DNA from: a virus
DNA: 64,000 bases
Virus record (IMG/VR): IMGVR_UViG_3300016472_000923
Direction: 5' to 3' (one strand)
The notes beneath the pieces were generated by a model that saw only the letters and a list, made by a program, of their open reading frames with translations, ran no database searches and had not been told where the DNA came from. Shown here piece by piece: positions 1-64,000 of this stretch. The position numbers and the translations under genes are program-made. How positions within the stretch are numbered: position 1 is the stretch's first letter; every line of letters begins with the position of its first letter.

Positions 1-228
1 GTACACACTCATGTTCAAGAAATCCAGTTTGAAATAACCACAATCCTCGGCTTGTTCATACTCAATCGCCGCACAATCCAGAACTGGATCATAGGGTATG
101 TCTGTGACGTACACGCCCGAATTATGCCGGCGAGAACGACCGTCGTTGTTTTGCCGGGCCGGCACGTGTTTTATCAAACGCAGTATGCTATCACGGTCAG
201 CAAAATCTATATCAATGTCTGCTTTCAT
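1..228 (-). CDS. Miniature DnaE (DNA Pol III alpha)-like palm protein, 3' end runs off the window; missing from the ORF track
   Basis: Hand translation from ATG 228: MKADIDIDFADRDSILRLIKHVPARQNNDGRSRRHNSGVYVTDIPYDPVLDCAAIEYEQAEDCGYFKLDFLNMSVY. It has the DnaE motifs DIDxDF, HxxGV and GxxKxDFL. An in-frame TAG lies just upstream of the ATG. Confidence 0.75.
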   Translation of the reverse strand, partial: MKADIDIDFADRDSILRLIKHVPARQNNDGRSRRHNSGVYVTDIPYDPVLDCAAIEYEQAEDCGYFKLDFLNMSVY

Positions 229-260
229 ATGATTTTTCTAAAAATTGATATCACAAAAAT

Positions 261-1256
261 TTATCCATTGAAATACTCCATGACCTCTTGGCTATTGGCA
301 AACCATTTATTTTGAGATACCTTGGATTCTTTGCCATACAGATTTTCAAGTTTGGCCTCTAGGTAGGCCTCTTGCAATAAATCAATACCATCTAAATCAA
401 ATATTTCCCCTTGGATGATCCTGTTGAAAATTGTATCAGTATTTTGCTTATGGTCTTTGTAAATCTGTTTTTCTAAAAAAGTATCATGCAATGTATCTAG
501 GTCTTTTTTGTTAGATATCTCGAACCCAAAAAATCGAGCCAAGTTTGTGAGTTGATCGATAAACTGAGACTTGTGATAAAAGCAAGAGAAAGGAAAGTCA
601 AAAATTTTGACACTGGTTGCATATTGCATCTTTGTTTGTTGTGTGATGAAACCGGCTTTTGAAGGGTCTTTGAATCCTATCTTGAAAAACTCTCTCAGTA
701 CGAATCTGGGGCAATGGGGATGATTTTCATTGAGCTCCAGTGGAATAAATCCATGGATATCAGTACATTCTTTTTGGATCCATTCTGGTAGCGATTTAAA
801 ATCATCCAAGGTGTATACCTCAGGCCACGAAGGATCTTTAATTGCCTTGTAGCTGGTTTCAATCTGCGAATGGAAAAATGAGTCGATCAGTTTATCTAAC
901 ACCCAGCGGTAACGATCATTGTTAAACTTATGATAGGTATCGATTTCTAAAAATTGATTATTGTAACCATATCCCCCGGCCCTCAATAGACTGATTGCCG
1001 ATAACGGCAGCAAATCATCAATCGCTATTTTGATAGCAATCACACCGTCAAAGGATCTTGCCATACCGGTCGACGAAAATGAAAAATGTCCGCAGTGGAA
1101 AACTTTTTCGCTTTGATAGACTTTGTCATGACTACCGCCCGTGGAATCAAAAGGCGATTCATTGCATTGTACATTGGCTAAAAATTTGTTACAAACAAAT
1201 TCTAAATAGTTTCCGTGCGCCCCGCCTTGGAAATCAATTATTATCTTTTTCACCAT
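261..1256 (-). CDS. Hypothetical protein, possibly P-loop/sulfotransferase-like
   Basis: Likely start MVKKIIIDFQGGAHGNYLEF (ATG 1256 overlaps the upstream stop). N-terminal strand plus Gly-rich loop; internal YKAIKDPSWP..LPEWIQKEC motif; AT-rich. Confidence 0.45.
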   Translation of the reverse strand: MVKKIIIDFQGGAHGNYLEFVCNKFLANVQCNESPFDSTGGSHDKVYQSEKVFHCGHFSFSSTGMARSFDGVIAIKIAIDDLLPLSAISLLRAGGYGYNNQFLEIDTYHKFNNDRYRWVLDKLIDSFFHSQIETSYKAIKDPSWPEVYTLDDFKSLPEWIQKECTDIHGFIPLELNENHPHCPRFVLREFFKIGFKDPSKAGFITQQTKMQYATSVKIFDFPFSCFYHKSQFIDQLTNLARFFGFEISNKKDLDTLHDTFLEKQIYKDHKQNTDTIFNRIIQGEIFDLDGIDLLQEAYLEAKLENLYGKESKVSQNKWFANSQEVMEYFNG

Positions 1257-1927
1257 CCAGCCTTTTGCAACAGATTGCGGCAGTATTCTACATCTGCTGC
1301 ATAATCTTTGAACTTGTGCTGCCAGAAATCCGTGTCGATCATGGGCCATATCATAGCGATCTGTTCCGAACTAAGTCTTGACAGCAATTCCTGGCCGGAA
1401 TCGCAGTTATACACGACCCAGGCACTGATTCGACCGGTGGTGATGGCATGGCACACAACATTGCTGTTGCCGTATCGCAGATAATCTCGATCAGGATTGC
1501 CTGTGTCTTCTGACCATGCTATGGCCTGCTCCATGGCTCTGGCCAGGGCATCGCTCACAGCCTCACGACGAAGATAATCCATAAGATATTCTGTATACAC
1601 ACTGTCCCTGCACCAATGATCGATCTTTTTGTTGTTCTTCAACAACCACTCAGTGAAACGATTGACATTTATAGCCCGGATGCTCACACAGTATCGACCG
1701 TACTTGACGAATGCGCGATAGTAAGGACTTTCGGCAAAGTCATCAAAGGTTTTCAACTTCGCAGAACCTTGGGTGATCTCATAGAAGCGCAGATAACTCT
1801 GCATTCCTATCTGCACACCCACTTCATCTCGTTCTTGATACCGGCGCTTGGGCTCGCAGACATGCACAGCCAGGCTCGACTCTCGCTGGAAAGACTTTTT
1901 ACAATATTGGCAGATAAACTGTGTCAA
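1250..1927 (-). CDS. Zinc-finger (C2H2/C2HC-like) protein
   Basis: CQYC-x12-HVC with conserved F and L. Probable TTG start at 1927 overlaps the upstream TGA. Confidence 0.6.
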   Translation of the reverse strand: MTQFICQYCKKSFQRESSLAVHVCEPKRRYQERDEVGVQIGMQSYLRFYEITQGSAKLKTFDDFAESPYYRAFVKYGRYCVSIRAINVNRFTEWLLKNNKKIDHWCRDSVYTEYLMDYLRREAVSDALARAMEQAIAWSEDTGNPDRDYLRYGNSNVVCHAITTGRISAWVVYNCDSGQELLSRLSSEQIAMIWPMIDTDFWQHKFKDYAADVEYCRNLLQKAGW

Positions 1928-2430
1928 GGTTTGTGTAGTTTGAATGCTACTGTAACACGCAGATCGGGACAATGTCTAGTGGGTTCTAGTCCACAGTGTG
2001 GAATAGTGGAATCGAAAAACACCATGCTGTTGGGGGTGGGATATCGTGTGACTACCCCATGATCCGTAGTGAACATGGTATGACCACCCCACTCTGGACG
2101 CCATTCATTGTTGGCGTAATAGAGCAAGGTATAGTATCGGCCGGGTTCCACATCTTCCACGTCCTGGTGTATACTGCCACAGAGTCCGTGGGTCTGGCCG
2201 TTGGCATACACACGGTCCAGGACCCAGTCCACTTGCGTGTCAGATTGGATTTTCTTGAGCAAGGTGGTGTTGAACAACGGATCGTCTTGGAGATCCATGT
2301 ACCAAAATTTAACACCTTCCCCATCGTTGCTGCTCTGATCGAATCGCCAGCCCTTGCCGCGCTGTGTCTTGGTGCATACCTGTGCCCAGTGGTCATAATC
2401 TAACCATTCATACACGCTATCAATATCCAT
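1924..2430 (-). CDS. 2OG-Fe(II) oxygenase
   Basis: HQD...WRPEWGG...FDSTIPH...RVTVAF (HxD..H..R signature). Confidence 0.85.
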   Translation of the reverse strand: MDIDSVYEWLDYDHWAQVCTKTQRGKGWRFDQSSNDGEGVKFWYMDLQDDPLFNTTLLKKIQSDTQVDWVLDRVYANGQTHGLCGSIHQDVEDVEPGRYYTLLYYANNEWRPEWGGHTMFTTDHGVVTRYPTPNSMVFFDSTIPHCGLEPTRHCPDLRVTVAFKLHKP

Positions 2431-2868
2431 TCATTCTACTCCTGATTGTTTCAAATATTCCTTGATGTCTTTTTTATCCGTGATAGATGCCAGGGCATCG
2501 ATGTCTGACATTTTCATGTTTGGATATAATTCCATCAGTGCTTTCTTGATTTCGTTGCTGCCAGCTTCTTTTTTCTTGGGAGCGATCCACTGATGGCGAA
2601 GTGTGCCCATGCCCGGACTCACACTAGTGGCCATCAGCCACTGTAATTTTGGATGCCGGTTGACTGCAAAGAAATGTTTGTTCAGCCTCTCGTTAGTGGA
2701 CACGACATAGAACTCCTGCAGATCCCTTGATCCTTGCACGCTGGAGCCCCAACGGATCATGAGGTAGTTGCTGAATTTCTTGCGCTCTTCGTCAGTAAGG
2801 CTGTCATAGAAATGGCGGTTCTTGTTGTCGAACTGTGCCATTTCGTTTTGTATAGAAAGTTTATCCAC
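2431..2868 (-). CDS. Probable clamp loader small subunit (T4 gp62-like)
   Basis: 145 aa with NYLMIRWGSS and WIAPKKK motifs resembling the gp62 family; replication context. Confidence 0.55.
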   Translation of the reverse strand: MDKLSIQNEMAQFDNKNRHFYDSLTDEERKKFSNYLMIRWGSSVQGSRDLQEFYVVSTNERLNKHFFAVNRHPKLQWLMATSVSPGMGTLRHQWIAPKKKEAGSNEIKKALMELYPNMKMSDIDALASITDKKDIKEYLKQSGVE

Positions 2869-3055
2869 GGGCGATCTTGTTCAAGTGTACAGCGTGTCGA
2901 TCCAGTTTACTTTTCAAGCGCCTTATGTCAGTTTGTAGATCTCTGATCACGGCATCTTGCGCCTTGATTTGTTCTTTGAGATGCCGTATTTCAGCATCAA
3001 GATCGGATTTCTTTTCCGGCAGAGGACTTGATCCGCCTTTTTCATATTGTTCCAT
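2861..3055 (-). CDS. Small coiled-coil hypothetical protein
   Basis: Heptad pattern; tightly packed between neighbours. Confidence 0.55.
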   Translation of the reverse strand: MEQYEKGGSSPLPEKKSDLDAEIRHLKEQIKAQDAVIRDLQTDIRRLKSKLDRHAVHLNKIARG

Positions 3056-3056
3056 G

Positions 3057-3557
3057 TTACCAGGCCTTGTTATAATCCACTATCTCGCAGTTGCGACTGA
3101 TATCCTTGACAAAGTAGATGCATTCCGGTTCACTTTCGGACCCTAGAGGCACGCACAGCATCTGTCCGTTCTTGAGTTTGGGCGCATACCAAGACACTTC
3201 ATGATACACATCTACGATCTCAATGTCGAGGAAACTGGGACGGAAACTGGTCAAAGGATTGAACTGGAAAACTTTGAATCCACGATCGTTGATCGAAGTC
3301 AAAGGCAGCATCTCTAGATCTCCTAGATCTGGTTCGCCGATCAAGACTTGCCAATCCACAGGCATCCTTACAGTGTGCTCTCCCACACGCAGCACCAAGG
3401 CCGGAGCATTGAAGCTTTCCAGGAAGATCAAAGGTATGTAATGATAATCAGGGTTGCTAGGATCTGAATTGTCCAGTATGGCGAAACGCATGTCGTCTAC
3501 CTCTTCGGGCAGAGTATCGAGTTCGTAAGGGGTATTGTCTAAGGTTAATATACGCAT
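3057..3557 (-). CDS. Hypothetical phage protein
   Basis: 166-aa ORF directly behind a sigma70-type promoter. Confidence 0.65.
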   Translation of the reverse strand: MRILTLDNTPYELDTLPEEVDDMRFAILDNSDPSNPDYHYIPLIFLESFNAPALVLRVGEHTVRMPVDWQVLIGEPDLGDLEMLPLTSINDRGFKVFQFNPLTSFRPSFLDIEIVDVYHEVSWYAPKLKNGQMLCVPLGSESEPECIYFVKDISRNCEIVDYNKAW

Positions 3558-3563
3558 GATTTT

Positions 3564-3591
3564 ATTATAACAAATTTTATCTTGATGTCAA
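3564..3591 (-). promoter_or_regulatory. sigma70-type promoter, probably leaderless
   Basis: TTGACA-16-TATAAT with extended -10 TG; ATG only 6 nt downstream, no SD. Confidence 0.7.
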
Positions 3592-4184
3592 TGATTTCTT
3601 CCCAGCATCACTGAAAAAGATCCTGGTTCCGATTCGACTTCTAATATTTTCCAACCCATGGCCTGCAGATATACCACCGTGGGACCGCACTTGCCGGTCC
3701 AAGTACCATCTGACAGCATCAAAGTATCATCACAAATCACTATGCCATTTTCTGACATGTGAGGGAGCAGATGTATCATTTGCGATAGATGCTCCATCTG
3801 GCTATTGCTATTGGTAAGACTGATCCCAAACTTATCATGATATTCTATCTTTTGTTGATCAAATATGTGTTGGAACTTCTTATTATTCCAATCCCAATCA
3901 AAGTTATCAAGATATAGCAAGGCTATCTTTTGATCTAGTCCGGGGAACACATCGCGTGCCCATTGACTGCCGGACATCTGTACGCCGACCACGCCCGGGA
4001 TATATCGGAAAATCTCAGCCCTATCATCAATGTCTACTGAATAAAGAATCGTGCCAAGATTTTGGGCCACAGCATTTAGAAAATGTGTGGATCCATCCCA
4101 CCCCTGAGATGCTCCAATCTCTACGAATACATCAGTGGCGCCAATGTGCTCGATGGTCTGTGATTTCTTGTATAGATTACCCAA
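3588..4184 (-). CDS. Class I SAM-dependent methyltransferase (Methyltransf_24-like)
   Basis: FVEIGAS, YSVDID, LLYLD, IVICDDT motifs. Confidence 0.75.
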   Translation of the reverse strand: MGNLYKKSQTIEHIGATDVFVEIGASQGWDGSTHFLNAVAQNLGTILYSVDIDDRAEIFRYIPGVVGVQMSGSQWARDVFPGLDQKIALLYLDNFDWDWNNKKFQHIFDQQKIEYHDKFGISLTNSNSQMEHLSQMIHLLPHMSENGIVICDDTLMLSDGTWTGKCGPTVVYLQAMGWKILEVESEPGSFSVMLGRNH

Positions 4185-4809
4185 ATTGTTTCTCTAAGAT
4201 AGTCCGGCAATGCTGTGCGAATCCCGATTGCCATTCTACGCTGTCCACATGATAACCAGGGCGGGGCTTGAACATGCCACTGGTTGCTAGATTTAATGAA
4301 ATTTCATGGCTGCGGAAATCGTCGAGCATGAGATGGTTCCAGGGATGCAGAGGTTTGGCTGGATTATTGCTCAGTCCGTTGAGCACGAAAGCAAATGCTA
4401 TATTTCTACGCTGTAACTCTACAAGACAACAACGGACCATGAGATAACTCTTTATCTCCATCATGTCGCTGCAGGTCGTCGCCTGATAATACCGCACTGC
4501 CATGGATCGATCAGGATCTCTATGTATATGTCCATTGCTGAGCCATCGATATGGAGGTTCATGTGTGTCCACAGGCATTGGCTGATCATTCACAAATTCC
4601 AATCTGTCTGGCATGGTCCATCCTGATATCACTGCATCGGGCTTGTGTTCTAATCCCTGCCAGAGATTATAAGCGATGATGGCATTGCTCATGCCCGACT
4701 GGGCATGATTTATAACTTGATATTCCGAGAGCATTTCGCTCCAGTGTTGGCCAGGAAACTCCGGATCTCTTTGCATGAAACTATCACCTACTACCAACAA
4801 TCGTTTCAT
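4177..4809 (-). CDS. SGNH/GDSL hydrolase-like protein
   Basis: LLVVGDSF, NHAQSGMSN and a C-terminal His; likely start MKRLL. Confidence 0.65.
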   Translation of the reverse strand: MKRLLVVGDSFMQRDPEFPGQHWSEMLSEYQVINHAQSGMSNAIIAYNLWQGLEHKPDAVISGWTMPDRLEFVNDQPMPVDTHEPPYRWLSNGHIHRDPDRSMAVRYYQATTCSDMMEIKSYLMVRCCLVELQRRNIAFAFVLNGLSNNPAKPLHPWNHLMLDDFRSHEISLNLATSGMFKPRPGYHVDSVEWQSGFAQHCRTILEKQFG

Positions 4810-6266
4810 TTCATCCATTCCAGTTTTTCATGGGTGAATGGATATCTAGCATCTTTGTAGTAGGCCTTGCGTTTGGTCAGATGCCTTTTTGCAAACTTAC
4901 AAGTCGATGTAATATCCCATATCTGTACGAAGTCTTTATCTTCCGCTTTGCGTATCCCACGGCCAATTGACTGGATAACACGCACAAAAGACTTGCCAGG
5001 CTCAACAAGCACCAGATTAAAAATACGGGGAATGTTAATGCCAACCGCAGCAACTCCATAGGTAGCCACAATGATTTTGTCTGTTGCCTCAGCCACTTCG
5101 TCATAGTGATCTTGTCTTTCTCCAGCCTTGGTAGCACCGGATATGAATACCGCGTTCGGCAATCTATTTACCAACTCCTGGCCCGGGGCGATGCGGTCAA
5201 CCAACACCAAGGTATTGCCGGTCTTGTTGACTTCGGCAATCAGCGTGGCCATGGTATCTAATCTGCCGCTCTCTTCCAACAGGTATTTGAGTTCGCTCTG
5301 ATAGTTGTTGTACTCCACATGGTCTACTAACTGCACGATGTTGACATGGCACTGTGCCAGCACTCCTCGATCCTGCAGTTCAGCAGCCGCCAGGCGCGAT
5401 ACCACAGGTCCCAAGCTCACATGTATGGCCTGGAACTCAAAGTCTTCCTTGGGCACAGTTCCTGTCAAACCCCACCGGATTGGCACTTGCGACATCACGC
5501 CAGTGAGCAAGGTTTTCAATGCATCAGCCTTGGCCATGTGTACTTCGTCCACTATCACACATACCACACCCTCCAAGAACTCCCCGATGGTGATGTCAGC
5601 AGATTGATTCTTGGTATTCTTCAGCAGGACATTAAGGCTCTGCCAAGTGCAGATGGTATGTTGGCGGCCGAACTCTTTCCTGTCCCCAAAGAACACACCG
5701 GTGTCTAGTCCGAGATTGACATAGTCCTTCTCGGTCTGTGTGACCAAGCTCTTGTTAGGCACTATGACGATGCTACGACCATAGGGCGTGACAGCATGAC
5801 TCAAGGCCGCGGTCATCACGGTCTTGCCAGCACCCGTGGCCACTTCTTGTATGCACTGTGGATTGGCCAAGAAGTCATTGATGATCTCGATCTGATAGTC
5901 ACGGAGAGAAACAGGTTCTCCAGCTTGGGGATGCCCTTTGGGCCAAGTGTACTGTGAAAATGTATCCTCTACCACTGGAGTAAATTCAAAAGTGGTGGTA
6001 TACTCTCTCTGGTCATCGAGCTCAACATCATAGTCATATTCTTCCAGCACTGGCAGGATCTCGGGCAACAGGTTCACATAAGTGGATCCACCCAGTTGGA
6101 AAAATGATACCTTGCCGTCCCAGCGTCCTAATCTCACAGCGGGCAGATAGCGAGCGTAAGGTACATCGTACTTGAATTTGTTCACTAGAGCTCGTCTGGC
6201 ATCCAGTTCCAGTCCTTCGATTTTGACATTGACTTCGTCACGGATTATCAAACGGGCTTGTCTCAC
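4806..6266 (-). CDS. uvsW: UvsW-like SF2 DNA helicase
   Basis: LRDYQ, ATGAGKT, VDEVH, GLTGT, QSIGRGIR. Confidence 0.92.
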   Translation of the reverse strand: MRQARLIIRDEVNVKIEGLELDARRALVNKFKYDVPYARYLPAVRLGRWDGKVSFFQLGGSTYVNLLPEILPVLEEYDYDVELDDQREYTTTFEFTPVVEDTFSQYTWPKGHPQAGEPVSLRDYQIEIINDFLANPQCIQEVATGAGKTVMTAALSHAVTPYGRSIVIVPNKSLVTQTEKDYVNLGLDTGVFFGDRKEFGRQHTICTWQSLNVLLKNTKNQSADITIGEFLEGVVCVIVDEVHMAKADALKTLLTGVMSQVPIRWGLTGTVPKEDFEFQAIHVSLGPVVSRLAAAELQDRGVLAQCHVNIVQLVDHVEYNNYQSELKYLLEESGRLDTMATLIAEVNKTGNTLVLVDRIAPGQELVNRLPNAVFISGATKAGERQDHYDEVAEATDKIIVATYGVAAVGINIPRIFNLVLVEPGKSFVRVIQSIGRGIRKAEDKDFVQIWDITSTCKFAKRHLTKRKAYYKDARYPFTHEKLEWMK

Positions 6267-7075
6267 AGTGTTATTCTTTTAGGATATGTTAAGTTTTGGA
6301 ATCTTGATTCTAGTACCTGCACATCATCAACCACTCCAATTGGAATTATAGCAGACATTTCCCAAGGTTGCCAACCTGTTTGATTCCAATGTTGACACCA
6401 GTCATTTTTGAAGGGCTCAAACCATTGATTGAATCCATCGATGTTTTTTGGTTTGACCATGCCATCAAGATCGATGTGCATCACAGGCTTCAGCCAGATC
6501 CAAGGTTTGGCCAATTCACAGATACGCCGGAGATCGGCCGGTTCTCTGTCACAGAAATATTGATAAGGAGTCTTGCCCAGCTCATGCTGATGTAGGAAAC
6601 ACAGGCCAGGGTATGTTGTTGTTTGAGCGTATTCCAGGAATGATCTGTCAAATGGTTTGATCAAAGGTCCGGCCGCTGGCCCATAGTCAAACCAAACATC
6701 AGTATGGCTGCGATTGTTCTTGTTTTTGTCTTCCAACAAATGGATTATATCATGCGCTTTTAACCAGGTTGCATCTTCTGGATTTTGGCTGAACTGGGAT
6801 ACATAGATGTCATGCAATCGATTCAGATATTGCTGATCATGTAAAAGATCTGGATTGATCTCCTCCGCGGACGCCAACCTACAATCAAGCAAAAGTTCGA
6901 TCAATTCTTGCCGGGATTGTGCGTCTGATTCATAGGGGTTCTCTCTAGCACCAAATCTAAGATCCACATGCCGCAGATGTTTTATGCAACCATGGTAATA
7001 GTGTGCTACGGGGTTGTCAAACAATTTCACTGGTACCTTGAGACCATCTGACCAGGTGATGTAAACTTCGGGCAT
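6263..7075 (-). CDS. Hypothetical protein (apparent paralog of 26043-26960)
   Basis: Shared DQxxLNRxH, IHxLE, [LV]G[KR] and PIG motifs. Confidence 0.6.
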   Translation of the reverse strand: MPEVYITWSDGLKVPVKLFDNPVAHYYHGCIKHLRHVDLRFGARENPYESDAQSRQELIELLLDCRLASAEEINPDLLHDQQYLNRLHDIYVSQFSQNPEDATWLKAHDIIHLLEDKNKNNRSHTDVWFDYGPAAGPLIKPFDRSFLEYAQTTTYPGLCFLHQHELGKTPYQYFCDREPADLRRICELAKPWIWLKPVMHIDLDGMVKPKNIDGFNQWFEPFKNDWCQHWNQTGWQPWEMSAIIPIGVVDDVQVLESRFQNLTYPKRITL

Positions 7076-7080
7076 GTTGA

Positions 7081-7086
7081 TATTTA
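7081..7086 (-). promoter_or_regulatory. T4-like late promoter TAAATA
   Basis: 5 nt upstream of ATG 7075, immediately after a terminator. Confidence 0.6.
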
Positions 7087-7092
7087 ATGGTC

Positions 7093-7123
7093 AAAAAAAG
7101 AGGTGCCGTTTTAAGGGCACCTC
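7093..7123 (-). terminator. Rho-independent terminator after the AAA+ ATPase
   Basis: GAGGTGCC/GGCACCTC stem followed by T7. Confidence 0.85.
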
Positions 7124-7174
7124 AGAAACGGATCGCCTAGGAGCTAGACAGTAAACGGCGACCCGGTACTGCTC

Positions 7175-8203
7175 TTAGCCGTGACGCATACAGGTCGACT
7201 CGGCCAAAGCCTGCCAGTTGTCGCCTATCTTGGTGAGATCGGCCAACTTCAGTGCCATGCGCAAGCTGATCTCTCTCAGCCGGGCATGATTGTCCTGCAT
7301 GAACTGGACGATCTCTTCGCCTTGTTCGGCTGTTAGTTCGTAGTCCTGGAACAAGTCACCTTTGCGGAAGATCTGGCGGATGCGCAGGATCTTGTCGCGG
7401 GTGGTGTCCAGGGTCAAGTCCAGGAAGTGGCACCGACTTTGCAGAGCCTCCAAGTGGTCTTGCAGTTTCTTTGATTTGAGGTGATCAAACTTCAAGTTGG
7501 TGATAAAGATCACTGAACCTTTGAAGTCAAAAGCATCAGGCACACCTTCTCGGCGCAACATCGAGCTGTCAGCGTTCCAGTGGATGCGACGCTTCTTGCC
7601 CGAGTCTAGAGCAGCCTTCAGGATGTTCAGCGCAACATCGTCTAAGAGGATCGAGTCACAGTCGTCGAACACCAGCACATTGCGCGGGTCCGAATTCTTG
7701 TAGAGAGTGCAGTACAGTCCAATGGGCGTCATTGCCCCCTTGATCACCTGGTACTTGATCTTCTTGCCGGAGATCTGATCAAACATGCCAGCCTTCTCCA
7801 GCTGATACTCCACGCCGTAGGATTTGCCTACTCCGGGAGGGCCCACCACGATCATGGCACGGATGTCGCCTGAGATAGCGGCTTTGGTCATGTCGTCCAG
7901 GATGTTGAATCTCTTTTCGATTCGATCCATGACCTGCTCGTCGGTCTCTGCTTCGGGAGCAGTCTTGAACTCTACTACATTGTCAGGCTTTGACACAGGC
8001 TTGTCTCCTACGAATTTGATGTCATCGATAGAACTCACACGAACTCGGATCTGCTCCGGCATGCCCGGGAACACGCCATTGTTGGCTACCACTACATTGC
8101 CGCCTTTGGCGTCAGTTTGGAAGTCACGGACTAGGGGAAAAGTCATGCCCGAAACTGGTTGATTGCGATATGTCCCGTTCAGGATCTGTACTTGAGTAGT
8201 CAT
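7175..8203 (-). CDS. AAA+ family ATPase
   Basis: Walker A GPPGVGKS, Walker B VLVFDDCD, IFITN, ALQSR arginine finger; SD AGGAG before ATG 8203. Confidence 0.85.
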   Translation of the reverse strand: MTTQVQILNGTYRNQPVSGMTFPLVRDFQTDAKGGNVVVANNGVFPGMPEQIRVRVSSIDDIKFVGDKPVSKPDNVVEFKTAPEAETDEQVMDRIEKRFNILDDMTKAAISGDIRAMIVVGPPGVGKSYGVEYQLEKAGMFDQISGKKIKYQVIKGAMTPIGLYCTLYKNSDPRNVLVFDDCDSILLDDVALNILKAALDSGKKRRIHWNADSSMLRREGVPDAFDFKGSVIFITNLKFDHLKSKKLQDHLEALQSRCHFLDLTLDTTRDKILRIRQIFRKGDLFQDYELTAEQGEEIVQFMQDNHARLREISLRMALKLADLTKIGDNWQALAESTCMRHG

Positions 8204-8235
8204 TGCTACGCTCCTATTTTGTTTACTATACAAAT

Positions 8236-8264
8236 ATTATACGATTTATTGTTTTTTTGGTCAA
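8236..8264 (-). promoter_or_regulatory. sigma70 (early) promoter
   Basis: TTGACC-17-TATAAT. Confidence 0.85.
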
Positions 8265-8386
8265 CCGCCGCTAAACACTAGGTTAGTAAGCACTTACCAA
8301 CAGATCCATAGACCCGGACTTAGGTTTTTACGCCCTAAAAACGGGCTACCCTGGATCTCTGCCGGGGGCGGAGAATGTCTTTCAAT
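8265..8386 (-). ncRNA. Candidate structured non-coding RNA or leader between two tandem promoters
   Basis: Non-coding, with nested stems (8302-8308/8352-8358, 8309-8316/8342-8348, 8320-8324/8334-8338), a near-palindrome at 8282-8301, and its own promoter upstream. Confidence 0.4.
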
Positions 8387-8392
8387 GTTGTA

Positions 8393-8421
8393 AGTGTACA
8401 GAAATAGGGTTTTTTGGTCAA
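8393..8421 (-). promoter_or_regulatory. sigma70 (early) promoter
   Basis: TTGACC-17-TACACT. Confidence 0.75.
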
Positions 8422-9140
8422 CCCCAGTGTTCTAGGATAGACCGTTCCTGCACTTCATGCGGCTTGGGACTGCCGTGGAAAATTATCACGGAAGAGTCCT
8501 TGGGGATATTTGCACCCGCTCCGGGTTGGCGGTGTGCTCGTCTTTGATTGTCCCACCCGCCATCTTTGATCTGCCACCGATAACTCAGTACCCGATGCTG
8601 ATCTAAAAAGCCGATCTGGTCCCGGGGCAACACTGAGTTTAGATAGTCTTGATCTCCAGAGAATCGTTTGATCATGGCATTGCGATCTTGTTTGAGCCAG
8701 CCATCCCAGATCCAATGGAATCTCGCAGGGTCCCAATACATGATACTGGAATTGATTTCTTGCCTGTCAGATCGCCAGAGGTAACGGAAATCACGCACTG
8801 CCCAAAAACGGTCCAAGGGCAGGTCCATGATCCAATCTATGTTGTTGACAATGACAGTGTCAAGATCAAAAAATAGCAGCGGCGCCTCCACCATGTTCTT
8901 AGAGTTGAACATCTGCATCTTATACCACCATGATTTCCGAGGACCGGAAACTCCTGGCCACTCGGTCAGCTCATGTTTTATGTAATCACCGGGCACGGAT
9001 CTACGAGCTTCTGTCCACACATGCAATCGGATATCTCTGGTACAACAACGATCCAGCATGCGACGGAGATTTTCTACATAACGCCAGTCGTACTTGTCTC
9101 CGTGGATGACACAGGCACAATCGATCAATGTATGACTCAT
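8418..9140 (-). CDS. GT-A glycosyltransferase (GT8-like)
   Basis: WWYK, FFDLDTVI, INSS, GDQDYL, FHGSPKPH. Confidence 0.85.
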   Translation of the reverse strand: MSHTLIDCACVIHGDKYDWRYVENLRRMLDRCCTRDIRLHVWTEARRSVPGDYIKHELTEWPGVSGPRKSWWYKMQMFNSKNMVEAPLLFFDLDTVIVNNIDWIMDLPLDRFWAVRDFRYLWRSDRQEINSSIMYWDPARFHWIWDGWLKQDRNAMIKRFSGDQDYLNSVLPRDQIGFLDQHRVLSYRWQIKDGGWDNQRRAHRQPGAGANIPKDSSVIIFHGSPKPHEVQERSILEHWG

Positions 9141-9982
9141 AACTTATTGGCCAATCTCGTCAACCAAAGTCCCTGTGCTAATTCTTCCAGGGTGTATTCC
9201 GTGTGACATATTTCTATAAACCATTGCTCTCTGTCTTTTGTTGGCACACCATTGATATGTTCCATACTTATCGACACCGGCCAAGCCAGGCTAGATCTGT
9301 CAACTATCACGGGTGTTTGGCAAATGGCCGCTTGTATGCCCGGTCCACTGTTGTGATTGACCACTGCATGACATGAATAATCTATGTCAAAATCATCGTA
9401 GGTATTGGGTCGTTGCCTAGGTGCCTGTATCTTGACTCCAGCAGGAACAGTGAGATTCTTCAGTGGTGACCTTGGATGAGATCTGATCACTATAGGGCGA
9501 TCTGTATGACTGCGGATTTGTTGTATCTTGTGTTGTACCCATATCTCTGGTGTGTCTTGTCCTGCCCACTGTAGACTGGCACGATGTTGGCAAGCGATCA
9601 ATATGTGGTCTGCTCGATTCTTTGGATGGGCAAGTTGCACACCTAACTTGTTGGGCCTATCCATGTCAAGATCATGTTGATGTCCATAATATCCCAAGGC
9701 ATTGACATTGTCGATGGCCACTTTCCAAGTCCGGCCTCGATGCAGAGATCCCACATCGATCACGATCACGGGCCGCCCTTGTGCTGTGTAATGTTCAAAC
9801 ACAGGTCGATTAGCAGACATCCGACCCGACCAGAGCACAGACCAGATCAAGGCTGCATCGCAGTCTAGATTATTTTCAATGGCTTTGATTCCTGCCTGGT
9901 TGAGAGAAGACAGCAAAGCCGACATCACTGGGGGTGCGTTCCTGGCGGCCTGAGAAGGAAAATATGCTATGTTTTTGACCAT
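9137..9982 (-). CDS. GT-B-like protein of capsule-biosynthesis (KpsS/KpsC-like) type, paralog 1
   Basis: IRSHP, HNSGPGIQAAI, DREQW...EYTLEE. Confidence 0.6.
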   Translation of the reverse strand: MVKNIAYFPSQAARNAPPVMSALLSSLNQAGIKAIENNLDCDAALIWSVLWSGRMSANRPVFEHYTAQGRPVIVIDVGSLHRGRTWKVAIDNVNALGYYGHQHDLDMDRPNKLGVQLAHPKNRADHILIACQHRASLQWAGQDTPEIWVQHKIQQIRSHTDRPIVIRSHPRSPLKNLTVPAGVKIQAPRQRPNTYDDFDIDYSCHAVVNHNSGPGIQAAICQTPVIVDRSSLAWPVSISMEHINGVPTKDREQWFIEICHTEYTLEELAQGLWLTRLANKL

Positions 9983-9987
9983 AAATA
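9982..9987 (+). promoter_or_regulatory. T4-like late promoter TAAATA
   Basis: 4 nt upstream of GTG 9992; heads the plus-strand 4-gene block. Confidence 0.6.
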
Positions 9988-9991
9988 TCGC

Positions 9992-10807
9992 GTGAAGTAT
10001 ACCGTAATTACCACTTTCAACCAGGCTGGTCTAGATACCTACGGTCAGCGGATGATCGATAGTTTTGAAAAATTTTGGCCGTCGGACGTTCAACTCATGG
10101 TATGTACTGAGCATTGCACACCCAAGATCACCCGCTCAAATGTCAGCAGCGTAGATCTCGTAGAACAAAGCCCCATGTTGAGAGATTTTTTGCATCGCCA
10201 TGCCAAAAACGATTTGGCTCATGGCCGTGCCGGCCCACCTGGCATATTTGATCCAAAAAAACAGTTCCGTTGGGACGCAGTAAGATTCAGTTACAAAGTC
10301 TTTAGTGTTGCGTTGTGTGCAGGCCTGATTGATTCTGGTTGGATGATCTGGTTGGACGCTGACAGCCATACACACAGTGAGGTGACCCTCTCGTGGCTCG
10401 ATGCCATTTGTCCTGGCAATGCAATGATATCATATCTAGGTCGCGGTGAACGATATCACAGCGAGTGTGGTTGGGTTGGTTACAATCTTGATCATTCAAT
10501 GACCAGGGATTTTATCAGCGATTTTGTTGGAATGTATGAAACAGACAAGATATTCGATAATCCGGAGTGGCATGATAGTTACATATGGGACATTGTCCGC
10601 AGGAAATATCATCAACAAAATGTCTTCCATAATCTAAATCATGACCAAAATACCAAACTGGCCGGGCATCCTTTTATCAACAGTGTATTGGGCACATGCA
10701 TGGATCATGCCAAAGGATCTCGTAAATCGCAAGGCAGGAGCATGTCCAAAGACATCAAACAACATCTCGATCATCCCTACTGGAAAAAGATCGTGACCAA
10801 CGGATAA
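9992..10807 (+). CDS. GT-A glycosyltransferase
   Basis: RFSYKVF, IWLDAD (DxD), WHDS, DHAKG. Confidence 0.75.
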   Translation: MKYTVITTFNQAGLDTYGQRMIDSFEKFWPSDVQLMVCTEHCTPKITRSNVSSVDLVEQSPMLRDFLHRHAKNDLAHGRAGPPGIFDPKKQFRWDAVRFSYKVFSVALCAGLIDSGWMIWLDADSHTHSEVTLSWLDAICPGNAMISYLGRGERYHSECGWVGYNLDHSMTRDFISDFVGMYETDKIFDNPEWHDSYIWDIVRRKYHQQNVFHNLNHDQNTKLAGHPFINSVLGTCMDHAKGSRKSQGRSMSKDIKQHLDHPYWKKIVTNG

Positions 10808-10809
10808 TC

Positions 10810-11460
10810 ATGTACCAAGCACACGGATGGTGGTTTCCAGACCAAGACACCCATTTCGCCGAAATGCTGACTAAGCATGTCAACAAAGGTGGTGAGGCTG
10901 TTTATCAACACAAGGTACGCCGGATCAGCATTGATCGTTGCTCACGGAAAAATCTAGCCCTAGACATAGGAGCCAATGTCGGACTGTGGAGCAAAGATCT
11001 CTGCGCTGAATTCGCAAATGTAGTGGCCTTTGAGCCCGTGGTCGAATTCAGTCAGTGTCTTCGTCAAAATGTTCCTGCTACCAATCTTGAACTATTGGGT
11101 CTTGCCCTGGGAGATTGCAACACCATGGTGGACATGATTATAACTGAGGGCAATACCGGGCATACACATGTAGACACAGCATCCTACGGCCAGGGCACGG
11201 TGCACATGGTCACTTTAGACTCTTTGGAGTTTCCAGAGATAGATTACATCAAGATCGATTGCGAAGGATTTGAGAACAAAATATTAAGAGGTGCAGAAGC
11301 CACGATTAAAAAATATCGTCCAATCATCGTGATAGAAGATAAAAAGCATAGTGATGTGGGACACGGTGATACCACAGGGGCCTTGCAAACCTTGCAAAAC
11401 TGGGGCGCTGTCATACTACATACGGTAAACAATGATCATGTCATGGGTTGGTGTCGATGA
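10810..11460 (+). CDS. FkbM-family methyltransferase
   Basis: LDIGANVG, AFEP, IKIDCEGFE. Confidence 0.92.
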   Translation: MYQAHGWWFPDQDTHFAEMLTKHVNKGGEAVYQHKVRRISIDRCSRKNLALDIGANVGLWSKDLCAEFANVVAFEPVVEFSQCLRQNVPATNLELLGLALGDCNTMVDMIITEGNTGHTHVDTASYGQGTVHMVTLDSLEFPEIDYIKIDCEGFENKILRGAEATIKKYRPIIVIEDKKHSDVGHGDTTGALQTLQNWGAVILHTVNNDHVMGWCR

Positions 11461-12515
11461 AATATTTGCTGAATCTCGAACAGATAGTACAACCTCTCGC
11501 AAGACGCATGCTGAAACGCCGCCTGTGCCGATTTCCGCAAACCGCTTTCCGCACGCAAGAATACATCGACAAACACAAAAAGAAGTTTGCTAAAACTCAG
11601 GTATTGTCTGTTGATTTTGGTGAAGTAAACACTTTGCTGAAATCAGACATAGAATCTTATTACCACAATATAGTCAAGCACTACAAAAAATGGTACAGGC
11701 CTCTGTGCCGATGGCTGGCTGATAACTCAAGCCGGTTGCCAAAGAATCGTGGCATAGATATTGCTGCCATCAATTGCATGGCCAAAGATCTTGCCTGCCA
11801 ATTGGATGACCGGGCTGAGATGTATACAAATGCAGCGCAGGTGTTTGATACGGACAGCGTGGTGATCCATGGCAATCAGCATATTGAGTTGTTGCTGCAC
11901 CGGCAAAGGACTAAACAGGATTTTTGGTTTATAGATGCCGGTTACACCAATTTCATAACAAAAGGCAAAAAATACCACAGGCTGGTGCGCAACCATCTCC
12001 ATCACGATGTTCAACAGCGCAATTTCCCTGCAGATCGTTTGAGTCAGCTGGATAGTCTGCCACGGCCATGGCGCACATCAGGAGAACGAATAGTAGTGGT
12101 ATTGGCCAGCGATCGACACTATGCTTTGCACGATACCACAGTAGATCAATGGAGGCTGGATATCAAGCAAAAAATCCGGAAGCATACAAACAGGCCGCTA
12201 GAGTTCCGAATCAAAGACAACAATCGCAAGACCCGCTCGAGCTTGTACGACGATCTCAAGAATGATCAGGATGTGTACTGTGTAATCTCTGACAGCAGTG
12301 CTGCGGCCATAGAGGCCATATGGCTGGGCATTCCTATCATCACCTTGCACACTCACATCACGCAACCTGTGGCGCGGACCAGGATTGAAGATATCAATGA
12401 TCTCTATCGTGGCGGCCTTGGTGATTGGTTGTGTGCGCTGACCTACAGTCAGTTTACAGAAACAGAAATACAACAAGGACTGGCACTAGACATCATCCAG
12501 AGATATCATGCATGA
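11457..12515 (+). CDS. GT-B-like KpsS-type protein, paralog 2
   Basis: FIDAGY, SSAAAIEAIWLGIP, LTYSQFTETE. Confidence 0.6.
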   Translation: MKYLLNLEQIVQPLARRMLKRRLCRFPQTAFRTQEYIDKHKKKFAKTQVLSVDFGEVNTLLKSDIESYYHNIVKHYKKWYRPLCRWLADNSSRLPKNRGIDIAAINCMAKDLACQLDDRAEMYTNAAQVFDTDSVVIHGNQHIELLLHRQRTKQDFWFIDAGYTNFITKGKKYHRLVRNHLHHDVQQRNFPADRLSQLDSLPRPWRTSGERIVVVLASDRHYALHDTTVDQWRLDIKQKIRKHTNRPLEFRIKDNNRKTRSSLYDDLKNDQDVYCVISDSSAAAIEAIWLGIPIITLHTHITQPVARTRIEDINDLYRGGLGDWLCALTYSQFTETEIQQGLALDIIQRYHA

Positions 12516-13407
12516 TGTAGTAGTCTACATGTCCAGCCTACCAAAGATTGCCGACCACGACCGCAAGGCACAGGTACTACGGGCTTTTGAAGCAGGAGCC
12601 CGATCGCAGGGTGCGTCGGTTGTGTTACAACATGAGCGCAGAGTACTTCCTTGCCGACTGGCAGTGATCCTAGGGTGGGTAGGCAAAAGTATCAAAGGGC
12701 CACACATACAATTGCGACAAGATGTCATCACCCAACAAGCACAGAGAGGTCATCGAGTCATGCCCATAGATGGAAGTTGCTTTAAGTTTGCGGATTTGCA
12801 CAACAGATTTCTTAGATACAGTCTGGACGGGGTCTATTATAACGCCAACATCTATGCAAACAAAAACAGTGGGCCGGAAAAATGGCAGCATATAAGTCAC
12901 GAACTGGGATTACGGTGCGCACCCTGGCGTGCCACAGGAGATCACATCCTGGTGTGCTTGCAACGCGATGGTGGGTGGTCTATGAAGGGCACAGACATGT
13001 GGGCTTGGACTCAACAAACAGTACGCAAGATACGGGCTGTGACTCGTCGTCCCATCTTGATTCGACCTCATCCAAAAAATCCCATCGATATGAATGCTCT
13101 GAGAGATCTGCCAGGAGTAAAACTGAATCCCGAAGGTAGTACCATACAGGACGATCTATCAGGTGCATGGGCAGCGGTGTTCTTCAACAGTTCGGCCAGC
13201 GTGGCTGCTGTTTTGCAAGGCATTCCAATATTTGTAGCAGACAACGATTGCGTGTCATGGTCTGTGGCCAATCATGATATTGCCAACGTTGAAGCGCCAG
13301 CAACACCTGACAGAGAACAATGGCTTTGGGACCTTTCAGCTGCTCACTGGACTGATCAGCAAAGCCGGTCGGGTGAGATTTACAGACACTTCTTATCTTT
13401 CATTTAG
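12508..13407 (+). CDS. GT-B-like KpsS-type protein, paralog 3
   Basis: IRPHP, FNSSASVAAVLQGIP, DREQWL. Confidence 0.6.
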   Translation: MHDVVVYMSSLPKIADHDRKAQVLRAFEAGARSQGASVVLQHERRVLPCRLAVILGWVGKSIKGPHIQLRQDVITQQAQRGHRVMPIDGSCFKFADLHNRFLRYSLDGVYYNANIYANKNSGPEKWQHISHELGLRCAPWRATGDHILVCLQRDGGWSMKGTDMWAWTQQTVRKIRAVTRRPILIRPHPKNPIDMNALRDLPGVKLNPEGSTIQDDLSGAWAAVFFNSSASVAAVLQGIPIFVADNDCVSWSVANHDIANVEAPATPDREQWLWDLSAAHWTDQQSRSGEIYRHFLSFI

Positions 13408-14154
13408 TATCCGCCAGCATATCCCAAACTGCATTTCTTTCTTGGTAAATTGACAGTAACTGAGATGCCTGAGCCATCTTTGTATTTCATCAGTGTCTAG
13501 ATCTGGCAGTGCATCTATCTGCTGTAGATCCCCGGCCATGGGTGCAGCAGCACTCTCGCCTAAACAAATCACGGGTATTCCATGCATCACAGATTCCACT
13601 GCACAATTGCTGTTGAAAACTACCACAGCGTTGATATCATCTTGTAAGGCATCGACAAAACGATTACTTGTCTGTCTCACATGTCGACTAGCAGGCCTTG
13701 ATCTGATCACTATTTCTCGATCAGTCAGCGACTGGATTTTGGGCACAATATCATCCAGCCATGCCTGAGACGATGCCAACCCAAACTGTGTGCAAACTTT
13801 GTCATCGGGTGGAACAACCATTAGGCGACGACCTCTGGCATAACGAGTGGTATCTAATTGGTATCTTCGGATACGATCATCTCTGCGATCTATGATGGGT
13901 CCAGTGTTCTGATGACAATTTTTGGTCACCCGGAACCAGGCTTTGGTGATGCCATTGCCAATGTAGCCGGTATCGATATAGTACCAATCCAGTCCGTATT
14001 TTTGAGCATGCATGGGTACCATGGACTTGGGTCCAGCCAACACCATGGGCAAAGTCCTGTTGGTCAGGATCTCTTCGGCTGTGGCCATGCGACCACCCAC
14101 GTGATGTAAAAAAGGTAAAACAAAAGATTGATGTCCAAACCCCAACATAGTCAT
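13393..14154 (-). CDS. GT-B-like KpsS-type protein, paralog 4
   Basis: YIDTGY, FNSNCAVESVMHGIP, HLSYCQFT. Confidence 0.6.
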   Translation of the reverse strand: MTMLGFGHQSFVLPFLHHVGGRMATAEEILTNRTLPMVLAGPKSMVPMHAQKYGLDWYYIDTGYIGNGITKAWFRVTKNCHQNTGPIIDRRDDRIRRYQLDTTRYARGRRLMVVPPDDKVCTQFGLASSQAWLDDIVPKIQSLTDREIVIRSRPASRHVRQTSNRFVDALQDDINAVVVFNSNCAVESVMHGIPVICLGESAAAPMAGDLQQIDALPDLDTDEIQRWLRHLSYCQFTKKEMQFGICWRILNER

Positions 14155-14987
14155 CGATTCAATACACGCCAGGCTGTACCATCTGCCATTTCCTGGAAGG
14201 TAAATTGGCTGTAACTAAGGTGTCGCATCCAGGCTTCTCGTTCGTCATCACTGGGTATCTTGGGATTTTCTACTGCTGCGAGATCTTGGCTACAAACTAC
14301 CGAAGCTGCATTGGGTCCTAGACAGATGGCAGGCTTGCCCAGCATCACTGCTTCACATGCGGCCACGCTGTTGTAGGTAATGAGACAATGCACGTCATCG
14401 GCCAGGGCTTCTTCTATGGTATCTACCTTCATGCGTTCTTGTCTGGGTCTCTTGAGCCTTATTTCAATGGGGCGATCGGTCAAGGTCTTCAACTGATCCC
14501 GGACCTGGGCCACCCATGTTTCAGGATGCATGTCCCACAGGGTGAGACTTTTTTCACTGGGTGGAGCTATTAGTATCTTGCGTCCAGGATAGAAAGGTCG
14601 TATTTTTACGCCCACACATCGGTCTAGCCTGGACCTATCTCTGGCCATGATCGGTCGGATGTCATGCACATGGTTCTTGATGATACGGAACCAGGTTTTC
14701 TTCACAGAGTTTCCGAAGTATCCATTGTCGATGTAATAGAAAGTGCGTCCTGTTTCCCAACAGTATTGCACAGATCTGCCCAGTTTCATACCTCTGATGC
14801 ACCAAGGATGTGACTGGGGCAGGTGCCAGGCAGCCTGCGAACTCATGACCATACCATCACACCCTCGGGCAAATGTGTCCGCGAATATGGCTTGACGATG
14901 TTTGCGCGGATGTGCCTCCATCTTGCGATCCAAACACAGCACTTGTGTGGGATACCGGCAAGGATCAATTATCACTTCCGGTTTCAT
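14151..14987 (-). CDS. GT-B-like KpsS-type protein, paralog 5
   Basis: YIDNGY, YNSVAACEAVMLGKP, HLSYSQFT. Confidence 0.6.
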   Translation of the reverse strand: MKPEVIIDPCRYPTQVLCLDRKMEAHPRKHRQAIFADTFARGCDGMVMSSQAAWHLPQSHPWCIRGMKLGRSVQYCWETGRTFYYIDNGYFGNSVKKTWFRIIKNHVHDIRPIMARDRSRLDRCVGVKIRPFYPGRKILIAPPSEKSLTLWDMHPETWVAQVRDQLKTLTDRPIEIRLKRPRQERMKVDTIEEALADDVHCLITYNSVAACEAVMLGKPAICLGPNAASVVCSQDLAAVENPKIPSDDEREAWMRHLSYSQFTFQEMADGTAWRVLNR

Positions 14988-15667
14988 TGAGATTTCTGCA
15001 AACAATAATCTGTGAGCATGCGTTCACGATGCCATTCTTCAGCCTGGGGTGTGTCAGCGAATTCATGGAAACAAGGGGTGCCCAAAGTGTAATGCAAGAG
15101 TTTGGCATCTGGATTTGGTCCAAATTCATCCGGTAACCAGTTCCACACAGGGTCCAAGGACTGGATGCGATCGTTATCGATCCACGAGAACCTGTGCAGG
15201 AAACTGCCGGGTTGTTTTTGAACGAATTCTGGCGTGAGTTGCTTGTTGGGATAGGTCTGACAGTCCCATACGATCACTGATGACCAGTTCTTCCTGGGGT
15301 AGTTTTCGTTCTTGCTGCCCAGGTATTTTTCAGTCATCCTAGTCTGATAGTCATGCTTGACCACTGCCACATCCATGCCTATCTCCAGGCTCTCATACAA
15401 TTCTACAATGTCACTGCGCACGATCATGTCACCATCGATGAAGATAGCACGACCGTGGAAATTCATGAGATATGGTACCAAGAAACGACTGTAGATAAAT
15501 TGATTGCTACCATCGGTGTGCGTTTCTTGATAGTCCTGGAAAAGGTTCAAAGCTATGGGTATGATGGCCACCGGTGAGGATGCTGTTCTTATAATAGAAT
15601 TGGCACATACATGATAGGCCACAGCCTCTCTTGGGTCGTATCCAACAAACACAGGGATAGGCTTCAA
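14984..15667 (-). CDS. GT-A glycosyltransferase (CDI/GT8-like)
   Basis: VFVGYDPRE, FIYSRFLVPYL, FIDGDM, YPRKNWSS, HYTLGTP. Confidence 0.85.
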   Translation of the reverse strand: MKPIPVFVGYDPREAVAYHVCANSIIRTASSPVAIIPIALNLFQDYQETHTDGSNQFIYSRFLVPYLMNFHGRAIFIDGDMIVRSDIVELYESLEIGMDVAVVKHDYQTRMTEKYLGSKNENYPRKNWSSVIVWDCQTYPNKQLTPEFVQKQPGSFLHRFSWIDNDRIQSLDPVWNWLPDEFGPNPDAKLLHYTLGTPCFHEFADTPQAEEWHRERMLTDYCLQKSQ

Positions 15668-16431
15668 ATCTTTTGCCTTTCGATATCTTCTTCTTCGCAG
15701 CGATCGCCGTACTGTATTTCCACTATCTTCAGTGGATTAGGATCTTCGTTGACCAACTGATGCCAATCGTGCATACCGATGTGTAGGTACTGATGACGTT
15801 GATATCGGCCTTGCAATTCCATGTCTGTGCTGCGGTTCAATGTGTATACTGTGGCTTCTCCCGAGGCCACCAACCAGAATTCTGATCTTTGCTGGTGCCG
15901 TTGCATGCTGAGAGCAGCGCCGGGTTCCACTGTGAGTTCTTTGACTTTGACGCCCGGACCCTCATGCAACACACGATAATATCCCCAAGGGCGACGAGTC
16001 TGTGGTGCTTTCCATTCTTCAAGTATCCATGAGCTAGAATTGGCTTTGTTAAACCCGCCTACACCAAACACAAATTTGATGTTGTCGTCTACAACGTCCA
16101 TCTCTGGGATATTGTCGTTGGTACGGTCGCCTCCGTTGGCGAAGATGATCCGGTCTTGTGGATAACTGGCCCGCACCAAGCGTATGGCATCCTTGGCCGA
16201 GCCGTCGCTGTCGTCGAAATCAATGACGAAATCCACGCCTACTATGTTACGCAAGATCGTGGCACGCTCTTTTACGGGCATGAAACTCCGACCTTTTTTG
16301 CGAGTGAGCCAGGCATCACTGTTGACTCCTACCACTAGGATATCGCCCAGGGCCTTGGCCTCTTGGATGTATTTGATATGTCCGCTGTGGACTGGATCAA
16401 ATCCGCCGGTTATCAGTACTATGTTCTTCAT
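15664..16431 (-). CDS. Cytidylyltransferase-family nucleotidyltransferase fused to a type II PMI-like cupin
   Basis: GGFDPVHSGH, VGVNSD, NGGDR; C-terminal RPWGYY, LSMQRH..RSEFW, EIQYG..EEDIER. Confidence 0.88.
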   Translation of the reverse strand: MKNIVLITGGFDPVHSGHIKYIQEAKALGDILVVGVNSDAWLTRKKGRSFMPVKERATILRNIVGVDFVIDFDDSDGSAKDAIRLVRASYPQDRIIFANGGDRTNDNIPEMDVVDDNIKFVFGVGGFNKANSSSWILEEWKAPQTRRPWGYYRVLHEGPGVKVKELTVEPGAALSMQRHQQRSEFWLVASGEATVYTLNRSTDMELQGRYQRHQYLHIGMHDWHQLVNEDPNPLKIVEIQYGDRCEEEDIERQKI

Positions 16432-16436
16432 TGGGA

Positions 16437-16444
16437 TATTTATA
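16437..16444 (-). promoter_or_regulatory. T4 late promoter TATAAATA
   Basis: Exact T4 consensus, 5 nt upstream of ATG 16431. Confidence 0.75.
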
Positions 16445-16465
16445 GGTAGTTAATGGGTAGAGATT

Positions 16466-17125
16466 TCAATTCTTTGTAGTGGATTTGATAGGTTGTAGTG
16501 CTGTGAAATAGGGGCGGTACACCCTCAACCAAGGAAAAAGTTGGCGGCACATGATGGCGTCATTGGGCCACCATCCCACTTGATCCTGTGCTTCAATGAC
16601 CTGCTGTGCTGCCCAAGGCTGTATGACATAGGCACTGTGGCCAGGTAGGCCCTGGGGTATCGAAGAATCGGCGACCCAAGGTACTTCGTTTTCCCCGTCG
16701 ATCAATTGATCATGATAATGATCTGCGTTAAATGTGGCTCTGCGGGGATCGTTAATGGACAGGGCACCGGCTTGCCAATGTTCTAAATCAAATCGTCGGC
16801 AAAACACAGCATCATGTTCCAAGATGCAGATGGGTTGGTCCAATTCCACACATTTTTCCCACAATCGATAATGGCTCTGGGCGCAGGCTATTCTCTTCCT
16901 CACATCTGCGTTTTTATAAGCCCGGAGTTCCAACCCAGTCCGACAACAGATCTGCTTTTTCGTGGTGGGCCAGCGCCACTCACAATCAAACAAGGTGTCT
17001 GGAGTGATCGCTGGCCAGATCTCTGGTGTTAATTTGCTTTGGGTTGCACGGATAGACTCTATACAACGATCAGCGGCCGCTTGGCTGACAGCATCGTGAA
17101 CCAGGGTGATCACGAAAGCCCGCAT
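16466..17125 (-). CDS. GT25-family glycosyltransferase
   Basis: AFVITL, CAQSHYRLW, ILEHDA, AYVI. Confidence 0.85.
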   Translation of the reverse strand: MRAFVITLVHDAVSQAAADRCIESIRATQSKLTPEIWPAITPDTLFDCEWRWPTTKKQICCRTGLELRAYKNADVRKRIACAQSHYRLWEKCVELDQPICILEHDAVFCRRFDLEHWQAGALSINDPRRATFNADHYHDQLIDGENEVPWVADSSIPQGLPGHSAYVIQPWAAQQVIEAQDQVGWWPNDAIMCRQLFPWLRVYRPYFTALQPIKSTTKN

Positions 17126-17128
17126 GAT

Positions 17129-17626
17129 CTATTTTTCTGCCACAGCGTAGAATGAGTGATTGAGATCATGCCCGGGCGTGACGAATATCTTGTTATAACC
17201 TCTTGACACCAGATAATCTTCCAGATGTTGAGGTTCTAGCACGCTGACATGTTTGCGATTGTTCCATGGCCGCCAGTAGGTCTGGCTGTAGTGAGGAAGA
17301 TAAAGGAACAGCACACCGCCTTTTCTCAGTCTGGTACCCCAGTGATCCAAGGCCCGTACCCAATCTGGCAAATGCTCTAGGCAATGGCTGCTGAAGATAT
17401 AATCAAACACATCATTGGGCAGATCATAGGCATCGGTATTGACATCGATGTTAGGATCGATCATGATGGCTCCGGGCAAAGCCCATTCTGGGCGATTGCA
17501 TCCTATGTCAAGACCTCGACCACGACACAGCCGCTGGGCAAATGGCCAGGCGAACTGCGCAGCGAAACCTTCGCTTTGGAATCGAGGATAGTCTTGACCT
17601 TGATGTTGTATGGTTTCAATAGTCAT
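17129..17626 (-). CDS. Class I SAM methyltransferase (type 11-like)
   Basis: LDIGC, FDYIFSSHCLEH, LRKGG. Confidence 0.88.
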   Translation of the reverse strand: MTIETIQHQGQDYPRFQSEGFAAQFAWPFAQRLCRGRGLDIGCNRPEWALPGAIMIDPNIDVNTDAYDLPNDVFDYIFSSHCLEHLPDWVRALDHWGTRLRKGGVLFLYLPHYSQTYWRPWNNRKHVSVLEPQHLEDYLVSRGYNKIFVTPGHDLNHSFYAVAEK

Positions 17627-18389
17627 TGATATGACATCCGTGATCTCTGGCCATTTTCAAATGGTGTTCCCAGTCTGTTTCTGGCCGGTTGGTATAAAGG
17701 TAAATGTTCTTGGGTTCAAAATACATCTGAGCCATGTGCATGTAACCGCTATCTACTCCGATGTGATACTGAGCACGACTCATGGCATACCCGGCATAAG
17801 TGGCTCGGCGCAATCTAGGATCTCGTGCCTGACCTCCTACAGTGACGATTTCGCAACCCAGTGCTTGGAATTTTTCTTTGATGCGTTGCAACTGGTCTGA
17901 CTGTAAATGTCTTTTTTTGCTAGAAGCATCTACCTGGCACGTGGCAAATCGTTCAGGAAGATCCAAGGGTTCCGGTATGGCCCGGCCTGGTAGTCGAGCA
18001 TAGTTGGCCATGTATGCATCTACGAAAAAACTGGGCTGGAGCACTTTCTGCAACCTACCAGGATATTTTTCGTAGTAATGCAACACAGCATCCGGATACT
18101 TCTGTTGCACCAGATCCAGGAAATCTCTGTCGGTATATGATCTATCGCGAGTGTTATGACACTCCACCGACACAGAACCGTGGGGAAATAGCTCCAGGAC
18201 TTCGGCCCAGATCTGTGGTTTGTCTCGATTGTTTTGATGACTGGCTATGTGTAATGTAGCAGGTTCGCCATGGGCTTGTCCATACAGATAGGTCAGCAGA
18301 CAACTATGGACGATGTCGCCGAATCCGGGACAACTGTACATGAGATCTGGAATCCTGGTGCTCCAGTATCTTTGAACCACGTGTTTCAT
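17616..18389 (-). CDS. GT-B glycosyltransferase (GT9-like)
   Basis: GFGDIV near the N-terminus; IGVDSGYMHMA near the C-terminus. Confidence 0.7.
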   Translation of the reverse strand: MKHVVQRYWSTRIPDLMYSCPGFGDIVHSCLLTYLYGQAHGEPATLHIASHQNNRDKPQIWAEVLELFPHGSVSVECHNTRDRSYTDRDFLDLVQQKYPDAVLHYYEKYPGRLQKVLQPSFFVDAYMANYARLPGRAIPEPLDLPERFATCQVDASSKKRHLQSDQLQRIKEKFQALGCEIVTVGGQARDPRLRRATYAGYAMSRAQYHIGVDSGYMHMAQMYFEPKNIYLYTNRPETDWEHHLKMARDHGCHINDY

Positions 18390-18946
18390 AACTGTGTTCT
18401 TTCTATCACAGCATATCCAAAACTGCGGTCGTCATAGATCAGATATTTCCATTGTGTATTTTTAATCACGAACCGGTCTATGACATCTTTGATCGGGGGA
18501 TATTTGGCATCATGAAACACTATGTATTTTCTCACATGAGAAGCATGTAGCCGTAGTTCTTGAATCACATGCTTGGCATCATGCAAACTATCTACCAGCA
18601 TCATATCCACATCAGTGAAGACCATGTTGGGATCAACGCTGGAGGTTTGATTGAGATTGAGCGCACCAGAGAAATCTTTGAACACATGCTGGTGTGGTAC
18701 AAGTCTTTCAAAAGTCACATCTATCAACTCAACAAACTTCATGTTGGGATTTCCTAACATCGCTGCAGCCGCACTGACTCCTTGGAAAGCACCCAGCTCC
18801 TTGTAACTGTCGCAGTATTGGGCCAATCGTTTGATCTCTTCCCAGTAAAGCACGAAATGCTCACCGTATTGTGCAGTGAACTGCACACAGGCCTGATCAT
18901 ACAGTTCTTGTAGGCTACGGCATTGAGAAAAATCTGGGTGTATCAT
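18386..18946 (-). CDS. Methyltransferase (Methyltransf_24-like)
   Basis: ELGAFQGVS, LVDSLH, IVFHD. Confidence 0.8.
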   Translation of the reverse strand: MIHPDFSQCRSLQELYDQACVQFTAQYGEHFVLYWEEIKRLAQYCDSYKELGAFQGVSAAAAMLGNPNMKFVELIDVTFERLVPHQHVFKDFSGALNLNQTSSVDPNMVFTDVDMMLVDSLHDAKHVIQELRLHASHVRKYIVFHDAKYPPIKDVIDRFVIKNTQWKYLIYDDRSFGYAVIERTQL

Positions 18947-18947
18947 A

Positions 18948-19523
18948 TCAGAGATTCAAAACATATACTCTGCAAGGACAACGACCTTTGATACCTGTGG
19001 TGTCAAAGGTGGTTGACAGAACAAGGCCCAATTCATTAAATATTTCTCTCAGTTCCGGGTCATGTATCTCCAATGGATCAGAAGCTCGGGCATAATTGTC
19101 TTCTGGCGCATAAGCATGTTCTACATACAAGGTACCGCCGGGGGCCAATTGATCTGCCCATGTTCTCAGTGCCAGCACAGGATCGTAGGAATGATCTATA
19201 GCATTGCTGTAAACGATGTCCATGGTACCGGTCCAATCCAGATTTACTTCATGGAAATCCCATTGCACAGTCATGGGAAACTGATCAGCGGTGGGACTGA
19301 TCTCAGTTCCCATGATCCAGGCCGCAGGAAAAAACTCTTGGAAATATCGTTGTTCCGCGGCATTCCTGGTGCCATGGCAAAGTATACGGTGCGCATGGTC
19401 ATGTCTGGCAGAGATGGTTTTGATCGTGTGACGATCTACCCAGACATTCTTGATTTTGCGTACATTGGCCTCGACCTGGGCCGCTACATACTCCTCGTGA
19501 TTCTTGTATTGGTAGATTTTCAT
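18948..19523 (-). CDS. Class I SAM methyltransferase
   Basis: LCHGTRN, DIVYSNAIDH, LAPGG; start MKIY overlaps the upstream stop. Confidence 0.75.
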   Translation of the reverse strand: MKIYQYKNHEEYVAAQVEANVRKIKNVWVDRHTIKTISARHDHAHRILCHGTRNAAEQRYFQEFFPAAWIMGTEISPTADQFPMTVQWDFHEVNLDWTGTMDIVYSNAIDHSYDPVLALRTWADQLAPGGTLYVEHAYAPEDNYARASDPLEIHDPELREIFNELGLVLSTTFDTTGIKGRCPCRVYVLNL

Positions 19524-20095
19524 GCGGAAGTCAAAGGAATTTTTACATAGACTTTTTTGGTGGCACTTACTATGTACTGATCGCCAAACATTTCTTTGAT
19601 GGCCTGCATGGTGCCAGGAATCCAATCAACCACATCATCGAACCAAATCACGCCGCCTGGCACCATCATAGGCAGTATGTGAGCTACACTGTTTTTGATA
19701 GCTCGGTATTGGTCACAATCGATGTGTGCAAACGCTATGGCGGGCATGGGCACGGCGCTGTCAGGAAATATACCCTTGATCACTGTGGCGTAAGGTAGCT
19801 GAGAGCGTACTGTTTCATAGTCAGTGTCACTGAAGTCACCCACTTTGTGATGATCTATATCGTCCTTGAACGGAATACCTTCAAATGTATCATACAAGAA
19901 TACCTGACGATTCTGTTTTTTAGCTACCTCACAAAGGTGCCAAGCAGTGCCTCCTTGATACACACCTACCTCCATGAAACAGCCCGGTGGAGTAGCTGCT
20001 GCTACTTCTCTCATTTCAGTTATGACCTTGCCCTGTACCTTGGTAGGTAAAGCATCAGGATAATATTTTTTCATGTATTTGTCGTTACCGCCCAT
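19520..20095 (-). CDS. TylF/MycF-family sugar O-methyltransferase
   Basis: EVGVYQGG, YDTFEGIP, KGIF, HIDCDQY, PGGVIWFDD. Confidence 0.88.
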   Translation of the reverse strand: MGGNDKYMKKYYPDALPTKVQGKVITEMREVAAATPPGCFMEVGVYQGGTAWHLCEVAKKQNRQVFLYDTFEGIPFKDDIDHHKVGDFSDTDYETVRSQLPYATVIKGIFPDSAVPMPAIAFAHIDCDQYRAIKNSVAHILPMMVPGGVIWFDDVVDWIPGTMQAIKEMFGDQYIVSATKKVYVKIPLTSA

Positions 20096-20121
20096 GTTTT
20101 TCCTTGTTCGTTATGTAGGTA

Positions 20122-20127
20122 TATTTA
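20122..20127 (-). promoter_or_regulatory. T4-like late promoter TAAATA
   Basis: Upstream of SD AAGGA and ATG 20095. Confidence 0.55.
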
Positions 20128-20925
20128 GCCCGTGGATTCGCCGATGATTCGCATGAGTTGTGGCACATTCTCACCGCGAGCCGGTAGCAGATCTTTGAGG
20201 AAGAAATGTATGAAATGTGCCTGAGTCAAGCAATTGTCTGGTACGGCTTTGTACAAGGTGTTCCATTTCCAATCTAGATTCAGACGAGGCATGTTGGTTT
20301 TCTTGACCCACCAGTTTAACAACATCTGGTCGGTGCTCCAGCGGAAATATCCCATGCCATCGATAAAATCTTGGAATTCAGGCCTGGACAGAAATTCCTT
20401 GGGTGTCTGTCCGTTGAGGTAAGGAGCGAATGTTTCCGAGTTGATGACCATCATGCCCATGTTGTAAAATTCTGCCCCGACAGAATTCCACAGCCAATCT
20501 ACATCTGACAACTGGCCGAATGCGGCTCGACTGTATTTGGTTATCTTGGATCGATGTTTGTCTGTGCAAGGTAGATCTCGCTCGGCAACTGCCCCAAAGG
20601 CTTGGCCTAGAGGAAGATACTCAAAGATATCAGGAGCTGTGTTGCGTATAAGGATATCGCTGTCGACCACTGCTATTTGATCAAACTGATCAATGTACGC
20701 GAATGCGTTCTCTTTTTCGAATATGGGCAAGTATCCCAGGCGTTCCACTGCTTCGCGGCTGCGCTGAGTGCGATCCATGTCTGGCCGTATTTTCAATATA
20801 GGTTCGCGTTGTACGATATGCTGTATTCCGTGCCGACGACAGTATTCAGCCACACTGGCCACGCACCGATCATACAATGCGCTGGGCTGGCCAACATATA
20901 CCTGGTATATCATCCGGCGGCTCAT
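20125..20925 (-). CDS. GT-A glycosyltransferase (GT8-like)
   Basis: VVDSDI, YNMGMM, DQMLLN, KWN, HFIHF. Confidence 0.82.
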   Translation of the reverse strand: MSRRMIYQVYVGQPSALYDRCVASVAEYCRRHGIQHIVQREPILKIRPDMDRTQRSREAVERLGYLPIFEKENAFAYIDQFDQIAVVDSDILIRNTAPDIFEYLPLGQAFGAVAERDLPCTDKHRSKITKYSRAAFGQLSDVDWLWNSVGAEFYNMGMMVINSETFAPYLNGQTPKEFLSRPEFQDFIDGMGYFRWSTDQMLLNWWVKKTNMPRLNLDWKWNTLYKAVPDNCLTQAHFIHFFLKDLLPARGENVPQLMRIIGESTG

Positions 20926-21503
20926 TGTAGATCTCTCGTAAAACTGAATGGGTTCTGCCGGACTTGGACTCTTCGGTCAAGATCAAACTTGACATCCACT
21001 ATACCATCACACAACATCCAGTCAGCAGGCATGGCTCCATTGGCCTGAACCCAGTTCAAGATCCTGTCGGCACCCAGTGGTGTGATCACATAGGCCCTGG
21101 CACCTTCCCACCACTGTCCAGCAGGTATGGGTTTACTAGGTCTGAATCCTTCAAATTTCAACACATGCTGGAAGTCATATTGTGTCGGTGGCGCACACAG
21201 GAATTCAACGTCGTGCTCGAATATCATGATAGGTCGATCTTGATTTCGGCAGAGATTCCATAACCGCCAGTGGCTCACAAAACAACCCTGTGTACCTGGC
21301 CGTTGCATGTACTTCACACATTTTTTATGGTCGGGATATATCTTGATGCCAAAGTCGGCCAAGGTCTGTTGGCGTCCGTCGGTGGCCTCGAAATATTCAA
21401 CCGGCCACTGGTAAGATTGTGCGGTATCATGCGCGTGTTGGCTCCATGCCCGGCTGTTATCAAAATGAGACAGTCTTATGATATATCCAGCGGGTCTCGC
21501 CAT
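20922..21503 (-). CDS. GT25-family glycosyltransferase
   Basis: FEATDG, GCFVSHWRLW, IFEHD, AYVITP. Confidence 0.85.
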   Translation of the reverse strand: MARPAGYIIRLSHFDNSRAWSQHAHDTAQSYQWPVEYFEATDGRQQTLADFGIKIYPDHKKCVKYMQRPGTQGCFVSHWRLWNLCRNQDRPIMIFEHDVEFLCAPPTQYDFQHVLKFEGFRPSKPIPAGQWWEGARAYVITPLGADRILNWVQANGAMPADWMLCDGIVDVKFDLDRRVQVRQNPFSFTRDLQ

Positions 21504-22261
21504 TTCTCTAACCTATTAACAAATTCTGCTTGATTCTTTAGATCTCCTTTGCCGGTGAAAAAAATCATGTTCCTTTTTTCTCCCCAGGAGCACCAAAGCA
21601 CATCGATGGTTTCAAATTCAATTGTGGAAAAGATTTCTTTGAGTTTCCATTGATCCATAAACCAGAAGGCTCCTTGTTCAAACATTTCAATCAACCCATT
21701 TTTGAATCTTTGTCGGAAATCCATGCCGGCTTCTCCTAGCCCGAGACTGATGCAACTGGCCAGCAAGGAATCAGGATCTTTGGGCTTGCGTTGACCGCGT
21801 GGCAGGCTGGTGAGAGCTTCAAAGTCTTTCAGCAAAAAGGGACGACACAACACAGTATCTGCATCGACCTGTAACACATACTGGTTGTGTCTAAACAGAT
21901 CCGCCATACGCATGAATCTAGCACAACTGAAATATATCTTTTCTTTGATTTGATATTCGTCTTCGATTTTCAATATCTGCTGATTGCGATACTGACGTTT
22001 AGGATCTGGATTGAGTATGATGTTGTCAATGAAACTTTTGTCGATTATCTCGTAACTCACAGTCACTCTCGACTGTTTTTTTATTTGTGGGGGTTCATAA
22101 CATATGAGATGTACATGGACTTTGATCCATTCTACTTGTTCCAGAATACTGTTGATCAATGGAAGTACCATGCGCTGGTAATAGACCATGTCCGCAGACA
22201 CATAGATTATGTGCCGACCCAGTGGCTTATCGCCCTGTAAAGGTGGTAGTACGAATGCCAT
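21476..22261 (-). CDS. Putative GT-A glycosyltransferase
   Basis: SAD..Y, CARF, QVDAD, WFMDQ, TGKG. Confidence 0.65.
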   Translation of the reverse strand: MAFVLPPLQGDKPLGRHIIYVSADMVYYQRMVLPLINSILEQVEWIKVHVHLICYEPPQIKKQSRVTVSYEIIDKSFIDNIILNPDPKRQYRNQQILKIEDEYQIKEKIYFSCARFMRMADLFRHNQYVLQVDADTVLCRPFLLKDFEALTSLPRGQRKPKDPDSLLASCISLGLGEAGMDFRQRFKNGLIEMFEQGAFWFMDQWKLKEIFSTIEFETIDVLWCSWGEKRNMIFFTGKGDLKNQAEFVNRLEKWRDPLDIS

Positions 22262-22293
22262 GTTATTCCTTGAAACAAATATAGTTATGATCG

Positions 22294-23052
22294 TTAATAC
22301 TTGCGGTAATCAATCAAACTTTTATCTATCCAAGGAAGGGTGAGATCTCTCTGTCTAAGATATCCATGCTTCATGATGCCACGCACAGCAGATTCTGGCA
22401 ACAACCCGGACTCTGCCAACTCATACCAGGAAGTGGTCCTGGGATCTCGAGGTTGTTGATCACTGCGATAAACCACAGCGTGCAGCCACGGATCATCGGC
22501 CAACTTGCGGAAAAACCCGCTTGCACAATCCCATCCTGTAACAGCCAACATGTGGATCAGATTGACCAAAGTATAATGATAATATTGACCATTGTGTTGG
22601 TCAAAGGCCTGGGTGTTGAACTCGAGATTAGTGGTCTGAGGCACGACCAAACACAGCATGCCGCCAGGTTCCATGATTTCGCGCCATCGACGCAGAGTAG
22701 ACAAAGGGTCTAGCACATATTGGAAGCTGTCATGACACCATATGACATCAAATAATCTGGATCCCAGTGGGAGTTCTTTTTCAAAATCCTGTCGGATGTA
22801 TCGCACTCCCCGTAGACTCTCAATGGTCTTGGACTTATCCATGAGATCCACACCGGTACATTTGATCTCCAACGGCTTGGGATTTTCTAAATCTCGAGTG
22901 GTACGATTCGCCCACCAGGCAAGATCCAATCCTTCACCGCAGCCCATGTCGCACAGTGTGCCCACGCTCATCATGAAATCATCAAACTCGTAAAGAGTGT
23001 TTAAAGTTTTTAGAGCATGTTGATGACTGTCTTGGGCGCTACGGAACATCAT
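22294..23052 (-). CDS. Class I SAM methyltransferase
   Basis: DMGCGEG, FDVIWCHDSFQY, EPGGML. Confidence 0.88.
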   Translation of the reverse strand: MMFRSAQDSHQHALKTLNTLYEFDDFMMSVGTLCDMGCGEGLDLAWWANRTTRDLENPKPLEIKCTGVDLMDKSKTIESLRGVRYIRQDFEKELPLGSRLFDVIWCHDSFQYVLDPLSTLRRWREIMEPGGMLCLVVPQTTNLEFNTQAFDQHNGQYYHYTLVNLIHMLAVTGWDCASGFFRKLADDPWLHAVVYRSDQQPRDPRTTSWYELAESGLLPESAVRGIMKHGYLRQRDLTLPWIDKSLIDYRKY

Positions 23053-23501
23053 ACTTGGATGTCCTCCATGCCTGCAGTTCGCAGGCGCACGATATGGCCC
23101 ATCTGCCATTGTTTGGTATCAAGCCCTTTCATGATACCCAACCAACGATTGCGTAGCAAGGCCACTTCGTTGATTATGGTCTCAAAGTCTATGACTTCGT
23201 CCTCGCCGTCTACATACTTTTCGGCGTCGCGGCTGGTGAGTTGCCGGGCATAAGCTTCGAGATATTTTTGGAAATGACGACGACGGATTTTCCGCAGTTG
23301 TATATTGAGAAAATTCAGTATGGCTTCGATTTCTTGCAGTTGATTGAAACGATGCTCTGTGATACCAGGAAGCTCTTTGATGTTGTGTTCTACATAACCG
23401 CCGATCCTGCACTCGCGTTTGGCCTCCTCTAGCTCACGCTCATAATGCGCGATAAAGTCAGGAATGGAGCCAAGGTTAGCGACTACGCGACTATACCACA
23501 T
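23049..23501 (-). CDS. uvsY: UvsY-like recombination mediator
   Basis: Helical 150 aa with AEKYVDGEDEV and KQWQ..IVRLRTAG; close to uvsX. Confidence 0.72.
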   Translation of the reverse strand: MWYSRVVANLGSIPDFIAHYERELEEAKRECRIGGYVEHNIKELPGITEHRFNQLQEIEAILNFLNIQLRKIRRRHFQKYLEAYARQLTSRDAEKYVDGEDEVIDFETIINEVALLRNRWLGIMKGLDTKQWQMGHIVRLRTAGMEDIQV

Positions 23502-24750
23502 AGGCTTCGTATTTGGTCAACCACGGAAACAATGATCTCCAATCTGTCCCACGACGGCGATCCTTTTCGTCAAGATAGGTCATGAGTTTGGTGATCTCTG
23601 CAATATTGATTTGGCTTTTTTGTATGCGGTTCATTATACCTTGCATGTAACCTTTGGTGATTAGATCTTCTTCTGATTCAGTGGGCATGATGGCCAATAT
23701 TTTTTCAAAATCCTCTTTGAACTCCTCACCGCCGAGTATACCAGCATCAAAATATGAAGGGCCCGGCGTAGGGCCACTGAAATGGTAGTGTATCTTTTTG
23801 GTAAGACTCCAGTGGTTTATTTTGGCTAGTAGTTCGGGCATGGTCTTGATAGTCAACGCTGTGATCGTGCTGTTTATATTAATGTACAGCCATTTATTTG
23901 TCAATAGATACTCAAAATTGGCTTCCCATTGTTTGAGATCTAATCCAGACCGCACAAATTCTTGTTGCGGCCCCCAACAATCTAGACTGCAAGTGATATC
24001 TATGCGACCCAGTTTTTTTGCGAGCACTAAATCTTTTAACCGTTCTATGAGATTCTTGACTCTATCAATATCTGCGCTGAGATTGGTCACGATATTCAAC
24101 TCGCATCTTGGATTGGGATATCGTGCGATCATTTCCAACAGGGTGTCTGTTTCTTTTTGATACAACGGTTCGCCACCCAAAACACCAAGTCGTCGCAGTC
24201 GTGGAAATCCCTCAGGGAACCACTGCCAAAAACTAGGAGACAAATCTCGACTTTGATTTTTGACTTCTTCTAATAAGATGCCTCTCTTTTCAAATCTACC
24301 AAATTTTCTGTTCTCTTGATTTATCGCCGAACTTAATCCACCGTGGCAATACAGGCAAGACAAATTGCAGGTATTATTGAAGAAGACCTCGACCACTGTT
24401 GGGTAAACATGTACTGCAGTAGGATCACTATCTAGTTCTTCAGGATAAAGATCTGGAATATCGATTTGCCGCAGGCGGTCACTGATTCCACCTTTTTCCT
24501 CGATGTTTCTGCAGTATCCGCAACTTTTGTCTGGCCATTGGCCTTGCAGCATCTTTTCTCGATCGGCCAACACTTCTCGATTGTTATGGAAATCATCGAA
24601 ATTTTCAGGGGTGAGGCTATATTGCCCTGTGCGATGGCAGGTCCGAGAATAGCCGGGTGATAGATATAATGCAGTCCAACTCCATTTCAGTTGGCAGGAT
24701 GTGGCTGTACGGATAGGAAAGATTCTTTGCCTATCAGTAGTCCTCTTCAT
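23491..24750 (-). CDS. Radical SAM protein with N-terminal Cys-rich (twitch-like) region
   Basis: CNLSCLYC, LGGEPL, TN; extra CHR..CGYC. Confidence 0.9.
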   Translation of the reverse strand: MKRTTDRQRIFPIRTATSCQLKWSWTALYLSPGYSRTCHRTGQYSLTPENFDDFHNNREVLADREKMLQGQWPDKSCGYCRNIEEKGGISDRLRQIDIPDLYPEELDSDPTAVHVYPTVVEVFFNNTCNLSCLYCHGGLSSAINQENRKFGRFEKRGILLEEVKNQSRDLSPSFWQWFPEGFPRLRRLGVLGGEPLYQKETDTLLEMIARYPNPRCELNIVTNLSADIDRVKNLIERLKDLVLAKKLGRIDITCSLDCWGPQQEFVRSGLDLKQWEANFEYLLTNKWLYININSTITALTIKTMPELLAKINHWSLTKKIHYHFSGPTPGPSYFDAGILGGEEFKEDFEKILAIMPTESEEDLITKGYMQGIMNRIQKSQINIAEITKLMTYLDEKDRRRGTDWRSLFPWLTKYEAYVV

Positions 24751-24970
24751 CTATTTCACTTTCGTCCGTGTCATCGTCGTCAATGTCTAGGAAACTCTGC
24801 AGAGACTTTTTGATATCGCTGTCCCCTTTGAAGGTATCGCGAATATCTTCCGCATCATAATCATTATCGATCAACAGATTTACTAGAATGTCAGCCGCTT
24901 CGCTACGGTCGGGTACTGAGATATATCTTTTTAACTCTTGCCAAAGGTCGTGTGCTAAATCTACTGCCAT
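24734..24970 (-). CDS. Small acidic hypothetical protein
   Basis: 78 aa with an acidic tail; SD GGAGG upstream. Confidence 0.6.
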   Translation of the reverse strand: MAVDLAHDLWQELKRYISVPDRSEAADILVNLLIDNDYDAEDIRDTFKGDSDIKKSLQSFLDIDDDDTDESEIDEEDY

Positions 24971-24971
24971 G

Positions 24972-26033
24972 TTATTCCTCCTCAGATGCTTCTTCGGTAG
25001 TACTTACCTCAGTCTTTTGATTTTGGAAATCTCTCATGACTTTGTCCAAGCAACCATCTTCGTTGCTTTCCCAACCCTTGCGGAAATACTTGATGATCTC
25101 ACCTTCTGAAGTGACGAACATCAGCTTGTTACCATCCTTCTTGAGCATGCCTTTCTTCTCAGCAAGGTCTGTGAGACCTGAGTAGGGATTCATGCCAGTC
25201 TCATAAGGAATCTTGACCTGCACACCTTCAAAAGGTTTGGCATAGCGTGTCTTCATGACCTTACAGGCTGATCGAATGCCCATGACATCAGAGATCTTGT
25301 TGCCATCTTCGTCCTCTTTCAACTTCAGTTTACGCATTGCCACCACGATTGATGACGCATAGATGAAGCCTTGACCACCCGAAATCTTGTCATCGGGATC
25401 GAACATGTCCTGGCTGGCGTAGGTGTGATTGGTACATACCATGCCAACATTGTAGTTACCGAACATGTTCACGCAGTTACGCACCAAGGCTGTAAGGCTC
25501 TTGGCCTTGCGACCTAGATCGCCTTTCATGTCACCGGCTTCGAACTGGTTCACATCAGTGGGAGTCAGCAACATGCCCACCGAGTCGATCACAAACATGA
25601 CCTTGGGACGCTCATCTGCTGGCAGGCCTTTGTAATCGGCCATGAAGGTACTGATGGTCTTGGCCACATCGTCGATCATGGCCATGCTCAACTTTAGCAG
25701 TTTCTTCTCATCTGTGTCCACACCAAGAGCATGCAACCATGCTTCGTCCAAGGCATTTTCTGTGTCGATGAGAACCACAAATATTCCTTGTTCCTGTGCG
25801 TGTTTGACTATGTTGCCAGAACAGATATATGATTTACCTGCTCCTGACTCACCTGCAAACACAGTGACCTTGCCCAGTGGCACACCTTTATTGAAGTCTC
25901 CGGAAATGAGATAGTTCAAGGCATAGTTGCCTGTGGAAATCCAATCAGTGGGATCGTTGAAACCGATGGAAAGTCCATCGATTGATTTTGTTATTTCCTT
26001 GCGGAATTTTGAAACATCAAAGGGTTTTGCCAT
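24972..26033 (-). CDS. uvsX: RecA-like recombinase UvsX
   Basis: GESGAGKS, IDTE, VIDS, NHTY, SGG. Confidence 0.95.
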   Translation of the reverse strand: MAKPFDVSKFRKEITKSIDGLSIGFNDPTDWISTGNYALNYLISGDFNKGVPLGKVTVFAGESGAGKSYICSGNIVKHAQEQGIFVVLIDTENALDEAWLHALGVDTDEKKLLKLSMAMIDDVAKTISTFMADYKGLPADERPKVMFVIDSVGMLLTPTDVNQFEAGDMKGDLGRKAKSLTALVRNCVNMFGNYNVGMVCTNHTYASQDMFDPDDKISGGQGFIYASSIVVAMRKLKLKEDEDGNKISDVMGIRSACKVMKTRYAKPFEGVQVKIPYETGMNPYSGLTDLAEKKGMLKKDGNKLMFVTSEGEIIKYFRKGWESNEDGCLDKVMRDFQNQKTEVSTTEEASEEE

Positions 26034-26042
26034 GGATTCCTC

Positions 26043-26960
26043 TCAATTTAAAATAAGTTTTGCAGCATTTTGTTGCTTGGCGTTTCTATACAACATTTTC
26101 CTATAGGTAGTTAGTTTGTTTTCTAAATCAATGATATTTCCTATAGGCAATTGATTTGTGATTGGTTTCACTCCCATTTTTCTTGTCCACTCTAAAAATT
26201 CAGGACTCCATGCATTGGTTTGAGGCCTGTCTAAATTGATATGGAATGACCATTGTAATTTTTCATAGTTATAGTGATCTGTGCATTCAAGTGAGGTATC
26301 CCAAAATTGCCACTTGTTGTAATATTGTCGGCCTACATAGGTGTAGCCAAAACAAAAATTTACTCGGTCTGGATTGCTTATCATTGTGTCAATAAACGGA
26401 TTTTCAAATCCCATCTCGGCCCATTTATTTGAACTCGAGTACTCTCGATTTCGATAAAAAACTTGTTCTAGACGATGCACAGTCATGTTTATTTCTTCAT
26501 ATGGATATATGTAACCTAACTTTTGCATGATCGGTGCTGTCTTTATTTTACGCAAGTCAGGTGGATATAAATCGTGTAATTTGGCACCTATCTTGGCTAC
26601 ATCAATGGTACTTGAAAATCTCAACTGATCGATGTCTATTATTTTATTTTGAGACATCGCCCACAATTCGTGCTGCCTATTAAGAATTTTTTGATCTAAG
26701 TACTCTTCAAGATTGTTGTGTTGCGGAAAATTCTCGCCAGTGAGTAACCAATAGACTTCATTGGTTTTGCTCAATGCAGAGTTGATGTCATTCAATTTGG
26801 CATCAATTTCTTTATCAATGTTATCCTTGTTAAAGAATTGGTTACAATTTTCCTGATTGGCCTTGTCAATAAACCAATCAATTAGATCGTGATTGTATCT
26901 AACTTCAAACGGAATGGTATCTCCGGTATTTTCAAAGACAATATTGAATTTCATAGTCAT
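26043..26960 (-). CDS. Hypothetical protein (apparent paralog of 6263-7075)
   Basis: AT-rich ORF between ssb and uvsX with shared motifs; start uncertain. Confidence 0.6.
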   Translation of the reverse strand: MTMKFNIVFENTGDTIPFEVRYNHDLIDWFIDKANQENCNQFFNKDNIDKEIDAKLNDINSALSKTNEVYWLLTGENFPQHNNLEEYLDQKILNRQHELWAMSQNKIIDIDQLRFSSTIDVAKIGAKLHDLYPPDLRKIKTAPIMQKLGYIYPYEEINMTVHRLEQVFYRNREYSSSNKWAEMGFENPFIDTMISNPDRVNFCFGYTYVGRQYYNKWQFWDTSLECTDHYNYEKLQWSFHINLDRPQTNAWSPEFLEWTRKMGVKPITNQLPIGNIIDLENKLTTYRKMLYRNAKQQNAAKLILN

Positions 26961-26961
26961 G

Positions 26962-26987
26962 ATGTGGGAGCAAGTTTGCTCCCACAT
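26962..26987 (-). other. Strong hairpin 3' of ssb (no U-tract)
   Basis: ATGTGGGAGCAA/TTGCTCCCACAT inverted repeat. Confidence 0.6.
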
Positions 26988-26997
26988 TCCTTAACGA

Positions 26998-27987
26998 TTA
27001 CTGCTTGTTTTGGCGTGCGCGGATCATGGCCAGGATGTCCTGCGCATTCTGACCACCTGCCGCAGGCTTGGCCACTGGTGCCGTTGCCGCTGCAGGTTCG
27101 TCTTCGTCAAACGAACTCACGGGTGCTGCTTTAGGGGTGACCGGGGCCGGTGCGGCTTCCTCATCTACAACGGGCGCCGATGAAGATGCTGCGGATGGAG
27201 CCGCTATGCCGGCTGGTCGAAAGTATTGACCCCAACGATCGGGATCATAGGGTTTGCCGTCCACAGAGGCTTCGAACATCTCTTTCATCACCTTGAGTTC
27301 GACTTCTGTAGGCTTTTTGGGCAGGAACTCAGCCAGGGTGAACAAGCCATGTGCTTGGAGGGCCGCTTGTTCTGCTTCGGTCAAGGCTGTTTCCTTGCGT
27401 GACCATTTAGAGGTTGAATAATCTGCGTATCCACCTTTTGATGTCTTGGTGATACGGAAGTCAAGGCCACGCATGAGATCGGTTGGCAGTTCTTCCAATT
27501 CAGGATCCATCAAGGCCGATTTGATCAGCGTGAAGATCTGAGGACCGATGATGAATCTGCGGACGGGATTCTCGGGAGTCTTGTCATCGCTGAGAGGATT
27601 CTCGCGAACGAAGCCTTGCATGATGTAGCTGCGCTTCTTCCAATACTTACGACCCATGTCCTCGAGACTCTTGTCTTTGAACCAGGTGCGGACTTCGGCC
27701 AGGATCGGGCATGATTCGCCCCACATTTCCACGCAGGGCACTTGTACTTGCACCTGTTTGGAATCCATCTCACCTTTGATGCCTGCGAATGGCAGTTTGA
27801 TCATGGCCCGTTCGATCCAGAAGAAAGTGTTCTTTGCGTCGCCGTCAGGCAAGAACCGCAGCGTGGCGCTGTGTCCTTCTTCCATGTTCCAGTGGGGGTA
27901 AATCGCGTTGTCGCCGCCAGTTGATTGACCGCCTTTGTTCGTCTCAGCGGCTTGGAGACGTGCGCGGATTTCTGCTAGAGATGCCAT
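26998..27987 (-). CDS. gp32: gp32-like single-stranded DNA-binding protein
   Basis: LRFLP, CVEM..SCPI, YWKKRSY, GYADYSTSKW, low-complexity tail; start MASLAEIR with SD AAGGA. Confidence 0.9.
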   Translation of the reverse strand: MASLAEIRARLQAAETNKGGQSTGGDNAIYPHWNMEEGHSATLRFLPDGDAKNTFFWIERAMIKLPFAGIKGEMDSKQVQVQVPCVEMWGESCPILAEVRTWFKDKSLEDMGRKYWKKRSYIMQGFVRENPLSDDKTPENPVRRFIIGPQIFTLIKSALMDPELEELPTDLMRGLDFRITKTSKGGYADYSTSKWSRKETALTEAEQAALQAHGLFTLAEFLPKKPTEVELKVMKEMFEASVDGKPYDPDRWGQYFRPAGIAAPSAASSSAPVVDEEAAPAPVTPKAAPVSSFDEDEPAAATAPVAKPAAGGQNAQDILAMIRARQNKQ

Positions 27988-28062
27988 AGTATGATTGTCC
28001 TTTCGTTGCCTATGTTTACTTCTGCCTTTGTGTACTGCTTGCCTAATGCGTACACTGAAACT

Positions 28063-28092
28063 AGTGTACACGATACTATTTAGCAAAGTCAA
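28063..28092 (-). promoter_or_regulatory. Composite sigma70 and late promoter for ssb
   Basis: TTGACT-18-TACACT with TAAATA (28077-28082) nested in the spacer. Confidence 0.6.
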
Positions 28093-28110
28093 CAGACTCT
28101 GCGATTTTTG

Positions 28111-29787
28111 TTAGCCTTTTGCTAGTTCTACCAAACGACGGAAATCCGATCGGTCCAGGCTCTCAGAACTCATGTTGCTGGGTTTGGTCATCATCACGCC
28201 ATCACAGTCAAGGTCTTCGTGCGTGGGTCTGGACTCGATGGTCTGGGCTATTTCGGCCACGCGACTTTCGGGCATGCCACTGGTGCCGCGGACTCTGGGC
28301 TGCCGGAAAGCATAGTAGAAACTGAAGATGCCACCGGTGATGGGATCGCGATAATACAAGGTATCGCTGTATTCTTCTTCGGCTGGACGCAAATGCTCTA
28401 CTCCGGGCAGCACATCAAAATTCACCGAACCAAGTTCATGTATGTCACCTTCCGTGGGAGGTAGCTGGATATCAACCAGTTCGAATTGAGCCGAGCCTTC
28501 GCCCAAGGGTTGGTCCATGGCTCCACCGATGGGTGTGCCAAAACTTTTTTCTTGTATGGTCTGGGTGGGTTCTGTGGGCGTTGGCAATTTAATGCCCATT
28601 TCAGCCATGCGCTGCTGGATAATGGGTCGGGCATCGGCATCGGGATCTTGCAAACTTAGATCTCCCAAACGATCGAATAATTCATCGTCACCGATGAGGT
28701 CATATAGTTGTTCTGTGGCATTGACTGCATCGGGGCCCACGGGCAGAGGTTCAGCCATGATCTCTTCGAGTCGGGCCAGTTGTTCAGCAGTTTCAGGCAG
28801 GCTCCAAGTGGCTTCCGTCATTGTGTCAGCCCAGGATTCAAACTCTTGCACTTCTTTCATCACTGGTTGTTTGATCAAGCGGGTGAGAATAGGCAGTGCC
28901 TCTTCGATCCTACTGTCCAATGTCTGTTCCAGGAACATCTCACGGATCTCGTTCACGGTGTTTTCACTGCTGCACATCTGATCTGGCCGCCATGCATCTC
29001 GGCTTTCTTGGTACCCACGGCTGCCCATCATGCGGTGGGCCTTGGCCCGCATTTCCTGATAATGTTCTCGTGCAGATTCAACCAGACCATTGGCTGTTTC
29101 GTTGAGGCTACGACCCCGGCTGGCACGGAGGAATCTGCTCAAGGTAGCTAATTCGGATACCATCTCCGTGATATGCTGACCAAACGCATCGTACGGCGTT
29201 CCGCCCTCGGCCACATGTCGTGCCAGCATTTTGCCATGCATGAGGCTGCGGCTGGGTACCCGGAAACGCTCTCCTTGATCGGTCTCTATGAAAATAGAAT
29301 CGATATTGCGATATCTGGCTTCACCTTCTTCTAGAGGCCTGCTGTGCTTGATGACCAGTTTGGTCTTTTTTGGCTGATCGCTGTAACTCACTTTACGATT
29401 GCCGTAGTACCCTTCAAAGAGTCCTTCTTTGATGGCAGCCATGCCTTGCATGGTATATTTTAGTCTGTTGATGTTGTTGAGATTGAATGTCAGCATGTTG
29501 CGGCTGGCAAACTGCTTCATCTGCGCTAGGAAATCATACCAAGCCTGGCGATCTTCGCTGTCCATGGCCCTGCCAAGGTTGTCACCATAATAGACTTCCA
29601 TGTCATTGTCTGCACCCAGTAAAACAACCACAGTACCATAATTTTTATTGGCAGTTTTCCAATCAAAACTGAAAAGCTCAGCTTCAGCAGGATCAGTGAC
29701 CGATTTGCCTGATGCATCAAGGATTTCGGGTTCAAAATCTCTAGTGACCAAGAGATAGTACAAGGAGTTAGCAGCAGAATTGTCCAT
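28111..29787 (-). CDS. Putative virion head-associated/internal protein
   Basis: TAAATA 6 nt upstream (29794-29799); acidic; several I/L-x-E sites; C-terminal RRLVELAKG. Confidence 0.5.
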   Translation of the reverse strand: MDNSAANSLYYLLVTRDFEPEILDASGKSVTDPAEAELFSFDWKTANKNYGTVVVLLGADNDMEVYYGDNLGRAMDSEDRQAWYDFLAQMKQFASRNMLTFNLNNINRLKYTMQGMAAIKEGLFEGYYGNRKVSYSDQPKKTKLVIKHSRPLEEGEARYRNIDSIFIETDQGERFRVPSRSLMHGKMLARHVAEGGTPYDAFGQHITEMVSELATLSRFLRASRGRSLNETANGLVESAREHYQEMRAKAHRMMGSRGYQESRDAWRPDQMCSSENTVNEIREMFLEQTLDSRIEEALPILTRLIKQPVMKEVQEFESWADTMTEATWSLPETAEQLARLEEIMAEPLPVGPDAVNATEQLYDLIGDDELFDRLGDLSLQDPDADARPIIQQRMAEMGIKLPTPTEPTQTIQEKSFGTPIGGAMDQPLGEGSAQFELVDIQLPPTEGDIHELGSVNFDVLPGVEHLRPAEEEYSDTLYYRDPITGGIFSFYYAFRQPRVRGTSGMPESRVAEIAQTIESRPTHEDLDCDGVMMTKPSNMSSESLDRSDFRRLVELAKG

Positions 29788-29802
29788 ATAGGTTATTTAG
29801 CG

Positions 29803-31368
29803 TCAACCCATGGTCATAATGAAGGGCAAGGGTTCAACCAGAGACTCATTGTGATCACGCATGTGATCGTCCAGTTCTTTGTGATAGTCTTGCAAGATGA
29901 TCAGCATGCGCACGGCCAGCACAGTGGCCATGACAAGATCGTCGGTTTCTCCGGGTTTGGCAGCATAACTGGTGCCCGCGGCCACGAAATTTTTGAGTTC
30001 TCCTACCAGGCTTCGGCTGTGTATGCGCATCCTGTTGCTTTCCACGAGATGCTTGAGTTTGGCGCAGGCTGCCAGCTTGGGTTTGTGCGTGGTATTGAAC
30101 CCTTTCCTGTAACGACGGCTGCCGCCGCTGGGTTCAGACAGAAAGTACCCCTTGATGTTTTCCTCACCGTACTCTGCGATAGAAATCAAAGCAGCTTCGC
30201 CGATGGAATTATTCTCTACTGAGTAGTAGATGCTGTTTTCTGTGCCTATTAGATCATAGATGTGCTGCACTATGTTGGATAATATCCTGATCTGTGTAGG
30301 AATATCAGTCCTATTGTGGCGCCATTCGGCCACTTGTTCGGTGCTGTTGGCTTCAAACACCTGTATGGCTGCAGGATCTCCGCCAGTGCCCAGGCTGGGA
30401 TCAAGAGCGATGACATAGATCCTATCTCGTTGCGGTTTTTTATACCAGCGTACTTCGCCGGTCTTGTATTCAGGATCGCGCCCGGCGAGATCGATCAGCT
30501 TTGCTGGAGCGATAAGAGTTTCATCAGCGATGATGAATTCACAGTCCATCTCTCTGCGGAAGCGATCGGGACCCAGAGCCGCACGTTGTTGTTGCGCCCA
30601 AGTTTCGTCACGGTCGGGATGTTCGTGCCAGAAACTGCGATAAGCACGGAATCCATTCTGACCCACTTCTGTGGGATTGCCATACTCATCTTCCATCCTG
30701 TTGGCACCTTTCCACAGCAAGGCGAACTGATCTTCGTCTGAGTTGGGGGTGCTAGTGATGATGGCCTTACCACCAGTGGCCAGGGTGGGTGATATGGAAG
30801 TCCAGAATTCCGTGGCTATAGTGGGTCTCACAAAGGCAAACTCGTCTGCGTATAAGAGCGAGATACTCATGCCTCGGCCGGTGTTTTCAGTTGTGGTGGC
30901 CGAAACTATGCGACTGCCGTTGTCAAATGTGAGACTGCCTTTGTTGTAGTCCACTGCCCCTGCCCGGATGTGATCGGGCACCGATTCATAGGCGTAGCGT
31001 ATCCTTTGCATGATCTCTTGGCTACCAGTGTATTTGTGGGCGGCCACCAGGATGGTTGAATCTGGAACGAACATGGCATACCACAGGAGATAGCCAGCAG
31101 CTGAAGTCGATTTTCCGGTCTGCCTGGGCATCATTGAGATTGAAAAACGATAGTTGTGGTAAGTTTCTATCAATCTCTTTTGATAATCAAAGGGATGATA
31201 CATCATGCGACCGCGAGTGGGATGCTGGATATAGAAGAAGTTGTCCATGAAGTACATAGGGCCTGAAACAGGATCCGCGCACCGACGGAACTCTTCGATT
31301 TGTTCAGGTGTATAGACTTGACGAGTGTGTGGTGCTTTGACCAGCACTACTTCATTGGCTTTGCCCAT
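29803..31368 (-). CDS. gp17: Terminase large subunit
   Basis: YQK, PRQTGKST, YADEFAF, ITSTPN, ALDPSLG.GGD, DDLVMA; TAAATA at 31374-31379. Confidence 0.96.
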   Translation of the reverse strand: MGKANEVVLVKAPHTRQVYTPEQIEEFRRCADPVSGPMYFMDNFFYIQHPTRGRMMYHPFDYQKRLIETYHNYRFSISMMPRQTGKSTSAAGYLLWYAMFVPDSTILVAAHKYTGSQEIMQRIRYAYESVPDHIRAGAVDYNKGSLTFDNGSRIVSATTTENTGRGMSISLLYADEFAFVRPTIATEFWTSISPTLATGGKAIITSTPNSDEDQFALLWKGANRMEDEYGNPTEVGQNGFRAYRSFWHEHPDRDETWAQQQRAALGPDRFRREMDCEFIIADETLIAPAKLIDLAGRDPEYKTGEVRWYKKPQRDRIYVIALDPSLGTGGDPAAIQVFEANSTEQVAEWRHNRTDIPTQIRILSNIVQHIYDLIGTENSIYYSVENNSIGEAALISIAEYGEENIKGYFLSEPSGGSRRYRKGFNTTHKPKLAACAKLKHLVESNRMRIHSRSLVGELKNFVAAGTSYAAKPGETDDLVMATVLAVRMLIILQDYHKELDDHMRDHNESLVEPLPFIMTMG

Positions 31369-31372
31369 GCAG

Positions 31373-31588
31373 CTATTTAATGGGTTTTTCGCCGGTGAGA
31401 TAGGGAAGACTGAACCAAAGCTGGAACCATTCAGGGGTTCCTGGTTCTATGTTGTGTTTTTTTTGTAATCGAGCTTTTTCAGTGCCAGTCAAGGATATGT
31501 TGCTGCCTTCGGGGGTTTTGCGGAGACTGTTGCCATATCCTTGTGTCCGAACACCAGCCAGTCGCTGCAGATCTTCTATTGACACCAT
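31373..31588 (-). CDS. Small hypothetical protein with LxRLAG motif
   Basis: EDLQRLAGV; IEPGTPEWFQLWF. Confidence 0.6.
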   Translation of the reverse strand: MVSIEDLQRLAGVRTQGYGNSLRKTPEGSNISLTGTEKARLQKKHNIEPGTPEWFQLWFSLPYLTGEKPIK

Positions 31589-32022
31589 GATTGTTTAGCA
31601 TCGCCGTAGTATTCGCGTGCCAGACCATTGGCGATGAGACCGGCACGCACGCTCTGTCCATCTACGATGATGTCGCCTAGCACACGACCACCAAACTTGT
31701 CCCAGGCGTAGAGGGTGACCTGGAACTTCTGTCCACGACCGATCAGGGCCTTGGTCCACTGGCTGGCCTGTTCGCCACGCTGCGCTTCTGACGGGCACTG
31801 GGCACGATGGCCTTTTTCTGGAGTGTCCACACCATAGATCCTCACAGCCAGTTCAGGCTTGAGAGGCGCTGGCAGGAAGCGAGCAGAGATCACGATGGTA
31901 TCTCCATCGCTCACACGCAAGACCTGGGTGTCATAGGTCACCCCTTGTGGTGCTTTCTGTGCATGGGCCGATCCCATCATGGCTAAAATAGTGAATATGA
32001 TTGCAAAGATTTTCCCCATCAT
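31576..32022 (-). CDS. Thermonuclease (SNase-like) with predicted signal peptide
   Basis: VSDGDT, VRIYGVDTPE, DKFGGRVLG, GLAREY; N-terminus KIFAIIFTILAMMGSAHA. Confidence 0.88.
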   Translation of the reverse strand: MMGKIFAIIFTILAMMGSAHAQKAPQGVTYDTQVLRVSDGDTIVISARFLPAPLKPELAVRIYGVDTPEKGHRAQCPSEAQRGEQASQWTKALIGRGQKFQVTLYAWDKFGGRVLGDIIVDGQSVRAGLIANGLAREYYGDAKQSWCQ

Positions 32023-32029
32023 CGATCCT

Positions 32030-33358
32030 TTAGTTAGAAGCTTCTTCCCATCCAAAATTATACAGCACATCACCGTTGTTTTGGGTATAGGCCACCACGA
32101 GACTCAAGGTATCGCTCACACCATCAACATCGCGGCCCAACTGTAATCTGCGTCTGACATCCTCCGATATTTCTACTTCGTCTCGGCTAGAACTCAAACC
32201 ACTGTAGACCATAGTACCGTCACCGACCTGGAATCTAGCTTCATTGGTCTGCACCACTGAATTTGTGACATTGGCCCATTGGGTGTTGGCTATGGCGTTG
32301 CTGGCATTGAGTATCAATTGGAACTGACCATATCTCACATCGATGGGCAAGAGATCGATCTGTGATGGAACCACGGCAGCATCAGGATAGGCATTGCCCA
32401 AACGGATGCTGGCTAGATTGAACTTGACATTACCTGTAGGTACCTTGTATGCAGTGGTTCCATTGGTCACATACTGCACCGTGGTCACGGGATTGTAACC
32501 ACCTTCTGATATCACGGTGCTGCAGATCTGCCGCATGGTGGCAGCACCGGCCGTAGCAGCGGTATTGGTTATCTCGTATCTGCAGTTCAAGGTAGCCGTG
32601 GTCATGTACACATTGGTGTTGCCGGCCTGGTTGGCATGATTGAACACATGGCAGATATAGAATACGCCGTTGATCACGAATCCCACTCGCACTGAACCCA
32701 CGCCTAGCCATTCTATGTCAGTCCAGAAGATCTGTGTCAGCGTGGGATCTAGTGTGATACCCGAAGGCCCCGACCCATCCATGGGGTCTTGGTTCCAATC
32801 GGCCTGGGCTATGCGGGTGTTGACCACAGACCCCGTGACCGAACTACGGATCACCATGTAGAGATCCGCACCATCGGCTTCGAAATATACACCATTGCCG
32901 GAAGTGAAGTAGCCCACTCTCTGCCGGCAACCTGCTTGCAAGGTGCCCATGGCAAAGGTGTTCATGATCAAGAGGCTTTTGCCGGGCTGATAGACCTGCA
33001 CTGTGCGACACTGGCTGATCACAGAGTCGCCGTTGGCACCGGTCACGGCCATGGTGAACGAACTGGAGTTGGCATCATAGGTGAAAGCACCAGACCCAGC
33101 GGTTTTCTGGGCAAACTGATTGCCATTGAGATAACGGTTCTGGCTGTCAAACAGCGTGAAGGGCTGGGTTACTCGCAGACGGCCAAACGCATCAGTGCCG
33201 GTGTTGCCATTGATTACAGTGTTGCCATAGCCCGAGGAACCTGTGGACACCCGGATGATGGGCTGGCCAGCAGCATTATAGTCCATGGCCTGATGCAGGT
33301 CATTGAGCTGATAGTTGGGAAACGGATGCTGGTAGTCAGTGGGCCCTTGGATGCTCAT
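32030..33358 (-). CDS. Hypothetical beta-rich protein, probably virion-associated
   Basis: DAFGRLRV, YQPGKS, EWLGVG motifs; head-region context. Confidence 0.55.
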   Translation of the reverse strand: MSIQGPTDYQHPFPNYQLNDLHQAMDYNAAGQPIIRVSTGSSGYGNTVINGNTGTDAFGRLRVTQPFTLFDSQNRYLNGNQFAQKTAGSGAFTYDANSSSFTMAVTGANGDSVISQCRTVQVYQPGKSLLIMNTFAMGTLQAGCRQRVGYFTSGNGVYFEADGADLYMVIRSSVTGSVVNTRIAQADWNQDPMDGSGPSGITLDPTLTQIFWTDIEWLGVGSVRVGFVINGVFYICHVFNHANQAGNTNVYMTTATLNCRYEITNTAATAGAATMRQICSTVISEGGYNPVTTVQYVTNGTTAYKVPTGNVKFNLASIRLGNAYPDAAVVPSQIDLLPIDVRYGQFQLILNASNAIANTQWANVTNSVVQTNEARFQVGDGTMVYSGLSSSRDEVEISEDVRRRLQLGRDVDGVSDTLSLVVAYTQNNGDVLYNFGWEEASN

Positions 33359-33729
33359 CTAGGATATCCCCGGAATGCTTTCACAGGACTTGTTGTACCT
33401 GTGTCTGCGGTCTCTTGACTATTTCGGGTTCCCACTAATTTTTTGCCGCCTTTGATGCCAGCCAATTTCAGGGCTCGATCAATGAGTTCATCTTCGTTTT
33501 CCAAACTCGAGATCACAGCATATTCTCCAAATGCGCCTTCCTCTGCAAATTCCGGAAGATTAGCAGGAACATCGCCTGCGCGGGCGCGGGCCAATGCCAG
33601 TCCAAATCTGTAGGTTTTATAAGGATCTTGGCTGGTGAGCCCAGGAATCACATAGGTGTTGGCCAATGCGCTCTGCTGACTGGGATCTAGTTTTCCCATT
33701 TGCTCGGTTATGAATTCTCTGGCTCGCAT
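33355..33729 (-). CDS. MRAREF/GYPR-family putative capsid-internal protein A
   Basis: MRAREFITE...SPVKAFRGYPR; TATAAGTA 7 nt upstream. Confidence 0.65.
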   Translation of the reverse strand: MRAREFITEQMGKLDPSQQSALANTYVIPGLTSQDPYKTYRFGLALARARAGDVPANLPEFAEEGAFGEYAVISSLENEDELIDRALKLAGIKGGKKLVGTRNSQETADTGTTSPVKAFRGYPR

Positions 33730-33739
33730 AATATAATAC

Positions 33740-34474
33740 TTATACCTTTTGCTGGATCTGATCAGCCCAAGCCGTGGTACTGAGCCAGCGTTGATAGATC
33801 GAATCTGCTGTGCGTTGATGCTGTGCCAAATATGGCTCTATGCCTGAGATTATGCCTGTGCTGTCCTGAACTGTGTCGTACTGTGTTCTTGCCTCTGCCC
33901 ATAGTGGATCCTCGTCATGGGCCCAGGCTTGTGCTTTGTCCGCATCCATCTCGATATGGAACTGCATGGCTAGATGTGGTCCCATGCTCCAGGCTTGATT
34001 GGGACAAGCAGGGCTAGATGCCAACTTTGTTGCGCCTGGGGGCAAGTCAAACGCTTCATAGTGCCACTGTATCACCACAGGAGTGGGATCGTCTCCAAAC
34101 CAATCTTTCACAGCAGGATCATCAGTGTAGGTTATAGGCTGCCAACCTATCTCAGGCCTAGGACTGGTTTTGATTTCGGCACCCAACGCACGGCTCATGA
34201 GTTGTCCTCCCAAACAGTGTCCTATCACGGGGATATCATTGAGGACGGCCTGCAGAATCAGGATCTCTGCCTGACGGTTGCTGAGCAAGGGATCGTTTGA
34301 ACTCATACCACCGCCCATCACAGCCAGTGCCGAGAATGGCTCTATGCTGGAAGGAAATTCTTCGCCGTCACCAGCATTGCGGATTTCATAATGGATGCCT
34401 TTGCGATCCAACCAGGTACGGAGATAAGCTGCTCGTTCAGGAGTTTGATGCTGGAGGATCAGTACGGGCTTCAC
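33740..34474 (-). CDS. Class I glutamine amidotransferase-like hydrolase
   Basis: MGG, GHCLGGQL, EIGW, QWHYE, QFHIE (Cys-His-Glu triad). Confidence 0.92.
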   Translation of the reverse strand: MKPVLILQHQTPERAAYLRTWLDRKGIHYEIRNAGDGEEFPSSIEPFSALAVMGGGMSSNDPLLSNRQAEILILQAVLNDIPVIGHCLGGQLMSRALGAEIKTSPRPEIGWQPITYTDDPAVKDWFGDDPTPVVIQWHYEAFDLPPGATKLASSPACPNQAWSMGPHLAMQFHIEMDADKAQAWAHDEDPLWAEARTQYDTVQDSTGIISGIEPYLAQHQRTADSIYQRWLSTTAWADQIQQKV

Positions 34475-34486
34475 AGTTGAGCCCGA

Positions 34487-34885
34487 TTAGCGAGGATAAC
34501 CTTTGAAACCTCGGACAGGACTGGTCTTCTGCACCCAGTCGGCTTCGGTGCTGCGATTGTCGGTGATCTTTCGCACTTCGCCAGCACCCACCATGCGTGC
34601 TGCTGCATTCACTATCTCTAGATCTGCATCACTGTAAGTTGCAAGTAGTGGGTCGCCAGCAAAAGCACCAGCGGGTTCTGTCATGTGATCAGGAGCGCCA
34701 GCCATGGCTATGCCAAAACGCCATTGGGTGTAGGGACTGCCGCCTTGCTTGTTTTGGCTGATGTCGGGCATGCTGATCAAGCCCTTCATGGCAGATCTCT
34801 GCGATTTAGGCAGTTTTTTGGCATTGGCAGGCACATCTTCTGCAGCGCCAAATCGGGCTTCGTTAATAAATTCGCGTGCTCGCAT
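34487..34885 (-). CDS. MRAREF/GYPR-family putative capsid-internal protein B
   Basis: MRAREFINE...SPVRGFKGYPR; ATG overlaps the Ntn hydrolase stop. Confidence 0.65.
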   Translation of the reverse strand: MRAREFINEARFGAAEDVPANAKKLPKSQRSAMKGLISMPDISQNKQGGSPYTQWRFGIAMAGAPDHMTEPAGAFAGDPLLATYSDADLEIVNAAARMVGAGEVRKITDNRSTEADWVQKTSPVRGFKGYPR

Positions 34886-35760
34886 CACTGATCTTTCATT
34901 TTCATCTGGGCAAACGGAGGATCTCCCTGCACATTCTGCCATAGTTCACGATTACCTAATATCTCTACCCATACATTGGTGTGGGGTTTGTTAAGCCGCC
35001 AAAAGTCAAAATCTATGTGACTGCTGACTGGTCGGCAATACAATGTGCGTTCTTTGGGCACACATAGTTGCTGACTAGTTGTACGCATTTTCTTCCTAGC
35101 AGTGCTATACCTCATGATATTTAGTTGTGGGTGGTTGATGTAAACTTGACACATGCCATCTACTAGATCCTGTGGTCGTTTGGCTGCTTCAACCAACGCT
35201 TGAGCTTGTGCTAGTCGACTTTCACTGCTGATCCTGCCCAGCGTCTCGCTTTCGTCGTTGAGATTGCGTTGATAGCCAGCATCTTTGATCCAAAGGCCGT
35301 GATTGCTGCGAGCCACTGTGTCGCTGGGATCAATCTTTTTGACCACATAGCGATATGGTGCGGTACCATCATCGTCCGTGGCTTCAATGAGATAGCAGTC
35401 GTCTTGATTGAATACCATGGTACATCCGCCCAACTCACGCTCGATCAGCAATTTCACAGCATCTTGGGGATCGCGAAACAACAAAGCCCGGGCTATGATC
35501 CTGCCATCGGGGCTAGAGTCTGCTGTGCCGGCTTCTACTTCAGTCTCATCGTCATAGACATCAAGGCTGGTGTTGAGTATGCTGAGTCCAGTGCTGTTGA
35601 TACCTTCTTTGTAGCCAGTGACTTGATCATGCATCATCATGCGATTGATGTTGTGGCTGTTGTCTTCAATGAAATCCAGTGTAGGAGTATAATTTCTATC
35701 GCGGTTCTTGGCACCGGCCCATCCTATGCCAGGAAAGTACTTGGCGACGATGATGCACAT
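34885..35760 (-). CDS. Ntn-hydrolase-like protein (NRDE/TANGO2 or peptidase C45-like)
   Basis: N-terminal MCII (Cys2 nucleophile), KNRDR, EGIN..G, RSNHG, SSESR. Confidence 0.7.
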   Translation of the reverse strand: MCIIVAKYFPGIGWAGAKNRDRNYTPTLDFIEDNSHNINRMMMHDQVTGYKEGINSTGLSILNTSLDVYDDETEVEAGTADSSPDGRIIARALLFRDPQDAVKLLIERELGGCTMVFNQDDCYLIEATDDDGTAPYRYVVKKIDPSDTVARSNHGLWIKDAGYQRNLNDESETLGRISSESRLAQAQALVEAAKRPQDLVDGMCQVYINHPQLNIMRYSTARKKMRTTSQQLCVPKERTLYCRPVSSHIDFDFWRLNKPHTNVWVEILGNRELWQNVQGDPPFAQMKMKDQ

Positions 35761-35762
35761 GG

Positions 35763-36143
35763 CTATCTGGGATAACCGCGGAAAGGTTTTACGGGACTGG
35801 TAGCGTTGGTACCGTTGGGCTCAAGGCTGCCCGGACCGATGGTCTCTTGTGGCTTCATGCCCAGTTTTTTAAGTATGGCTTTGAGTTTGATTCTGTCAGC
35901 ATCGGTATAGGCCGAAAACGCTGGCAGATTACCAAAGAAACTGATGGTGTCAACCTTGTCTAGTTCTTCGGGATCCATGCCAGCTAGTGTGGCTACTCGA
36001 TAGAAGTCATAGTAGCGACCCCAGTAGGTGTCACCATTGCCGCCAGGGCCAATCATGCCCGGATGTGCCATCTCAAATTCGTGGCGAGCGTCGGCCCTTT
36101 GACCTTGACGCTTGCCTTCGGTGACAAACTCCTTGGCTCGCAT
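35763..36143 (-). CDS. MRAREF/GYPR-family putative capsid-internal protein C
   Basis: MRAKEFVTE...SPVKPFRGYPR. Confidence 0.65.
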   Translation of the reverse strand: MRAKEFVTEGKRQGQRADARHEFEMAHPGMIGPGGNGDTYWGRYYDFYRVATLAGMDPEELDKVDTISFFGNLPAFSAYTDADRIKLKAILKKLGMKPQETIGPGSLEPNGTNATSPVKPFRGYPR

Positions 36144-36152
36144 ACGAATATT

Positions 36153-36437
36153 TTAGCTGGGCTGCCGTACTGCTCGACTACCGCTGGTCTGGGTACCTAT
36201 TTCTTGGGCGGTAAAATTAGAACCTATGATGGTTAGTTGATTACCCACTCCCACCCAGACATCTGAAGCTGTATAAGCAGGAATAGATGATGCATTGCTG
36301 AAAATATTGCCTGTGGTTGGTGTTCCAGTTATCATGTTGACATTGTAAGTGACGGCTGTGTTACCAGTTGAGATCCTGCACTTGTCGGTGGTCCAGGCCA
36401 GAGCCGAAACTGAAGTATAGACATTTGCTTGAGACAT
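36153..36437 (-). CDS. Small S/T/N-rich beta protein
   Basis: 94-aa ORF; SD AAGGA. Confidence 0.55.
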   Translation of the reverse strand: MSQANVYTSVSALAWTTDKCRISTGNTAVTYNVNMITGTPTTGNIFSNASSIPAYTASDVWVGVGNQLTIIGSNFTAQEIGTQTSGSRAVRQPS

Positions 36438-36452
36438 TATAATTTTCCTTGT

Positions 36453-37547
36453 TTACCAAGCCCGGCACGACCAGTAGCGTGCTTTGGTCCTTGGTCCTGG
36501 ATTGTCGCAGCGATGCCGGGCACGGAAACTACGCCGTCTCGCTGGGTCACTTTTTTTGATCTTCATGGTCTTCTGACCAGCACGTTTGGCCGAAGTACCG
36601 CCGTGACCAAAGTTTACTTTTTTCACATTACCAGTTTTGGGATCTTTGACATAGACTTTGAACTTCTTGACATCGCCACGCATGGGCTTGCCCAGAGGTA
36701 CTTTGCGACCACGATATTCGGCTTCGCCGATGGGATCTTCTTCACTGGTAGTATCATTGTCCACTCCGGTCTCTTGATAGCCGGTTTCTTGTTGGGTAGG
36801 ATCTTCGTCAATTGTGGTTACTTTATCAGTATCTCCGTCGGCGCCCACAGGAGCCAGTGCTGCAGCTTTTGCTGCCAACGGATCGGTGGTATTGGCTTCT
36901 TCTTCCATGCGTGTGCAGCCAGCCAATTCCAACATGCGGCTCATGAAATCTTCCGCTACAGGTTCTGCGGGTTCAGCCGGTGTGTCAATGTCACCATCAC
37001 CATAGTCGTCAACGATCTGATCCATCATGATCTCTAGGATGTCTTCCTGCTGATCGTCGGGGTGAAGCCGATTGTGTTGTGCTACCTTGGCAAACATGTT
37101 TTCGAGATAGGACTGAGTGGCCTGGCCCATCTTACCGTTGAAAGCATCATACAGCATGTCAAAGTCTTCGCTGCTGGCGATGTTTTGCAGGTCGATGTCA
37201 ATCTCGCTCATCACACCTTCGTCCAATTCTTCTTCTCGCTCGTCGCGTCCAGCACCGTAATCTTTGGTTTGTGGGTGAGTGTTAGGATCAACATCACTGT
37301 CTTCGTTGGTAAATCCCATAGCACGACTGTTGCCCACGGCACCATAACGAGCAATGTCTTCAACGATTTCGCAGCCAAAAGATTCAAGCAAGGCTGTCAC
37401 AGCATCGTCGCCGTAGATAGTCACAGAATCCTTTGAGGCTTCTAGCACATAGCTTTCTAAAAGACTGTCTGGTGCCAGTTCTATATCCAACTCGTCACCG
37501 GGCTGGATGTTTTCAACAAGATCGATATAATGTTTTAGTCCCGGCAT
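36453..37547 (-). CDS. Acidic head-region protein with a basic C-terminal domain (DUF6321-like)
   Basis: C-terminal EAEYRGRKV...KKVNFG...SFRARHRC...ARYWSCRAW. Confidence 0.65.
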   Translation of the reverse strand: MPGLKHYIDLVENIQPGDELDIELAPDSLLESYVLEASKDSVTIYGDDAVTALLESFGCEIVEDIARYGAVGNSRAMGFTNEDSDVDPNTHPQTKDYGAGRDEREEELDEGVMSEIDIDLQNIASSEDFDMLYDAFNGKMGQATQSYLENMFAKVAQHNRLHPDDQQEDILEIMMDQIVDDYGDGDIDTPAEPAEPVAEDFMSRMLELAGCTRMEEEANTTDPLAAKAAALAPVGADGDTDKVTTIDEDPTQQETGYQETGVDNDTTSEEDPIGEAEYRGRKVPLGKPMRGDVKKFKVYVKDPKTGNVKKVNFGHGGTSAKRAGQKTMKIKKSDPARRRSFRARHRCDNPGPRTKARYWSCRAW

Positions 37548-39265
37548 TATTTGTTCCCGTAGCGTTGATAGAGAGCCCAGAGGCTTTGCTCTTTGGCTTC
37601 GGCCAGTTCTGGTGCATGGATGGCACCCTGACGACCAGGATCGCGATTGAACGGTGCGCCTGTGGTTTGACCTGTGTTTTTGCGACCGTTTAGTCCGCCA
37701 CTTAAATCATTGACCATAGTGTCTGTGTCGTATGTCTGCTCTTCGGGACTGTTAGCTAAATCGCCTTCTTCTAGGCTTTCTTCACAACCACAGGGTATAT
37801 GCCCGCATGTGGGACAGGCTTCTTCGTAACCATGGGAGGATTCCATGCCAGCCAGTTTGAGGATCTGTGCCAGTTTGACAGCATCATCTTCTGTGGCGTT
37901 GACGCTCAGGCTCTTCTCGCCATTCTCGCCCATGCTCATGTTGATGCTCATACCTTCGTTCAGCACTGTTTTGAGCTTGTTGTCAAAACTTTCTGCGATG
38001 GCGCCTTCATAAACACCTTTGCCAAAAATGCCTTTGGATTTGCCGCCAGCAGGGGCAGTGGCTACACTACCGGCTACTGTGGTTTCTTCCACTTCTTCTT
38101 TGTCTTCGTCTTTGGCTTCAGCAGTCTTCTTGGCCTGTTTGGTAGCAGTGGCATACATCACGGCCTCGCCGCGATCGCCATAACGCTTTTCAAATCCAGC
38201 CTTGTCTTTCTTCATCGACTTGACGATCTCTTCACGCTTTTTCATCTCAGATTTGGTGAGTTCACGCTCGGGGATTACTTCTTCGTCGCCAGTGACTTCC
38301 ACATCCATCTCTTCTTCGCCTTCGGGGCGATTGGCTTTGAGGTAATCGCGAGCACTATCGATATACTCTTGAGCGATAGCGATCTTTTTCTGTACCCACT
38401 CAGGCAGATTCTCGTCGGCATCTAGGATGTCTTGCAGTTCTTTGGCAGCGTCTTCAATGGTACGAGCTTGACTCATGGCCATCTCGCCTTCTTCATCGTA
38501 CTCGTCCTTGTCGTAGTCTTCTTCCAGTTCTTCTTTGCGGACATTGGTCTTGCCACGGGCACCCATCTTCTTACCTGTGCCTTTGGGACGACCACGACCA
38601 CGCTTGACCACTCCACCTTCGTCGTCTACTTCATCATTGCGATCCACGGGTTCCAGTGTTGTGACACGACGGCGTCCATCGATGTCTTGGAACCGCTTGC
38701 GGCTACCATCTCGGAATGTCACCGTGTAGTCATCTTCACGACCATCTACATCTGCACCTATTTTACGATACATCATTTTCTTGTCAAAGAAATCAACGAA
38801 GCTTTCTTCGATCTGGCTTTCATTCATCTGTGCTTTTTCATCACTGGTGTCACCAGTGACTTTGTAGGTTTTTCCGTCGATAGAAAATGTAGGTTTGCCA
38901 GCTCGGATGGCATCCAACCGAGCTTTGGTAAAGTCGTTGCCTTCTTCCATGTCTTCTTCTTTGATCTTGCCCCACTTGCCACCGTGTGCTTGTTTAGCAC
39001 GGATAGCAAAATTGAGTTCAGCGGTCTTGCCTTTGAGTTCGTCGGGCACCTTCTCGCCACGCTCACGATACTTTTCTGTCTTGTCAAGATTTGCTTTCTT
39101 CATGGCCTTGAGATCGCCGATGTCTTTGCCTTTGTATTTGCCACGCTCAGCAGGATTTGTCTTGATGGGAGGTTCAATCTTTTCAGCCACCTGCTCAACG
39201 CTTTCGTTGAGATTTTTCTTCTCAACTGAGTTGAGTTTAGCGAGGATGTCGTACATGTTGTTCAT
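37547..39265 (-). CDS. Highly charged putative head-internal/core protein with AT-hook
   Basis: E/K-rich; many xxE sites; KRGRGRPK; LKLAGM; CPTC..PCGC. Confidence 0.6.
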   Translation of the reverse strand: MNNMYDILAKLNSVEKKNLNESVEQVAEKIEPPIKTNPAERGKYKGKDIGDLKAMKKANLDKTEKYRERGEKVPDELKGKTAELNFAIRAKQAHGGKWGKIKEEDMEEGNDFTKARLDAIRAGKPTFSIDGKTYKVTGDTSDEKAQMNESQIEESFVDFFDKKMMYRKIGADVDGREDDYTVTFRDGSRKRFQDIDGRRRVTTLEPVDRNDEVDDEGGVVKRGRGRPKGTGKKMGARGKTNVRKEELEEDYDKDEYDEEGEMAMSQARTIEDAAKELQDILDADENLPEWVQKKIAIAQEYIDSARDYLKANRPEGEEEMDVEVTGDEEVIPERELTKSEMKKREEIVKSMKKDKAGFEKRYGDRGEAVMYATATKQAKKTAEAKDEDKEEVEETTVAGSVATAPAGGKSKGIFGKGVYEGAIAESFDNKLKTVLNEGMSINMSMGENGEKSLSVNATEDDAVKLAQILKLAGMESSHGYEEACPTCGHIPCGCEESLEEGDLANSPEEQTYDTDTMVNDLSGGLNGRKNTGQTTGAPFNRDPGRQGAIHAPELAEAKEQSLWALYQRYGNK

Positions 39266-39275
39266 TGCTATTTCC

Positions 39276-39878
39276 TTATCGGCGGAAGCCAGTGGCTGGT
39301 TTGGGAGGACGCTTGATCGTAGTCATGGGACTCTTCACACCCATTGGCAGATCGTTGGTGGTTTCAGCGGCTGGTGTCTTGCCTCCAGCTACTGTGAATT
39401 TTGCTGCTTCTGCGGAGTTCTTGACCACAGCATGGTCTTTGCCTACAGCAGAATAGTCTTTCTTGAGATCTCGCTGTTCTTTGGTATCAGCAGGATAGTC
39501 GGACTGCAACAGCGGCGAACCTTGTTCTTCGATACCCAACAACTCACGATCCATGCCTTCTTGCCAATGCAGTTCATTGATGGCCATACGGTTCTCGCTC
39601 ACGCCCAAGAGTTCCACTATCTGGGCCACCTGTTGGCGGTTGGCTGGGTAACGCAAGATCACATCCATCATGGTAACACGCTCGTTGGGATAGTTTTCAA
39701 AGCCCTCGGGCTTGCTCAACACTGGTGTGGTCTTGACATCGCTGACGCTCTTGGGATCAAACTTTTTCATTTGTTCTTTGAACGCGGCCATGAAGCCATC
39801 GGGCAGGTCACCCACGAATTTGATGCGATAATCAAAGGTTTTTTCGCTCTCGGCGAGGTATGTAGCAAAGTTTTTCAT
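39276..39878 (-). CDS. Putative capsid-internal protein
   Basis: N-terminal MKNFATYLAE resembles the T4 capsid-targeting sequence; TAAATA at 39897-39902. Confidence 0.6.
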   Translation of the reverse strand: MKNFATYLAESEKTFDYRIKFVGDLPDGFMAAFKEQMKKFDPKSVSDVKTTPVLSKPEGFENYPNERVTMMDVILRYPANRQQVAQIVELLGVSENRMAINELHWQEGMDRELLGIEEQGSPLLQSDYPADTKEQRDLKKDYSAVGKDHAVVKNSAEAAKFTVAGGKTPAAETTNDLPMGVKSPMTTIKRPPKPATGFRR

Positions 39879-39899
39879 ATCAGGATCCTATGGATATAT

Positions 39900-40427
39900 T
39901 TAGCGTTTCGTGTCTTTTGACGGTTCCGTGGTAGATTTGCCCAAGAGATGATTCAAGAGCTCGTTGCGATCCAACACATGGCCTTGTGCTGTGGGCAGAG
40001 ACAGGTTGTCTTGTCCACCTTCTCTGTCCAACTTGACCTTTTTCATCTGCATGTCGATCATCTTGAGTTTTTTGTTCATCTTCGCGGTCTTGGCCGTGAT
40101 AGCATGTCCCAGCATGGTTCCGGCCACGGCAAATATTTCTGATGCATAACGGCTGTCAACTTGCATGCCAAGATTCATTAGATCATCAAAGCTCTCCTGG
40201 GCACGCCGTGCCAGGTCGTCCATCTCTTGATCGCTGGACTCTAGCCCCTGGACTGCTGGGAGGGCTGCTTCGATCTTGTCAAGAGACGCCAGAGTTTCTG
40301 GCAGGATGGGCAGTTGCGCCGCATCACTCGCAGCCTGTTGATCAGTGTCGTTGGGTTGCTCATCGTTTTCTCCCGATGCTGGCAGATCGAATAATTCTTC
40401 CAGTCTTTGATTCTGCGGTAAAGTCAT
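39900..40427 (-). CDS. Probable terminase small subunit (gp16-like)
   Basis: LEELFDL; helical SRYASEIFAVAGTML...KKLKMIDMQ; TAAATA 5 nt upstream. Confidence 0.55.
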   Translation of the reverse strand: MTLPQNQRLEELFDLPASGENDEQPNDTDQQAASDAAQLPILPETLASLDKIEAALPAVQGLESSDQEMDDLARRAQESFDDLMNLGMQVDSRYASEIFAVAGTMLGHAITAKTAKMNKKLKMIDMQMKKVKLDREGGQDNLSLPTAQGHVLDRNELLNHLLGKSTTEPSKDTKR

Positions 40428-40442
40428 ACCGATATTTACCGG

Positions 40443-40874
40443 TTATTTTTTACCATTTCTGAATAACTGGTCTTCTGTGATCACACGGAAGGTCAGACCT
40501 TGCCTGCGACACCATTTGGTGGCAGCGTCCCATTTGCAGTAATTGACAGCGACCACGGCTCGGTCTCTATTAGACGCCTTGCTTTCGATGATGCTTTGTT
40601 TTTTGGGTTTGATCTCGACCAGTTCGGCCCGTTGGCGCCCGTTCTTGTCAGCATAGACCACCAAAAAGTCAGGTATGTAGTTGGTCATGCGACCAGTGAA
40701 GGGATGGCGATATGGAATAGAGATTGATTCTGATGCCCACTGCAGGATGTGCTTGTTGTTGTCACAGAATTGCATGAAGGCCAACTCCCATCCCGATCGA
40801 TACCTTGGAAGACCTTTGCCCACATATTTGTCTGTGTTAATGGGACGGAACACACCCTGCGCAAACTTGCTCAT
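40443..40874 (-). CDS. gp4: Head completion nuclease (T4 gp4/TnsA-like)
   Basis: YRSGWE, WASE, IPY, YIPDF, VEIKP, KWDAA, ITE. Confidence 0.88.
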   Translation of the reverse strand: MSKFAQGVFRPINTDKYVGKGLPRYRSGWELAFMQFCDNNKHILQWASESISIPYRHPFTGRMTNYIPDFLVVYADKNGRQRAELVEIKPKKQSIIESKASNRDRAVVAVNYCKWDAATKWCRRQGLTFRVITEDQLFRNGKK

Positions 40875-41239
40875 GGTAACACATTGCGAGCGGCCCAGAC
40901 ATTGGGTTGCACAGGATTGTTCACGCCCAATAGCGTGGTTGGGCTGCGCAGGCCATTGAGATAATAAGCCAGGGTGTTGGTGATTTGTATCTGATTCTGG
41001 TCCTGCATCTGCTCAACGAGGTCCAGCACAGGCACACCTGTCTGGTCGCTGATGCGGAACAGCACCGAAGTAAAACTGTCCGCTGCATCTGCTGTGTCAA
41101 ACACAGACAAGAAAAAACTGTTGACCACATCGTACTCGTTGGCATCCACATCTACGGCAAACTCATAGAATTCGTCAAAAACTCTCACAGTGAGATCAAC
41201 AGCAGGATTTAATGTGTTAACGGAATTCTGTCCAGGCAT
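40871..41239 (-). CDS. Hypothetical (virion) protein
   Basis: 122-aa ORF coupled to its neighbours. Confidence 0.6.
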   Translation of the reverse strand: MPGQNSVNTLNPAVDLTVRVFDEFYEFAVDVDANEYDVVNSFFLSVFDTADAADSFTSVLFRISDQTGVPVLDLVEQMQDQNQIQITNTLAYYLNGLRSPTTLLGVNNPVQPNVWAARNVLP

Positions 41240-41241
41240 GA

Positions 41242-42402
41242 TTATCTTTTAGGTATAGGAAAGATCGGTGCATTCAACTTTTGTTGGATAGTGGTTCCGG
41301 CGCTGCCCACTGGCTGATTGCGGATCACACCAGGCAGGGTCTGTTGGATGACTTCTTGCACTCCTTGTCGGGTTTCAGCTCTAGCAATGGCTTGTAGATT
41401 TTTACCTTTGAAAGTATTATAGGCTGTGCCAGCTTTTTGTACAGCTCCGATCACTCCTGCCACAGACCCGGCCTGCAGATCTTGGTAGATGCCTAGACCA
41501 GCATCAAGCAAACCACCCTGGCCCAATATGCTCTGTGTGCCGCCGGGCCGGCCAATGGGGCTCTGTACCTGATCGTAGTAAGTGGGATTGGCAAATCCCA
41601 CTGCATTGGTATCAGGTCTGGCTTTGCCAATGGCACCCGAATAATATTTCACCGTTTCATACTGTATGGTCATGGTGTTTTCCATGATACCGTTGTCTTG
41701 GTAGTAGTCGTACTGATCATGGCTCCAGTCGGTGATCAAGGGATTGATCAAAACATACTCTACGAATTTATGCTGATTGAATCCATAGATTTGGATGTCT
41801 CTGAAGAACGGTGGTTTGGTCGGTGCAGACCCTGGCACGCCGCTTTGTGTGCCATCGGAATATGACTCGCCTACATAACCCCAATCGTTGACGAATCGAT
41901 CGTTGGCATAGATGTCTCGGTTGTTGTAGTCGAATCCCTGTGTACGATTTGCATTTACGCCGATGGCACCGTTCTGTGCTGGGGTGTTGTTGTTATATGG
42001 TTGGTTTGGATCTTTGTAATAATAGGCGTAATAATTGTACCAAAGCGTGCGTATGAGATCGCCACCATCGTCGTGGAATACACATCTCACCGGCTGGTAA
42101 TTGATCTTTTTTTGCACCAGTCTTTTACGATTGTACTGATTCATCGTGTCAACTTCCATCTGGTACTTGGGAAGTTCGATATTTTTGACCAAGAGTCCCA
42201 CGGTGCTGGAATCAGTGCTGTTGAATATCTGACGCAGTGGTGGTATGGCCGAAGTGTTTAGATTGAAGTAGACATGGAATAGGAACTTGAGGCGAGGACT
42301 GTTCTCATACCCATTGGTGCGAAAAGTTTTGCTCGCATGAGTATAATCTTTGAGGAAATCATTCCCAAAGAATGTATTGAGAAAGTCCTGACCAAAGGCC
42401 AT
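41242..42402 (-). CDS. Tail-tube-like baseplate/tube initiator protein (gp19/gp54-like)
   Basis: VKNIELP, NQYNRK, YQPVRCVFHDD, TMTIQYE; next to the tail tube gene. Confidence 0.65.
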   Translation of the reverse strand: MAFGQDFLNTFFGNDFLKDYTHASKTFRTNGYENSPRLKFLFHVYFNLNTSAIPPLRQIFNSTDSSTVGLLVKNIELPKYQMEVDTMNQYNRKRLVQKKINYQPVRCVFHDDGGDLIRTLWYNYYAYYYKDPNQPYNNNTPAQNGAIGVNANRTQGFDYNNRDIYANDRFVNDWGYVGESYSDGTQSGVPGSAPTKPPFFRDIQIYGFNQHKFVEYVLINPLITDWSHDQYDYYQDNGIMENTMTIQYETVKYYSGAIGKARPDTNAVGFANPTYYDQVQSPIGRPGGTQSILGQGGLLDAGLGIYQDLQAGSVAGVIGAVQKAGTAYNTFKGKNLQAIARAETRQGVQEVIQQTLPGVIRNQPVGSAGTTIQQKLNAPIFPIPKR

Positions 42403-42408
42403 GGAGCG

Positions 42409-43041
42409 TTATGCTCCTACGCCAGCACCCGTGATAGCGCCTGCGATGGTTCTAGCGGTAGCAGTACCAACACCAACACCAAACGGTGACTGATTGGCGT
42501 TGTCAAATCTTATGCTCAATGCAATGGTCACTGGTTCGCTGGTACCGTAGTTCAGATCGTTGTAATTGGCCGACACTAGATAGCAACCATACAGTTCCCA
42601 TGATTCTAGCACAGTGGGTTCAACCGCACCGTTGCCACCGTCAAGCACTTGACAAACAGTGGTAAACTTGTAGTCGATACCAGATGCCGCAGAAGCCTGT
42701 TCAAGGAAATCCAGTTGCTTCTGTAGTTGTTGACCAACTAATCGAGTGACTTCGTTGCTGGCATCGTCGCGCAGATTGATAGTGACAGGTTCCCATGAAT
42801 GCTTACCAGCAAGATACAATTTGCTGTTGTAAATGTCGATGGGTATCTCATCAAAACTCACAGACGGTCTGGTGAAATCCATGACCTGTTTGGTGAGTTC
42901 TGTGGTGGTTGCATTGATACCAAAGTTCTGGAAGAAAACCCGGAACCGGTATTTTAATTTTGGCATCAATAGGCCTTGTTCAGATGAACTCTGATCACTG
43001 GCCAAGGGCACTGTCATTCTGTTAAGTGATGCGGAAGGCAT
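42409..43041 (-). CDS. gp19: Tail tube protein
   Basis: YRFRV, YLAGKHSWEPVTINLRDD, WELYGC, SIRFDN; downstream of the sheath gene. Confidence 0.85.
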   Translation of the reverse strand: MPSASLNRMTVPLASDQSSSEQGLLMPKLKYRFRVFFQNFGINATTTELTKQVMDFTRPSVSFDEIPIDIYNSKLYLAGKHSWEPVTINLRDDASNEVTRLVGQQLQKQLDFLEQASAASGIDYKFTTVCQVLDGGNGAVEPTVLESWELYGCYLVSANYNDLNYGTSEPVTIALSIRFDNANQSPFGVGVGTATARTIAGAITGAGVGA

Positions 43042-43065
43042 ATTCGTAATTCTCCTTGATGCAAT

Positions 43066-43071
43066 TATTTA
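43066..43071 (-). promoter_or_regulatory. T4-like late promoter TAAATA for the tail tube gene
   Basis: Follows the terminator and precedes SD AAGGAG. Confidence 0.65.
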
Positions 43072-43085
43072 TGGCCGGCGAGGCC

Positions 43086-43115
43086 AAAAAAAATGGGGGT
43101 CAATGCCCCCATTTT
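43086..43115 (-). terminator. Rho-independent terminator after the sheath gene
   Basis: ATGGGGG/CCCCCAT stem followed by a T-run. Confidence 0.85.
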
Positions 43116-43132
43116 CTTGTCTAGCGATACCG

Positions 43133-46100
43133 TTAGACGGTGGTCGACGATGCGACTTGTCCAGCTGATATCTCGCCGGTGTTCTTGATTCGCAATGGAA
43201 TATAGATGAACTCCACTGCTTTCACGGGCTCTATAGCGATATCAACCCAAAGCTCGTTGCGATCAATTCTAGCCGGTGTGTTGTTGCTCTCGTCACAGAC
43301 CACTAGGTAGTCATAGATACCGCGCTTGGCTACTAGATCGATCATGAGACTGTTTACAGCATTGGTCATCTCGTTGCGAGTGATCTGATCGTTGGGCTCA
43401 AACACAAACTGAGAACCAATCTCTTCCAGGCGTCCGCGGACGAATGCTATCAACCGTGCCACGTTGATACGATCCAAAGCCGAAGTAGTTGCTGCTTCAG
43501 TCTTGTTGCCATAGTTGACTATACCTGCACCTGGAATAAAGGTTATAGGATTGATCTTGTTGGTATACAAGGTATCACGCAAGCCCTGACCCGTGGCTAT
43601 GGTCACGAATTCACCTGTCTGGCCGTTGATATATCCAATGCGTTCAGCATTGTCTACCAGGCCGCGACGCACGCCAGCCGGGGCCAACCAGGGGAACGCC
43701 ACTTCGTCGTTGCGGATGAAAGTACGGACCATCATATGGCTAGGAGGCTGTACCACTGGGCTGCCACTAAGATCTGTGGTCTGGCAGCTAGGATAGAATG
43801 TGGCCAAATAAGTGTCAGCCGTTACCAATCCAGATTCCGTATCTGTAGTCACTCCAGCGGTGTTTGTAGCCCAGGCAGTGATGGCAGTGCCAGTGGGTTC
43901 AAGACGCAGAGGAGTGTCGCCAATCACGAAGCCAGTGTTGCTGCGCTCGTTGTTGAGTGCGACCATGTTGGGGATCAGTTCAGGATATTGTGGTGTTGCC
44001 AAAAGATTGAACTGTACTTGCTCTTCACGCAATGTATCTTGCGTGTCGATGGCCGATTTCATTGCTGCCACCACCAAAGCACGCACCGCTTGCCGTCCCA
44101 TGTAGGGTGAACCGTCGTTGCGATTTCCTGAAGCTGTGACCCAAGCATTGGTCTCCAGCGTGGACCAGTAGGCAGTATTTGTAGGAGCGTTACCGGTGCT
44201 GTTCTGGATACACACATAAAGCACAGCATTGTACAACACTTTGTCTCCCACCACATAAGCTGTGGAAGCTGAGTAGGTGTCAAATGAGAAGTCAGTCGCG
44301 TTGAAATAGTCGCTTTGGAAAGATTTCACATTGAATCCTGACCGGCGTGTGTTGAACAACAACATACCTTCAGGATACAAAGTGGGTTCAGGAGCGTCAA
44401 TGTCCAAATAATCACTGGTCAGCAAGCTGGTGATAGTGGGGATATTGTCTGTTATAGGGTTGGTCGTACCATTGGGGGCCCATCGGGCATCTGCAAACAA
44501 TATACCGTCTGCGGTGGTCTGATCTGAATTGACGATCTGGACCCATTGCAACACACCGTCTACCTGCTGCCAGCGTTTGATCACAGGATACAGTTCGAGA
44601 TTTGATGTATCGATCCAAAGGTCGCCTTGCACCAGAGCGGTTCCATCACTTTGCTCAGTGGGTGCTGTCACAGAAACAATTGGGCCTGCAGGGTCAGTTT
44701 GCGTGAGATTGAAACCACGCACATCGTTGGTCACTGTCTGATAACCTTTCCAGCCGCCGTCGTCCTGGATCATGATATCCACTTGGTCGGTAGCAGAATA
44801 ATACCAGTAACGGCCGTCTGCGGGATCTTGATCGGGTGCGGTGTCGCTGGCTGTGTACTCTAGAGGCACCCAACCCGAAAGGATCAGTGCCGAAGTTGAA
44901 CCAGGCTGCAGTCTCACTCCGGTGACATCAGTGTTGAATCCTGCATCAAAAACTGGTCCGCCGCTGAGCGAACCCCCGTCGAGGACAACCACTCCGCCCA
45001 AGCTGTGCGTGATAGCGACAGCGCCATCCGATGTAACAGCAGCAGACACAGGTGCACCTGCAGGTATCGCTGCCGAAAATGCTGACACGAAAGCAGCAGC
45101 CGTAGATCCGGCCAAGGTAGCAGTGACCGCTGTGGTCAGTGTGCCGCTGTTGGCCACGCTGTACTGTATGGTAAAGGTTTCGCTAGAAACGAAAGTGGGC
45201 GTATCATTGTCACCAGTGGTCACAGTGGCACCAGTGTTTAACCGTTCAAAAACTTTCAGCGTGAATGTGTTGTTTCCTGAACCAGATTCTGGTGCCACAT
45301 TGTATTGTGTATAAGTGGAACCGGCTGGTATGTTCTTACCACCGCCTGCAGGATCAAGCGCAGCATTGGCTGACTGATCGTTTTCATAGATAGGCGCAGC
45401 TTGCTGCACAAACAGGCCCAGTGTAGCATCATACTTTTTGACGATGATGTCAGCACCAGAATTTACTGCCGTGGTCACATTCCACACAGAGCCAGTGGGC
45501 CGAGGTGTGGTCTGGCCAGTGGCCCAGCGCGGGTTGGTATAGTTGGGGCTTTGCTGCAGCGCAGGTGAATAGTAAGTACCTGCTGTGATGCCCAAGGTTG
45601 TCAGTGGGGTGCCAGTGTCGTTGGCGATGGTGATAGCACCATCAGGAGTAGAATCAACTGTGCCCGAATCGCTGTCAGCATACAGCCAAAGTTTGTTGCT
45701 GGTCAGTGTGAGATTGGTCTCGGCCGTGACGCCAGCGATGCCAGCACCGTTGATGTCGGAAACCAAGCTGGCCAAGGTCTGCCCAGTCAATGTGACTTCA
45801 ATTTCGTTGATCTGGATCTTGTTGCCCACTGTCAGAGCATTGCCGGTCACAGTGTTTGATCCTTGCACTGTGGGCCAAGAATTTTTCCAATCATCGCTAC
45901 CAACGAGTACCCAAGCATTGTCATTGTTTTTGTAGTACACAGGGTTGTTGGTATTGGTGGCTACCACTGCATAGTCACCAATGGCGCCTACGGAGCTAGC
46001 CGGGATGCCACCGCTGAGTTCTGCAGTATCTGTGATCACCGTGGGTGTCTGTAGTGTGAATGCTCCCGTGGTTTGATTCCACTGGAATATACCCCAGGCA

Positions 46101-46525
46101 GTGCTGGCAGTATCCAGCCAGTATGTATCAGCAGCTGGAGCGCCGGTAGGACGCACCAGGCTGGCAGTAAGTTCAGCAAGATCGATGTTGGCGCGCTGTA
46201 CATAAGCACGATTAGAGATGCCCAAGGCACTGTAAGCAGCCAGCAAGCCATATTCGTTGAGCTCGTATCCGTTGATTGGTGTGCCAGCAGATGTCTTGTA
46301 GAAAAACGGATTGCCAAATGTAGCAGATAGATCGCGCTGGCTAGTTATGAGATAAACTTTGCCGGCATTTGCTGCCAGGGTACCGGCGGCCACACCAACT
46401 CCGGTTCCGGAAATCTTATTCTGTGCTGTGGCGATCAAGAAATAAGGTACCGAGTTAGTCGCTGCAGGAATGTAGTTCGACTCGTCGATTACTGTTACTT
46501 CTACGCCAGGGGATACAAGTGCCAT
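43133..46525 (-). CDS. gp18: Tail sheath protein with large insertions
   Basis: LVSPGVEV, WLAPAG.RRG, INPI, LDRINVARL, FVFEPND, CDESNNT, PVKAVEFIY. Confidence 0.95.
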   Translation of the reverse strand: MALVSPGVEVTVIDESNYIPAATNSVPYFLIATAQNKISGTGVGVAAGTLAANAGKVYLITSQRDLSATFGNPFFYKTSAGTPINGYELNEYGLLAAYSALGISNRAYVQRANIDLAELTASLVRPTGAPAADTYWLDTASTAWGIFQWNQTTGAFTLQTPTVITDTAELSGGIPASSVGAIGDYAVVATNTNNPVYYKNNDNAWVLVGSDDWKNSWPTVQGSNTVTGNALTVGNKIQINEIEVTLTGQTLASLVSDINGAGIAGVTAETNLTLTSNKLWLYADSDSGTVDSTPDGAITIANDTGTPLTTLGITAGTYYSPALQQSPNYTNPRWATGQTTPRPTGSVWNVTTAVNSGADIIVKKYDATLGLFVQQAAPIYENDQSANAALDPAGGGKNIPAGSTYTQYNVAPESGSGNNTFTLKVFERLNTGATVTTGDNDTPTFVSSETFTIQYSVANSGTLTTAVTATLAGSTAAAFVSAFSAAIPAGAPVSAAVTSDGAVAITHSLGGVVVLDGGSLSGGPVFDAGFNTDVTGVRLQPGSTSALILSGWVPLEYTASDTAPDQDPADGRYWYYSATDQVDIMIQDDGGWKGYQTVTNDVRGFNLTQTDPAGPIVSVTAPTEQSDGTALVQGDLWIDTSNLELYPVIKRWQQVDGVLQWVQIVNSDQTTADGILFADARWAPNGTTNPITDNIPTITSLLTSDYLDIDAPEPTLYPEGMLLFNTRRSGFNVKSFQSDYFNATDFSFDTYSASTAYVVGDKVLYNAVLYVCIQNSTGNAPTNTAYWSTLETNAWVTASGNRNDGSPYMGRQAVRALVVAAMKSAIDTQDTLREEQVQFNLLATPQYPELIPNMVALNNERSNTGFVIGDTPLRLEPTGTAITAWATNTAGVTTDTESGLVTADTYLATFYPSCQTTDLSGSPVVQPPSHMMVRTFIRNDEVAFPWLAPAGVRRGLVDNAERIGYINGQTGEFVTIATGQGLRDTLYTNKINPITFIPGAGIVNYGNKTEAATTSALDRINVARLIAFVRGRLEEIGSQFVFEPNDQITRNEMTNAVNSLMIDLVAKRGIYDYLVVCDESNNTPARIDRNELWVDIAIEPVKAVEFIYIPLRIKNTGEISAGQVASSTTV

Positions 46526-46552
46526 AATGTCATCCTTATAAATGGTTACCTA

Positions 46553-46560
46553 TATTTATA
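46553..46560 (-). promoter_or_regulatory. T4 late promoter TATAAATA for the sheath gene
   Basis: Exact consensus, embedded in the palindrome ACCTATA-tt-TATAGGT. Confidence 0.75.
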
Positions 46561-46623
46561 GGTACCGGCCTAAGAATGGTGGTTTGCGGAACCTTAATTA
46601 AGGCCTAGTCGCTAAATACCGCT

Positions 46624-46968
46624 ATGCGCCCTTTATGCCAAGTTTGCGGTAAAAATGCCCGTGCCATCAACGGGTATCACAACGACAAAGTCTACTATCG
46701 CAGTAGGTGCAATGCCTGCATCCGCAAAGGGCGGAAGAAGAAACCCAGTGTGCCGAGATGGCAGGCAGCAGGCTATGATAAGAAACCAACTTGCGACCGC
46801 TGTGGTTTCAGGGCCAAACATGCCAGCCAACTAATCGTCTATCATGCCAACGGAGATCTCAACGACTGTGAACTCCGCAATCTAAAAACTGTTTGCTTGA
46901 ACTGTGCTGCCGTGATCACGCGGCAAGATGTATCTTGGCGGCGCGGAGATCTTGAACCAGATCTGTGA
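46624..46968 (+). CDS. Zinc-binding HNH-like protein
   Basis: Four CxxC pairs and HANGDLND..NL..VCLNC; TAAATA 5 nt upstream (46613-46618). Confidence 0.7.
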   Translation: MRPLCQVCGKNARAINGYHNDKVYYRSRCNACIRKGRKKKPSVPRWQAAGYDKKPTCDRCGFRAKHASQLIVYHANGDLNDCELRNLKTVCLNCAAVITRQDVSWRRGDLEPDL

Positions 46969-47572
46969 TCTGGGCGTAGAGTTCGTCAAGTGTGCCATCA
47001 TTGGCGATCACTTTGTCAAATTTCGTTCCGATCCAGGCAGTTTCGCTGGCGTGGATACCTCGCTGCCGCAAGGCTTCTTTTGGATCCCCGTATGCCCAGT
47101 GACGATCGCTGTTGGCAGCCAGTGCCGCATCGTACCAATCAGGCTCAGGGCCGCGGGTGACACGGATCACATAGCCTCCCTGTTTGCGGATGGCTCTAAT
47201 TTCATTGGGAAATCTGCAGTCGGAAATCACCACATCATCTGAAGTTTTGCGCAGTTTGTTTTCTAAACTAGCGATCCAAATGTCATCATGGAAAGCACTG
47301 CGGCATACTTCTGTACCCCAATGCTGCAGGATATATCGAGGAGTGATCACCCGGTCCAGTCGTTGACTCCACCACTCGTCGGGCTGCTCGCGCCACTCGC
47401 GGCTGCTTTTGCTACGCCCTTCCAGCATGTCTCGATCCCAACCAAAAACCGCAGCACAAGCATCTTTTAGGGTGGCTGCGAAACTGTCCCTGCGGAATTC
47501 GTGGATGTTCACTAGATAGTCTGCTATGGTATCCTTGCCCGAACCAATCAGGCCACATACTCCAATGATCAT
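46916..47572 (-). CDS. gp1: Deoxynucleoside monophosphate kinase
   Basis: GLIGSGKDT, SFA..LK, TPRYILQHWGTE, SDCRFPNE, HASE. Confidence 0.92.
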   Translation of the reverse strand: MIIGVCGLIGSGKDTIADYLVNIHEFRRDSFAATLKDACAAVFGWDRDMLEGRSKSSREWREQPDEWWSQRLDRVITPRYILQHWGTEVCRSAFHDDIWIASLENKLRKTSDDVVISDCRFPNEIRAIRKQGGYVIRVTRGPEPDWYDAALAANSDRHWAYGDPKEALRQRGIHASETAWIGTKFDKVIANDGTLDELYAQITDLVQDLRAAKIHLAA

Positions 47573-48054
47573 TGTACTGTCTCCTCTAACCATTCTTTGC
47601 ATTGCGGCCATGACCGATAGATATGGGCGCGGCCGCCGGCGCTGATCCATTCGTGGCAATTGCTGTCGCGATCATCTATCAAGATGTCGCCTGGGCGACA
47701 GTGCCGCCATTTGTCATGGCTGAATGGACCAAAAAACACCGGTACGCCGGGGAAATAGTGATTGGCCCACCATACCTTGTCCTGGGCAGCATAGGGCATG
47801 CTGTAATCATGAGGCAGAGCAGTCAGGAAAAATATTTCGTCTGTACCAGAGCGGCATCGAGACTGGATCCACTCGACCAGATCCATGGCTCCGGGTTTAA
47901 GTGGCAGGTTATAGTAGAATCTTTGATTTTGTCTGATCTTTTGCCAATCAGAGTCCGGTATGCGCTGCCCGTAATCCCAGTCTCGAGCCACTATGGATTT
48001 GGCATAACCCATCCAGTCGGCGACAACATCATCCATGTCAACGAAATAATTCAA
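47569..48054 (-). CDS. HAD-family 5'(3')-deoxyribonucleotidase
   Basis: FVDMDDVVAD, FLTA, DK..W, LIDD; TTG start with SD AAGGAG. Confidence 0.88.
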   Translation of the reverse strand: MNYFVDMDDVVADWMGYAKSIVARDWDYGQRIPDSDWQKIRQNQRFYYNLPLKPGAMDLVEWIQSRCRSGTDEIFFLTALPHDYSMPYAAQDKVWWANHYFPGVPVFFGPFSHDKWRHCRPGDILIDDRDSNCHEWISAGGRAHIYRSWPQCKEWLEETVQ

Positions 48055-48581
48055 ACCAACTCCTTGATCTTCAGGTACTCCAAAGTATCCCATAGCAGAT
48101 CTATCTGCCGGCGACAATCTTCTAATGCATGGTGACTGGCTGGGTATTTGTTCAACCCGGGACAGAGTCCGTACACTGTACGAGCATCTCTGACTTTGAA
48201 ATACTGCCAGGGCAGCACTATGTTGTAGCTTTTGTAGGCGTGTTCCAGGATGTTCATATCAAATGTGGGACCATTTGCCCATACTCGATTGCATTGCCAG
48301 GTCAGCCGATGTAACTCTTCCAAGGCCTGTTTTAACGGAATCCGTCCTTCGGGACTGAACGCTTCTTCTTGTGCCTCTCGTGGCTGGGTGGCCCACCATT
48401 CTATGGTACCTTGGCTGATGTTGCGGTCGGGTTGGCTGTCGGGATCGACCCTGGCATAGTACCAACGATCGCTGTATCCATCGGTGCGTTGTAAAGGATC
48501 AAAGACCTGGGCAGCGATGGTCAGGATGCAGGCGTCCACGCCAGTGCCACAGGTTTCAATATCAATCATTATGTCAGCCAT
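48051..48581 (-). CDS. DEDDh 3'-5' exonuclease (DexA/Rv2179c-like)
   Basis: MIDIET, WANGPTFD, RDART, HHALED. Confidence 0.9.
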   Translation of the reverse strand: MADIMIDIETCGTGVDACILTIAAQVFDPLQRTDGYSDRWYYARVDPDSQPDRNISQGTIEWWATQPREAQEEAFSPEGRIPLKQALEELHRLTWQCNRVWANGPTFDMNILEHAYKSYNIVLPWQYFKVRDARTVYGLCPGLNKYPASHHALEDCRRQIDLLWDTLEYLKIKELV

Positions 48582-48624
48582 GCTGACATTTTAGCATAGA
48601 TTTTGAGTTAATACTAGATGATTT

Positions 48625-49404
48625 TTAACCGATTACGAAGGTCAAAGGCTGAGAACCGTCGACATACAGTTTGAGTTCTTCCACGCATTTGTCTATCTGG
48701 GCTTGACCTTCGGCCTTCATCTGGGCACCATTCAGGGTCGATCCGCCTTGGGGACCAGCAATAGTGGCAAACTTTTCTCGAGCTTCGCCTATGATGATCT
48801 TGGCTGCGCCTGTCATGCAATCTCGGAACCACTGGCTGATTTGGTAATCAGCTAGTAGCGTGATTTCGGGTTTGAGATTGTAGGTCCACAGCAGAACAGT
48901 TTCGCCCGACCCGCGAGGATCACGGATCAGTTGCAGTTTTTTTGTCACAGGGTTCCAGGTATAGTTGATATAGCCGCCAAACATACGAGCAGCCAGTTCC
49001 ACATACTGCTGATAGAAGTCATAGGTGGCCATGCCACCGGTGCTTTGATTGAAGTTCAGTAGGTAAACATTCAAGGTGGCGGCCCCAAACGGATCAAAAC
49101 TGTAACCGCCCGAACCAGTGATACCGATGGTGCGCCGGAAGATCTGGCGGACCTGCATGACTTCCTGCGGCAGGTAATACTCGTTTTGTCCTTCGATCAA
49201 CTGCATGAAACTGTAGCTCTCTTCGTAGGCGTTTTGGGCCCGCTGGCGATAGATACCCAGGGTGCGCTGATAAGCAGCCTCGTAGTGGCTGGGATCCAGC
49301 TCTAGATCGATGATGTAGTCGCCCAGTTGCAGTTGTACATATTCTATCAACTGCTTTTTCAGTGGGTCGAGGCTGTCGTTGAGTGGGTTCTGACCATTGG
49401 CCAT
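48625..49404 (-). CDS. gp13: Neck/head-adaptor protein (gp13-like)
   Basis: LQLG..IDLEL, GEAREKF, GPQGG..LNG. Confidence 0.8.
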   Translation of the reverse strand: MANGQNPLNDSLDPLKKQLIEYVQLQLGDYIIDLELDPSHYEAAYQRTLGIYRQRAQNAYEESYSFMQLIEGQNEYYLPQEVMQVRQIFRRTIGITGSGGYSFDPFGAATLNVYLLNFNQSTGGMATYDFYQQYVELAARMFGGYINYTWNPVTKKLQLIRDPRGSGETVLLWTYNLKPEITLLADYQISQWFRDCMTGAAKIIIGEAREKFATIAGPQGGSTLNGAQMKAEGQAQIDKCVEELKLYVDGSQPLTFVIG

Positions 49405-49430
49405 ATCTGGGCTCCTTGCCCAGATATTTA
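49403..49430 (-). promoter_or_regulatory. Late promoter overlapping an RBS-sequestering hairpin
   Basis: The 10-bp stem ATATCTGGGC-AAGGA-GCCCAGATAT covers the SD and start codon; TAAATA (49425-49430) overlaps its 5' arm. Confidence 0.75.
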
Positions 49431-50579
49431 TCGGATCTTCAGCAGTATCAAGTTCTCGTTACCGCGACCATTGAACTTGACTTCGGTGGCTCGGATGTCC
49501 TTGAAAAACTTGCGGTGCTGTGCCACACCGCCCTGCAACAGAGCTCGGATCTGTTCTGCAGGCTTGCGTAGCGTTTTTTGTACACTGTTGGTAGGATCAA
49601 ACCCGATCAGCATGTTGTTTTTTACAGTAAACGATCCAGCATGGGTGTCTGCTACCACATAGATCAACTTGCGTTTCTTGCTATCATACAGCCAGGCTTC
49701 CTGTGCTTCTACTAATTTGGTCACAGGCTCAGATTTGAGTTTAAGCTCCGCAAATTCATCCTGATACTTGAACTTCTGTGTGAGTTTTTCTTTGCTCACT
49801 GGTTTTTTGGTCCTGGGCTTGCGTTCCACTTTCTTGATCTGTATATAACTGCCGCAGTCGGCGATCACGGTCTCGCAGAATTTGATCAGACTTCGCAGTT
49901 GTAGCTTGCCAAAGTTACTGTAACCTTCTACAAGTTGAGCATCTCGGCCCTTGGCCACTTCTTCCAGTTCCGCCACACGGCGTTTCCATGCGTCGGCGAT
50001 TTCGCCCACCATCTGCGGAGCCACATTCATACCGCGGATCACAGCCATGGGTTTGAAATCGGCGTTCATCTTGCCACCAGCATGCAGGACTTGGATCATC
50101 TCATCATACATGCCTTCGATCTCGCCTGCAGCCTCGCTCATCTTTTCACGCAATCGATCCTGGATGTTGGGCTTGGCTATCACTTCTTCGGCTGTGGCTA
50201 CCACTTCTTTGATTGCTCTGACTGTTTCTAAGTGCTCGGAGATGGTGTTGTCTAATCGCAATTCTTCATGCTCCAGCAGAACCAGGCCCATGGTGTTCAT
50301 ACGACACAACCAGCCAGTTTGATTAAGCACTGTGGCTTCAGGGACCTTGGCGAACAATTTGGCATCTCGTGGCCTATCGTGCCGGGTCAGCCAATCGATC
50401 ACGCACTCTTTGGCTTCTTTCTTGCCATAGTGATAGTTGTACCAAGTGAACGCACCTATGATGGCTCCTTGCCTGCTTTCGCTTTCGGGCTGGATGCGCC
50501 ATTCGGGCTCGTTGCCGGTATATTTGGTGTCGGCGCTACGGGGATTCATCGATTTGGGTGCTTTGACAATAGTAGCCAT
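49428..50579 (-). CDS. Hypothetical early protein (basic, helical)
   Basis: Start MATIVK with SD GGAG, behind a consensus sigma70 promoter. Confidence 0.7.
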   Translation of the reverse strand: MATIVKAPKSMNPRSADTKYTGNEPEWRIQPESESRQGAIIGAFTWYNYHYGKKEAKECVIDWLTRHDRPRDAKLFAKVPEATVLNQTGWLCRMNTMGLVLLEHEELRLDNTISEHLETVRAIKEVVATAEEVIAKPNIQDRLREKMSEAAGEIEGMYDEMIQVLHAGGKMNADFKPMAVIRGMNVAPQMVGEIADAWKRRVAELEEVAKGRDAQLVEGYSNFGKLQLRSLIKFCETVIADCGSYIQIKKVERKPRTKKPVSKEKLTQKFKYQDEFAELKLKSEPVTKLVEAQEAWLYDSKKRKLIYVVADTHAGSFTVKNNMLIGFDPTNSVQKTLRKPAEQIRALLQGGVAQHRKFFKDIRATEVKFNGRGNENLILLKIR

Positions 50580-50603
50580 GGGTTCTCCACTGTGATATGC
50601 GTA

Positions 50604-50632
50604 ATTATAGCAGGTCATTCTTTTCTGGTCAA
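50604..50632 (-). promoter_or_regulatory. sigma70 (early) promoter
   Basis: TTGACC-17-TATAAT. Confidence 0.85.
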
Positions 50633-50653
50633 CACACCCATAAATATACTACT

Positions 50654-52048
50654 ATGCCCAGATTATCCATGTGGCGTCCTAACAAGACGAACGATTACCG
50701 CTTTTTCGACCGTACTATTTCGGAGATGTACACCGTGGGTGGGGTGGATATCTACATCCACAAATACCTTGGCCCAAAAACTGGGGAAGGCGATTCAGTA
50801 GAAAGCGGAAACTACGATGCCACCCAGCCCAATTACTCAGTGGAAGATCCGTTGTTCATACAGGATCTCCTGCTGTTGGAAAATCGCGACAGGTCCTATG
50901 ATGCTGACATCTATCAGATGCGCGGAGTTTTCAATGTAGGTGATATAGACTTTGATCTCACGCAGTTTGGTTTGTTCTTGAACAATGATACCTTGTTCAT
51001 CACTTTCCATTACAACGATATGATAGACACCATTGGTCGCAAACTCATGAGTGGTGATGTGCTGGAGATTCCAAACCTCAAAGATCCCAACCCGTTGAAC
51101 GCTGCCATAGCCAAGGCCCTGCCCAAATATTATGTGATCCAGGACGCTGCCTATGCTGGGGAAGGGTTCGCTAGAGAATGGCTGCCGCACACCTGGCGTG
51201 TGAAAGCCACGCCCATGGTCAATGCCCAAGAGTATCAAGACATCTTGGACAAACCGTTTGAGACCACGAATATCTGGGATCCTATCAACTTCTATCCACA
51301 AGGCACCATCGTGCTGTCCGGCGACACATATTATCAAGCCAGGATTGACACACCCGTGGGCACAGACATCACCAATACGACCTATTGGCTCGAGATCACT
51401 GATCCCACAACTATCGCAGATGTAGATAGCACTCGCAACAAAGACCTACAGATCAACGATGCCTTGTTGGCGCAGGCCGAGATCGATGTGCCATTAAGTG
51501 GGTATGACACAGTTAAGTTTTATATCTTCCCTACCAACCCCGATGGTACTCCAGCAGATCCCAATTCAGTGACCATCGACAGCACCAATATTGATGTGGA
51601 CGCCACAGGAGTCAATGTTGCTGACGCGGCACAGACACCACAGGCCGACGGCTATACCATGGGATACTTGACTGGCGACGGCATCGCACCCAATGGTCTA
51701 CCTGTGACACCAGGCATATCGTTTCCCACTAATCCCCAGCAAGGAGCATATGCCCTGCGCTTGGATTATTTTCCAAATCGACTGTTCCGTTACGACGGTC
51801 GGCGCTGGATCCATATCGAAGATGCGGTGCGCACCGATCTCAGCAATGGGCCGCTTAACAATACCCTGCGTAGCAGTTTCGTCAACAATACATACACAGT
51901 GAGCACAACAGATCTTGGCAACATACCCAGCCGACAGAGCTTGAGTGAGTTGCTGAAACCTCGTGCCGACAACGGCGATGATGGTGGCTTCAAACCCGCC
52001 AACCCAAGACCAGGCACTTATCCTGGACAAAGAAACGACACGGACTAA
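50654..52048 (+). CDS. gp14: Neck/head-closure protein (gp14-like) with CBM-like insertion
   Basis: DLTQFGLFL, GDVLEIP; divergent from the gp13-like gene and upstream of the gp15-like gene; TAAATA at 50641-50646. Confidence 0.65.
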   Translation: MPRLSMWRPNKTNDYRFFDRTISEMYTVGGVDIYIHKYLGPKTGEGDSVESGNYDATQPNYSVEDPLFIQDLLLLENRDRSYDADIYQMRGVFNVGDIDFDLTQFGLFLNNDTLFITFHYNDMIDTIGRKLMSGDVLEIPNLKDPNPLNAAIAKALPKYYVIQDAAYAGEGFAREWLPHTWRVKATPMVNAQEYQDILDKPFETTNIWDPINFYPQGTIVLSGDTYYQARIDTPVGTDITNTTYWLEITDPTTIADVDSTRNKDLQINDALLAQAEIDVPLSGYDTVKFYIFPTNPDGTPADPNSVTIDSTNIDVDATGVNVADAAQTPQADGYTMGYLTGDGIAPNGLPVTPGISFPTNPQQGAYALRLDYFPNRLFRYDGRRWIHIEDAVRTDLSNGPLNNTLRSSFVNNTYTVSTTDLGNIPSRQSLSELLKPRADNGDDGGFKPANPRPGTYPGQRNDTD

Positions 52049-52051
52049 TCA

Positions 52052-53425
52052 ATGTCTCAACAATTTTTTTATGATGCCCAAATACGCCGGTTCCTGATAC
52101 AGTTTGCCAGGATCTTTTCAAACTTTTCGGTAGAATATGGTGGCACCAACCCTGACACACAGGCCCTGGTGCGTGTGCCCGTGAGATATGGTGATGCCAC
52201 ACGGCAGGCACAGACCATCATACAAGAGAACTCGGCCAGCAACATGCCGTCGACGCCGTTGATCACATTTTACATCACGGCCTTGGAATATGCCCGTGAC
52301 CGGCTGCAAGAACCTTATCATGTCAGCAAGGTACAAGTCCGGCAACGGACCTATGACACCAGCACTGATACCTACGAGACCACACAAGGCAATGCTTTCA
52401 CAGTAGAGCGGCTGATGCCTGTGCCTTATACCTTGACTTTGAACGCGGATTTTTGGACGAGCAACACCAATCAAAAATTCCAGTTAGTTGAACAGATAGC
52501 CACCTTGTTCAACCCCAGCTTGGAGATACAGAGCACTGATAACTATCTGGACTGGACCAGCCTGTCAGTGGTAGAACTTGAGCGTGTGAATTGGTCTAGC
52601 CGTGTCATACCAATGAACGCTGAAAATCCCATAGACATATTCACCATGACGTTTAAACTGCCGATCTTTATCTCTTCACCGGCCAAGGTCAAGAAATTGG
52701 GCGTGGTACAGAAGATCATCATGAGCATGTATGACGAAAACGGCGATGCCAACGAAGCCATACTCAACAACGACTTGCTTTTAGGTACCAGACAGAAGTT
52801 CACGCCTTACAACTTCCAGGCCTTGCTGATCGGCAACAAAGTACAGGCACTGAAGTACAGCCAGACTGTACCTGTGCCCAATGACAATACCACGCCACCG
52901 CAATCGCCGCCCAGCAACGAATTCTGGCAAGCTGTGGTCGGCATGTACGGAGTGTTGCGACCGGGCATCAGCCAGATCAGATTTGACAATCAATGGGGCG
53001 ATGACACACAGGTCATTGGCACAGTAAGCTATGATCCCACCGATGATCGATTCCTGTTGATCAATATAGACGAAGACACCTTGCCACAAAACACGCTGGA
53101 TCCTGTGGATGCAGTGATCAATCCCTTGACCGCTGGGCCTGGAGAAGGGCTACCTGCAGCAGTGGCAGGCCAACGGTATCTAATACTAGATGACATGGGA
53201 GGAGATACCACTGCCTGGGGCAACTTTGCCGGGGCTCGGGCCAATGACATCATCCAATATGATGGAGACTTTTGGTTTGTAGCTTTTGAGTCGGCAGACC
53301 AGACTACTAATGTAGAATTTGTAACCAATATCACCACCGGCTTGCAATACCGCTGGACTGGCACTGAATGGGTCAAAAGTTACGAAGGGCTGTATCCTTC
53401 GGGAGAATGGAGCCTGGTGTTGTGA
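52052..53425 (+). CDS. gp15: Tail sheath stabilizer/terminator protein (gp15-like) with C-terminal extension
   Basis: FFYD.QIRRF, VPVRYG, PVPY.L, EQIA.LFNP. Confidence 0.8.
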   Translation: MSQQFFYDAQIRRFLIQFARIFSNFSVEYGGTNPDTQALVRVPVRYGDATRQAQTIIQENSASNMPSTPLITFYITALEYARDRLQEPYHVSKVQVRQRTYDTSTDTYETTQGNAFTVERLMPVPYTLTLNADFWTSNTNQKFQLVEQIATLFNPSLEIQSTDNYLDWTSLSVVELERVNWSSRVIPMNAENPIDIFTMTFKLPIFISSPAKVKKLGVVQKIIMSMYDENGDANEAILNNDLLLGTRQKFTPYNFQALLIGNKVQALKYSQTVPVPNDNTTPPQSPPSNEFWQAVVGMYGVLRPGISQIRFDNQWGDDTQVIGTVSYDPTDDRFLLINIDEDTLPQNTLDPVDAVINPLTAGPGEGLPAAVAGQRYLILDDMGGDTTAWGNFAGARANDIIQYDGDFWFVAFESADQTTNVEFVTNITTGLQYRWTGTEWVKSYEGLYPSGEWSLVL

Positions 53426-53853
53426 ACGCAGTAGGCGTATGGTTTTACAGCATCAGCACCGACCGTTATCTTTATCTCATGCGAGATGATGCCAAGCACC
53501 CAGGATCGTGGGGATTGCCCGGAGGCAAAGCCGAGGCTGGCGAAAGCCTGTTGGTAGCGATGAAACGCGAGTGTGAAGAAGAGATTGGCGGTTTTCCAGA
53601 TTTCGTCAAACTCATCCCTTTAGAGATGTTTACCAGCGACGATGGTAGATTTAGATATCACACATTTTTCTGCGGCGTGGATGAGGAATTCATTCCTCGA
53701 TTGAACCATGAACACCATGGGTATGCCTGGATTGACAGCGACCATTGGCCAAAACCCTTGCACCCAGGACTGTGGTCTACTTTAAACTTTGATGCGGTGC
53801 AATCTAAAATCAAGTCTATCACCCAAAGCATGCAGGATCAGACATCGCAATAA
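53407..53853 (+). CDS. NUDIX hydrolase
   Basis: PGGKAEAGESLLVAMKRECEEEIG Nudix box; start uncertain (53407 or 53422). Confidence 0.9.
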   Translation: MEPGVVNAVGVWFYSISTDRYLYLMRDDAKHPGSWGLPGGKAEAGESLLVAMKRECEEEIGGFPDFVKLIPLEMFTSDDGRFRYHTFFCGVDEEFIPRLNHEHHGYAWIDSDHWPKPLHPGLWSTLNFDAVQSKIKSITQSMQDQTSQ

Positions 53854-54503
53854 CTGATCCAAGATCTGTAGTCTTGGCAGATGACATTGCGCAGTCTACG
53901 CCACTCCGGAGGCATGCGGCTTTCTACTCCTACCAAGATGAATAGTGTGGTATCATAAGCAGCCATGACCCGTCCAATATCTGCTACAGTGTGGTCGGTC
54001 AACCAAGGCGTATCAAGGCTGGCGCCCAATAAAAAGATTTCACGGTGGCCGTCAAATGCGGGAAGATACACTGCTGTGGCCTGGCTGTCCATCGATGGTG
54101 TCATGGGTATGAGATACAGGCGGCCGGGGTAAGTCAGTACAACCCTGGGTGTGGTATATACCGTGCATCGTTCTTCGTATCCTTGCGCGACCATGGCATC
54201 AATTTCAGATCTTTCTTTACCAATCCAAAAATCTAAAATCATGTCTTGCCAGATGCGGCCTGTGGCATAGGTCTGTAATCGTTTTTTACCAAGCAAGCCT
54301 CCACGATGCCGTTGCAATCTAGCGAAATCAAACAAGCCTCGATCCGCATCGCTAATTATGACTGCGGCACGACCTGAGATGTGATGATTTTCAATGGGAT
54401 TAGGAATCCACTCGCGGCTTTGTTGTTTCATACCACCGGACCAGCGTGTTTCTGTGACTAGAAACTCGCCGCTGTAATCACGGCGATAGCACGGCAATGT
54501 CAT
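53838..54503 (-). CDS. Hypothetical protein
   Basis: 221-aa ORF coupled to the upstream fibre gene. Confidence 0.55.
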   Translation of the reverse strand: MTLPCYRRDYSGEFLVTETRWSGGMKQQSREWIPNPIENHHISGRAAVIISDADRGLFDFARLQRHRGGLLGKKRLQTYATGRIWQDMILDFWIGKERSEIDAMVAQGYEERCTVYTTPRVVLTYPGRLYLIPMTPSMDSQATAVYLPAFDGHREIFLLGASLDTPWLTDHTVADIGRVMAAYDTTLFILVGVESRMPPEWRRLRNVICQDYRSWISYCDV

Positions 54504-55270
54504 AGTCGTCCTACTAAGACCTCTATGACACCAGGACCATCGCTATCATGATTTTCCAGGGCTTTGCCGATTATCACCCCCGGTTGATACAGTGGTGCGG
54601 GTAGCACACAGGCATGACCTGGCACATTACTGCTGCACAACACATCACCGCGATTGACATAGCCCACTACTTGGCAGGGCACACGGCCCAGCAAGGCCAC
54701 AGTGACCGCGGTAGGAGAATCTTCAGTAGCGTTCATTATCACCGCTGGTGCGGTGGATACTACACCGGCTATTTTAGTTGACGCTAGGCTTGAAGATTGT
54801 GTCACTTCTTGCTGACCACCAATCTCCAGCACTGTACCAGGTTCATAGATCTCATCCGCGATGTACCGTTCTGCGATGTCAGCGTATTGTGCAGATGTGG
54901 CCTTGGCAAATACAGTGTTGAAATAACCGGTGGCATTGCCAATATTGCCGGTGCCATTGGCTTGGCTGTTGACTATGCCAGCCGAAGTAAAAGCTGCTAT
55001 GCCTGATCCGCCCACTGTAATAGCGATACTGCCACCTGAACTCAACACTTTTACATTAGAAGTTCCATTGGATATAGAATCGGCGCTCAAAGTACCAATC
55101 TCAGCATCAACATAGGCCACAGTAGCGAGATTGCCGCCGCCACCGGCCGTGGTACCATCATGCACTCTCAGCGTCCAGTTGGTAGTGTCCACGGTAATCT
55201 CGCCCAAAGCACCAGTAAAGGCGTTGTTTTGTGTGGCAGTGCCTCGGCGATATTGTACTTGTGTGCTCAT
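54500..55270 (-). CDS. Short fibre protein: Mtd/hyaluronidase-like N-terminus and ADxAExY C-terminal domain
   Basis: VQYRRGT..FTGALGEITVDT..HDG; YADIAERY...LLGRVPC...IIGKAL; TAAATA at 55288-55293. Confidence 0.75.
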   Translation of the reverse strand: MSTQVQYRRGTATQNNAFTGALGEITVDTTNWTLRVHDGTTAGGGGNLATVAYVDAEIGTLSADSISNGTSNVKVLSSGGSIAITVGGSGIAAFTSAGIVNSQANGTGNIGNATGYFNTVFAKATSAQYADIAERYIADEIYEPGTVLEIGGQQEVTQSSSLASTKIAGVVSTAPAVIMNATEDSPTAVTVALLGRVPCQVVGYVNRGDVLCSSNVPGHACVLPAPLYQPGVIIGKALENHDSDGPGVIEVLVGRL

Positions 55271-55296
55271 TTTTTATTCCTTGCTGATATTTATGT

Positions 55297-57696
55297 TTAT
55301 GCCCCGCGCATCATAGAACCATTGAACCAGGAAATTGTTCCTGTTCCTGCATTTTGTACAGTTCTATTGGCTCCACTGGTTTGTTGTGCATATATTTCAA
55401 AATAATCACCCGTGCCGTTAGCATATACCAAACAACTGATGTTCATGGTCCAGAAATCGTTGGCAAATGCTGTGCCAGATTGATTCCATGATCTCCGGAA
55501 TGCTGCACCGTTCTTGTAGACCACGATCATACACTCGCCAGTCCCGGGACCGCCACCGTCCATACGGATGGCCGAATTGAGTTGATAGTATCCTTCGACT
55601 GTGGGAGTGAATGTTGAACTGGCAAAATTACTATTGGTGTCAAAATCTTCTGTCCCAAATAATACTTTCTGCAGTGACCCGGATGTGATAGTTTGTGCTG
55701 TACCCGAACTGGGATAAGCCGAAAATGCTGGCCCATTGACTGCTTGTTTTCCCGCAACAGATATTGGACCTGTTACACTCAACCCACCAGAGTTAGTCAA
55801 GCTCAATATAACACTGCTGTAGGCACTGTCCACAACTTCCAATCCGCCAGTACTGGTCAAGCGGAATGTCTTGTTGGGATTGGTAGCTCCGCCGGAAGAG
55901 TTTGTGGCTTTTAGGAAGTCTGCGTAGCCTGTGCCGCCTTGGGTGTTGGCTGCGCTGACTTGGATACCGGAACCTATGGCCGTTGCCGGAGCATAGGCAA
56001 TGATGGCCTGTCCGCTGCTAATAAGATTTCCAGCCGTTATGTTGCCAGTGGTAGTGATCACTGCATTAGCGGTCAGTATATTGCCATTGATTGAGTTGAC
56101 GATAAAGTTATCATTGCTGACAAAACCTTCAATGTAAAAACTACCAAGGTCATAACTTTCTGTCACTGCAGCGGTCACGCTGCCTAGGTCTTCGGACACT
56201 GTCACTGCTTCGGTGACCAGCCCCATGTCGCCGCCAGTGGCAAAAATACTTTCACTGCCTACAGATGATATGGTAATAGTGTTATTGGCAGCATCAGTGG
56301 TGATAGCTATGCCCGATCCCTCGGCTAAGGTCAGAGTATCACTAGTGTTATCCGCGCTGACTGTTGTTTCTCCTGAAACTGCGATGTTACCAAAGGCATT
56401 GATTCCCGTAAGTTGGCTACCGTTGCCAAGTATATAGGACCCTGTAACATTGCCACTGGCTGTAACGGTAGTGGCAGTGACAGCACCATTAGATACTAAA
56501 TTCCCACCCGACACATTGCCGGTGGCATTTACAGTACCAGCTGTGGATAAATTGCCAACCGTAGCTGTACCTGTGGCAGTTATGGTAGTGGCAATGACAG
56601 TGGAATTGGATATTAGGTTACCACCCGAGATGTTGCCTGTGGCATTGACAGTACCTGCTGTACTGACATTACCAAATATACCCGTACCAGTAGTGGTAAT
56701 GTTAGTAGCAGTGACGGTAGCATTGGATACCAGATTACCACCTGAGATGTTGCCCGTGGCATTGATAGCACCAGTGGCAGATATATCAGTTGTGTTGACA
56801 GTGGTCACTGTCAGCGAAGTACCAGTGATAGTGCCGTTGGATGTCAGATTGCCACCCGAAATATTGCCAGTGGCATTGACAGTACCCGATGTGCTGACAT
56901 TGCCAAATGTGCCTGTACCTGTGGTAGTGATCGTTGTACCGGTTATGGCCGAGTTGGACACAAGATTGCCACCCGAAATATTGCCAGTGGCATTGACAGT
57001 ACCCGATGTGCTGACATTGCCAGTGGCACTCACACGTCCTGTGACATCCAGGCCTGATGTGGAAAAAACTGCTATGTTGCCGGTACCACCTATGCCCACA
57101 GTGACATTGCCGCCTGAGCTGACAACATTGACGTTTGATGTACCGTTAGAGATACTGTTGAGGCTGATGCCAGTGACACCGATGGTCACTGTCTTTGATG
57201 TGTTGTTGCCGGTGATGGCGATGTTGTCGCCTGCGGTCAGCGTGACTGTTCCGCCTACAGCATTGGCCAATACTGCAGTTCCATTGGCATAGATATTGCC
57301 AAACGCATAGGCAGAGTTCTGTTCAAATACCAGAGCAGTGGTGCCGATGACGATAGGATTGTTGGTAGTCAGCTTCCATTGCGTGTCTTTGTACTCATCG
57401 CCTTCGGTGACCATGACGATCATGCCGGCCTGGATCTCGCCAGTCTCATTGCCGTCTGTGGTGCGCACCCAAGTGCCGTTGTTGCCCGCGCCCACGGTCT
57501 GCACATAATATAGACCGTTTTGGCTGCCAGTGCTCTGTCCAGCCACCAGCACCCGATCGTCCGCAACCAAGCTCACACCATCCACAGTGGCCGGGGCCCC
57601 ACCTGCCAGTGTGATGTTGCTCAGTGTGATCACACGCACCGCTTGCTTGTAGTCGATGTCGGAGATCTGCTCCGCCCTGATCCGCGTCAATCCCAT
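55297..57696 (-). CDS. Fibre protein with ~39-aa repeats and a C-terminal C1q-like domain
   Basis: RVLVAGQ..QNGLY; GNxxGGNL repeats; PAFSAY...FDT..F....FTPTVEGYY; start MGLTR with SD GGTGA. Confidence 0.8.
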   Translation of the reverse strand: MGLTRIRAEQISDIDYKQAVRVITLSNITLAGGAPATVDGVSLVADDRVLVAGQSTGSQNGLYYVQTVGAGNNGTWVRTTDGNETGEIQAGMIVMVTEGDEYKDTQWKLTTNNPIVIGTTALVFEQNSAYAFGNIYANGTAVLANAVGGTVTLTAGDNIAITGNNTSKTVTIGVTGISLNSISNGTSNVNVVSSGGNVTVGIGGTGNIAVFSTSGLDVTGRVSATGNVSTSGTVNATGNISGGNLVSNSAITGTTITTTGTGTFGNVSTSGTVNATGNISGGNLTSNGTITGTSLTVTTVNTTDISATGAINATGNISGGNLVSNATVTATNITTTGTGIFGNVSTAGTVNATGNISGGNLISNSTVIATTITATGTATVGNLSTAGTVNATGNVSGGNLVSNGAVTATTVTASGNVTGSYILGNGSQLTGINAFGNIAVSGETTVSADNTSDTLTLAEGSGIAITTDAANNTITISSVGSESIFATGGDMGLVTEAVTVSEDLGSVTAAVTESYDLGSFYIEGFVSNDNFIVNSINGNILTANAVITTTGNITAGNLISSGQAIIAYAPATAIGSGIQVSAANTQGGTGYADFLKATNSSGGATNPNKTFRLTSTGGLEVVDSAYSSVILSLTNSGGLSVTGPISVAGKQAVNGPAFSAYPSSGTAQTITSGSLQKVLFGTEDFDTNSNFASSTFTPTVEGYYQLNSAIRMDGGGPGTGECMIVVYKNGAAFRRSWNQSGTAFANDFWTMNISCLVYANGTGDYFEIYAQQTSGANRTVQNAGTGTISWFNGSMMRGA
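56440..57030 (-). repeat. About five tandem ~117-bp (39-aa) coding repeats
   Basis: Near-identical units, e.g. at 56851 and 56968 (117 bp apart). Confidence 0.8.
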
Positions 57697-57717
57697 GAGT
57701 TCACCATAATCATGCAA

Positions 57718-57756
57718 TATTTAGCCAAAAAAATAGGGCACAGCAGTGCCCTATTT
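57718..57756 (-). terminator. Rho-independent terminator followed by late promoter TAAATA
   Basis: AAATAGGGCAC/GTGCCCTATTT stem with T-run; TAAATA at 57718-57723. Confidence 0.85.
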
Positions 57757-57770
57757 GCTGCTCCATGAGC

Positions 57771-60700
57771 TTACAGCCTTCCCACTACCACTTCGATCAT
57801 GCCATCTGCGCCGTCAAAGTCGGCCAGGGCCTTGCCTATGATGGATCCTGTGATGGGATCTGTTTCTGCACGGGCACGGCCATCTCCGGTGGCTACCAAC
57901 ATGTCGCCTTTGCGTATGGTCCCTGTGACGCGGGTGGGCACGCGACCTGTCAGAGCTACTGCCACGACATAGTCTCCAGACAGACCTGCATTCATGATAT
58001 AGCTGGGATTGGTGGAAACCACGCCTGCGATTCTACGGCATGCATCAGTGCTGCATGTTGTGACTTCTTTGGCGCCACCAAAACACACCACTGTACCGGG
58101 TTCAATGATCGAATCGGCTTCGTACATCTCTGCTAGGTCGGCATATTGGGCCGAGGTAGCCGTGGCAAATATGGTGTTGAAATACCCAGTTGAGCTACCG
58201 ATATTTCCAGTTCCATTGGCGTTGCCGTTTAGGAAGTTGCCTGTGAGCACAAATGCGTTGCTGCCATCACCTTCGAAAGTCGCCGATCCGCTGGACAGAC
58301 CGGTCACTGTGGTTGTAGTGGTCAATATACGAGCATCAATCACATCACTGACTTCAGGTGCTTCGGTGAACACCAAGCTGTTGCCCGACACACTGTAAGC
58401 CGTGGTCGGGATCTGCACGATACCGTTGATTGAAACTATGGTGCCTGCCGTGGTTGAATCTTGGCTCAGCGTGAATGTGTTGGCCACGCCGTTGCCAACA
58501 AACGAGTCGGCCACGATCACAGTGAATGTGGTACCAGCTGATGTCCAAGAATCGTTGTCGTAATACTCCAGACTATCAGTGGTTGTATTGAAACGGAGCA
58601 TGCCGGTGACGCCGGTACTGGGTCGCTGAGCCGTGTTGCCCACAGCGATCAACACAGATGTGGTGGCTCCCACAGCCAAAGCAGCATTGGCGGTATTGGC
58701 GCTGTTGACCAGGGCATTGCCAATGATGGTCTTGCCTACTATGTTGCCTGTGCCAGAAACTTCAAGATTGCCCAAGGTACCTGTGGTAGTCACGGTCAGC
58801 GCACCGTTGCTGTTCAAATTACCACCTGCGATGTTGCCAGTGGCATTGACAGTGCCTGCTGTAGACAGATTGCCCACAGTAGCTGTGCCTGTGGTTGTCA
58901 GTGTAGTACCGGTGATAGTGCTATTAGAATTCAAGTTACCGCCGGTGATATTACCAGTGGAGTTGACAGTACCAGTGATTGATGCATTACCCACTGTCAT
59001 CAAATTAGTTGATTTATCAAATGTAAAGCTTGATGAAGCTCCTAATAAATCGCCGTCGTTGAACTGTACCTGTGTATTTGCTCCAGCAGCATCAATGTTG
59101 CCAGAAATGTTACCAATGAAGTTTGCTGCAGTGACGTTACCGGTGAATACTGCTCCTGTGCCCGTGACATTGGCCGTGGCATTGATATTGCCACCATTGA
59201 TGTTGCCTGTGGTACTGATTGTGCCTGATGTTGCACTGATAGCACCAGTTGTTGTCAACGTGGTACCAGTGATAGCGGCGTTGGATACTATATTGCCACC
59301 TGATACATTGCCGGTGGCGTTGACTGTTCCAGTGGTGGAAACATTGCCAAATGTACCAGTGCCCGTAGTGGTTATAGTAGTACCGGTTATGGTACCATTG
59401 CTGTTGAGATTACCACCTGTGATGTTTCCAGTGGCGTTGATTACACCTGAAATTGAAGCGTTACCGGCCGACACATTGCCAGTCAATACCAAACTGGTAC
59501 CAGTGGCAGCGCCAATGTTAGGAGTGACTAAATTAGCACCAGCCTTGACGATGATATTACCACCACCATCAAATGCTGTGGTATCATTGTCAACTTTGGC
59601 AGAAAAAACCGTTCCTGTCAACAATATACCAGCTGCTGTATTTGCTGTGTATGTCTGGCTGGAAGAAAACTGGGCAAACTCAATGTTAGAAGTTCCAAAG
59701 GTTATGGTCCCAGTGGGAGCGTCAACCACCCAGGCAGATCCTTTGTTGACATTACCGGATGTGACGAAGAAGTAGTCATTGTAACTGAGTTGGGTAGTGC
59801 TGTTGGCTCCGTACTCATCAGCATCTGTGGTGCGGATGATAGCCGTGGCGTTGGCCCAGTAGTAAATACCGTTGAGCGCAGCATTGCCTTCGTTCTTGAC
59901 CAAAATACGAGTATTCGCTGTTTGCACATTGGCATCATCGATTAGATTAAAAGACCCAGTGGTTGAGATAGTACCACCAATGCCGTTGGCAGCACCATTG
60001 GGCTGTGTATAAGTGATGGTGCCACCTGTGGTAGCAGCAAGAGTAGTAGTGGTAGCAGCTACCACCGATTGGTGATAGGTAAGTCCGGTTGCGACCATGG
60101 TGTCTACATAGACCTTGCTGGCAGCATCTGTATCTTGTGTAGGATAACCAAGATTATTGATCCACTGGTTGTTCATCACGATGTTGCCAGATCCATCCCA
60201 TTGCATTACGCCACTGGCAGAATTTAGGATAAGATCGCCTGATGTAGTGGTCACTGTTCCGGTATTCACTATGGCAGCAGTAACATTGCCCGTGGCTGTG
60301 ACTTGACCTGAGGTGCTTAAATTACCAACCGAAGCGTTGCCTGATGTGGTCAGTGTGGTGCCAGTGATAGCAGAGTTAGATACTATATTGCCGCCTGATA
60401 CATTGCCAGTGGCATTTACAGTACCGGTGGTAGATACATTACCAAAAGTACCAGTACCAGTTGTGGTTATCGTCGTTCCGGTGATAGTCCCGTTGCTGTT
60501 GAGATTACCACCTGTAATATTGCCAGTGGCATTGACTGTACCAGTTGTAGATAAATTACCTACCGTAGCGGTGCCCGTAGTGGTTATAGTAGTACCGGTT
60601 ATGGTACCATTGCTGTTGAGATTACCACCTGAGATATTACCTGTGGCATTGACCGTGCCTGCGGTGGATAAATTTCCAACTGTGGCAGTAGTCGTCACAG

Positions 60701-61490
60701 TGGCAGATCCATTGGATGTCAAATTGCCGCCTGACACATTACCAGTAGCGTTTACAGTACCTGCTGTAGATAAGTTACCAACAGTAGCTGTGCCTGTGGT
60801 TGTCAGTGTAGTACCGGTGATAGCGCTGTTAGAATTTAAGTTACCACCAGTTATGTTACCGGTAGCGCTGACCGTTCCAGATGTGGATACATTACCAACC
60901 GTGGCCGTGCCTGTGGTTGTCAGTGTGGTGCCAGTGATAGCAGCGTTGGAATTCAAGTTGCCACCTGTGATGTTGCCAGTAGCATTGATCTGCCCTGTGA
61001 CAGAAATGTTGCCAATAGAGACATTGGCAACAGTTGTGGTACCAATCACGGTCAAGTTACCAGCCACATTGGCATCAAAGGTATGGAAGTTGGCGTAACT
61101 GGTGACATTCAGTGTAGTGTTGCTGACCACGGTGTTGGTAAACACAGTAGCAAATTCATCGTTGGCTTCTATCCAAGCAAAAGCGATATTGTCAGATGAG
61201 CCGCGCTCGCCTATGAAACCTATGTCAAATGTGGGGCTGCCAGTCTGATCTTTGGCTAAAAGCAGCAGAGGATCCTCGATCACAACGTTGTAAGTGTCAA
61301 TCGTGGTGGTGGTACCTTGCACGTCCAAGTTGCCCTGCACTGTGAGGTTACTGGCATAGGTGAGGTTGTTGGCTAATTTTCCTGCGGTAACAGAATAATC
61401 TTGTACTTTGGTACTGGCATTGATGCCAAGATAGGTATTACCTGCTGAGGAATCAGTTACCTGATTGTTTAGAATTCGGGTCAATGCCAT
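57771..61490 (-). CDS. Long fibre protein (1239 aa) with repeats and ADLAEMY C-terminal domain
   Basis: IEDPLLLL, GNITGGNL repeats, DAASKVYVD, RILVKNE..NGIY, YADLAEMY; TAAATA at 61523-61528. Confidence 0.82.
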   Translation of the reverse strand: MALTRILNNQVTDSSAGNTYLGINASTKVQDYSVTAGKLANNLTYASNLTVQGNLDVQGTTTTIDTYNVVIEDPLLLLAKDQTGSPTFDIGFIGERGSSDNIAFAWIEANDEFATVFTNTVVSNTTLNVTSYANFHTFDANVAGNLTVIGTTTVANVSIGNISVTGQINATGNITGGNLNSNAAITGTTLTTTGTATVGNVSTSGTVSATGNITGGNLNSNSAITGTTLTTTGTATVGNLSTAGTVNATGNVSGGNLTSNGSATVTTTATVGNLSTAGTVNATGNISGGNLNSNGTITGTTITTTGTATVGNLSTTGTVNATGNITGGNLNSNGTITGTTITTTGTGTFGNVSTTGTVNATGNVSGGNIVSNSAITGTTLTTSGNASVGNLSTSGQVTATGNVTAAIVNTGTVTTTSGDLILNSASGVMQWDGSGNIVMNNQWINNLGYPTQDTDAASKVYVDTMVATGLTYHQSVVAATTTTLAATTGGTITYTQPNGAANGIGGTISTTGSFNLIDDANVQTANTRILVKNEGNAALNGIYYWANATAIIRTTDADEYGANSTTQLSYNDYFFVTSGNVNKGSAWVVDAPTGTITFGTSNIEFAQFSSSQTYTANTAAGILLTGTVFSAKVDNDTTAFDGGGNIIVKAGANLVTPNIGAATGTSLVLTGNVSAGNASISGVINATGNITGGNLNSNGTITGTTITTTGTGTFGNVSTTGTVNATGNVSGGNIVSNAAITGTTLTTTGAISATSGTISTTGNINGGNINATANVTGTGAVFTGNVTAANFIGNISGNIDAAGANTQVQFNDGDLLGASSSFTFDKSTNLMTVGNASITGTVNSTGNITGGNLNSNSTITGTTLTTTGTATVGNLSTAGTVNATGNIAGGNLNSNGALTVTTTGTLGNLEVSGTGNIVGKTIIGNALVNSANTANAALAVGATTSVLIAVGNTAQRPSTGVTGMLRFNTTTDSLEYYDNDSWTSAGTTFTVIVADSFVGNGVANTFTLSQDSTTAGTIVSINGIVQIPTTAYSVSGNSLVFTEAPEVSDVIDARILTTTTTVTGLSSGSATFEGDGSNAFVLTGNFLNGNANGTGNIGSSTGYFNTIFATATSAQYADLAEMYEADSIIEPGTVVCFGGAKEVTTCSTDACRRIAGVVSTNPSYIMNAGLSGDYVVAVALTGRVPTRVTGTIRKGDMLVATGDGRARAETDPITGSIIGKALADFDGADGMIEVVVGRL
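60290..61000 (-). repeat. Tandem ~39-aa coding repeats in the long fibre gene
   Basis: About six GNx(S/T)GGN units; further copies at ~58800-59450. Confidence 0.8.
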
Positions 61491-61561
61491 GCTTTTTCTC
61501 CGGCCTCAAGGGCTATCAGAGTTATTTACCGTTTCTAAAAAAAACTATTGTATGGGTGTAT

Positions 61562-63160
61562 CTAAGTGCTGATGGTAGCACCAAGCGCAACACGCTTCCA
61601 TGCACCGCTGCTGTACACGGCTAGACAGGCATTACCGCTGTCACCATTGGTCACATATATCAGCTGCCCAGCAGCAGTATTTCCCAAAGCATTGGCCTGT
61701 GCTACGGAGTAGGAAGGCAGTTGTACGCTTAAGGTAGCAGCAAGATTTCCAACACCAGATTCATCAACGGATATGGCGTTGGTTCCAGCATCATTGGTTA
61801 TTTCGCTTATAGTAGCCACAGGAGAGATGAATCTCACCGTGACAGTGTCTGCCACAGCCGGTGGTTCTGCAAAAGTTATCACATTGCCTGTTACTGTATA
61901 AGCCACACCGGGCTGCTGCACCACACCATTGTTGACTACTATGATGCTGTTAGCGGTAGCAGTTTGTTCCAAAGTAAAAGTGTTGGCTACACTATTACCA
62001 TCTATGACCTGCGTGGTTATAGACCCAAAGGTGTTACCCACAGATATCCAATCTGTGCCAGTGTAGACTTCGGTGATTTCTGTAGCTGAATTGAATCGTA
62101 TAGTACCTGCAGCAGCATTTCCCGGGCGCTGGGCAGTATTGCCCGTGGGCAAAACCATGCCAGTGGCAGCATCTATGACCAGTAATCCATTGACCGCAGC
62201 GGTGGGCGTGATCGTGATGTTGGCAAAGGTACCGTCAGTGGTGATGGTGGTGTTGGCAAATACGAGATTTCCAGTGTTTGTGGCGATTTCATCGTCGACA
62301 TAACCTTTGGTAGCAGCGTCACTGTCGACCACGGGTGTAGCCAACCCATTGATATTGACCGAAGCAAGGATTATGTTGCCGGCACCTAAAATTTGGGTAG
62401 ATCCAATCACGGCATTGGCCGTGGTCTCAATGTTGCCCGTGGCTGAAATTCCGTCCTGGAAATATACATAGGCGTTGGCTGCGGAAGACACATTTTCAAC
62501 CACGAGGTCAGTGAAGTTGCCAGTGTTCGCTGAAACGGTGCCACTGGTGATATTTCCGTTGCCCACCGAGCCAACTGTCAATACCACATTGGCTGAATCA
62601 AATAGAAGATTGGCACTGGCACCAAAGTCACCATTGTCATTGTATTGTATTTGCCCCGACGATCCTGCCGGTTGTTGGAAATCAATGGGCGATCCGTTAG
62701 CATAAAGATAATTGTCAGACAGGATATTGCCTGCTGAAAGGTTGCCAGTGATGGTCAGTACTGTGCCATCCCAGGTGAGATCAGAGTCAGTGATAGCATA
62801 ACTGGCAGCGTTGGCAAACAACACGCCATTGGCAGTAGCGGTGCCAATGCGTAGATCTGTAACATTGGACAGATTGCCTTGGAATACATTGGCAAACAGA
62901 AAGTCTGCGTAACTGCCAGCGCTGCCTATATTGCCGCTGTAAACAGGGAGATAAGCAGCCACGTTAGCATTGCTGTAAGTGGCGCCTCCGGCCAGTGTGA
63001 CAAACTGTGTGCCATCAAAATACTCGATGGCAGTGCTGTCACTGTTATATCGTATCAGCCCGGATTCAGGAAATTCTGGACGAACCGCGGAATCGCCGCC
63101 AGGCAGCACAGCACCGGTGCTGCCACTGGGTATGCGGCGGTTTTTGACGAAATTTCCCAA
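61562..63160 (-). CDS. Fibre/virion structural protein
   Basis: Two P.G....RP....G.IR(F/Y)N modules, QIQYND, DAATKGYVD. Confidence 0.75.
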   Translation of the reverse strand: MGNFVKNRRIPSGSTGAVLPGGDSAVRPEFPESGLIRYNSDSTAIEYFDGTQFVTLAGGATYSNANVAAYLPVYSGNIGSAGSYADFLFANVFQGNLSNVTDLRIGTATANGVLFANAASYAITDSDLTWDGTVLTITGNLSAGNILSDNYLYANGSPIDFQQPAGSSGQIQYNDNGDFGASANLLFDSANVVLTVGSVGNGNITSGTVSANTGNFTDLVVENVSSAANAYVYFQDGISATGNIETTANAVIGSTQILGAGNIILASVNINGLATPVVDSDAATKGYVDDEIATNTGNLVFANTTITTDGTFANITITPTAAVNGLLVIDAATGMVLPTGNTAQRPGNAAAGTIRFNSATEITEVYTGTDWISVGNTFGSITTQVIDGNSVANTFTLEQTATANSIIVVNNGVVQQPGVAYTVTGNVITFAEPPAVADTVTVRFISPVATISEITNDAGTNAISVDESGVGNLAATLSVQLPSYSVAQANALGNTAAGQLIYVTNGDSGNACLAVYSSGAWKRVALGATIST

Positions 63161-63168
63161 GGACCACC

Positions 63169-63477
63169 TTAGATCGTGGTGTAACTGACTACAGCACCTA
63201 GGCTGGCACTGGAGTTGGCCTGCACTGTATCATTGGTGTCAAGCAGCAGTTTTTCACCAGCTTGGTAAAGTTGATAGGTATCACCGCCGGTGATCAGTAT
63301 GTTGGCCAGAATAATGGTCTGAGCATTAGCGGAACCGCCCGCGGGCACTGTCCAAACATTAGCCAGCACGTTTGAACCACTGCTATTGGTCAAAGTCAAC
63401 CAAGTGATAGCAGTACTGGATGCGCTGACATATATGTTTGCGGTACTGGATGAAACTGAAGCAGTCGTGATTGACAT
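63169..63477 (-). CDS. Small beta-sandwich virion protein
   Basis: 102 aa with EKLLLDTND; SD AAGGA. Confidence 0.6.
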   Translation of the reverse strand: MSITTASVSSSTANIYVSASSTAITWLTLTNSSGSNVLANVWTVPAGGSANAQTIILANILITGGDTYQLYQAGEKLLLDTNDTVQANSSASLGAVVSYTTI

Positions 63478-63486
63478 TTGTTGTCC

Positions 63487-64000
63487 TTAAAATATGATAC
63501 CAAAAACTATGGCCTTGCTTTTGCTGACCAACTCGTCCTGGGTGTTGTTGCTGTCAACGAAGTAAACGCCAGTGCCGCCAGATCCGGCAGCATCAGCATA
63601 GACTATGGTATTGCTGGCCACGTTGGCCGGCGTTGACGCCAGGTGGGCCAAGGTCAAGCGTCCATTGAGTCCCAGCGCATTGCCCACGGTATTGAATGTA
63701 AAAGCAGCCGAAGCTCCCAACACCGAGGCATTGTTGAACTGTATTTGGGTGTTGCTGCCCGCCGGTGTGGCGGTTATGTTAGCACCTTCTACTAGGATGT
63801 TGGCATAGCTTCCCGTGGCACCACTGTTGCCAGATGCTGTGTTAGAACTAACCTGCCAGACGTTAGCATTGCCATTGAACTGTATGGCCGCATAGGTAGG
63901 CAACACATTGCCTCCGCCTGTCTGCACAACCAAACCAAGATTTCCATAGCCCAGTGGGTTTCCCGGTCCAAGATTGTTTTCACCGGCCAAGATGAATGGT
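63487..64000 (-). CDS. Fibre-associated structural protein, 5' end outside the window
   Basis: Frame is open to the window edge (..PFILAGENN); has the AGSNTQIQFN module shared with the other fibres. Confidence 0.65.
   Translation of the reverse strand, partial: PFILAGENNLGPGNPLGYGNLGLVVQTGGGNVLPTYAAIQFNGNANVWQVSSNTASGNSGATGSYANILVEGANITATPAGSNTQIQFNNASVLGASAAFTFNTVGNALGLNGRLTLAHLASTPANVASNTIVYADAAGSGGTGVYFVDSNNTQDELVSKSKAIVFGIIF

Follow-up and report, generated by a model that had tools for sequence, protein, structure and literature searches.

The window analysed here comprises 64,000 nucleotides of the uncultured virus record IMGVR_UViG_3300016472_000923. Five tightly packed genes lie on its minus strand, three of which encode small paralogs of 124–132 amino acids, termed PARs in the following. 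PAR copy 1 (A-type, 35763–36143) consists of 126 amino acids, with the leader MRAKEFVTE and the tail TSPVKPFRGYPR, ending in FRGYPR. It is adjoined by a Cys2 Ntn-fold hydrolase of 291 amino acids (34885–35760), which is C45/isopenicillin-N-acyltransferase-like. PAR copy 2 (B-type, 34487–34885) consists of 132 amino acids, with the leader MRAREFINE and the tail TSPVRGFKGYPR, ending in FKGYPR. A stand-alone class I glutamine amidotransferase (GATase, PF00117) of 244 amino acids with a GTG start (33740–34474) separates it from PAR copy 3 (C-type, 33355–33729; 124 amino acids, leader MRAREFITE, tail TSPVKAFRGYPR, ending in FRGYPR). The stop codon of the hydrolase gene and the start codon of copy 2 overlap as TGATG, and the stop codon of copy 3 overlaps the start codon of the next gene. 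For all five open reading frames, the strand, order and coordinates given in the initial annotation, with the two enzymes placed between three paralogs, were confirmed.

The conserved upstream flank (36153–39265, minus strand) encodes acidic proteins of 572 and 364 amino acids and a 94-amino-acid open reading frame, and in most related loci these three lie upstream of the PAR array. The C-terminal end of the 364-amino-acid protein matches phrog_7595. The downstream flank (29803–33358, minus strand) encodes a virion structural protein of 442 amino acids (phrog_1645), an SNase-like nuclease, a conserved open reading frame of 71 amino acids, and the large terminase. The presence of the 442-amino-acid protein varies, its gene being absent from genomes G002 and G003. 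We considered this protein as a candidate major capsid protein and rejected the assignment, as the Gp23-type gene is located elsewhere in relatives.

The three PARs are 27–34% identical in pairwise comparison, and their 24 invariant columns cluster at both ends. The shared ends, the Y..(Y/W)R core and, in two copies, the Y(T/S)DAD motif are all present as first described. In a six-frame scan of the 64 kb, leader and tail each gave exactly three matches, all in these open reading frames. Synonymous codon positions within the conserved ends vary between the copies, so selection acts on the protein rather than the DNA; on the same ground, a role of the ends as DNA-level recombination or coupling signals was rejected. 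Both ends are conserved family-wide (151 unique members). The tail follows the pattern S-x-E, then SP[VI]-basic-x-F-basic-G-Y-x-basic, and the S-x-E lies 21 residues from the C-terminus in 110 of the 151 members. Isoelectric points are bimodal, ranging from 4.5 to 9.7, and not every copy is basic. The PARs form conserved orthologous groups, and orthologues of copy 1 in IMG/VR loci share 60–91% identity with it. Structurally, the PAR body is modelled with middling confidence (pLDDT 70, pTM 0.37), and this middling model found no fold match in BFVD or among 48,161 PDB representatives (best Z 2.2). Searches of Pfam, PHROGs and NCBIfam found no PAR family, and a protein atlas search returned unnamed viral clusters only.

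This unnamed family is very large, with more than 2,560 proteins and more than 300 IMG/VR loci from uncultured T4-like jumbo phages. Among GenBank phages, neither the region nor the three PARs found a match by nucleotide search or tblastn, the latter covering 50,697 phage records. The genes always occupy a variable island, bordered by neck and tail-completion genes on one side and the large terminase on the other. Across 51 non-redundant complete islands we counted one to four tandem copies, and elsewhere up to five tandem matches. Furthermore, the PAR core and tail are fused to the C-terminus of Peptidase_M78, cytidylyltransferase-like, ParB-like and DUF3008 proteins (including P0241–P0249); the fused form was read in its genomic context at locus L047 only. 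These fusions behind other enzymes are new here.

The large terminase and its counterpart in Pseudomonas phage PA5oct share 52% identity, and the window and PA5oct are collinear between the sheath gene and the terminase, apart from the inserted PAR island. The island sits within the late structural cluster. Only two copies of the canonical T4 late box TATAAATA are present in the window, neither of them within the island; TAAATA-type boxes precede several neighbouring genes, while only variants lie upstream of two PARs. Late expression of the PARs is therefore deduced from their position. The window excludes the head module of this genome, so the prohead protease is assigned from relatives, in which Peptidase_S77 and a Gp23-type capsid protein are encoded in five of five large genomes. 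The capsid protein of these relatives carries YL[KR]E at the position of the T4 gp23 cleavage site FLTE.

The PAR leader has the consensus M-R-A-x-E-F-[IVL]-x-E and closely matches the capsid-targeting sequence of T4 IPII and IPIII. In T4, the capsid-targeting sequence MKTYQEFIAE is cleaved by the prohead protease gp21 (Mullaney and Black 1996, as cited in PMC8442874; PMC3012670), and internal proteins are cleaved once, beside this leader (PMC8442874). IPII and IPIII begin with MKTYQEFIAEARVGAG and the B-type PAR, whose leader is closest to theirs, with MRAREFINEARFGAA. A profile of the PARs scores 13.5 bits against IPII, mostly derived from the leader, and nothing against IPI and IPIII. In T4, one degenerate DNA pattern of the leader matches ipII, ipIII and gene 61.1 and no other site, and it has no match in PA5oct or Atu_ph07. 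At start codons in about 220 related loci, a relaxed leader pattern gave 403 matches on the gene strand versus 0 on the opposite strand. The leader is also found, on the gene strand only, on ten distinct non-PAR proteins of the same island, including NT5C nucleotidase, DUF6267 and cytidylyltransferase-like proteins. An [LIV]xE motif ends at residue 9–10 in 148 of 151 PARs. The bodies behind it are depleted of this motif (63 observed versus 135.6 ± 10–11 expected among these related sequences, z −6.6), and none of the controls [LIV]xD, [LIV]xQ, [FYW]xE and the reversed motif is depleted. Such avoidance fits proteins meant to survive the prohead protease. The residue following Glu9 is often Gln, versus the small residue preferred by T4 gp21. 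Judged by its likeness to T4, its portability, the strand control and the avoidance of its motif in the bodies, the nonamer behaves like a T4-type capsid-targeting sequence, as had been suggested for it.

At the other end of the protein, paralogs of one genome tend to agree in their last four residues, which are identical in 66 of 257 same-genome pairs of these related sequences versus 25 expected; 1,000 shuffles gave no more than 42. This agreement weakly favours a docking role for the tail. The S-x-E motif is unlikely to be a second protease site that releases the tail, as its P3 residue is Ser rather than Leu or Ile and the next residue is often Pro.

Both enzymes were correctly identified at the outset, as shown by a Foldseek fold match for the hydrolase and by PF00117 and PDB 3m3p for the GATase. 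The GATase scores 37.5 bits against PF00117 (cut-off 22.8), matches 3m3p with an E-value of 5e-40 and a PRK07053-like NCBIfam model with 9e-37, the latter under its cut-off, and carries the triad Cys87 in GHCLGG with His173 and Glu175 in FHIE. In 7 of 18 loci it is found in another context; it is probably a mobile accessory gene that sits by chance in the variable island.

The hydrolase is predicted to adopt the Ntn alpha-beta-beta-alpha fold (AlphaFold pLDDT 86.6, pTM 0.87). The best Foldseek match of this model is 2x1e (E 4e-8, probability 1.00), with TM scores of 0.55–0.62; choloylglycine hydrolases, NAAA and PVA are also matched. Fifty-five PDB chains lie at E ≤ 1e-3, and the 35 matches listed are almost all Ntn-fold. 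Cys2 and K18-N-R-D-R22 are invariant in the aligned sequences (n = 30), and in all 120 clade copies with a recognised Cys motif, out of 121 scanned, the Cys comes right after the start codon. No Pfam match was obtained at E 0.1 and none by profile against PDB sequences, and the NCBIfam model C45_proenzyme (NF040521) gives 23 bits, under its cut-off of 85. The nearest protein-atlas clusters are 96–100% viral, the 492-cluster library itself carrying no taxonomy, and the family appears to be phage-borne. In many distant relatives we observed, as a new feature, short propeptides ending in [LI]xE directly before the catalytic Cys. They span 6–20 residues, for example MNIIQE or MDTKLNE before Cys, and in the relative from the cultured Chryseobacterium phage MA9V-1 the propeptide is MTSANNNEFLNE. 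At one locus (L290), the hydrolase gene adjoins tail and lysin-like genes.

The initial annotation had proposed that the interleaved enzymes act on the shared tail as a system. That the invariant tail is a substrate trimmed, ligated or deamidated by the hydrolase, the GATase or both draws on their close linkage: a PAR adjoins the hydrolase gene in 79 of 80 hydrolase loci, no interior B-type copy (n = 29) is more than 1.6 kb away from it, and the genes are translationally coupled. PARs, however, commonly occur without either enzyme. Neither is present in 33 of the 51 complete PAR islands, and the complete 337-kb relative G002 encodes two GYPR-ending PARs and no such hydrolase or GATase anywhere. 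GYPR is the commonest tail with and without the hydrolase gene, the tail spectra being alike; the GATase contexts are unrelated in the 7 loci mentioned, and no PAR lies within 5 kb of divergent hydrolase homologues at 42 loci. Tail processing by these enzymes is thus highly improbable, and the co-occurrence check speaks against the proposal by the very outcome that it had named as refuting. Both enzyme genes are dispensable and best read as accessories rather than as acting on the tail that the paralogs share, and the hydrolase, in tight linkage with the B-type PAR, is an accessory of one sub-lineage. The locus reveals no new tailoring system.

We postulate, with somewhat better than even confidence, that the PARs are expressed late, serve as head cargo of an uncultured T4-like jumbo phage and are functional analogues of the T4 internal proteins; they are probably head-internal, since they begin with a tag much like the T4 head-loading tag. 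The first step, in which the N-terminal nonamer would serve as a capsid-targeting sequence, draws directly on sequence comparison, and the four that follow are deduced. The leader would carry the PAR into the prohead scaffolding core, where a gp21-type (S77) prohead protease would cleave once after Glu9. The body of about 115–123 residues would then remain in the head with the DNA. The conserved tail would be kept on the mature protein, most likely to dock on DNA or on a single shared partner from the phage.

The same leader and protease evidence would also suit prohead-core or scaffold accessory proteins that are imported by the leader and then degraded or expelled, rather than retained or delivered. 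The conserved orthologous groups and the adjacent highly acidic, scaffold-like proteins agree with this, the 364-amino-acid neighbour being itself enriched in [LIV]xE (10 sites versus 5.0 expected). We consider it unlikely, as the PAR bodies avoid this motif, unlike the gp22-like scaffold with its many sites. A less specific explanation holds that the PARs are not virion proteins at all, that their ends serve oligomerisation, stability or late-gene regulation, and that the T4 likeness is convergent or due to chance. In its favour, the T4 matches of the DNA pattern include gene 61.1, which is not a known internal protein, and PA5oct and Atu_ph07, the nearest cultured relatives, have no such leader. 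Against this stand the portability of the leader among unrelated proteins of one island, the specific avoidance of the protease motif in the bodies and the place of the island inside the late structural cluster, which together make a non-virion role very unlikely.

A further reading assigns the PARs, B-type especially, the task of carrying the leaderless Met-Cys hydrolase and the fused enzymes into the capsid, with the core and tail as a retention or delivery module. The fusions behind other enzymes and the strict linkage of hydrolase and B-type PAR would both be explained, and hydrolase relatives with their own [LI]xE propeptide indeed lack a nearby PAR (37 loci, and phage MA9V-1). A PAR neighbour would then be expected beside every leaderless copy; this fails, however, in a distant group (L260–L264), which has no PAR within 5 kb. 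Furthermore, depletion of [LIV]xE in the hydrolase family is only mild (z −2.6), and the tail and lysin-like neighbourhood at L290 also speaks against this reading; we regard this role of the PARs as quite unlikely. Of the same low probability is its extension, drawn from these sequence patterns, to the hydrolase as head cargo in its own right, with activation wired to prohead maturation. As the propeptides end in [LI]xE right before Cys, a gp21-type cut would create the active N-terminal nucleophile; the leaderless clade would instead be brought in by leader-tagged PARs, the B-type always adjacent, and the core and tail would act as a general retention or delivery module, also for other enzymes.

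If the PARs are head cargo, then of the unnamed protein families in freshwater jumbo phages one of the commonest would be head-packaged and addressed by a T4-like tag, and the T4 capsid-targeting principle would extend to a large uncultured clade. A leader combined with a body that avoids the protease motif would then provide a simple sequence rule to predict capsid cargo of metagenomic phages. This reading also draws attention to a second, C-terminal address-like tail and to an Ntn family in which the prohead protease may unmask the nucleophile.

Among described systems, the PARs most resemble T4 IPII and IPIII (also IPI and Alt), with a short N-terminal leader and an E-F-I-x-E core ending in [LI]xE. 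As in T4, they are small tandem paralogs, share the leader with otherwise unrelated proteins and belong to a lineage with a gp21-type protease and a gp23-type capsid protein. Their packaging is predicted. A conserved core and an invariant C-terminal tail set the PARs apart from the T4 proteins, to which their bodies are not demonstrably homologous; orthologous groups are stable among the PARs, whereas T-even internal proteins are hypervariable and fast-changing. The T4 proteins are basic, in contrast to half of the PARs, and PAR genes lie in the neck-to-terminase region. phiKZ-like giant phages such as SPN3US load many head proteins as precursors, which a gp21-related protease cuts after x-E; their propeptides mostly span 111–254 residues with an A-x-E motif (PMC10052503). 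The PARs share with this head and ejection cargo the organization in paralog families, but their leader is a nine-residue T4-type tag. The hydrolase resembles the C45/choloylglycine-hydrolase clan (2x1e, bile salt hydrolases, penicillin V acylase, NAAA) in its predicted fold, the Cys right after the initiator Met and the invariant N-R-D about 18 residues on; it differs in lacking a Pfam match, in an NCBIfam score far under the cut-off and, unlike the usual autoprocessing contexts, in distant members whose propeptides end in [LI]xE or A before Cys. The GATase carries the canonical Cys-His-Glu motifs of stand-alone class I enzymes (PRK07053-like; 3m3p) and scores above the PF00117 cut-off, but is phage-carried, has no partner synthase domain nearby and varies in genome position.

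The locus at 33355-36143 on the minus strand of the window consists of five tightly packed or overlapping genes. Their order is a 126-aa paralog, a 291-aa ORF beginning with Met-Cys, a 132-aa paralog (B-type), a 244-aa ORF that starts with GTG, and a 124-aa paralog. The three members of the paralog family (PARs) are 27-34% identical overall and share a start, M-R-A-[RK]-E-F-[IV]-x-E (the leader), a Y..(Y/W)R core, and an end, S-x-E...TSPV[KR]xF[RK]GYPR, which closes in the GYPR tail. A six-frame scan of the window found leader and tail in these three ORFs only. Because the synonymous codons in the conserved ends differ from copy to copy, selection acts on the PAR protein. Gene map, alignment and six-frame scan agree that the alternating arrangement with shared PAR ends, described in the initial annotation, is real.

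The names that this annotation gave to the two interleaved enzymes are likewise correct. By its sequence, the 244-aa protein belongs to the class I glutamine amidotransferases (GATases): it matches PF00117 at 37.5 bits (cut-off 22.8) and PDB 3m3p (E 5e-40), with Cys87, His173 and Glu175 placed in canonical motifs. For the 291-aa protein, Pfam and PHROG give no match, and NCBIfam C45_proenzyme matches it with a score below the cut-off. Its structural model (pLDDT 86.6, pTM 0.87) is confidently predicted to fold as a Cys-Ntn hydrolase (Ntn), the nearest structures being isopenicillin N acyltransferase (C45), choloylglycine hydrolases, NAAA and penicillin V acylase. Across 30 aligned sequences, Cys2 and an N-R-D motif never vary.

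At the DNA level, the window has no match among GenBank phages. Its large terminase shares 52% identity with the counterpart in Pseudomonas jumbo phage PA5oct, with which the window is collinear from the adaptor and sheath genes through the terminase. Relative to PA5oct, the stretch from a 572-aa acidic protein through the last PAR is an insertion, flanked by tail-completion genes and a gp281-like structural protein. We looked at five large relatives, of which two are about 340 kb long and 99-100% complete. Each of the five encodes a T4-like head module with a gp21-type Peptidase_S77 and a Gp23-type capsid protein, the latter carrying YL[KR]E at the position of the T4 gp23 FLTE cleavage site. 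In the window, [LIV]xE sites number 10 against 5.0 expected in a 364-aa acidic protein (within 36453-39265, minus strand) and 19 against 9.9 in a 558-aa structural protein after the terminase (28111-29787, minus strand); both may be prohead-protease substrates.

A profile built from the three window PARs matches more than 2,560 proteins, all unnamed, and more than 300 IMG/VR loci; the 80 loci that we fetched hold 188 PAR copies. The surrounding island is ordered as acidic proteins, a 94-aa ORF, the PAR array, optional genes (Ntn, GATase, a 442-aa structural protein, SNase) and the terminase. Among 51 non-redundant complete islands, each with one to four PAR copies, 12 carry Ntn only and six carry both enzymes. 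The 442-aa virion structural protein (phrog_1645, PA5oct gp281-like; window 32030-33358, minus strand) occurs in just 21 of the 51 and is absent from the large relatives G002 and G003; gp281 was detected by mass spectrometry in PA5oct virions, according to the PA5oct record. A 71-aa ORF (…GSNISLTGTEKA…EWFQLWFSLPY.TGE) lies between the SNase-like gene and the terminase (31373-31588, minus strand). It is kept in 43 related loci, and a homologue sits within the PAR array of a distant phage, L047 (5603-5830).

This distribution does not bear out the proposal that the enzymes process the PAR tail, which is refuted by its own test, set beforehand, of co-occurrence across phages. PARs commonly occur without either enzyme (33 of the 51 islands), and the complete 337-kb genome G002 encodes two GYPR-ended PARs while lacking Ntn and GATase genome-wide. 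Furthermore, GYPR is the commonest tail with or without an Ntn gene, and GATase stands in a different context in 7 of 18 loci. A PAR adjoins the Ntn gene in 79 of 80 loci, and each of the 29 interior B-type PARs has an Ntn gene no more than 1.6 kb away. The Ntn gene depends on the PAR locus; the enzymes that alternate with the PARs are accessory and do not make up a tailoring system.

The Ntn family comprises 492 clusters at 50% identity. In the clade of the window, Met/Val-Cys opens all 120 copies whose Cys motif could be recognised. Among 43 distant relatives bearing propeptides, the Cys is preceded by hydrophobic-x-E in 19 and by Ala in 17. Propeptides in IMG/VR loci include MNIIQE and MDTKLNE, directly before the Cys, and no PAR lies within 5 kb of these Ntn genes. 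The cultured Chryseobacterium jumbo phage MA9V-1 has the propeptide MTSANNNEFLNE, with FLNE directly preceding the Cys, plus an S77 domain; one complete genome with a propeptide-bearing Ntn also encodes an S77 protease. Given propeptides that end in x-E before the Cys and S77 in such genomes, the prohead protease may be what exposes the Ntn nucleophile; removal by autoprocessing would be an equally ordinary explanation. In the neighbourhood of the MA9V-1 homologue (gp179-gp184; L259:1474-7910), an 889-aa protein has 15 [LIVMFA]-N-E sites against 1.8 expected, and several neighbours begin with ...[IK]NE; the motif looks like the cleavage motif of the MA9V-1 S77-type protease. In another locus, L290, the Ntn gene adjoins tail and lysin-like genes. 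Ntn-like domains also occur within very large proteins of 600-2,400 aa (P0337, P0354, P0355, P0359 and others), often preceded by a five-residue leader ending in Ala (MTREA, MPRTA before the Cys).

In the window and two relatives' genomes, only PARs carry the tail, which always forms the extreme C-terminus, fused forms included. Family-wide it reads SP[VIL]-basic-x-F-basic-G-Y, followed by one to three mostly basic residues; one distant clade has ...NKYGV instead. The last four residues agree in 66 of 257 same-genome paralog pairs (25 expected; maximum 42 in 1,000 shuffles), as in loci with FAGY or FQGY in every copy. Such agreement within a genome points to a putative single reader that the tails have in common; alternatively, a basic-aromatic tail could bind DNA. 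The conserved S-x-E probably does not serve as a second cut site, since Ser occupies P3 and Pro often follows the Glu. PAR core and tail also end larger proteins whose N-terminal parts are Peptidase_M78, cytidylyltransferase-like, ParB-like or DUF3008. An intact internal MRAKEF leader separates the two parts in L047, P0247 and P0248; in L047 a cytidylyltransferase-like protein runs directly into the PAR.

The leader pattern matches 403 times on the gene strand and never on the other strand. Besides the PARs, ten or more different proteins of the island begin with the leader; in the close relative L044, for instance, a 295-aa NT5C nucleotidase does so. Six consecutive unrelated genes in L047 (2469-6769) have leader-like N-termini (MRIRELLEG, MLLRELFLKE, MNLRQLFES, MRAKEFITE, MKMRELLNE, MKIKELLEG). 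The only other leader-bearing ORF in G002 (148624-148812, plus strand; 62 aa, MRASEFIVE) lies far from the island and has no PAR body or tail. [LIV]xE ends at residue 9-10 in 148 of 151 PARs and is depleted in PAR bodies (63 observed, 135.6 expected; z -6.6, computed on related sequences, so that the control motifs weigh more than this value). Of six control motifs, five are neither depleted nor enriched to a comparable degree; [LIV]xK is enriched (+4.0), as is [AGS]xE, whose counts take in the conserved S-x-E. A single leader site and depleted bodies are expected of proteins that are cut once and survive a protease-filled prohead. Of the initial picture of capsid-targeted proteins with enzyme-processed tails, the second part falls with the frequent absence of the enzymes, and the leader probably serves as a capsid-targeting sequence.

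In T4, internal proteins receive a single cut beside the leader MKTYQEFIAE (PMC8442874; PMC3012670). The starts of T4 IPII/IPIII (MKTYQEFIAEARVGAG) and of the B-type PAR (MRAREFINEARFGAA) are similar. When the leader is written as a degenerate DNA pattern, its T4 matches are confined to ipII, ipIII and the small gene 61.1, and neither PA5oct nor Atu_ph07 has one. Gene 61.1 (NC_000866, 18966-19130), the sole match outside the internal proteins, encodes 54 aa starting MKTFKEFIKE. As a whole, the PARs are best read as leader-tagged head cargo in the style of T4, forming a new family that has an additional tail at the C-terminus.

Follow-up and report, generated by a model that had tools for sequence, protein, structure and literature searches.

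The N-glycosyltransferases HMW1C, ApNGT and AaNGT (GT41) are soluble enzymes described as modifying their substrates in the cytoplasm, and the acceptors reported for them are long, repetitive and fibrous, with dozens of N-x-S/T sequons (PMC3012730, PMC5303269, PMC10507012); AtaC, a natural substrate, has 72 sequons, 59 of which lie in its passenger domain (PMC5303269). The phage fibres studied here are of the same build, but no GT41 was found here or in relatives, and their preference for Ser/Thr extends beyond Asn and persists when x is Pro. Maf enzymes (PF01973/DUF115; 5mu5, GkMaf and CbMaf) O-glycosylate Ser/Thr of flagellin, with Neu5Ac or Kdo as usable donors, and maf is found beside flagellin genes (bioRxiv 10.1101/2020.06.03.131540). 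Similarly, a 221-aa protein with a predicted fold like that of the Maf central domain, and with the same GT42 relatives, is encoded here beside genes for Ser/Thr-rich, self-assembling fibres; unlike Maf, it is a third as long, lacks the flanking domains and stays below the Pfam threshold, and its would-be substrate is a phage fibre, not flagellin.

Phage-encoded glycosyltransferases that decorate the phage's own virion proteins are described for mycobacteriophages (Freeman et al. 2023, Cell Host Microbe 31:1216, cited in PMC12582341). In our case, the candidate targets are instead the fibres of a T4-like giant phage. The targets in actinobacteriophages are reportedly capsid and tail-tube proteins, and the enzymes are said to belong to other families. 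Dense Ser/Thr glycans on repetitive beta-structured passenger domains also result from the O-heptosylation of AIDA-I, TibA and Ag43 (PMC5303269), but no confident heptosyltransferase was found here and the likeness is a lead only. The T4 proteins gp34, gp37, gp12 and fibritin are, like the proteins studied here, trimeric phage fibres of a related virion architecture; in contrast, they have neither a sequon excess nor the 39-aa repeat. Our literature search found nothing in print on fibre glycosylation by Maf-like genes in phages.

The virus is an uncultured giant T4-like myovirus, whose terminase is closest, among cultured phages, to those of PA5oct and Atu_ph07. The window (the whole stretch of DNA that was analysed, 64 kb; the full genome is perhaps 350 kb) contains a T4-type sheath gene, gp15-like and terminase genes and a cassette of tail-fibre genes, which adjoins the gp15-like, sheath and tube genes and continues past the window end (Table 1). 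The cassette proteins are identified as phage tail fibres by module homology and by their position in the tail block, the former comprising PHROG tail-fibre or virion structural matches, an Mtd_N domain and a module shared with PA5oct. The PHROG matches of f806 are to tail-fibre and virion structural families and fall at its N-terminus, in a conserved domain; f256 matches Pfam PF18454 (Mtd_N, E 1e-12) and PHROG tail families and has a C-terminal module in common with f1239, the C-terminal 145 aa of which share 42% identity with a virion structural protein of PA5oct; and f532 was placed among fibre-like proteins by the PHROG search. The true start of f806 is probably the ATG at 57696, because its orthologs open with MGLTR or MALTR. 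An exact 40-mer from the window had no counterpart in viral_contigs or metagenome_contigs. The fibre region had no megablast match among cultured phages, and the tblastn matches of the fibres were confined to the non-repeat end modules, because the repeats were filtered as low complexity. A sequence search of the fibres against solved structures returned chance antibody matches only. The T4 late promoter TATAAATA occurs twice in the window, where 0.9 occurrences are expected and 21 of 100 shuffles contain at least two, and the DGY tag, likewise with two occurrences, is not enriched.

Table 1. Features of the fibre cassette and of the glycan island in the window
Feature	Position	Strand	Remarks
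Glycan/methylation island, proposed enzyme source	8418..23109	.	20 genes, without GT41
221-aa Maf/MptE-like-fold protein, candidate fibre glycosyltransferase	53838..54503	-	from predicted fold and position
f256, short fibre protein, last fibre gene	54500..55270	-	Mtd_N-type N-terminus
f806, 806-aa ORF	55297-57717	-	N-terminal fibre domain, 39-aa repeat shaft, C1q-like tip
f806 C1q-like tip, residues 655-806	55300..55755	-	5 sequons
f806 repeat shaft, residues 221-427	56437..57057	-	about 5.3 units of 39 aa
f1239, 1239-aa fibre	57771-61490	-	three 39-aa repeat blocks, 55 N-x-S/T
f532, fibre-like protein	61562..63160	-	no sequon excess
Small proteins of the fibre cassette, one of 102 aa and one of 167 aa	63169..63990	-	

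Sequons were counted as N-x(not P)-S/T and compared with 1000 composition shuffles of each protein. The preliminary description had put about 40 sequons in the ~800-aa fibre, and f806 has exactly 40, against 19.9 ± 3.7 in the shuffles (z 5.5), none of which reached 40; the 1239-aa fibre, said to be similar, has 55 against 37.9 ± 5.0 (z 3.4; 1 of 1000). These counts correspond to 5.0 and 4.4 sequons per 100 aa, and the median of window proteins of at least 150 aa is 0.41. The other spacings, which that description had proposed as controls, behaved as predicted, adjacent N-S/T being rarer than expected (14 vs 20.2 in f806, 27 vs 38.6 in f1239) and N-x-x-S/T flat (20 vs 20.1 and 36 vs 38.6). No excess was found in f532 (9 sequons vs 10.0 expected), and that of f256 is not significant (5 vs 2.7, z 1.65; 104 of 1000 shuffles reach 5). 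The sheath does have fewer sequons, as had been claimed (13 vs 14.4 expected, no excess), but it is not equally S/T-rich, its S+T and N contents of 19.1% and 6.9% comparing with 26-28% and 9.7-11.1% in the fibres.

Part of the excess comes from repeat copying, about half of it lying within the 39-aa repeats. The shaft of f806 is a tandem array at the DNA level (117-bp period, 75% nucleotide matches) with the consensus GN[VL]ST[SA]GTVNATGN[IV]SGGNL.SN..[IV]T.T.[IL]T.TGT.T., and f1239 carries the same repeat in residues 160-427, 676-760 and 834-920. Three to four sequons had been reported for each repeat, which holds for most of the 15 units (range 2-6). The f806 repeats contain 21 sequons against 9.9 expected, although a single 39-aa unit is not significant by itself (3 vs 2.0, p 0.29). 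Outside the repeats the excess persists in f806 (19 vs 11.1, p 0.008) and not in f1239 (18 vs 16.6, p 0.39). All five tip sequons named beforehand (NQS, NIS, NGT, NRT and NGS) are present in f806, against 2.3 expected (p 0.064). By tblastn this tip is 33.9% identical (E 6e-13) to a phage protein whose annotation reads 'c1q globular head like domain' (H53); no Pfam match was obtained at E<=0.001, and a weak AF2 model (pLDDT 52-71) predicts the strand pattern of a beta-sandwich. The AF2 monomer of the whole f806, built from 19 sequences, is poor (pLDDT 48.1), and the repeats appear in it as short beta strands.

We consider it probable that the sequon density is mainly a structural by-product of a beta-strand motif rather than a code for Asn-glycosylation. 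The shafts would be built from a Gly/Asn/Ser/Thr-rich 39-aa beta repeat, in which the dominant motif, [GA]-N-[IVL]-[TS], most likely marks the start of a strand; its geometry would comprise a turn Gly, an Asn that opens the strand, a core-facing hydrophobic residue and then a polar residue on the same face as the Asn. Asn, Ser and Thr would interchange at the polar strand positions, and because they share these positions, N-x-S/T, along with S/T-x-N, S-x-T and T-x-T, would arise in bulk and be multiplied by repeat duplication, so that the sequon density would mainly follow from the shared positions and the duplication together.

The statistics of 82 non-identical fibre ORFs from 28 of 30 IMG/VR loci are consistent with such a strand motif. 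N-x-S/T occurs 2058 times against 1421 expected (1.45x, z 20), the mirror triplet S/T-x-N is likewise enriched (1876 vs 1426, 1.32x), adjacent N-S/T is depleted (0.64x) and N-x-x-S/T is flat (1.02x), which suggests an i/i+2 periodicity and points to strands; in the non-fibre ORFs of the same loci N-x-S/T stands at 0.99x. The Asn is preferentially preceded by G (2.55x) or A (1.70x), followed by I (2.46x), L (1.90x) or V (1.80x) and accompanied at +2 by T (1.56x) or S (1.26x), and [GA]N.[ST] accounts for 1299 of 2167 sequons. Ser/Thr at N+2 is enriched 1.79x when x is I, V or L and 1.09x with any other x, and since S-[IVL]-S/T (1.81x) and T-[IVL]-S/T (1.65x) are enriched to a similar degree as N-[IVL]-S/T (1.79x), the +2 preference, as judged from these counts, is not Asn-specific. 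N-P-S/T, which NGT and OST are described as not accepting (PMC10507012), is as enriched as N-x-S/T (35/96, 1.57x). In the strictest null, N, S and T were shuffled among their own positions: the expectation for f1239 rises to 48.8 against 55 observed (p 0.12), and the family excess falls to 1.19x, with the mirror triplet at 1.08x. A shuffle with the hydrophobic positions fixed left the excess in place (f806 null 19.7; family 1.49x); plain hydrophobic/polar alternation is therefore insufficient, and strand positions specific to N, S and T are needed. Sequon counting thus misleads in Gly/Asn/Ser/Thr-rich beta repeats, according to these controls. Four controls tell a strand motif from a sequon and could be reused on other sequon-rich proteins: counting the mirror triplet, splitting the counts by whether x is hydrophobic, counting N-P-S/T, and the own-position shuffle of N, S and T.

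Several observations fit a by-product poorly. Under the own-position null f806 still has 40 sequons against 25.7 ± 3.7, a count reached by none of 1000 shuffles, and its non-repeat part has 19 against 13.3 (p 0.036). The directional excess left in the family under the same null (1.19x forward vs 1.08x reverse) also agrees badly with it; forward exceeds reverse in 50 of 86 proteins, with 26 opposite and 10 ties. The repeat DNA has diverged by 20-25% and the sequons were kept. Given a hydrophobic x, Asn and Ser/Thr would face away from the core and therefore probably be exposed and accessible. Moreover, the T4 fibres have no such excess (observed/expected: gp34 20/16.0, gp37 12/13.4, gp12 11/7.0, wac 13/8.5), so the pattern is not mimicked by fibres in general, which counts against a purely structural origin.

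Even with the sequons explained by strand structure, the fibres may still be glycoproteins, in view of the Maf-like gene that is coupled to f256 and of the conserved glycan island, and by analogy with Maf the sugar would go onto Ser/Thr hydroxyls. Glycosylation of the fibres is plausible in our analysis, more likely on Ser/Thr than on Asn; of the earlier proposal that they are glycan acceptors, the acceptor role gains from the Maf-like gene coupled to the cassette and from the island core kept in two relatives, and the Asn linkage is not supported. A possible, tentatively held reading is that the small Maf-like enzyme of the cassette O-glycosylates the fibres on Ser/Thr, the donor possibly being a CMP-activated acidic sugar, which would later be extended or methylated by the island enzymes; sugar would be accepted on the N/S/T-rich faces of the strands and N-x-S/T would be incidental, which is compatible with the structural explanation of the sequons. 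The high Ser+Thr content of the fibres is in keeping with it.

The start of the 221-aa gene overlaps the end of f256, the last of the fibre genes, by 4 bases, and the gene is translationally coupled to it. Of 25 loci that extend to the adjacent NUDIX gene, several of them near-duplicates, 23 have the gene in this position; L024 and L026 lack it there, which weighs against the tentative reading. Two relatives have a paralogue at the opposite end of the cassette, G001 (133386-134015) after the orthologue of the 167-aa protein and G002 (99944-100573) directly before the first fibre ORF. The gene is thus linked to that of its would-be filament substrate. The family is widespread, with 1218 homologues at E<=0.001 and, at the same threshold, 190 representative clusters at 50% identity.

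The AF2 model of the 221-aa protein is confident (pLDDT 89.0), and its best match by VIA-align among 48,161 representative chains was the catalytic core of a Maf glycosyltransferase from Magnetospirillum (5mu5, Z 11.3, rmsd 4.1, 179 aa), residues 13-221 of the model aligning with 250-513 of the 632-aa chain. The next matches were the HPPK MptE (8sd5, Z 10.2) and the Cst-I, Cst-II and Pasteurella sialyltransferases (Z 8.1-8.8), and in a second look all eight matches at Z>=8 were Maf, MptE, SteA or GT42 sialyltransferases, followed by a drop to 6.5. The model therefore appears to contain a GT42-like central modified GT-A domain. The same fold also occurs in pterin (8sd5) and thiamine pyrophosphokinases, so it does not fix the chemistry, and Foldseek with the model returned only TIM-barrel-like matches (TM ~0.25) and did not recover Maf. 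The cut-off of PF01973 (34.6 bits) was reached by none of 24 close members and none of 46 distant representatives; PF01973 is nevertheless the only recurrent Pfam signal in the family, with weak matches in three of the distant representatives (E 0.0009-0.005, 17-19.5 bits) and one of the close members (E 0.1), and is present in 16% of the members of the nearest named ESM Atlas cluster (score 0.88). The N- and C-terminal Maf domains are absent from the protein, whose homologues are also ~220 aa, and no genes for nonulosonic-acid or Kdo synthesis were found in the window, both of which argue against a Maf-type enzyme. The residues E13, S43, S51, D151, H153, E155 and D220 are invariant in the family and are candidates only; the catalytic residues described for Maf are E324/D415 in M. 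magneticum and D257, D272 and S334 in CbMaf (bioRxiv 10.1101/2020.06.03.131540). A family profile searched against solved structures gave ankyrin-repeat matches via an 'LAAxxGHxEI' motif, which were taken as spurious. Judged by the predicted fold, the remaining interest lies in a small, widespread family that would share the fold of a flagellin-sialylating enzyme and is tied to a fibre cassette. If these proteins act as transferases, a sugar coat would cover the receptor-binding fibres of giant T4-like phages and could influence host range, resistance to proteases and recognition.

It is quite unlikely, in our judgement, that Asn in N-x-S/T is modified by a cytoplasmic N-glycosyltransferase and the sugar then extended by the island enzymes; candidates for the transferase would be an HMW1C/NGT-like protein with its gene in the host or beyond the window, or an unrecognised product of the island, and the fibres would then be the first N-glycosylated phage fibres. 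The two-fold sequon excess over composition, the directional excess that survives the strict null, in 50 proteins against 26, and the preference for T over S at +2 speak for such an enzyme, as does the likeness to the sequon-dense fibrous adhesins described as NGT substrates (PMC5303269, PMC3012730); furthermore, a GT8-type gene lies in the window, and only 64 kb of the genome was seen. Sequon conservation among orthologs, as read from the alignments, is uneven. An NGTW sequon is invariant in 13 of 13 orthologs and another survives a T-to-S change (NVT to NVS), which would favour modification, but other sequons turn over among close orthologs: the f806 tip sequons NIS and NRT are gone in both of two orthologs at 85% identity and NGT in one of them, and the N-terminal NIT33 and NET89 are gone in 7 and 8 of 13.

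The preliminary description had itself cautioned that no NGT is recognisable in the window, and rightly so: neither a search of 67 window proteins (E<=0.001) nor one of the 21 unannotated proteins (E<=5) gave a match to GT41 (PF13844). The genome search it proposed for GT41/HMW1C-like genes yielded none in the 64-kb window or in five related phage records, which include contigs of 222 kb and 177 kb; the two large relatives searched are 64% and 51% complete, and control genomes were positive. The window also has no unexplained protein of NGT size, every ORF above 440 aa being a helicase, terminase, sheath, fibre or virion structural protein or having only PHROG matches of unknown function. Together with a +2 preference that needs a hydrophobic x and is common to Ser and Thr at position 0, the equal enrichment of N-P-S/T, the enriched mirror triplet and the lost sequons, these results speak against the dense Asn-glycosylation by an HMW1C/NGT-type enzyme that had been envisaged, and Asn-x(not Pro)-Ser/Thr does not appear to have been selected as an acceptor motif.

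We regard as highly doubtful a dense Asn-glycosylation at [G/A]-N-x-[S/T] by a non-GT41 phage enzyme, which would be an unrecognised protein of the 20-gene island or be encoded in the genome beyond the window. The strand motif would then itself be the acceptor site and the exposed Asn/Thr stripe of each strand would bear sugar; if true, this would be the first case of N-glycosylation in a bacteriophage virion, and the enzyme would represent a new class among soluble N-glycosyltransferases. The island genes comprise a GT8-like and two GT25-like genes, a PHROG 'glycosyltransferase', a nucleotidyltransferase-cupin fusion and several methyltransferases, together with an RfaE-domain-II-like nucleotidyltransferase (E 3e-23, below cut-off) and a weak GT9 match (E 0.055). 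A core of ~10 genes is kept in G001 and in G002, which are syntenic relatives; GT25 is present in one of the five related records, and the island lies 31 kb from the 221-aa gene and the last fibre gene.

Chance from a composition of 10% Asn and 26-28% Ser+Thr deserves next to no credence as the sole cause, for although it predicts 20 sequons in f806 and 38 in f1239, i.e. 2.5-3 per 100 aa and far above the median of the window proteins, and although f532 and the sheath match their expectation, it is refuted by f806 standing above all 1000 of its shuffles, f1239 above 999 of 1000 and the family at a z of 20.

The source of the window is an uncultured giant T4-like myovirus, whose large terminase shares 52% identity with that of Pseudomonas phage PA5oct and 51% with that of Agrobacterium phage Atu_ph07; terminase, sheath, gp15-like sheath stabiliser, tube, gp32-like and UvsX/RecA-like genes were recognised with Pfam and PHROGs. 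An exact 40-mer taken from the window had no match in either of two sequence collections. Two proteins of its fibre-like cassette, f806 and f1239 (all fibre-like proteins are named here by their length in amino acids), carry five and ten copies, respectively, of a 39-aa unit (for example, GNVSTSGTVNATGNISGGNLVSNSAITGTTITTTGTGTF), which at the DNA level repeats every 117 bp with 75-80% of nucleotides matching. The tip of f806 resembles a phage protein that carries a C1q globular-head annotation (E 6e-13). Translation of f806 probably does not begin at the listed TTG; the orthologs start at an ATG seven codons downstream (MGLTR/MALTR), giving 799 aa. Because a strong terminator-like hairpin and, after it, a CTAAATA immediately ahead of the f806 start lie between the two genes, f1239 and f806 may be separate transcription units. 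A C-terminal module of ~150 aa (...SAQYADLAE.Y...GRL), common to f1239 and f256, also occurs in a PA5oct virion structural protein, Sinorhizobium phage Phosso and Campylobacter phages CP21/CP220 (38-42% identity); a shared role in attachment or as a chaperone-type module is possible.

Coordinates of the fibre-like cassette, the Maf-like genes and further features (window positions unless a related contig is named)
Feature	Position	Strand	Remark
Fibre-like cassette	54500 to window end	-	six genes: 256, 806, 1239, 532, 102, 167 aa
Maf-like 221-aa gene	53838-54503	-	overlaps end of last fibre gene (f256) by 4 bases
Maf-like paralogue, more divergent	G001:133386-134015	-	E 6e-31 vs family profile; far end of fibre cassette
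Maf-like paralogue, more divergent	G002:99944-100573	+	E 6e-35 vs family profile; 4 bases before first fibre ORF
f806 listed TTG start	57694-57717	-	
Terminator-like hairpin	57731-57756	-	11 pairs, then T run
C-terminal module, f1239	57771-58230	-	
C-terminal module, f256	54500-54950	-	
Late-promoter octamer	16437-16444	-	just upstream of island nucleotidyltransferase-cupin gene
Late-promoter octamer	46553-46560	-	just upstream of sheath gene
Tail sheath	43133-46525	-	1130 aa
TnsA-like endonuclease domain protein	40443-40874	-	E 3e-20
Class-I glutamine amidotransferase-like protein	33740-34474	-	
Twitch-domain radical SAM protein	23491-24750	-	NCBIfam NF033640, E 3e-65

The ~40 sequons that the preliminary description had claimed for the ~800-aa fibre proved to be exactly 40 N-x(not P)-S/T sites in f806, against 19.9±3.7 expected from 1000 composition shuffles (z 5.5), and the similar pattern claimed for the 1239-aa fibre was borne out by 55 sequons in f1239 versus 37.9±5.0 (z 3.4). 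These counts correspond to 5.0 and 4.4 sequons per 100 aa, respectively, with a window median of 0.41. As spacing controls in both fibres, N-S/T fell below the shuffle expectation and N-x-x-S/T was flat. The sequon excess in f806 and f1239 is real. Among the other proteins, f532 contained 9 sequons (10.0 expected), f256 contained 5 (2.7 expected; z 1.65, not significant) and the sheath 13 (14.4 expected); the sheath, said to be equally S/T-rich, is in fact poorer in these residues (S+T 19% versus 26-28% in the fibres). No sequon excess was found in T4 fibres, indicating that it is not general to fibres.

The sequon density probably arises in the main as a by-product of structure: a strand motif, [GA]-N-φ-[ST] (φ = I/V/L), would yield sequons, and repeat copying would multiply them. 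The repeat block of f806 holds 21 of the 40 sequons (9.9 expected), and one 39-aa unit alone has three versus 2.0 expected (p 0.29); the non-repeat parts contain 19 versus 11.1 in f806 (p 0.008) and 18 versus 16.6 in f1239 (p 0.39). The pattern was followed in a family set of 30 related IMG/VR loci, comprising 387 ORFs with a minimum length of 150 aa, of which 91 were fibre-like (82 non-identical). In the pooled fibre ORFs, N-x-S/T reached 1.45x and the mirror triplet S/T-x-N 1.32x, with N-S/T at 0.64x and N-x-x-S/T at 1.02x, and N-x-S/T stood at 0.99x in the non-fibre ORFs of the related loci. The N/S/T pattern of the fibre family is an i/i+2 periodicity. Around Asn, the residue before is enriched in G (2.55x) and A (1.70x) and the residue after in I (2.46x), L (1.90x) and V (1.80x), with T at 1.56x and S at 1.26x in position +2, and [GA]N.[ST] makes up 1299 of the 2167 sequons. 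S/T at N+2 is enriched 1.79x where x is I, V or L and 1.09x with other x, and residues that replace Asn at position 0 behave alike (S-[IVL]-S/T 1.81x, T-[IVL]-S/T 1.65x). Under a stricter null, in which N, S and T were shuffled solely among their own positions, the expectation for f1239 rose to 48.8±4.9 versus the observed 55 (p 0.12), and the family excess went down to 1.19x (mirror 1.08x). Conservation was uneven: two 85%-identical orthologs of the f806 tip both lack the sequons NIS and NRT, and one also lacks the sequon NGT, while across 13 N-terminal orthologs NIT33 was lost in seven and NET89 in eight, NGT79 was kept in all 13, and NVT204 was retained or changed to NVS.

Several results count against the by-product reading. 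f806 stayed above the strict null (40 versus 25.7±3.7), as did its non-repeat part (19 versus 13.3, p 0.036), and in a comparison of 86 proteins the forward triplet led in 50 and the mirror in 26, with 10 ties. A shuffle fixing only the hydrophobic positions absorbed none of the sequon excess, so that the by-product reading depends on strand positions specific to N, S and T together with the G-N start of the strand; plain alternation is not enough. With x hydrophobic, Asn and S/T would also point outward and thus be accessible; the f806 model is poor (pLDDT 48.1).

Glycosylation of the fibres on Ser/Thr via a Maf-like route is a plausible but tentative reading, by analogy with Maf enzymes, which O-glycosylate flagellin Ser/Thr with Neu5Ac or Kdo as accepted donors and have a modified GT-A central domain related to Cst-II (bioRxiv 10.1101/2020.06.03.131540). 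The candidate is the 221-aa protein encoded next to f256, a member of a family with 1218 database relatives, for which no Pfam, NCBIfam or PHROG match was found. Its model is confident (pLDDT 89.0), and the predicted fold appears closest to Maf, the top structural match being the Magnetospirillum structure 5mu5 (Z 11.3, rmsd 4.1, 179 aa; VIA-align, independent of Foldseek), followed by the pyrophosphokinase MptE (Z 10.2) and by Cst-I/Cst-II and other sialyltransferases (Z 8.1-8.8), after which scores fall to 6.5. Foldseek on the same model did not recover the Maf, MptE or sialyltransferase matches. The closest named ESM Atlas cluster carries PF01973, and this Maf family was matched below cut-off by 1 of 24 close members (E 0.1) and 3 of 46 distant representatives (17-19.5 bits), a consistent, if weak, sequence signal. 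The invariant A-F-D-G-H-x-E-I-F-L-L-G of the Maf-like family (residues ~140-160 of the 221-aa protein) mimics the ankyrin consensus, and the designed-ankyrin PDB profile matches that it caused (E down to 7e-6) were rejected as spurious. Of the 25 NUDIX-containing loci, several of which are near-duplicates, 23 have the gene in this place, with the last fibre gene on one side and the convergent NUDIX gene on the other. Given the paralogues at the cassette end in two long related contigs, G001 and G002, a second Maf-like copy may sit just past window base 64000. Our literature search found no report of Maf/DUF115 genes within the fibre clusters of phages; virion glycosylation is reported for mycobacteriophages.

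That the fibres are Asn-glycosylated at N-x-S/T, as had been proposed, is very unlikely, because the S/T preference is common to S and T at position 0, N-P-S/T, no acceptor for NGT or OST (PMC10507012), is itself enriched (35/96, 1.57x), and GT41, the family of cytoplasmic N-glycosyltransferases (NGT), was recognised neither in the 64-kb window nor in five related records. The window result agrees with the preliminary description, and the search of the five records used PF13844, which gave matches in control genomes; nothing was found in the literature on N-glycosylated phage fibres. The large unexplained window proteins match PHROGs that are either virion-structural or without known function. 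The glycan island encodes, by family, a GT8-like, two GT25-like and a PHROG glycosyltransferase, a nucleotidyltransferase-cupin fusion and many methyltransferases; G001 and G002 are syntenic with the window, and each retains about ten of the island genes.

Exact T4-type late-promoter octamers (TATAAATA) occur only twice in the window, versus 0.9 expected, which alone is not significant. The tail sheath is unusually long, with a weak, below-cut-off match to the carbohydrate-binding module CBM_5_12 at residues 750-780 (E 3e-4). The TnsA-like and the glutamine amidotransferase-like proteins are encoded amid virion structural genes, and the radical SAM protein, which is encoded at the margin of the island, is conserved in both G001 and G002.
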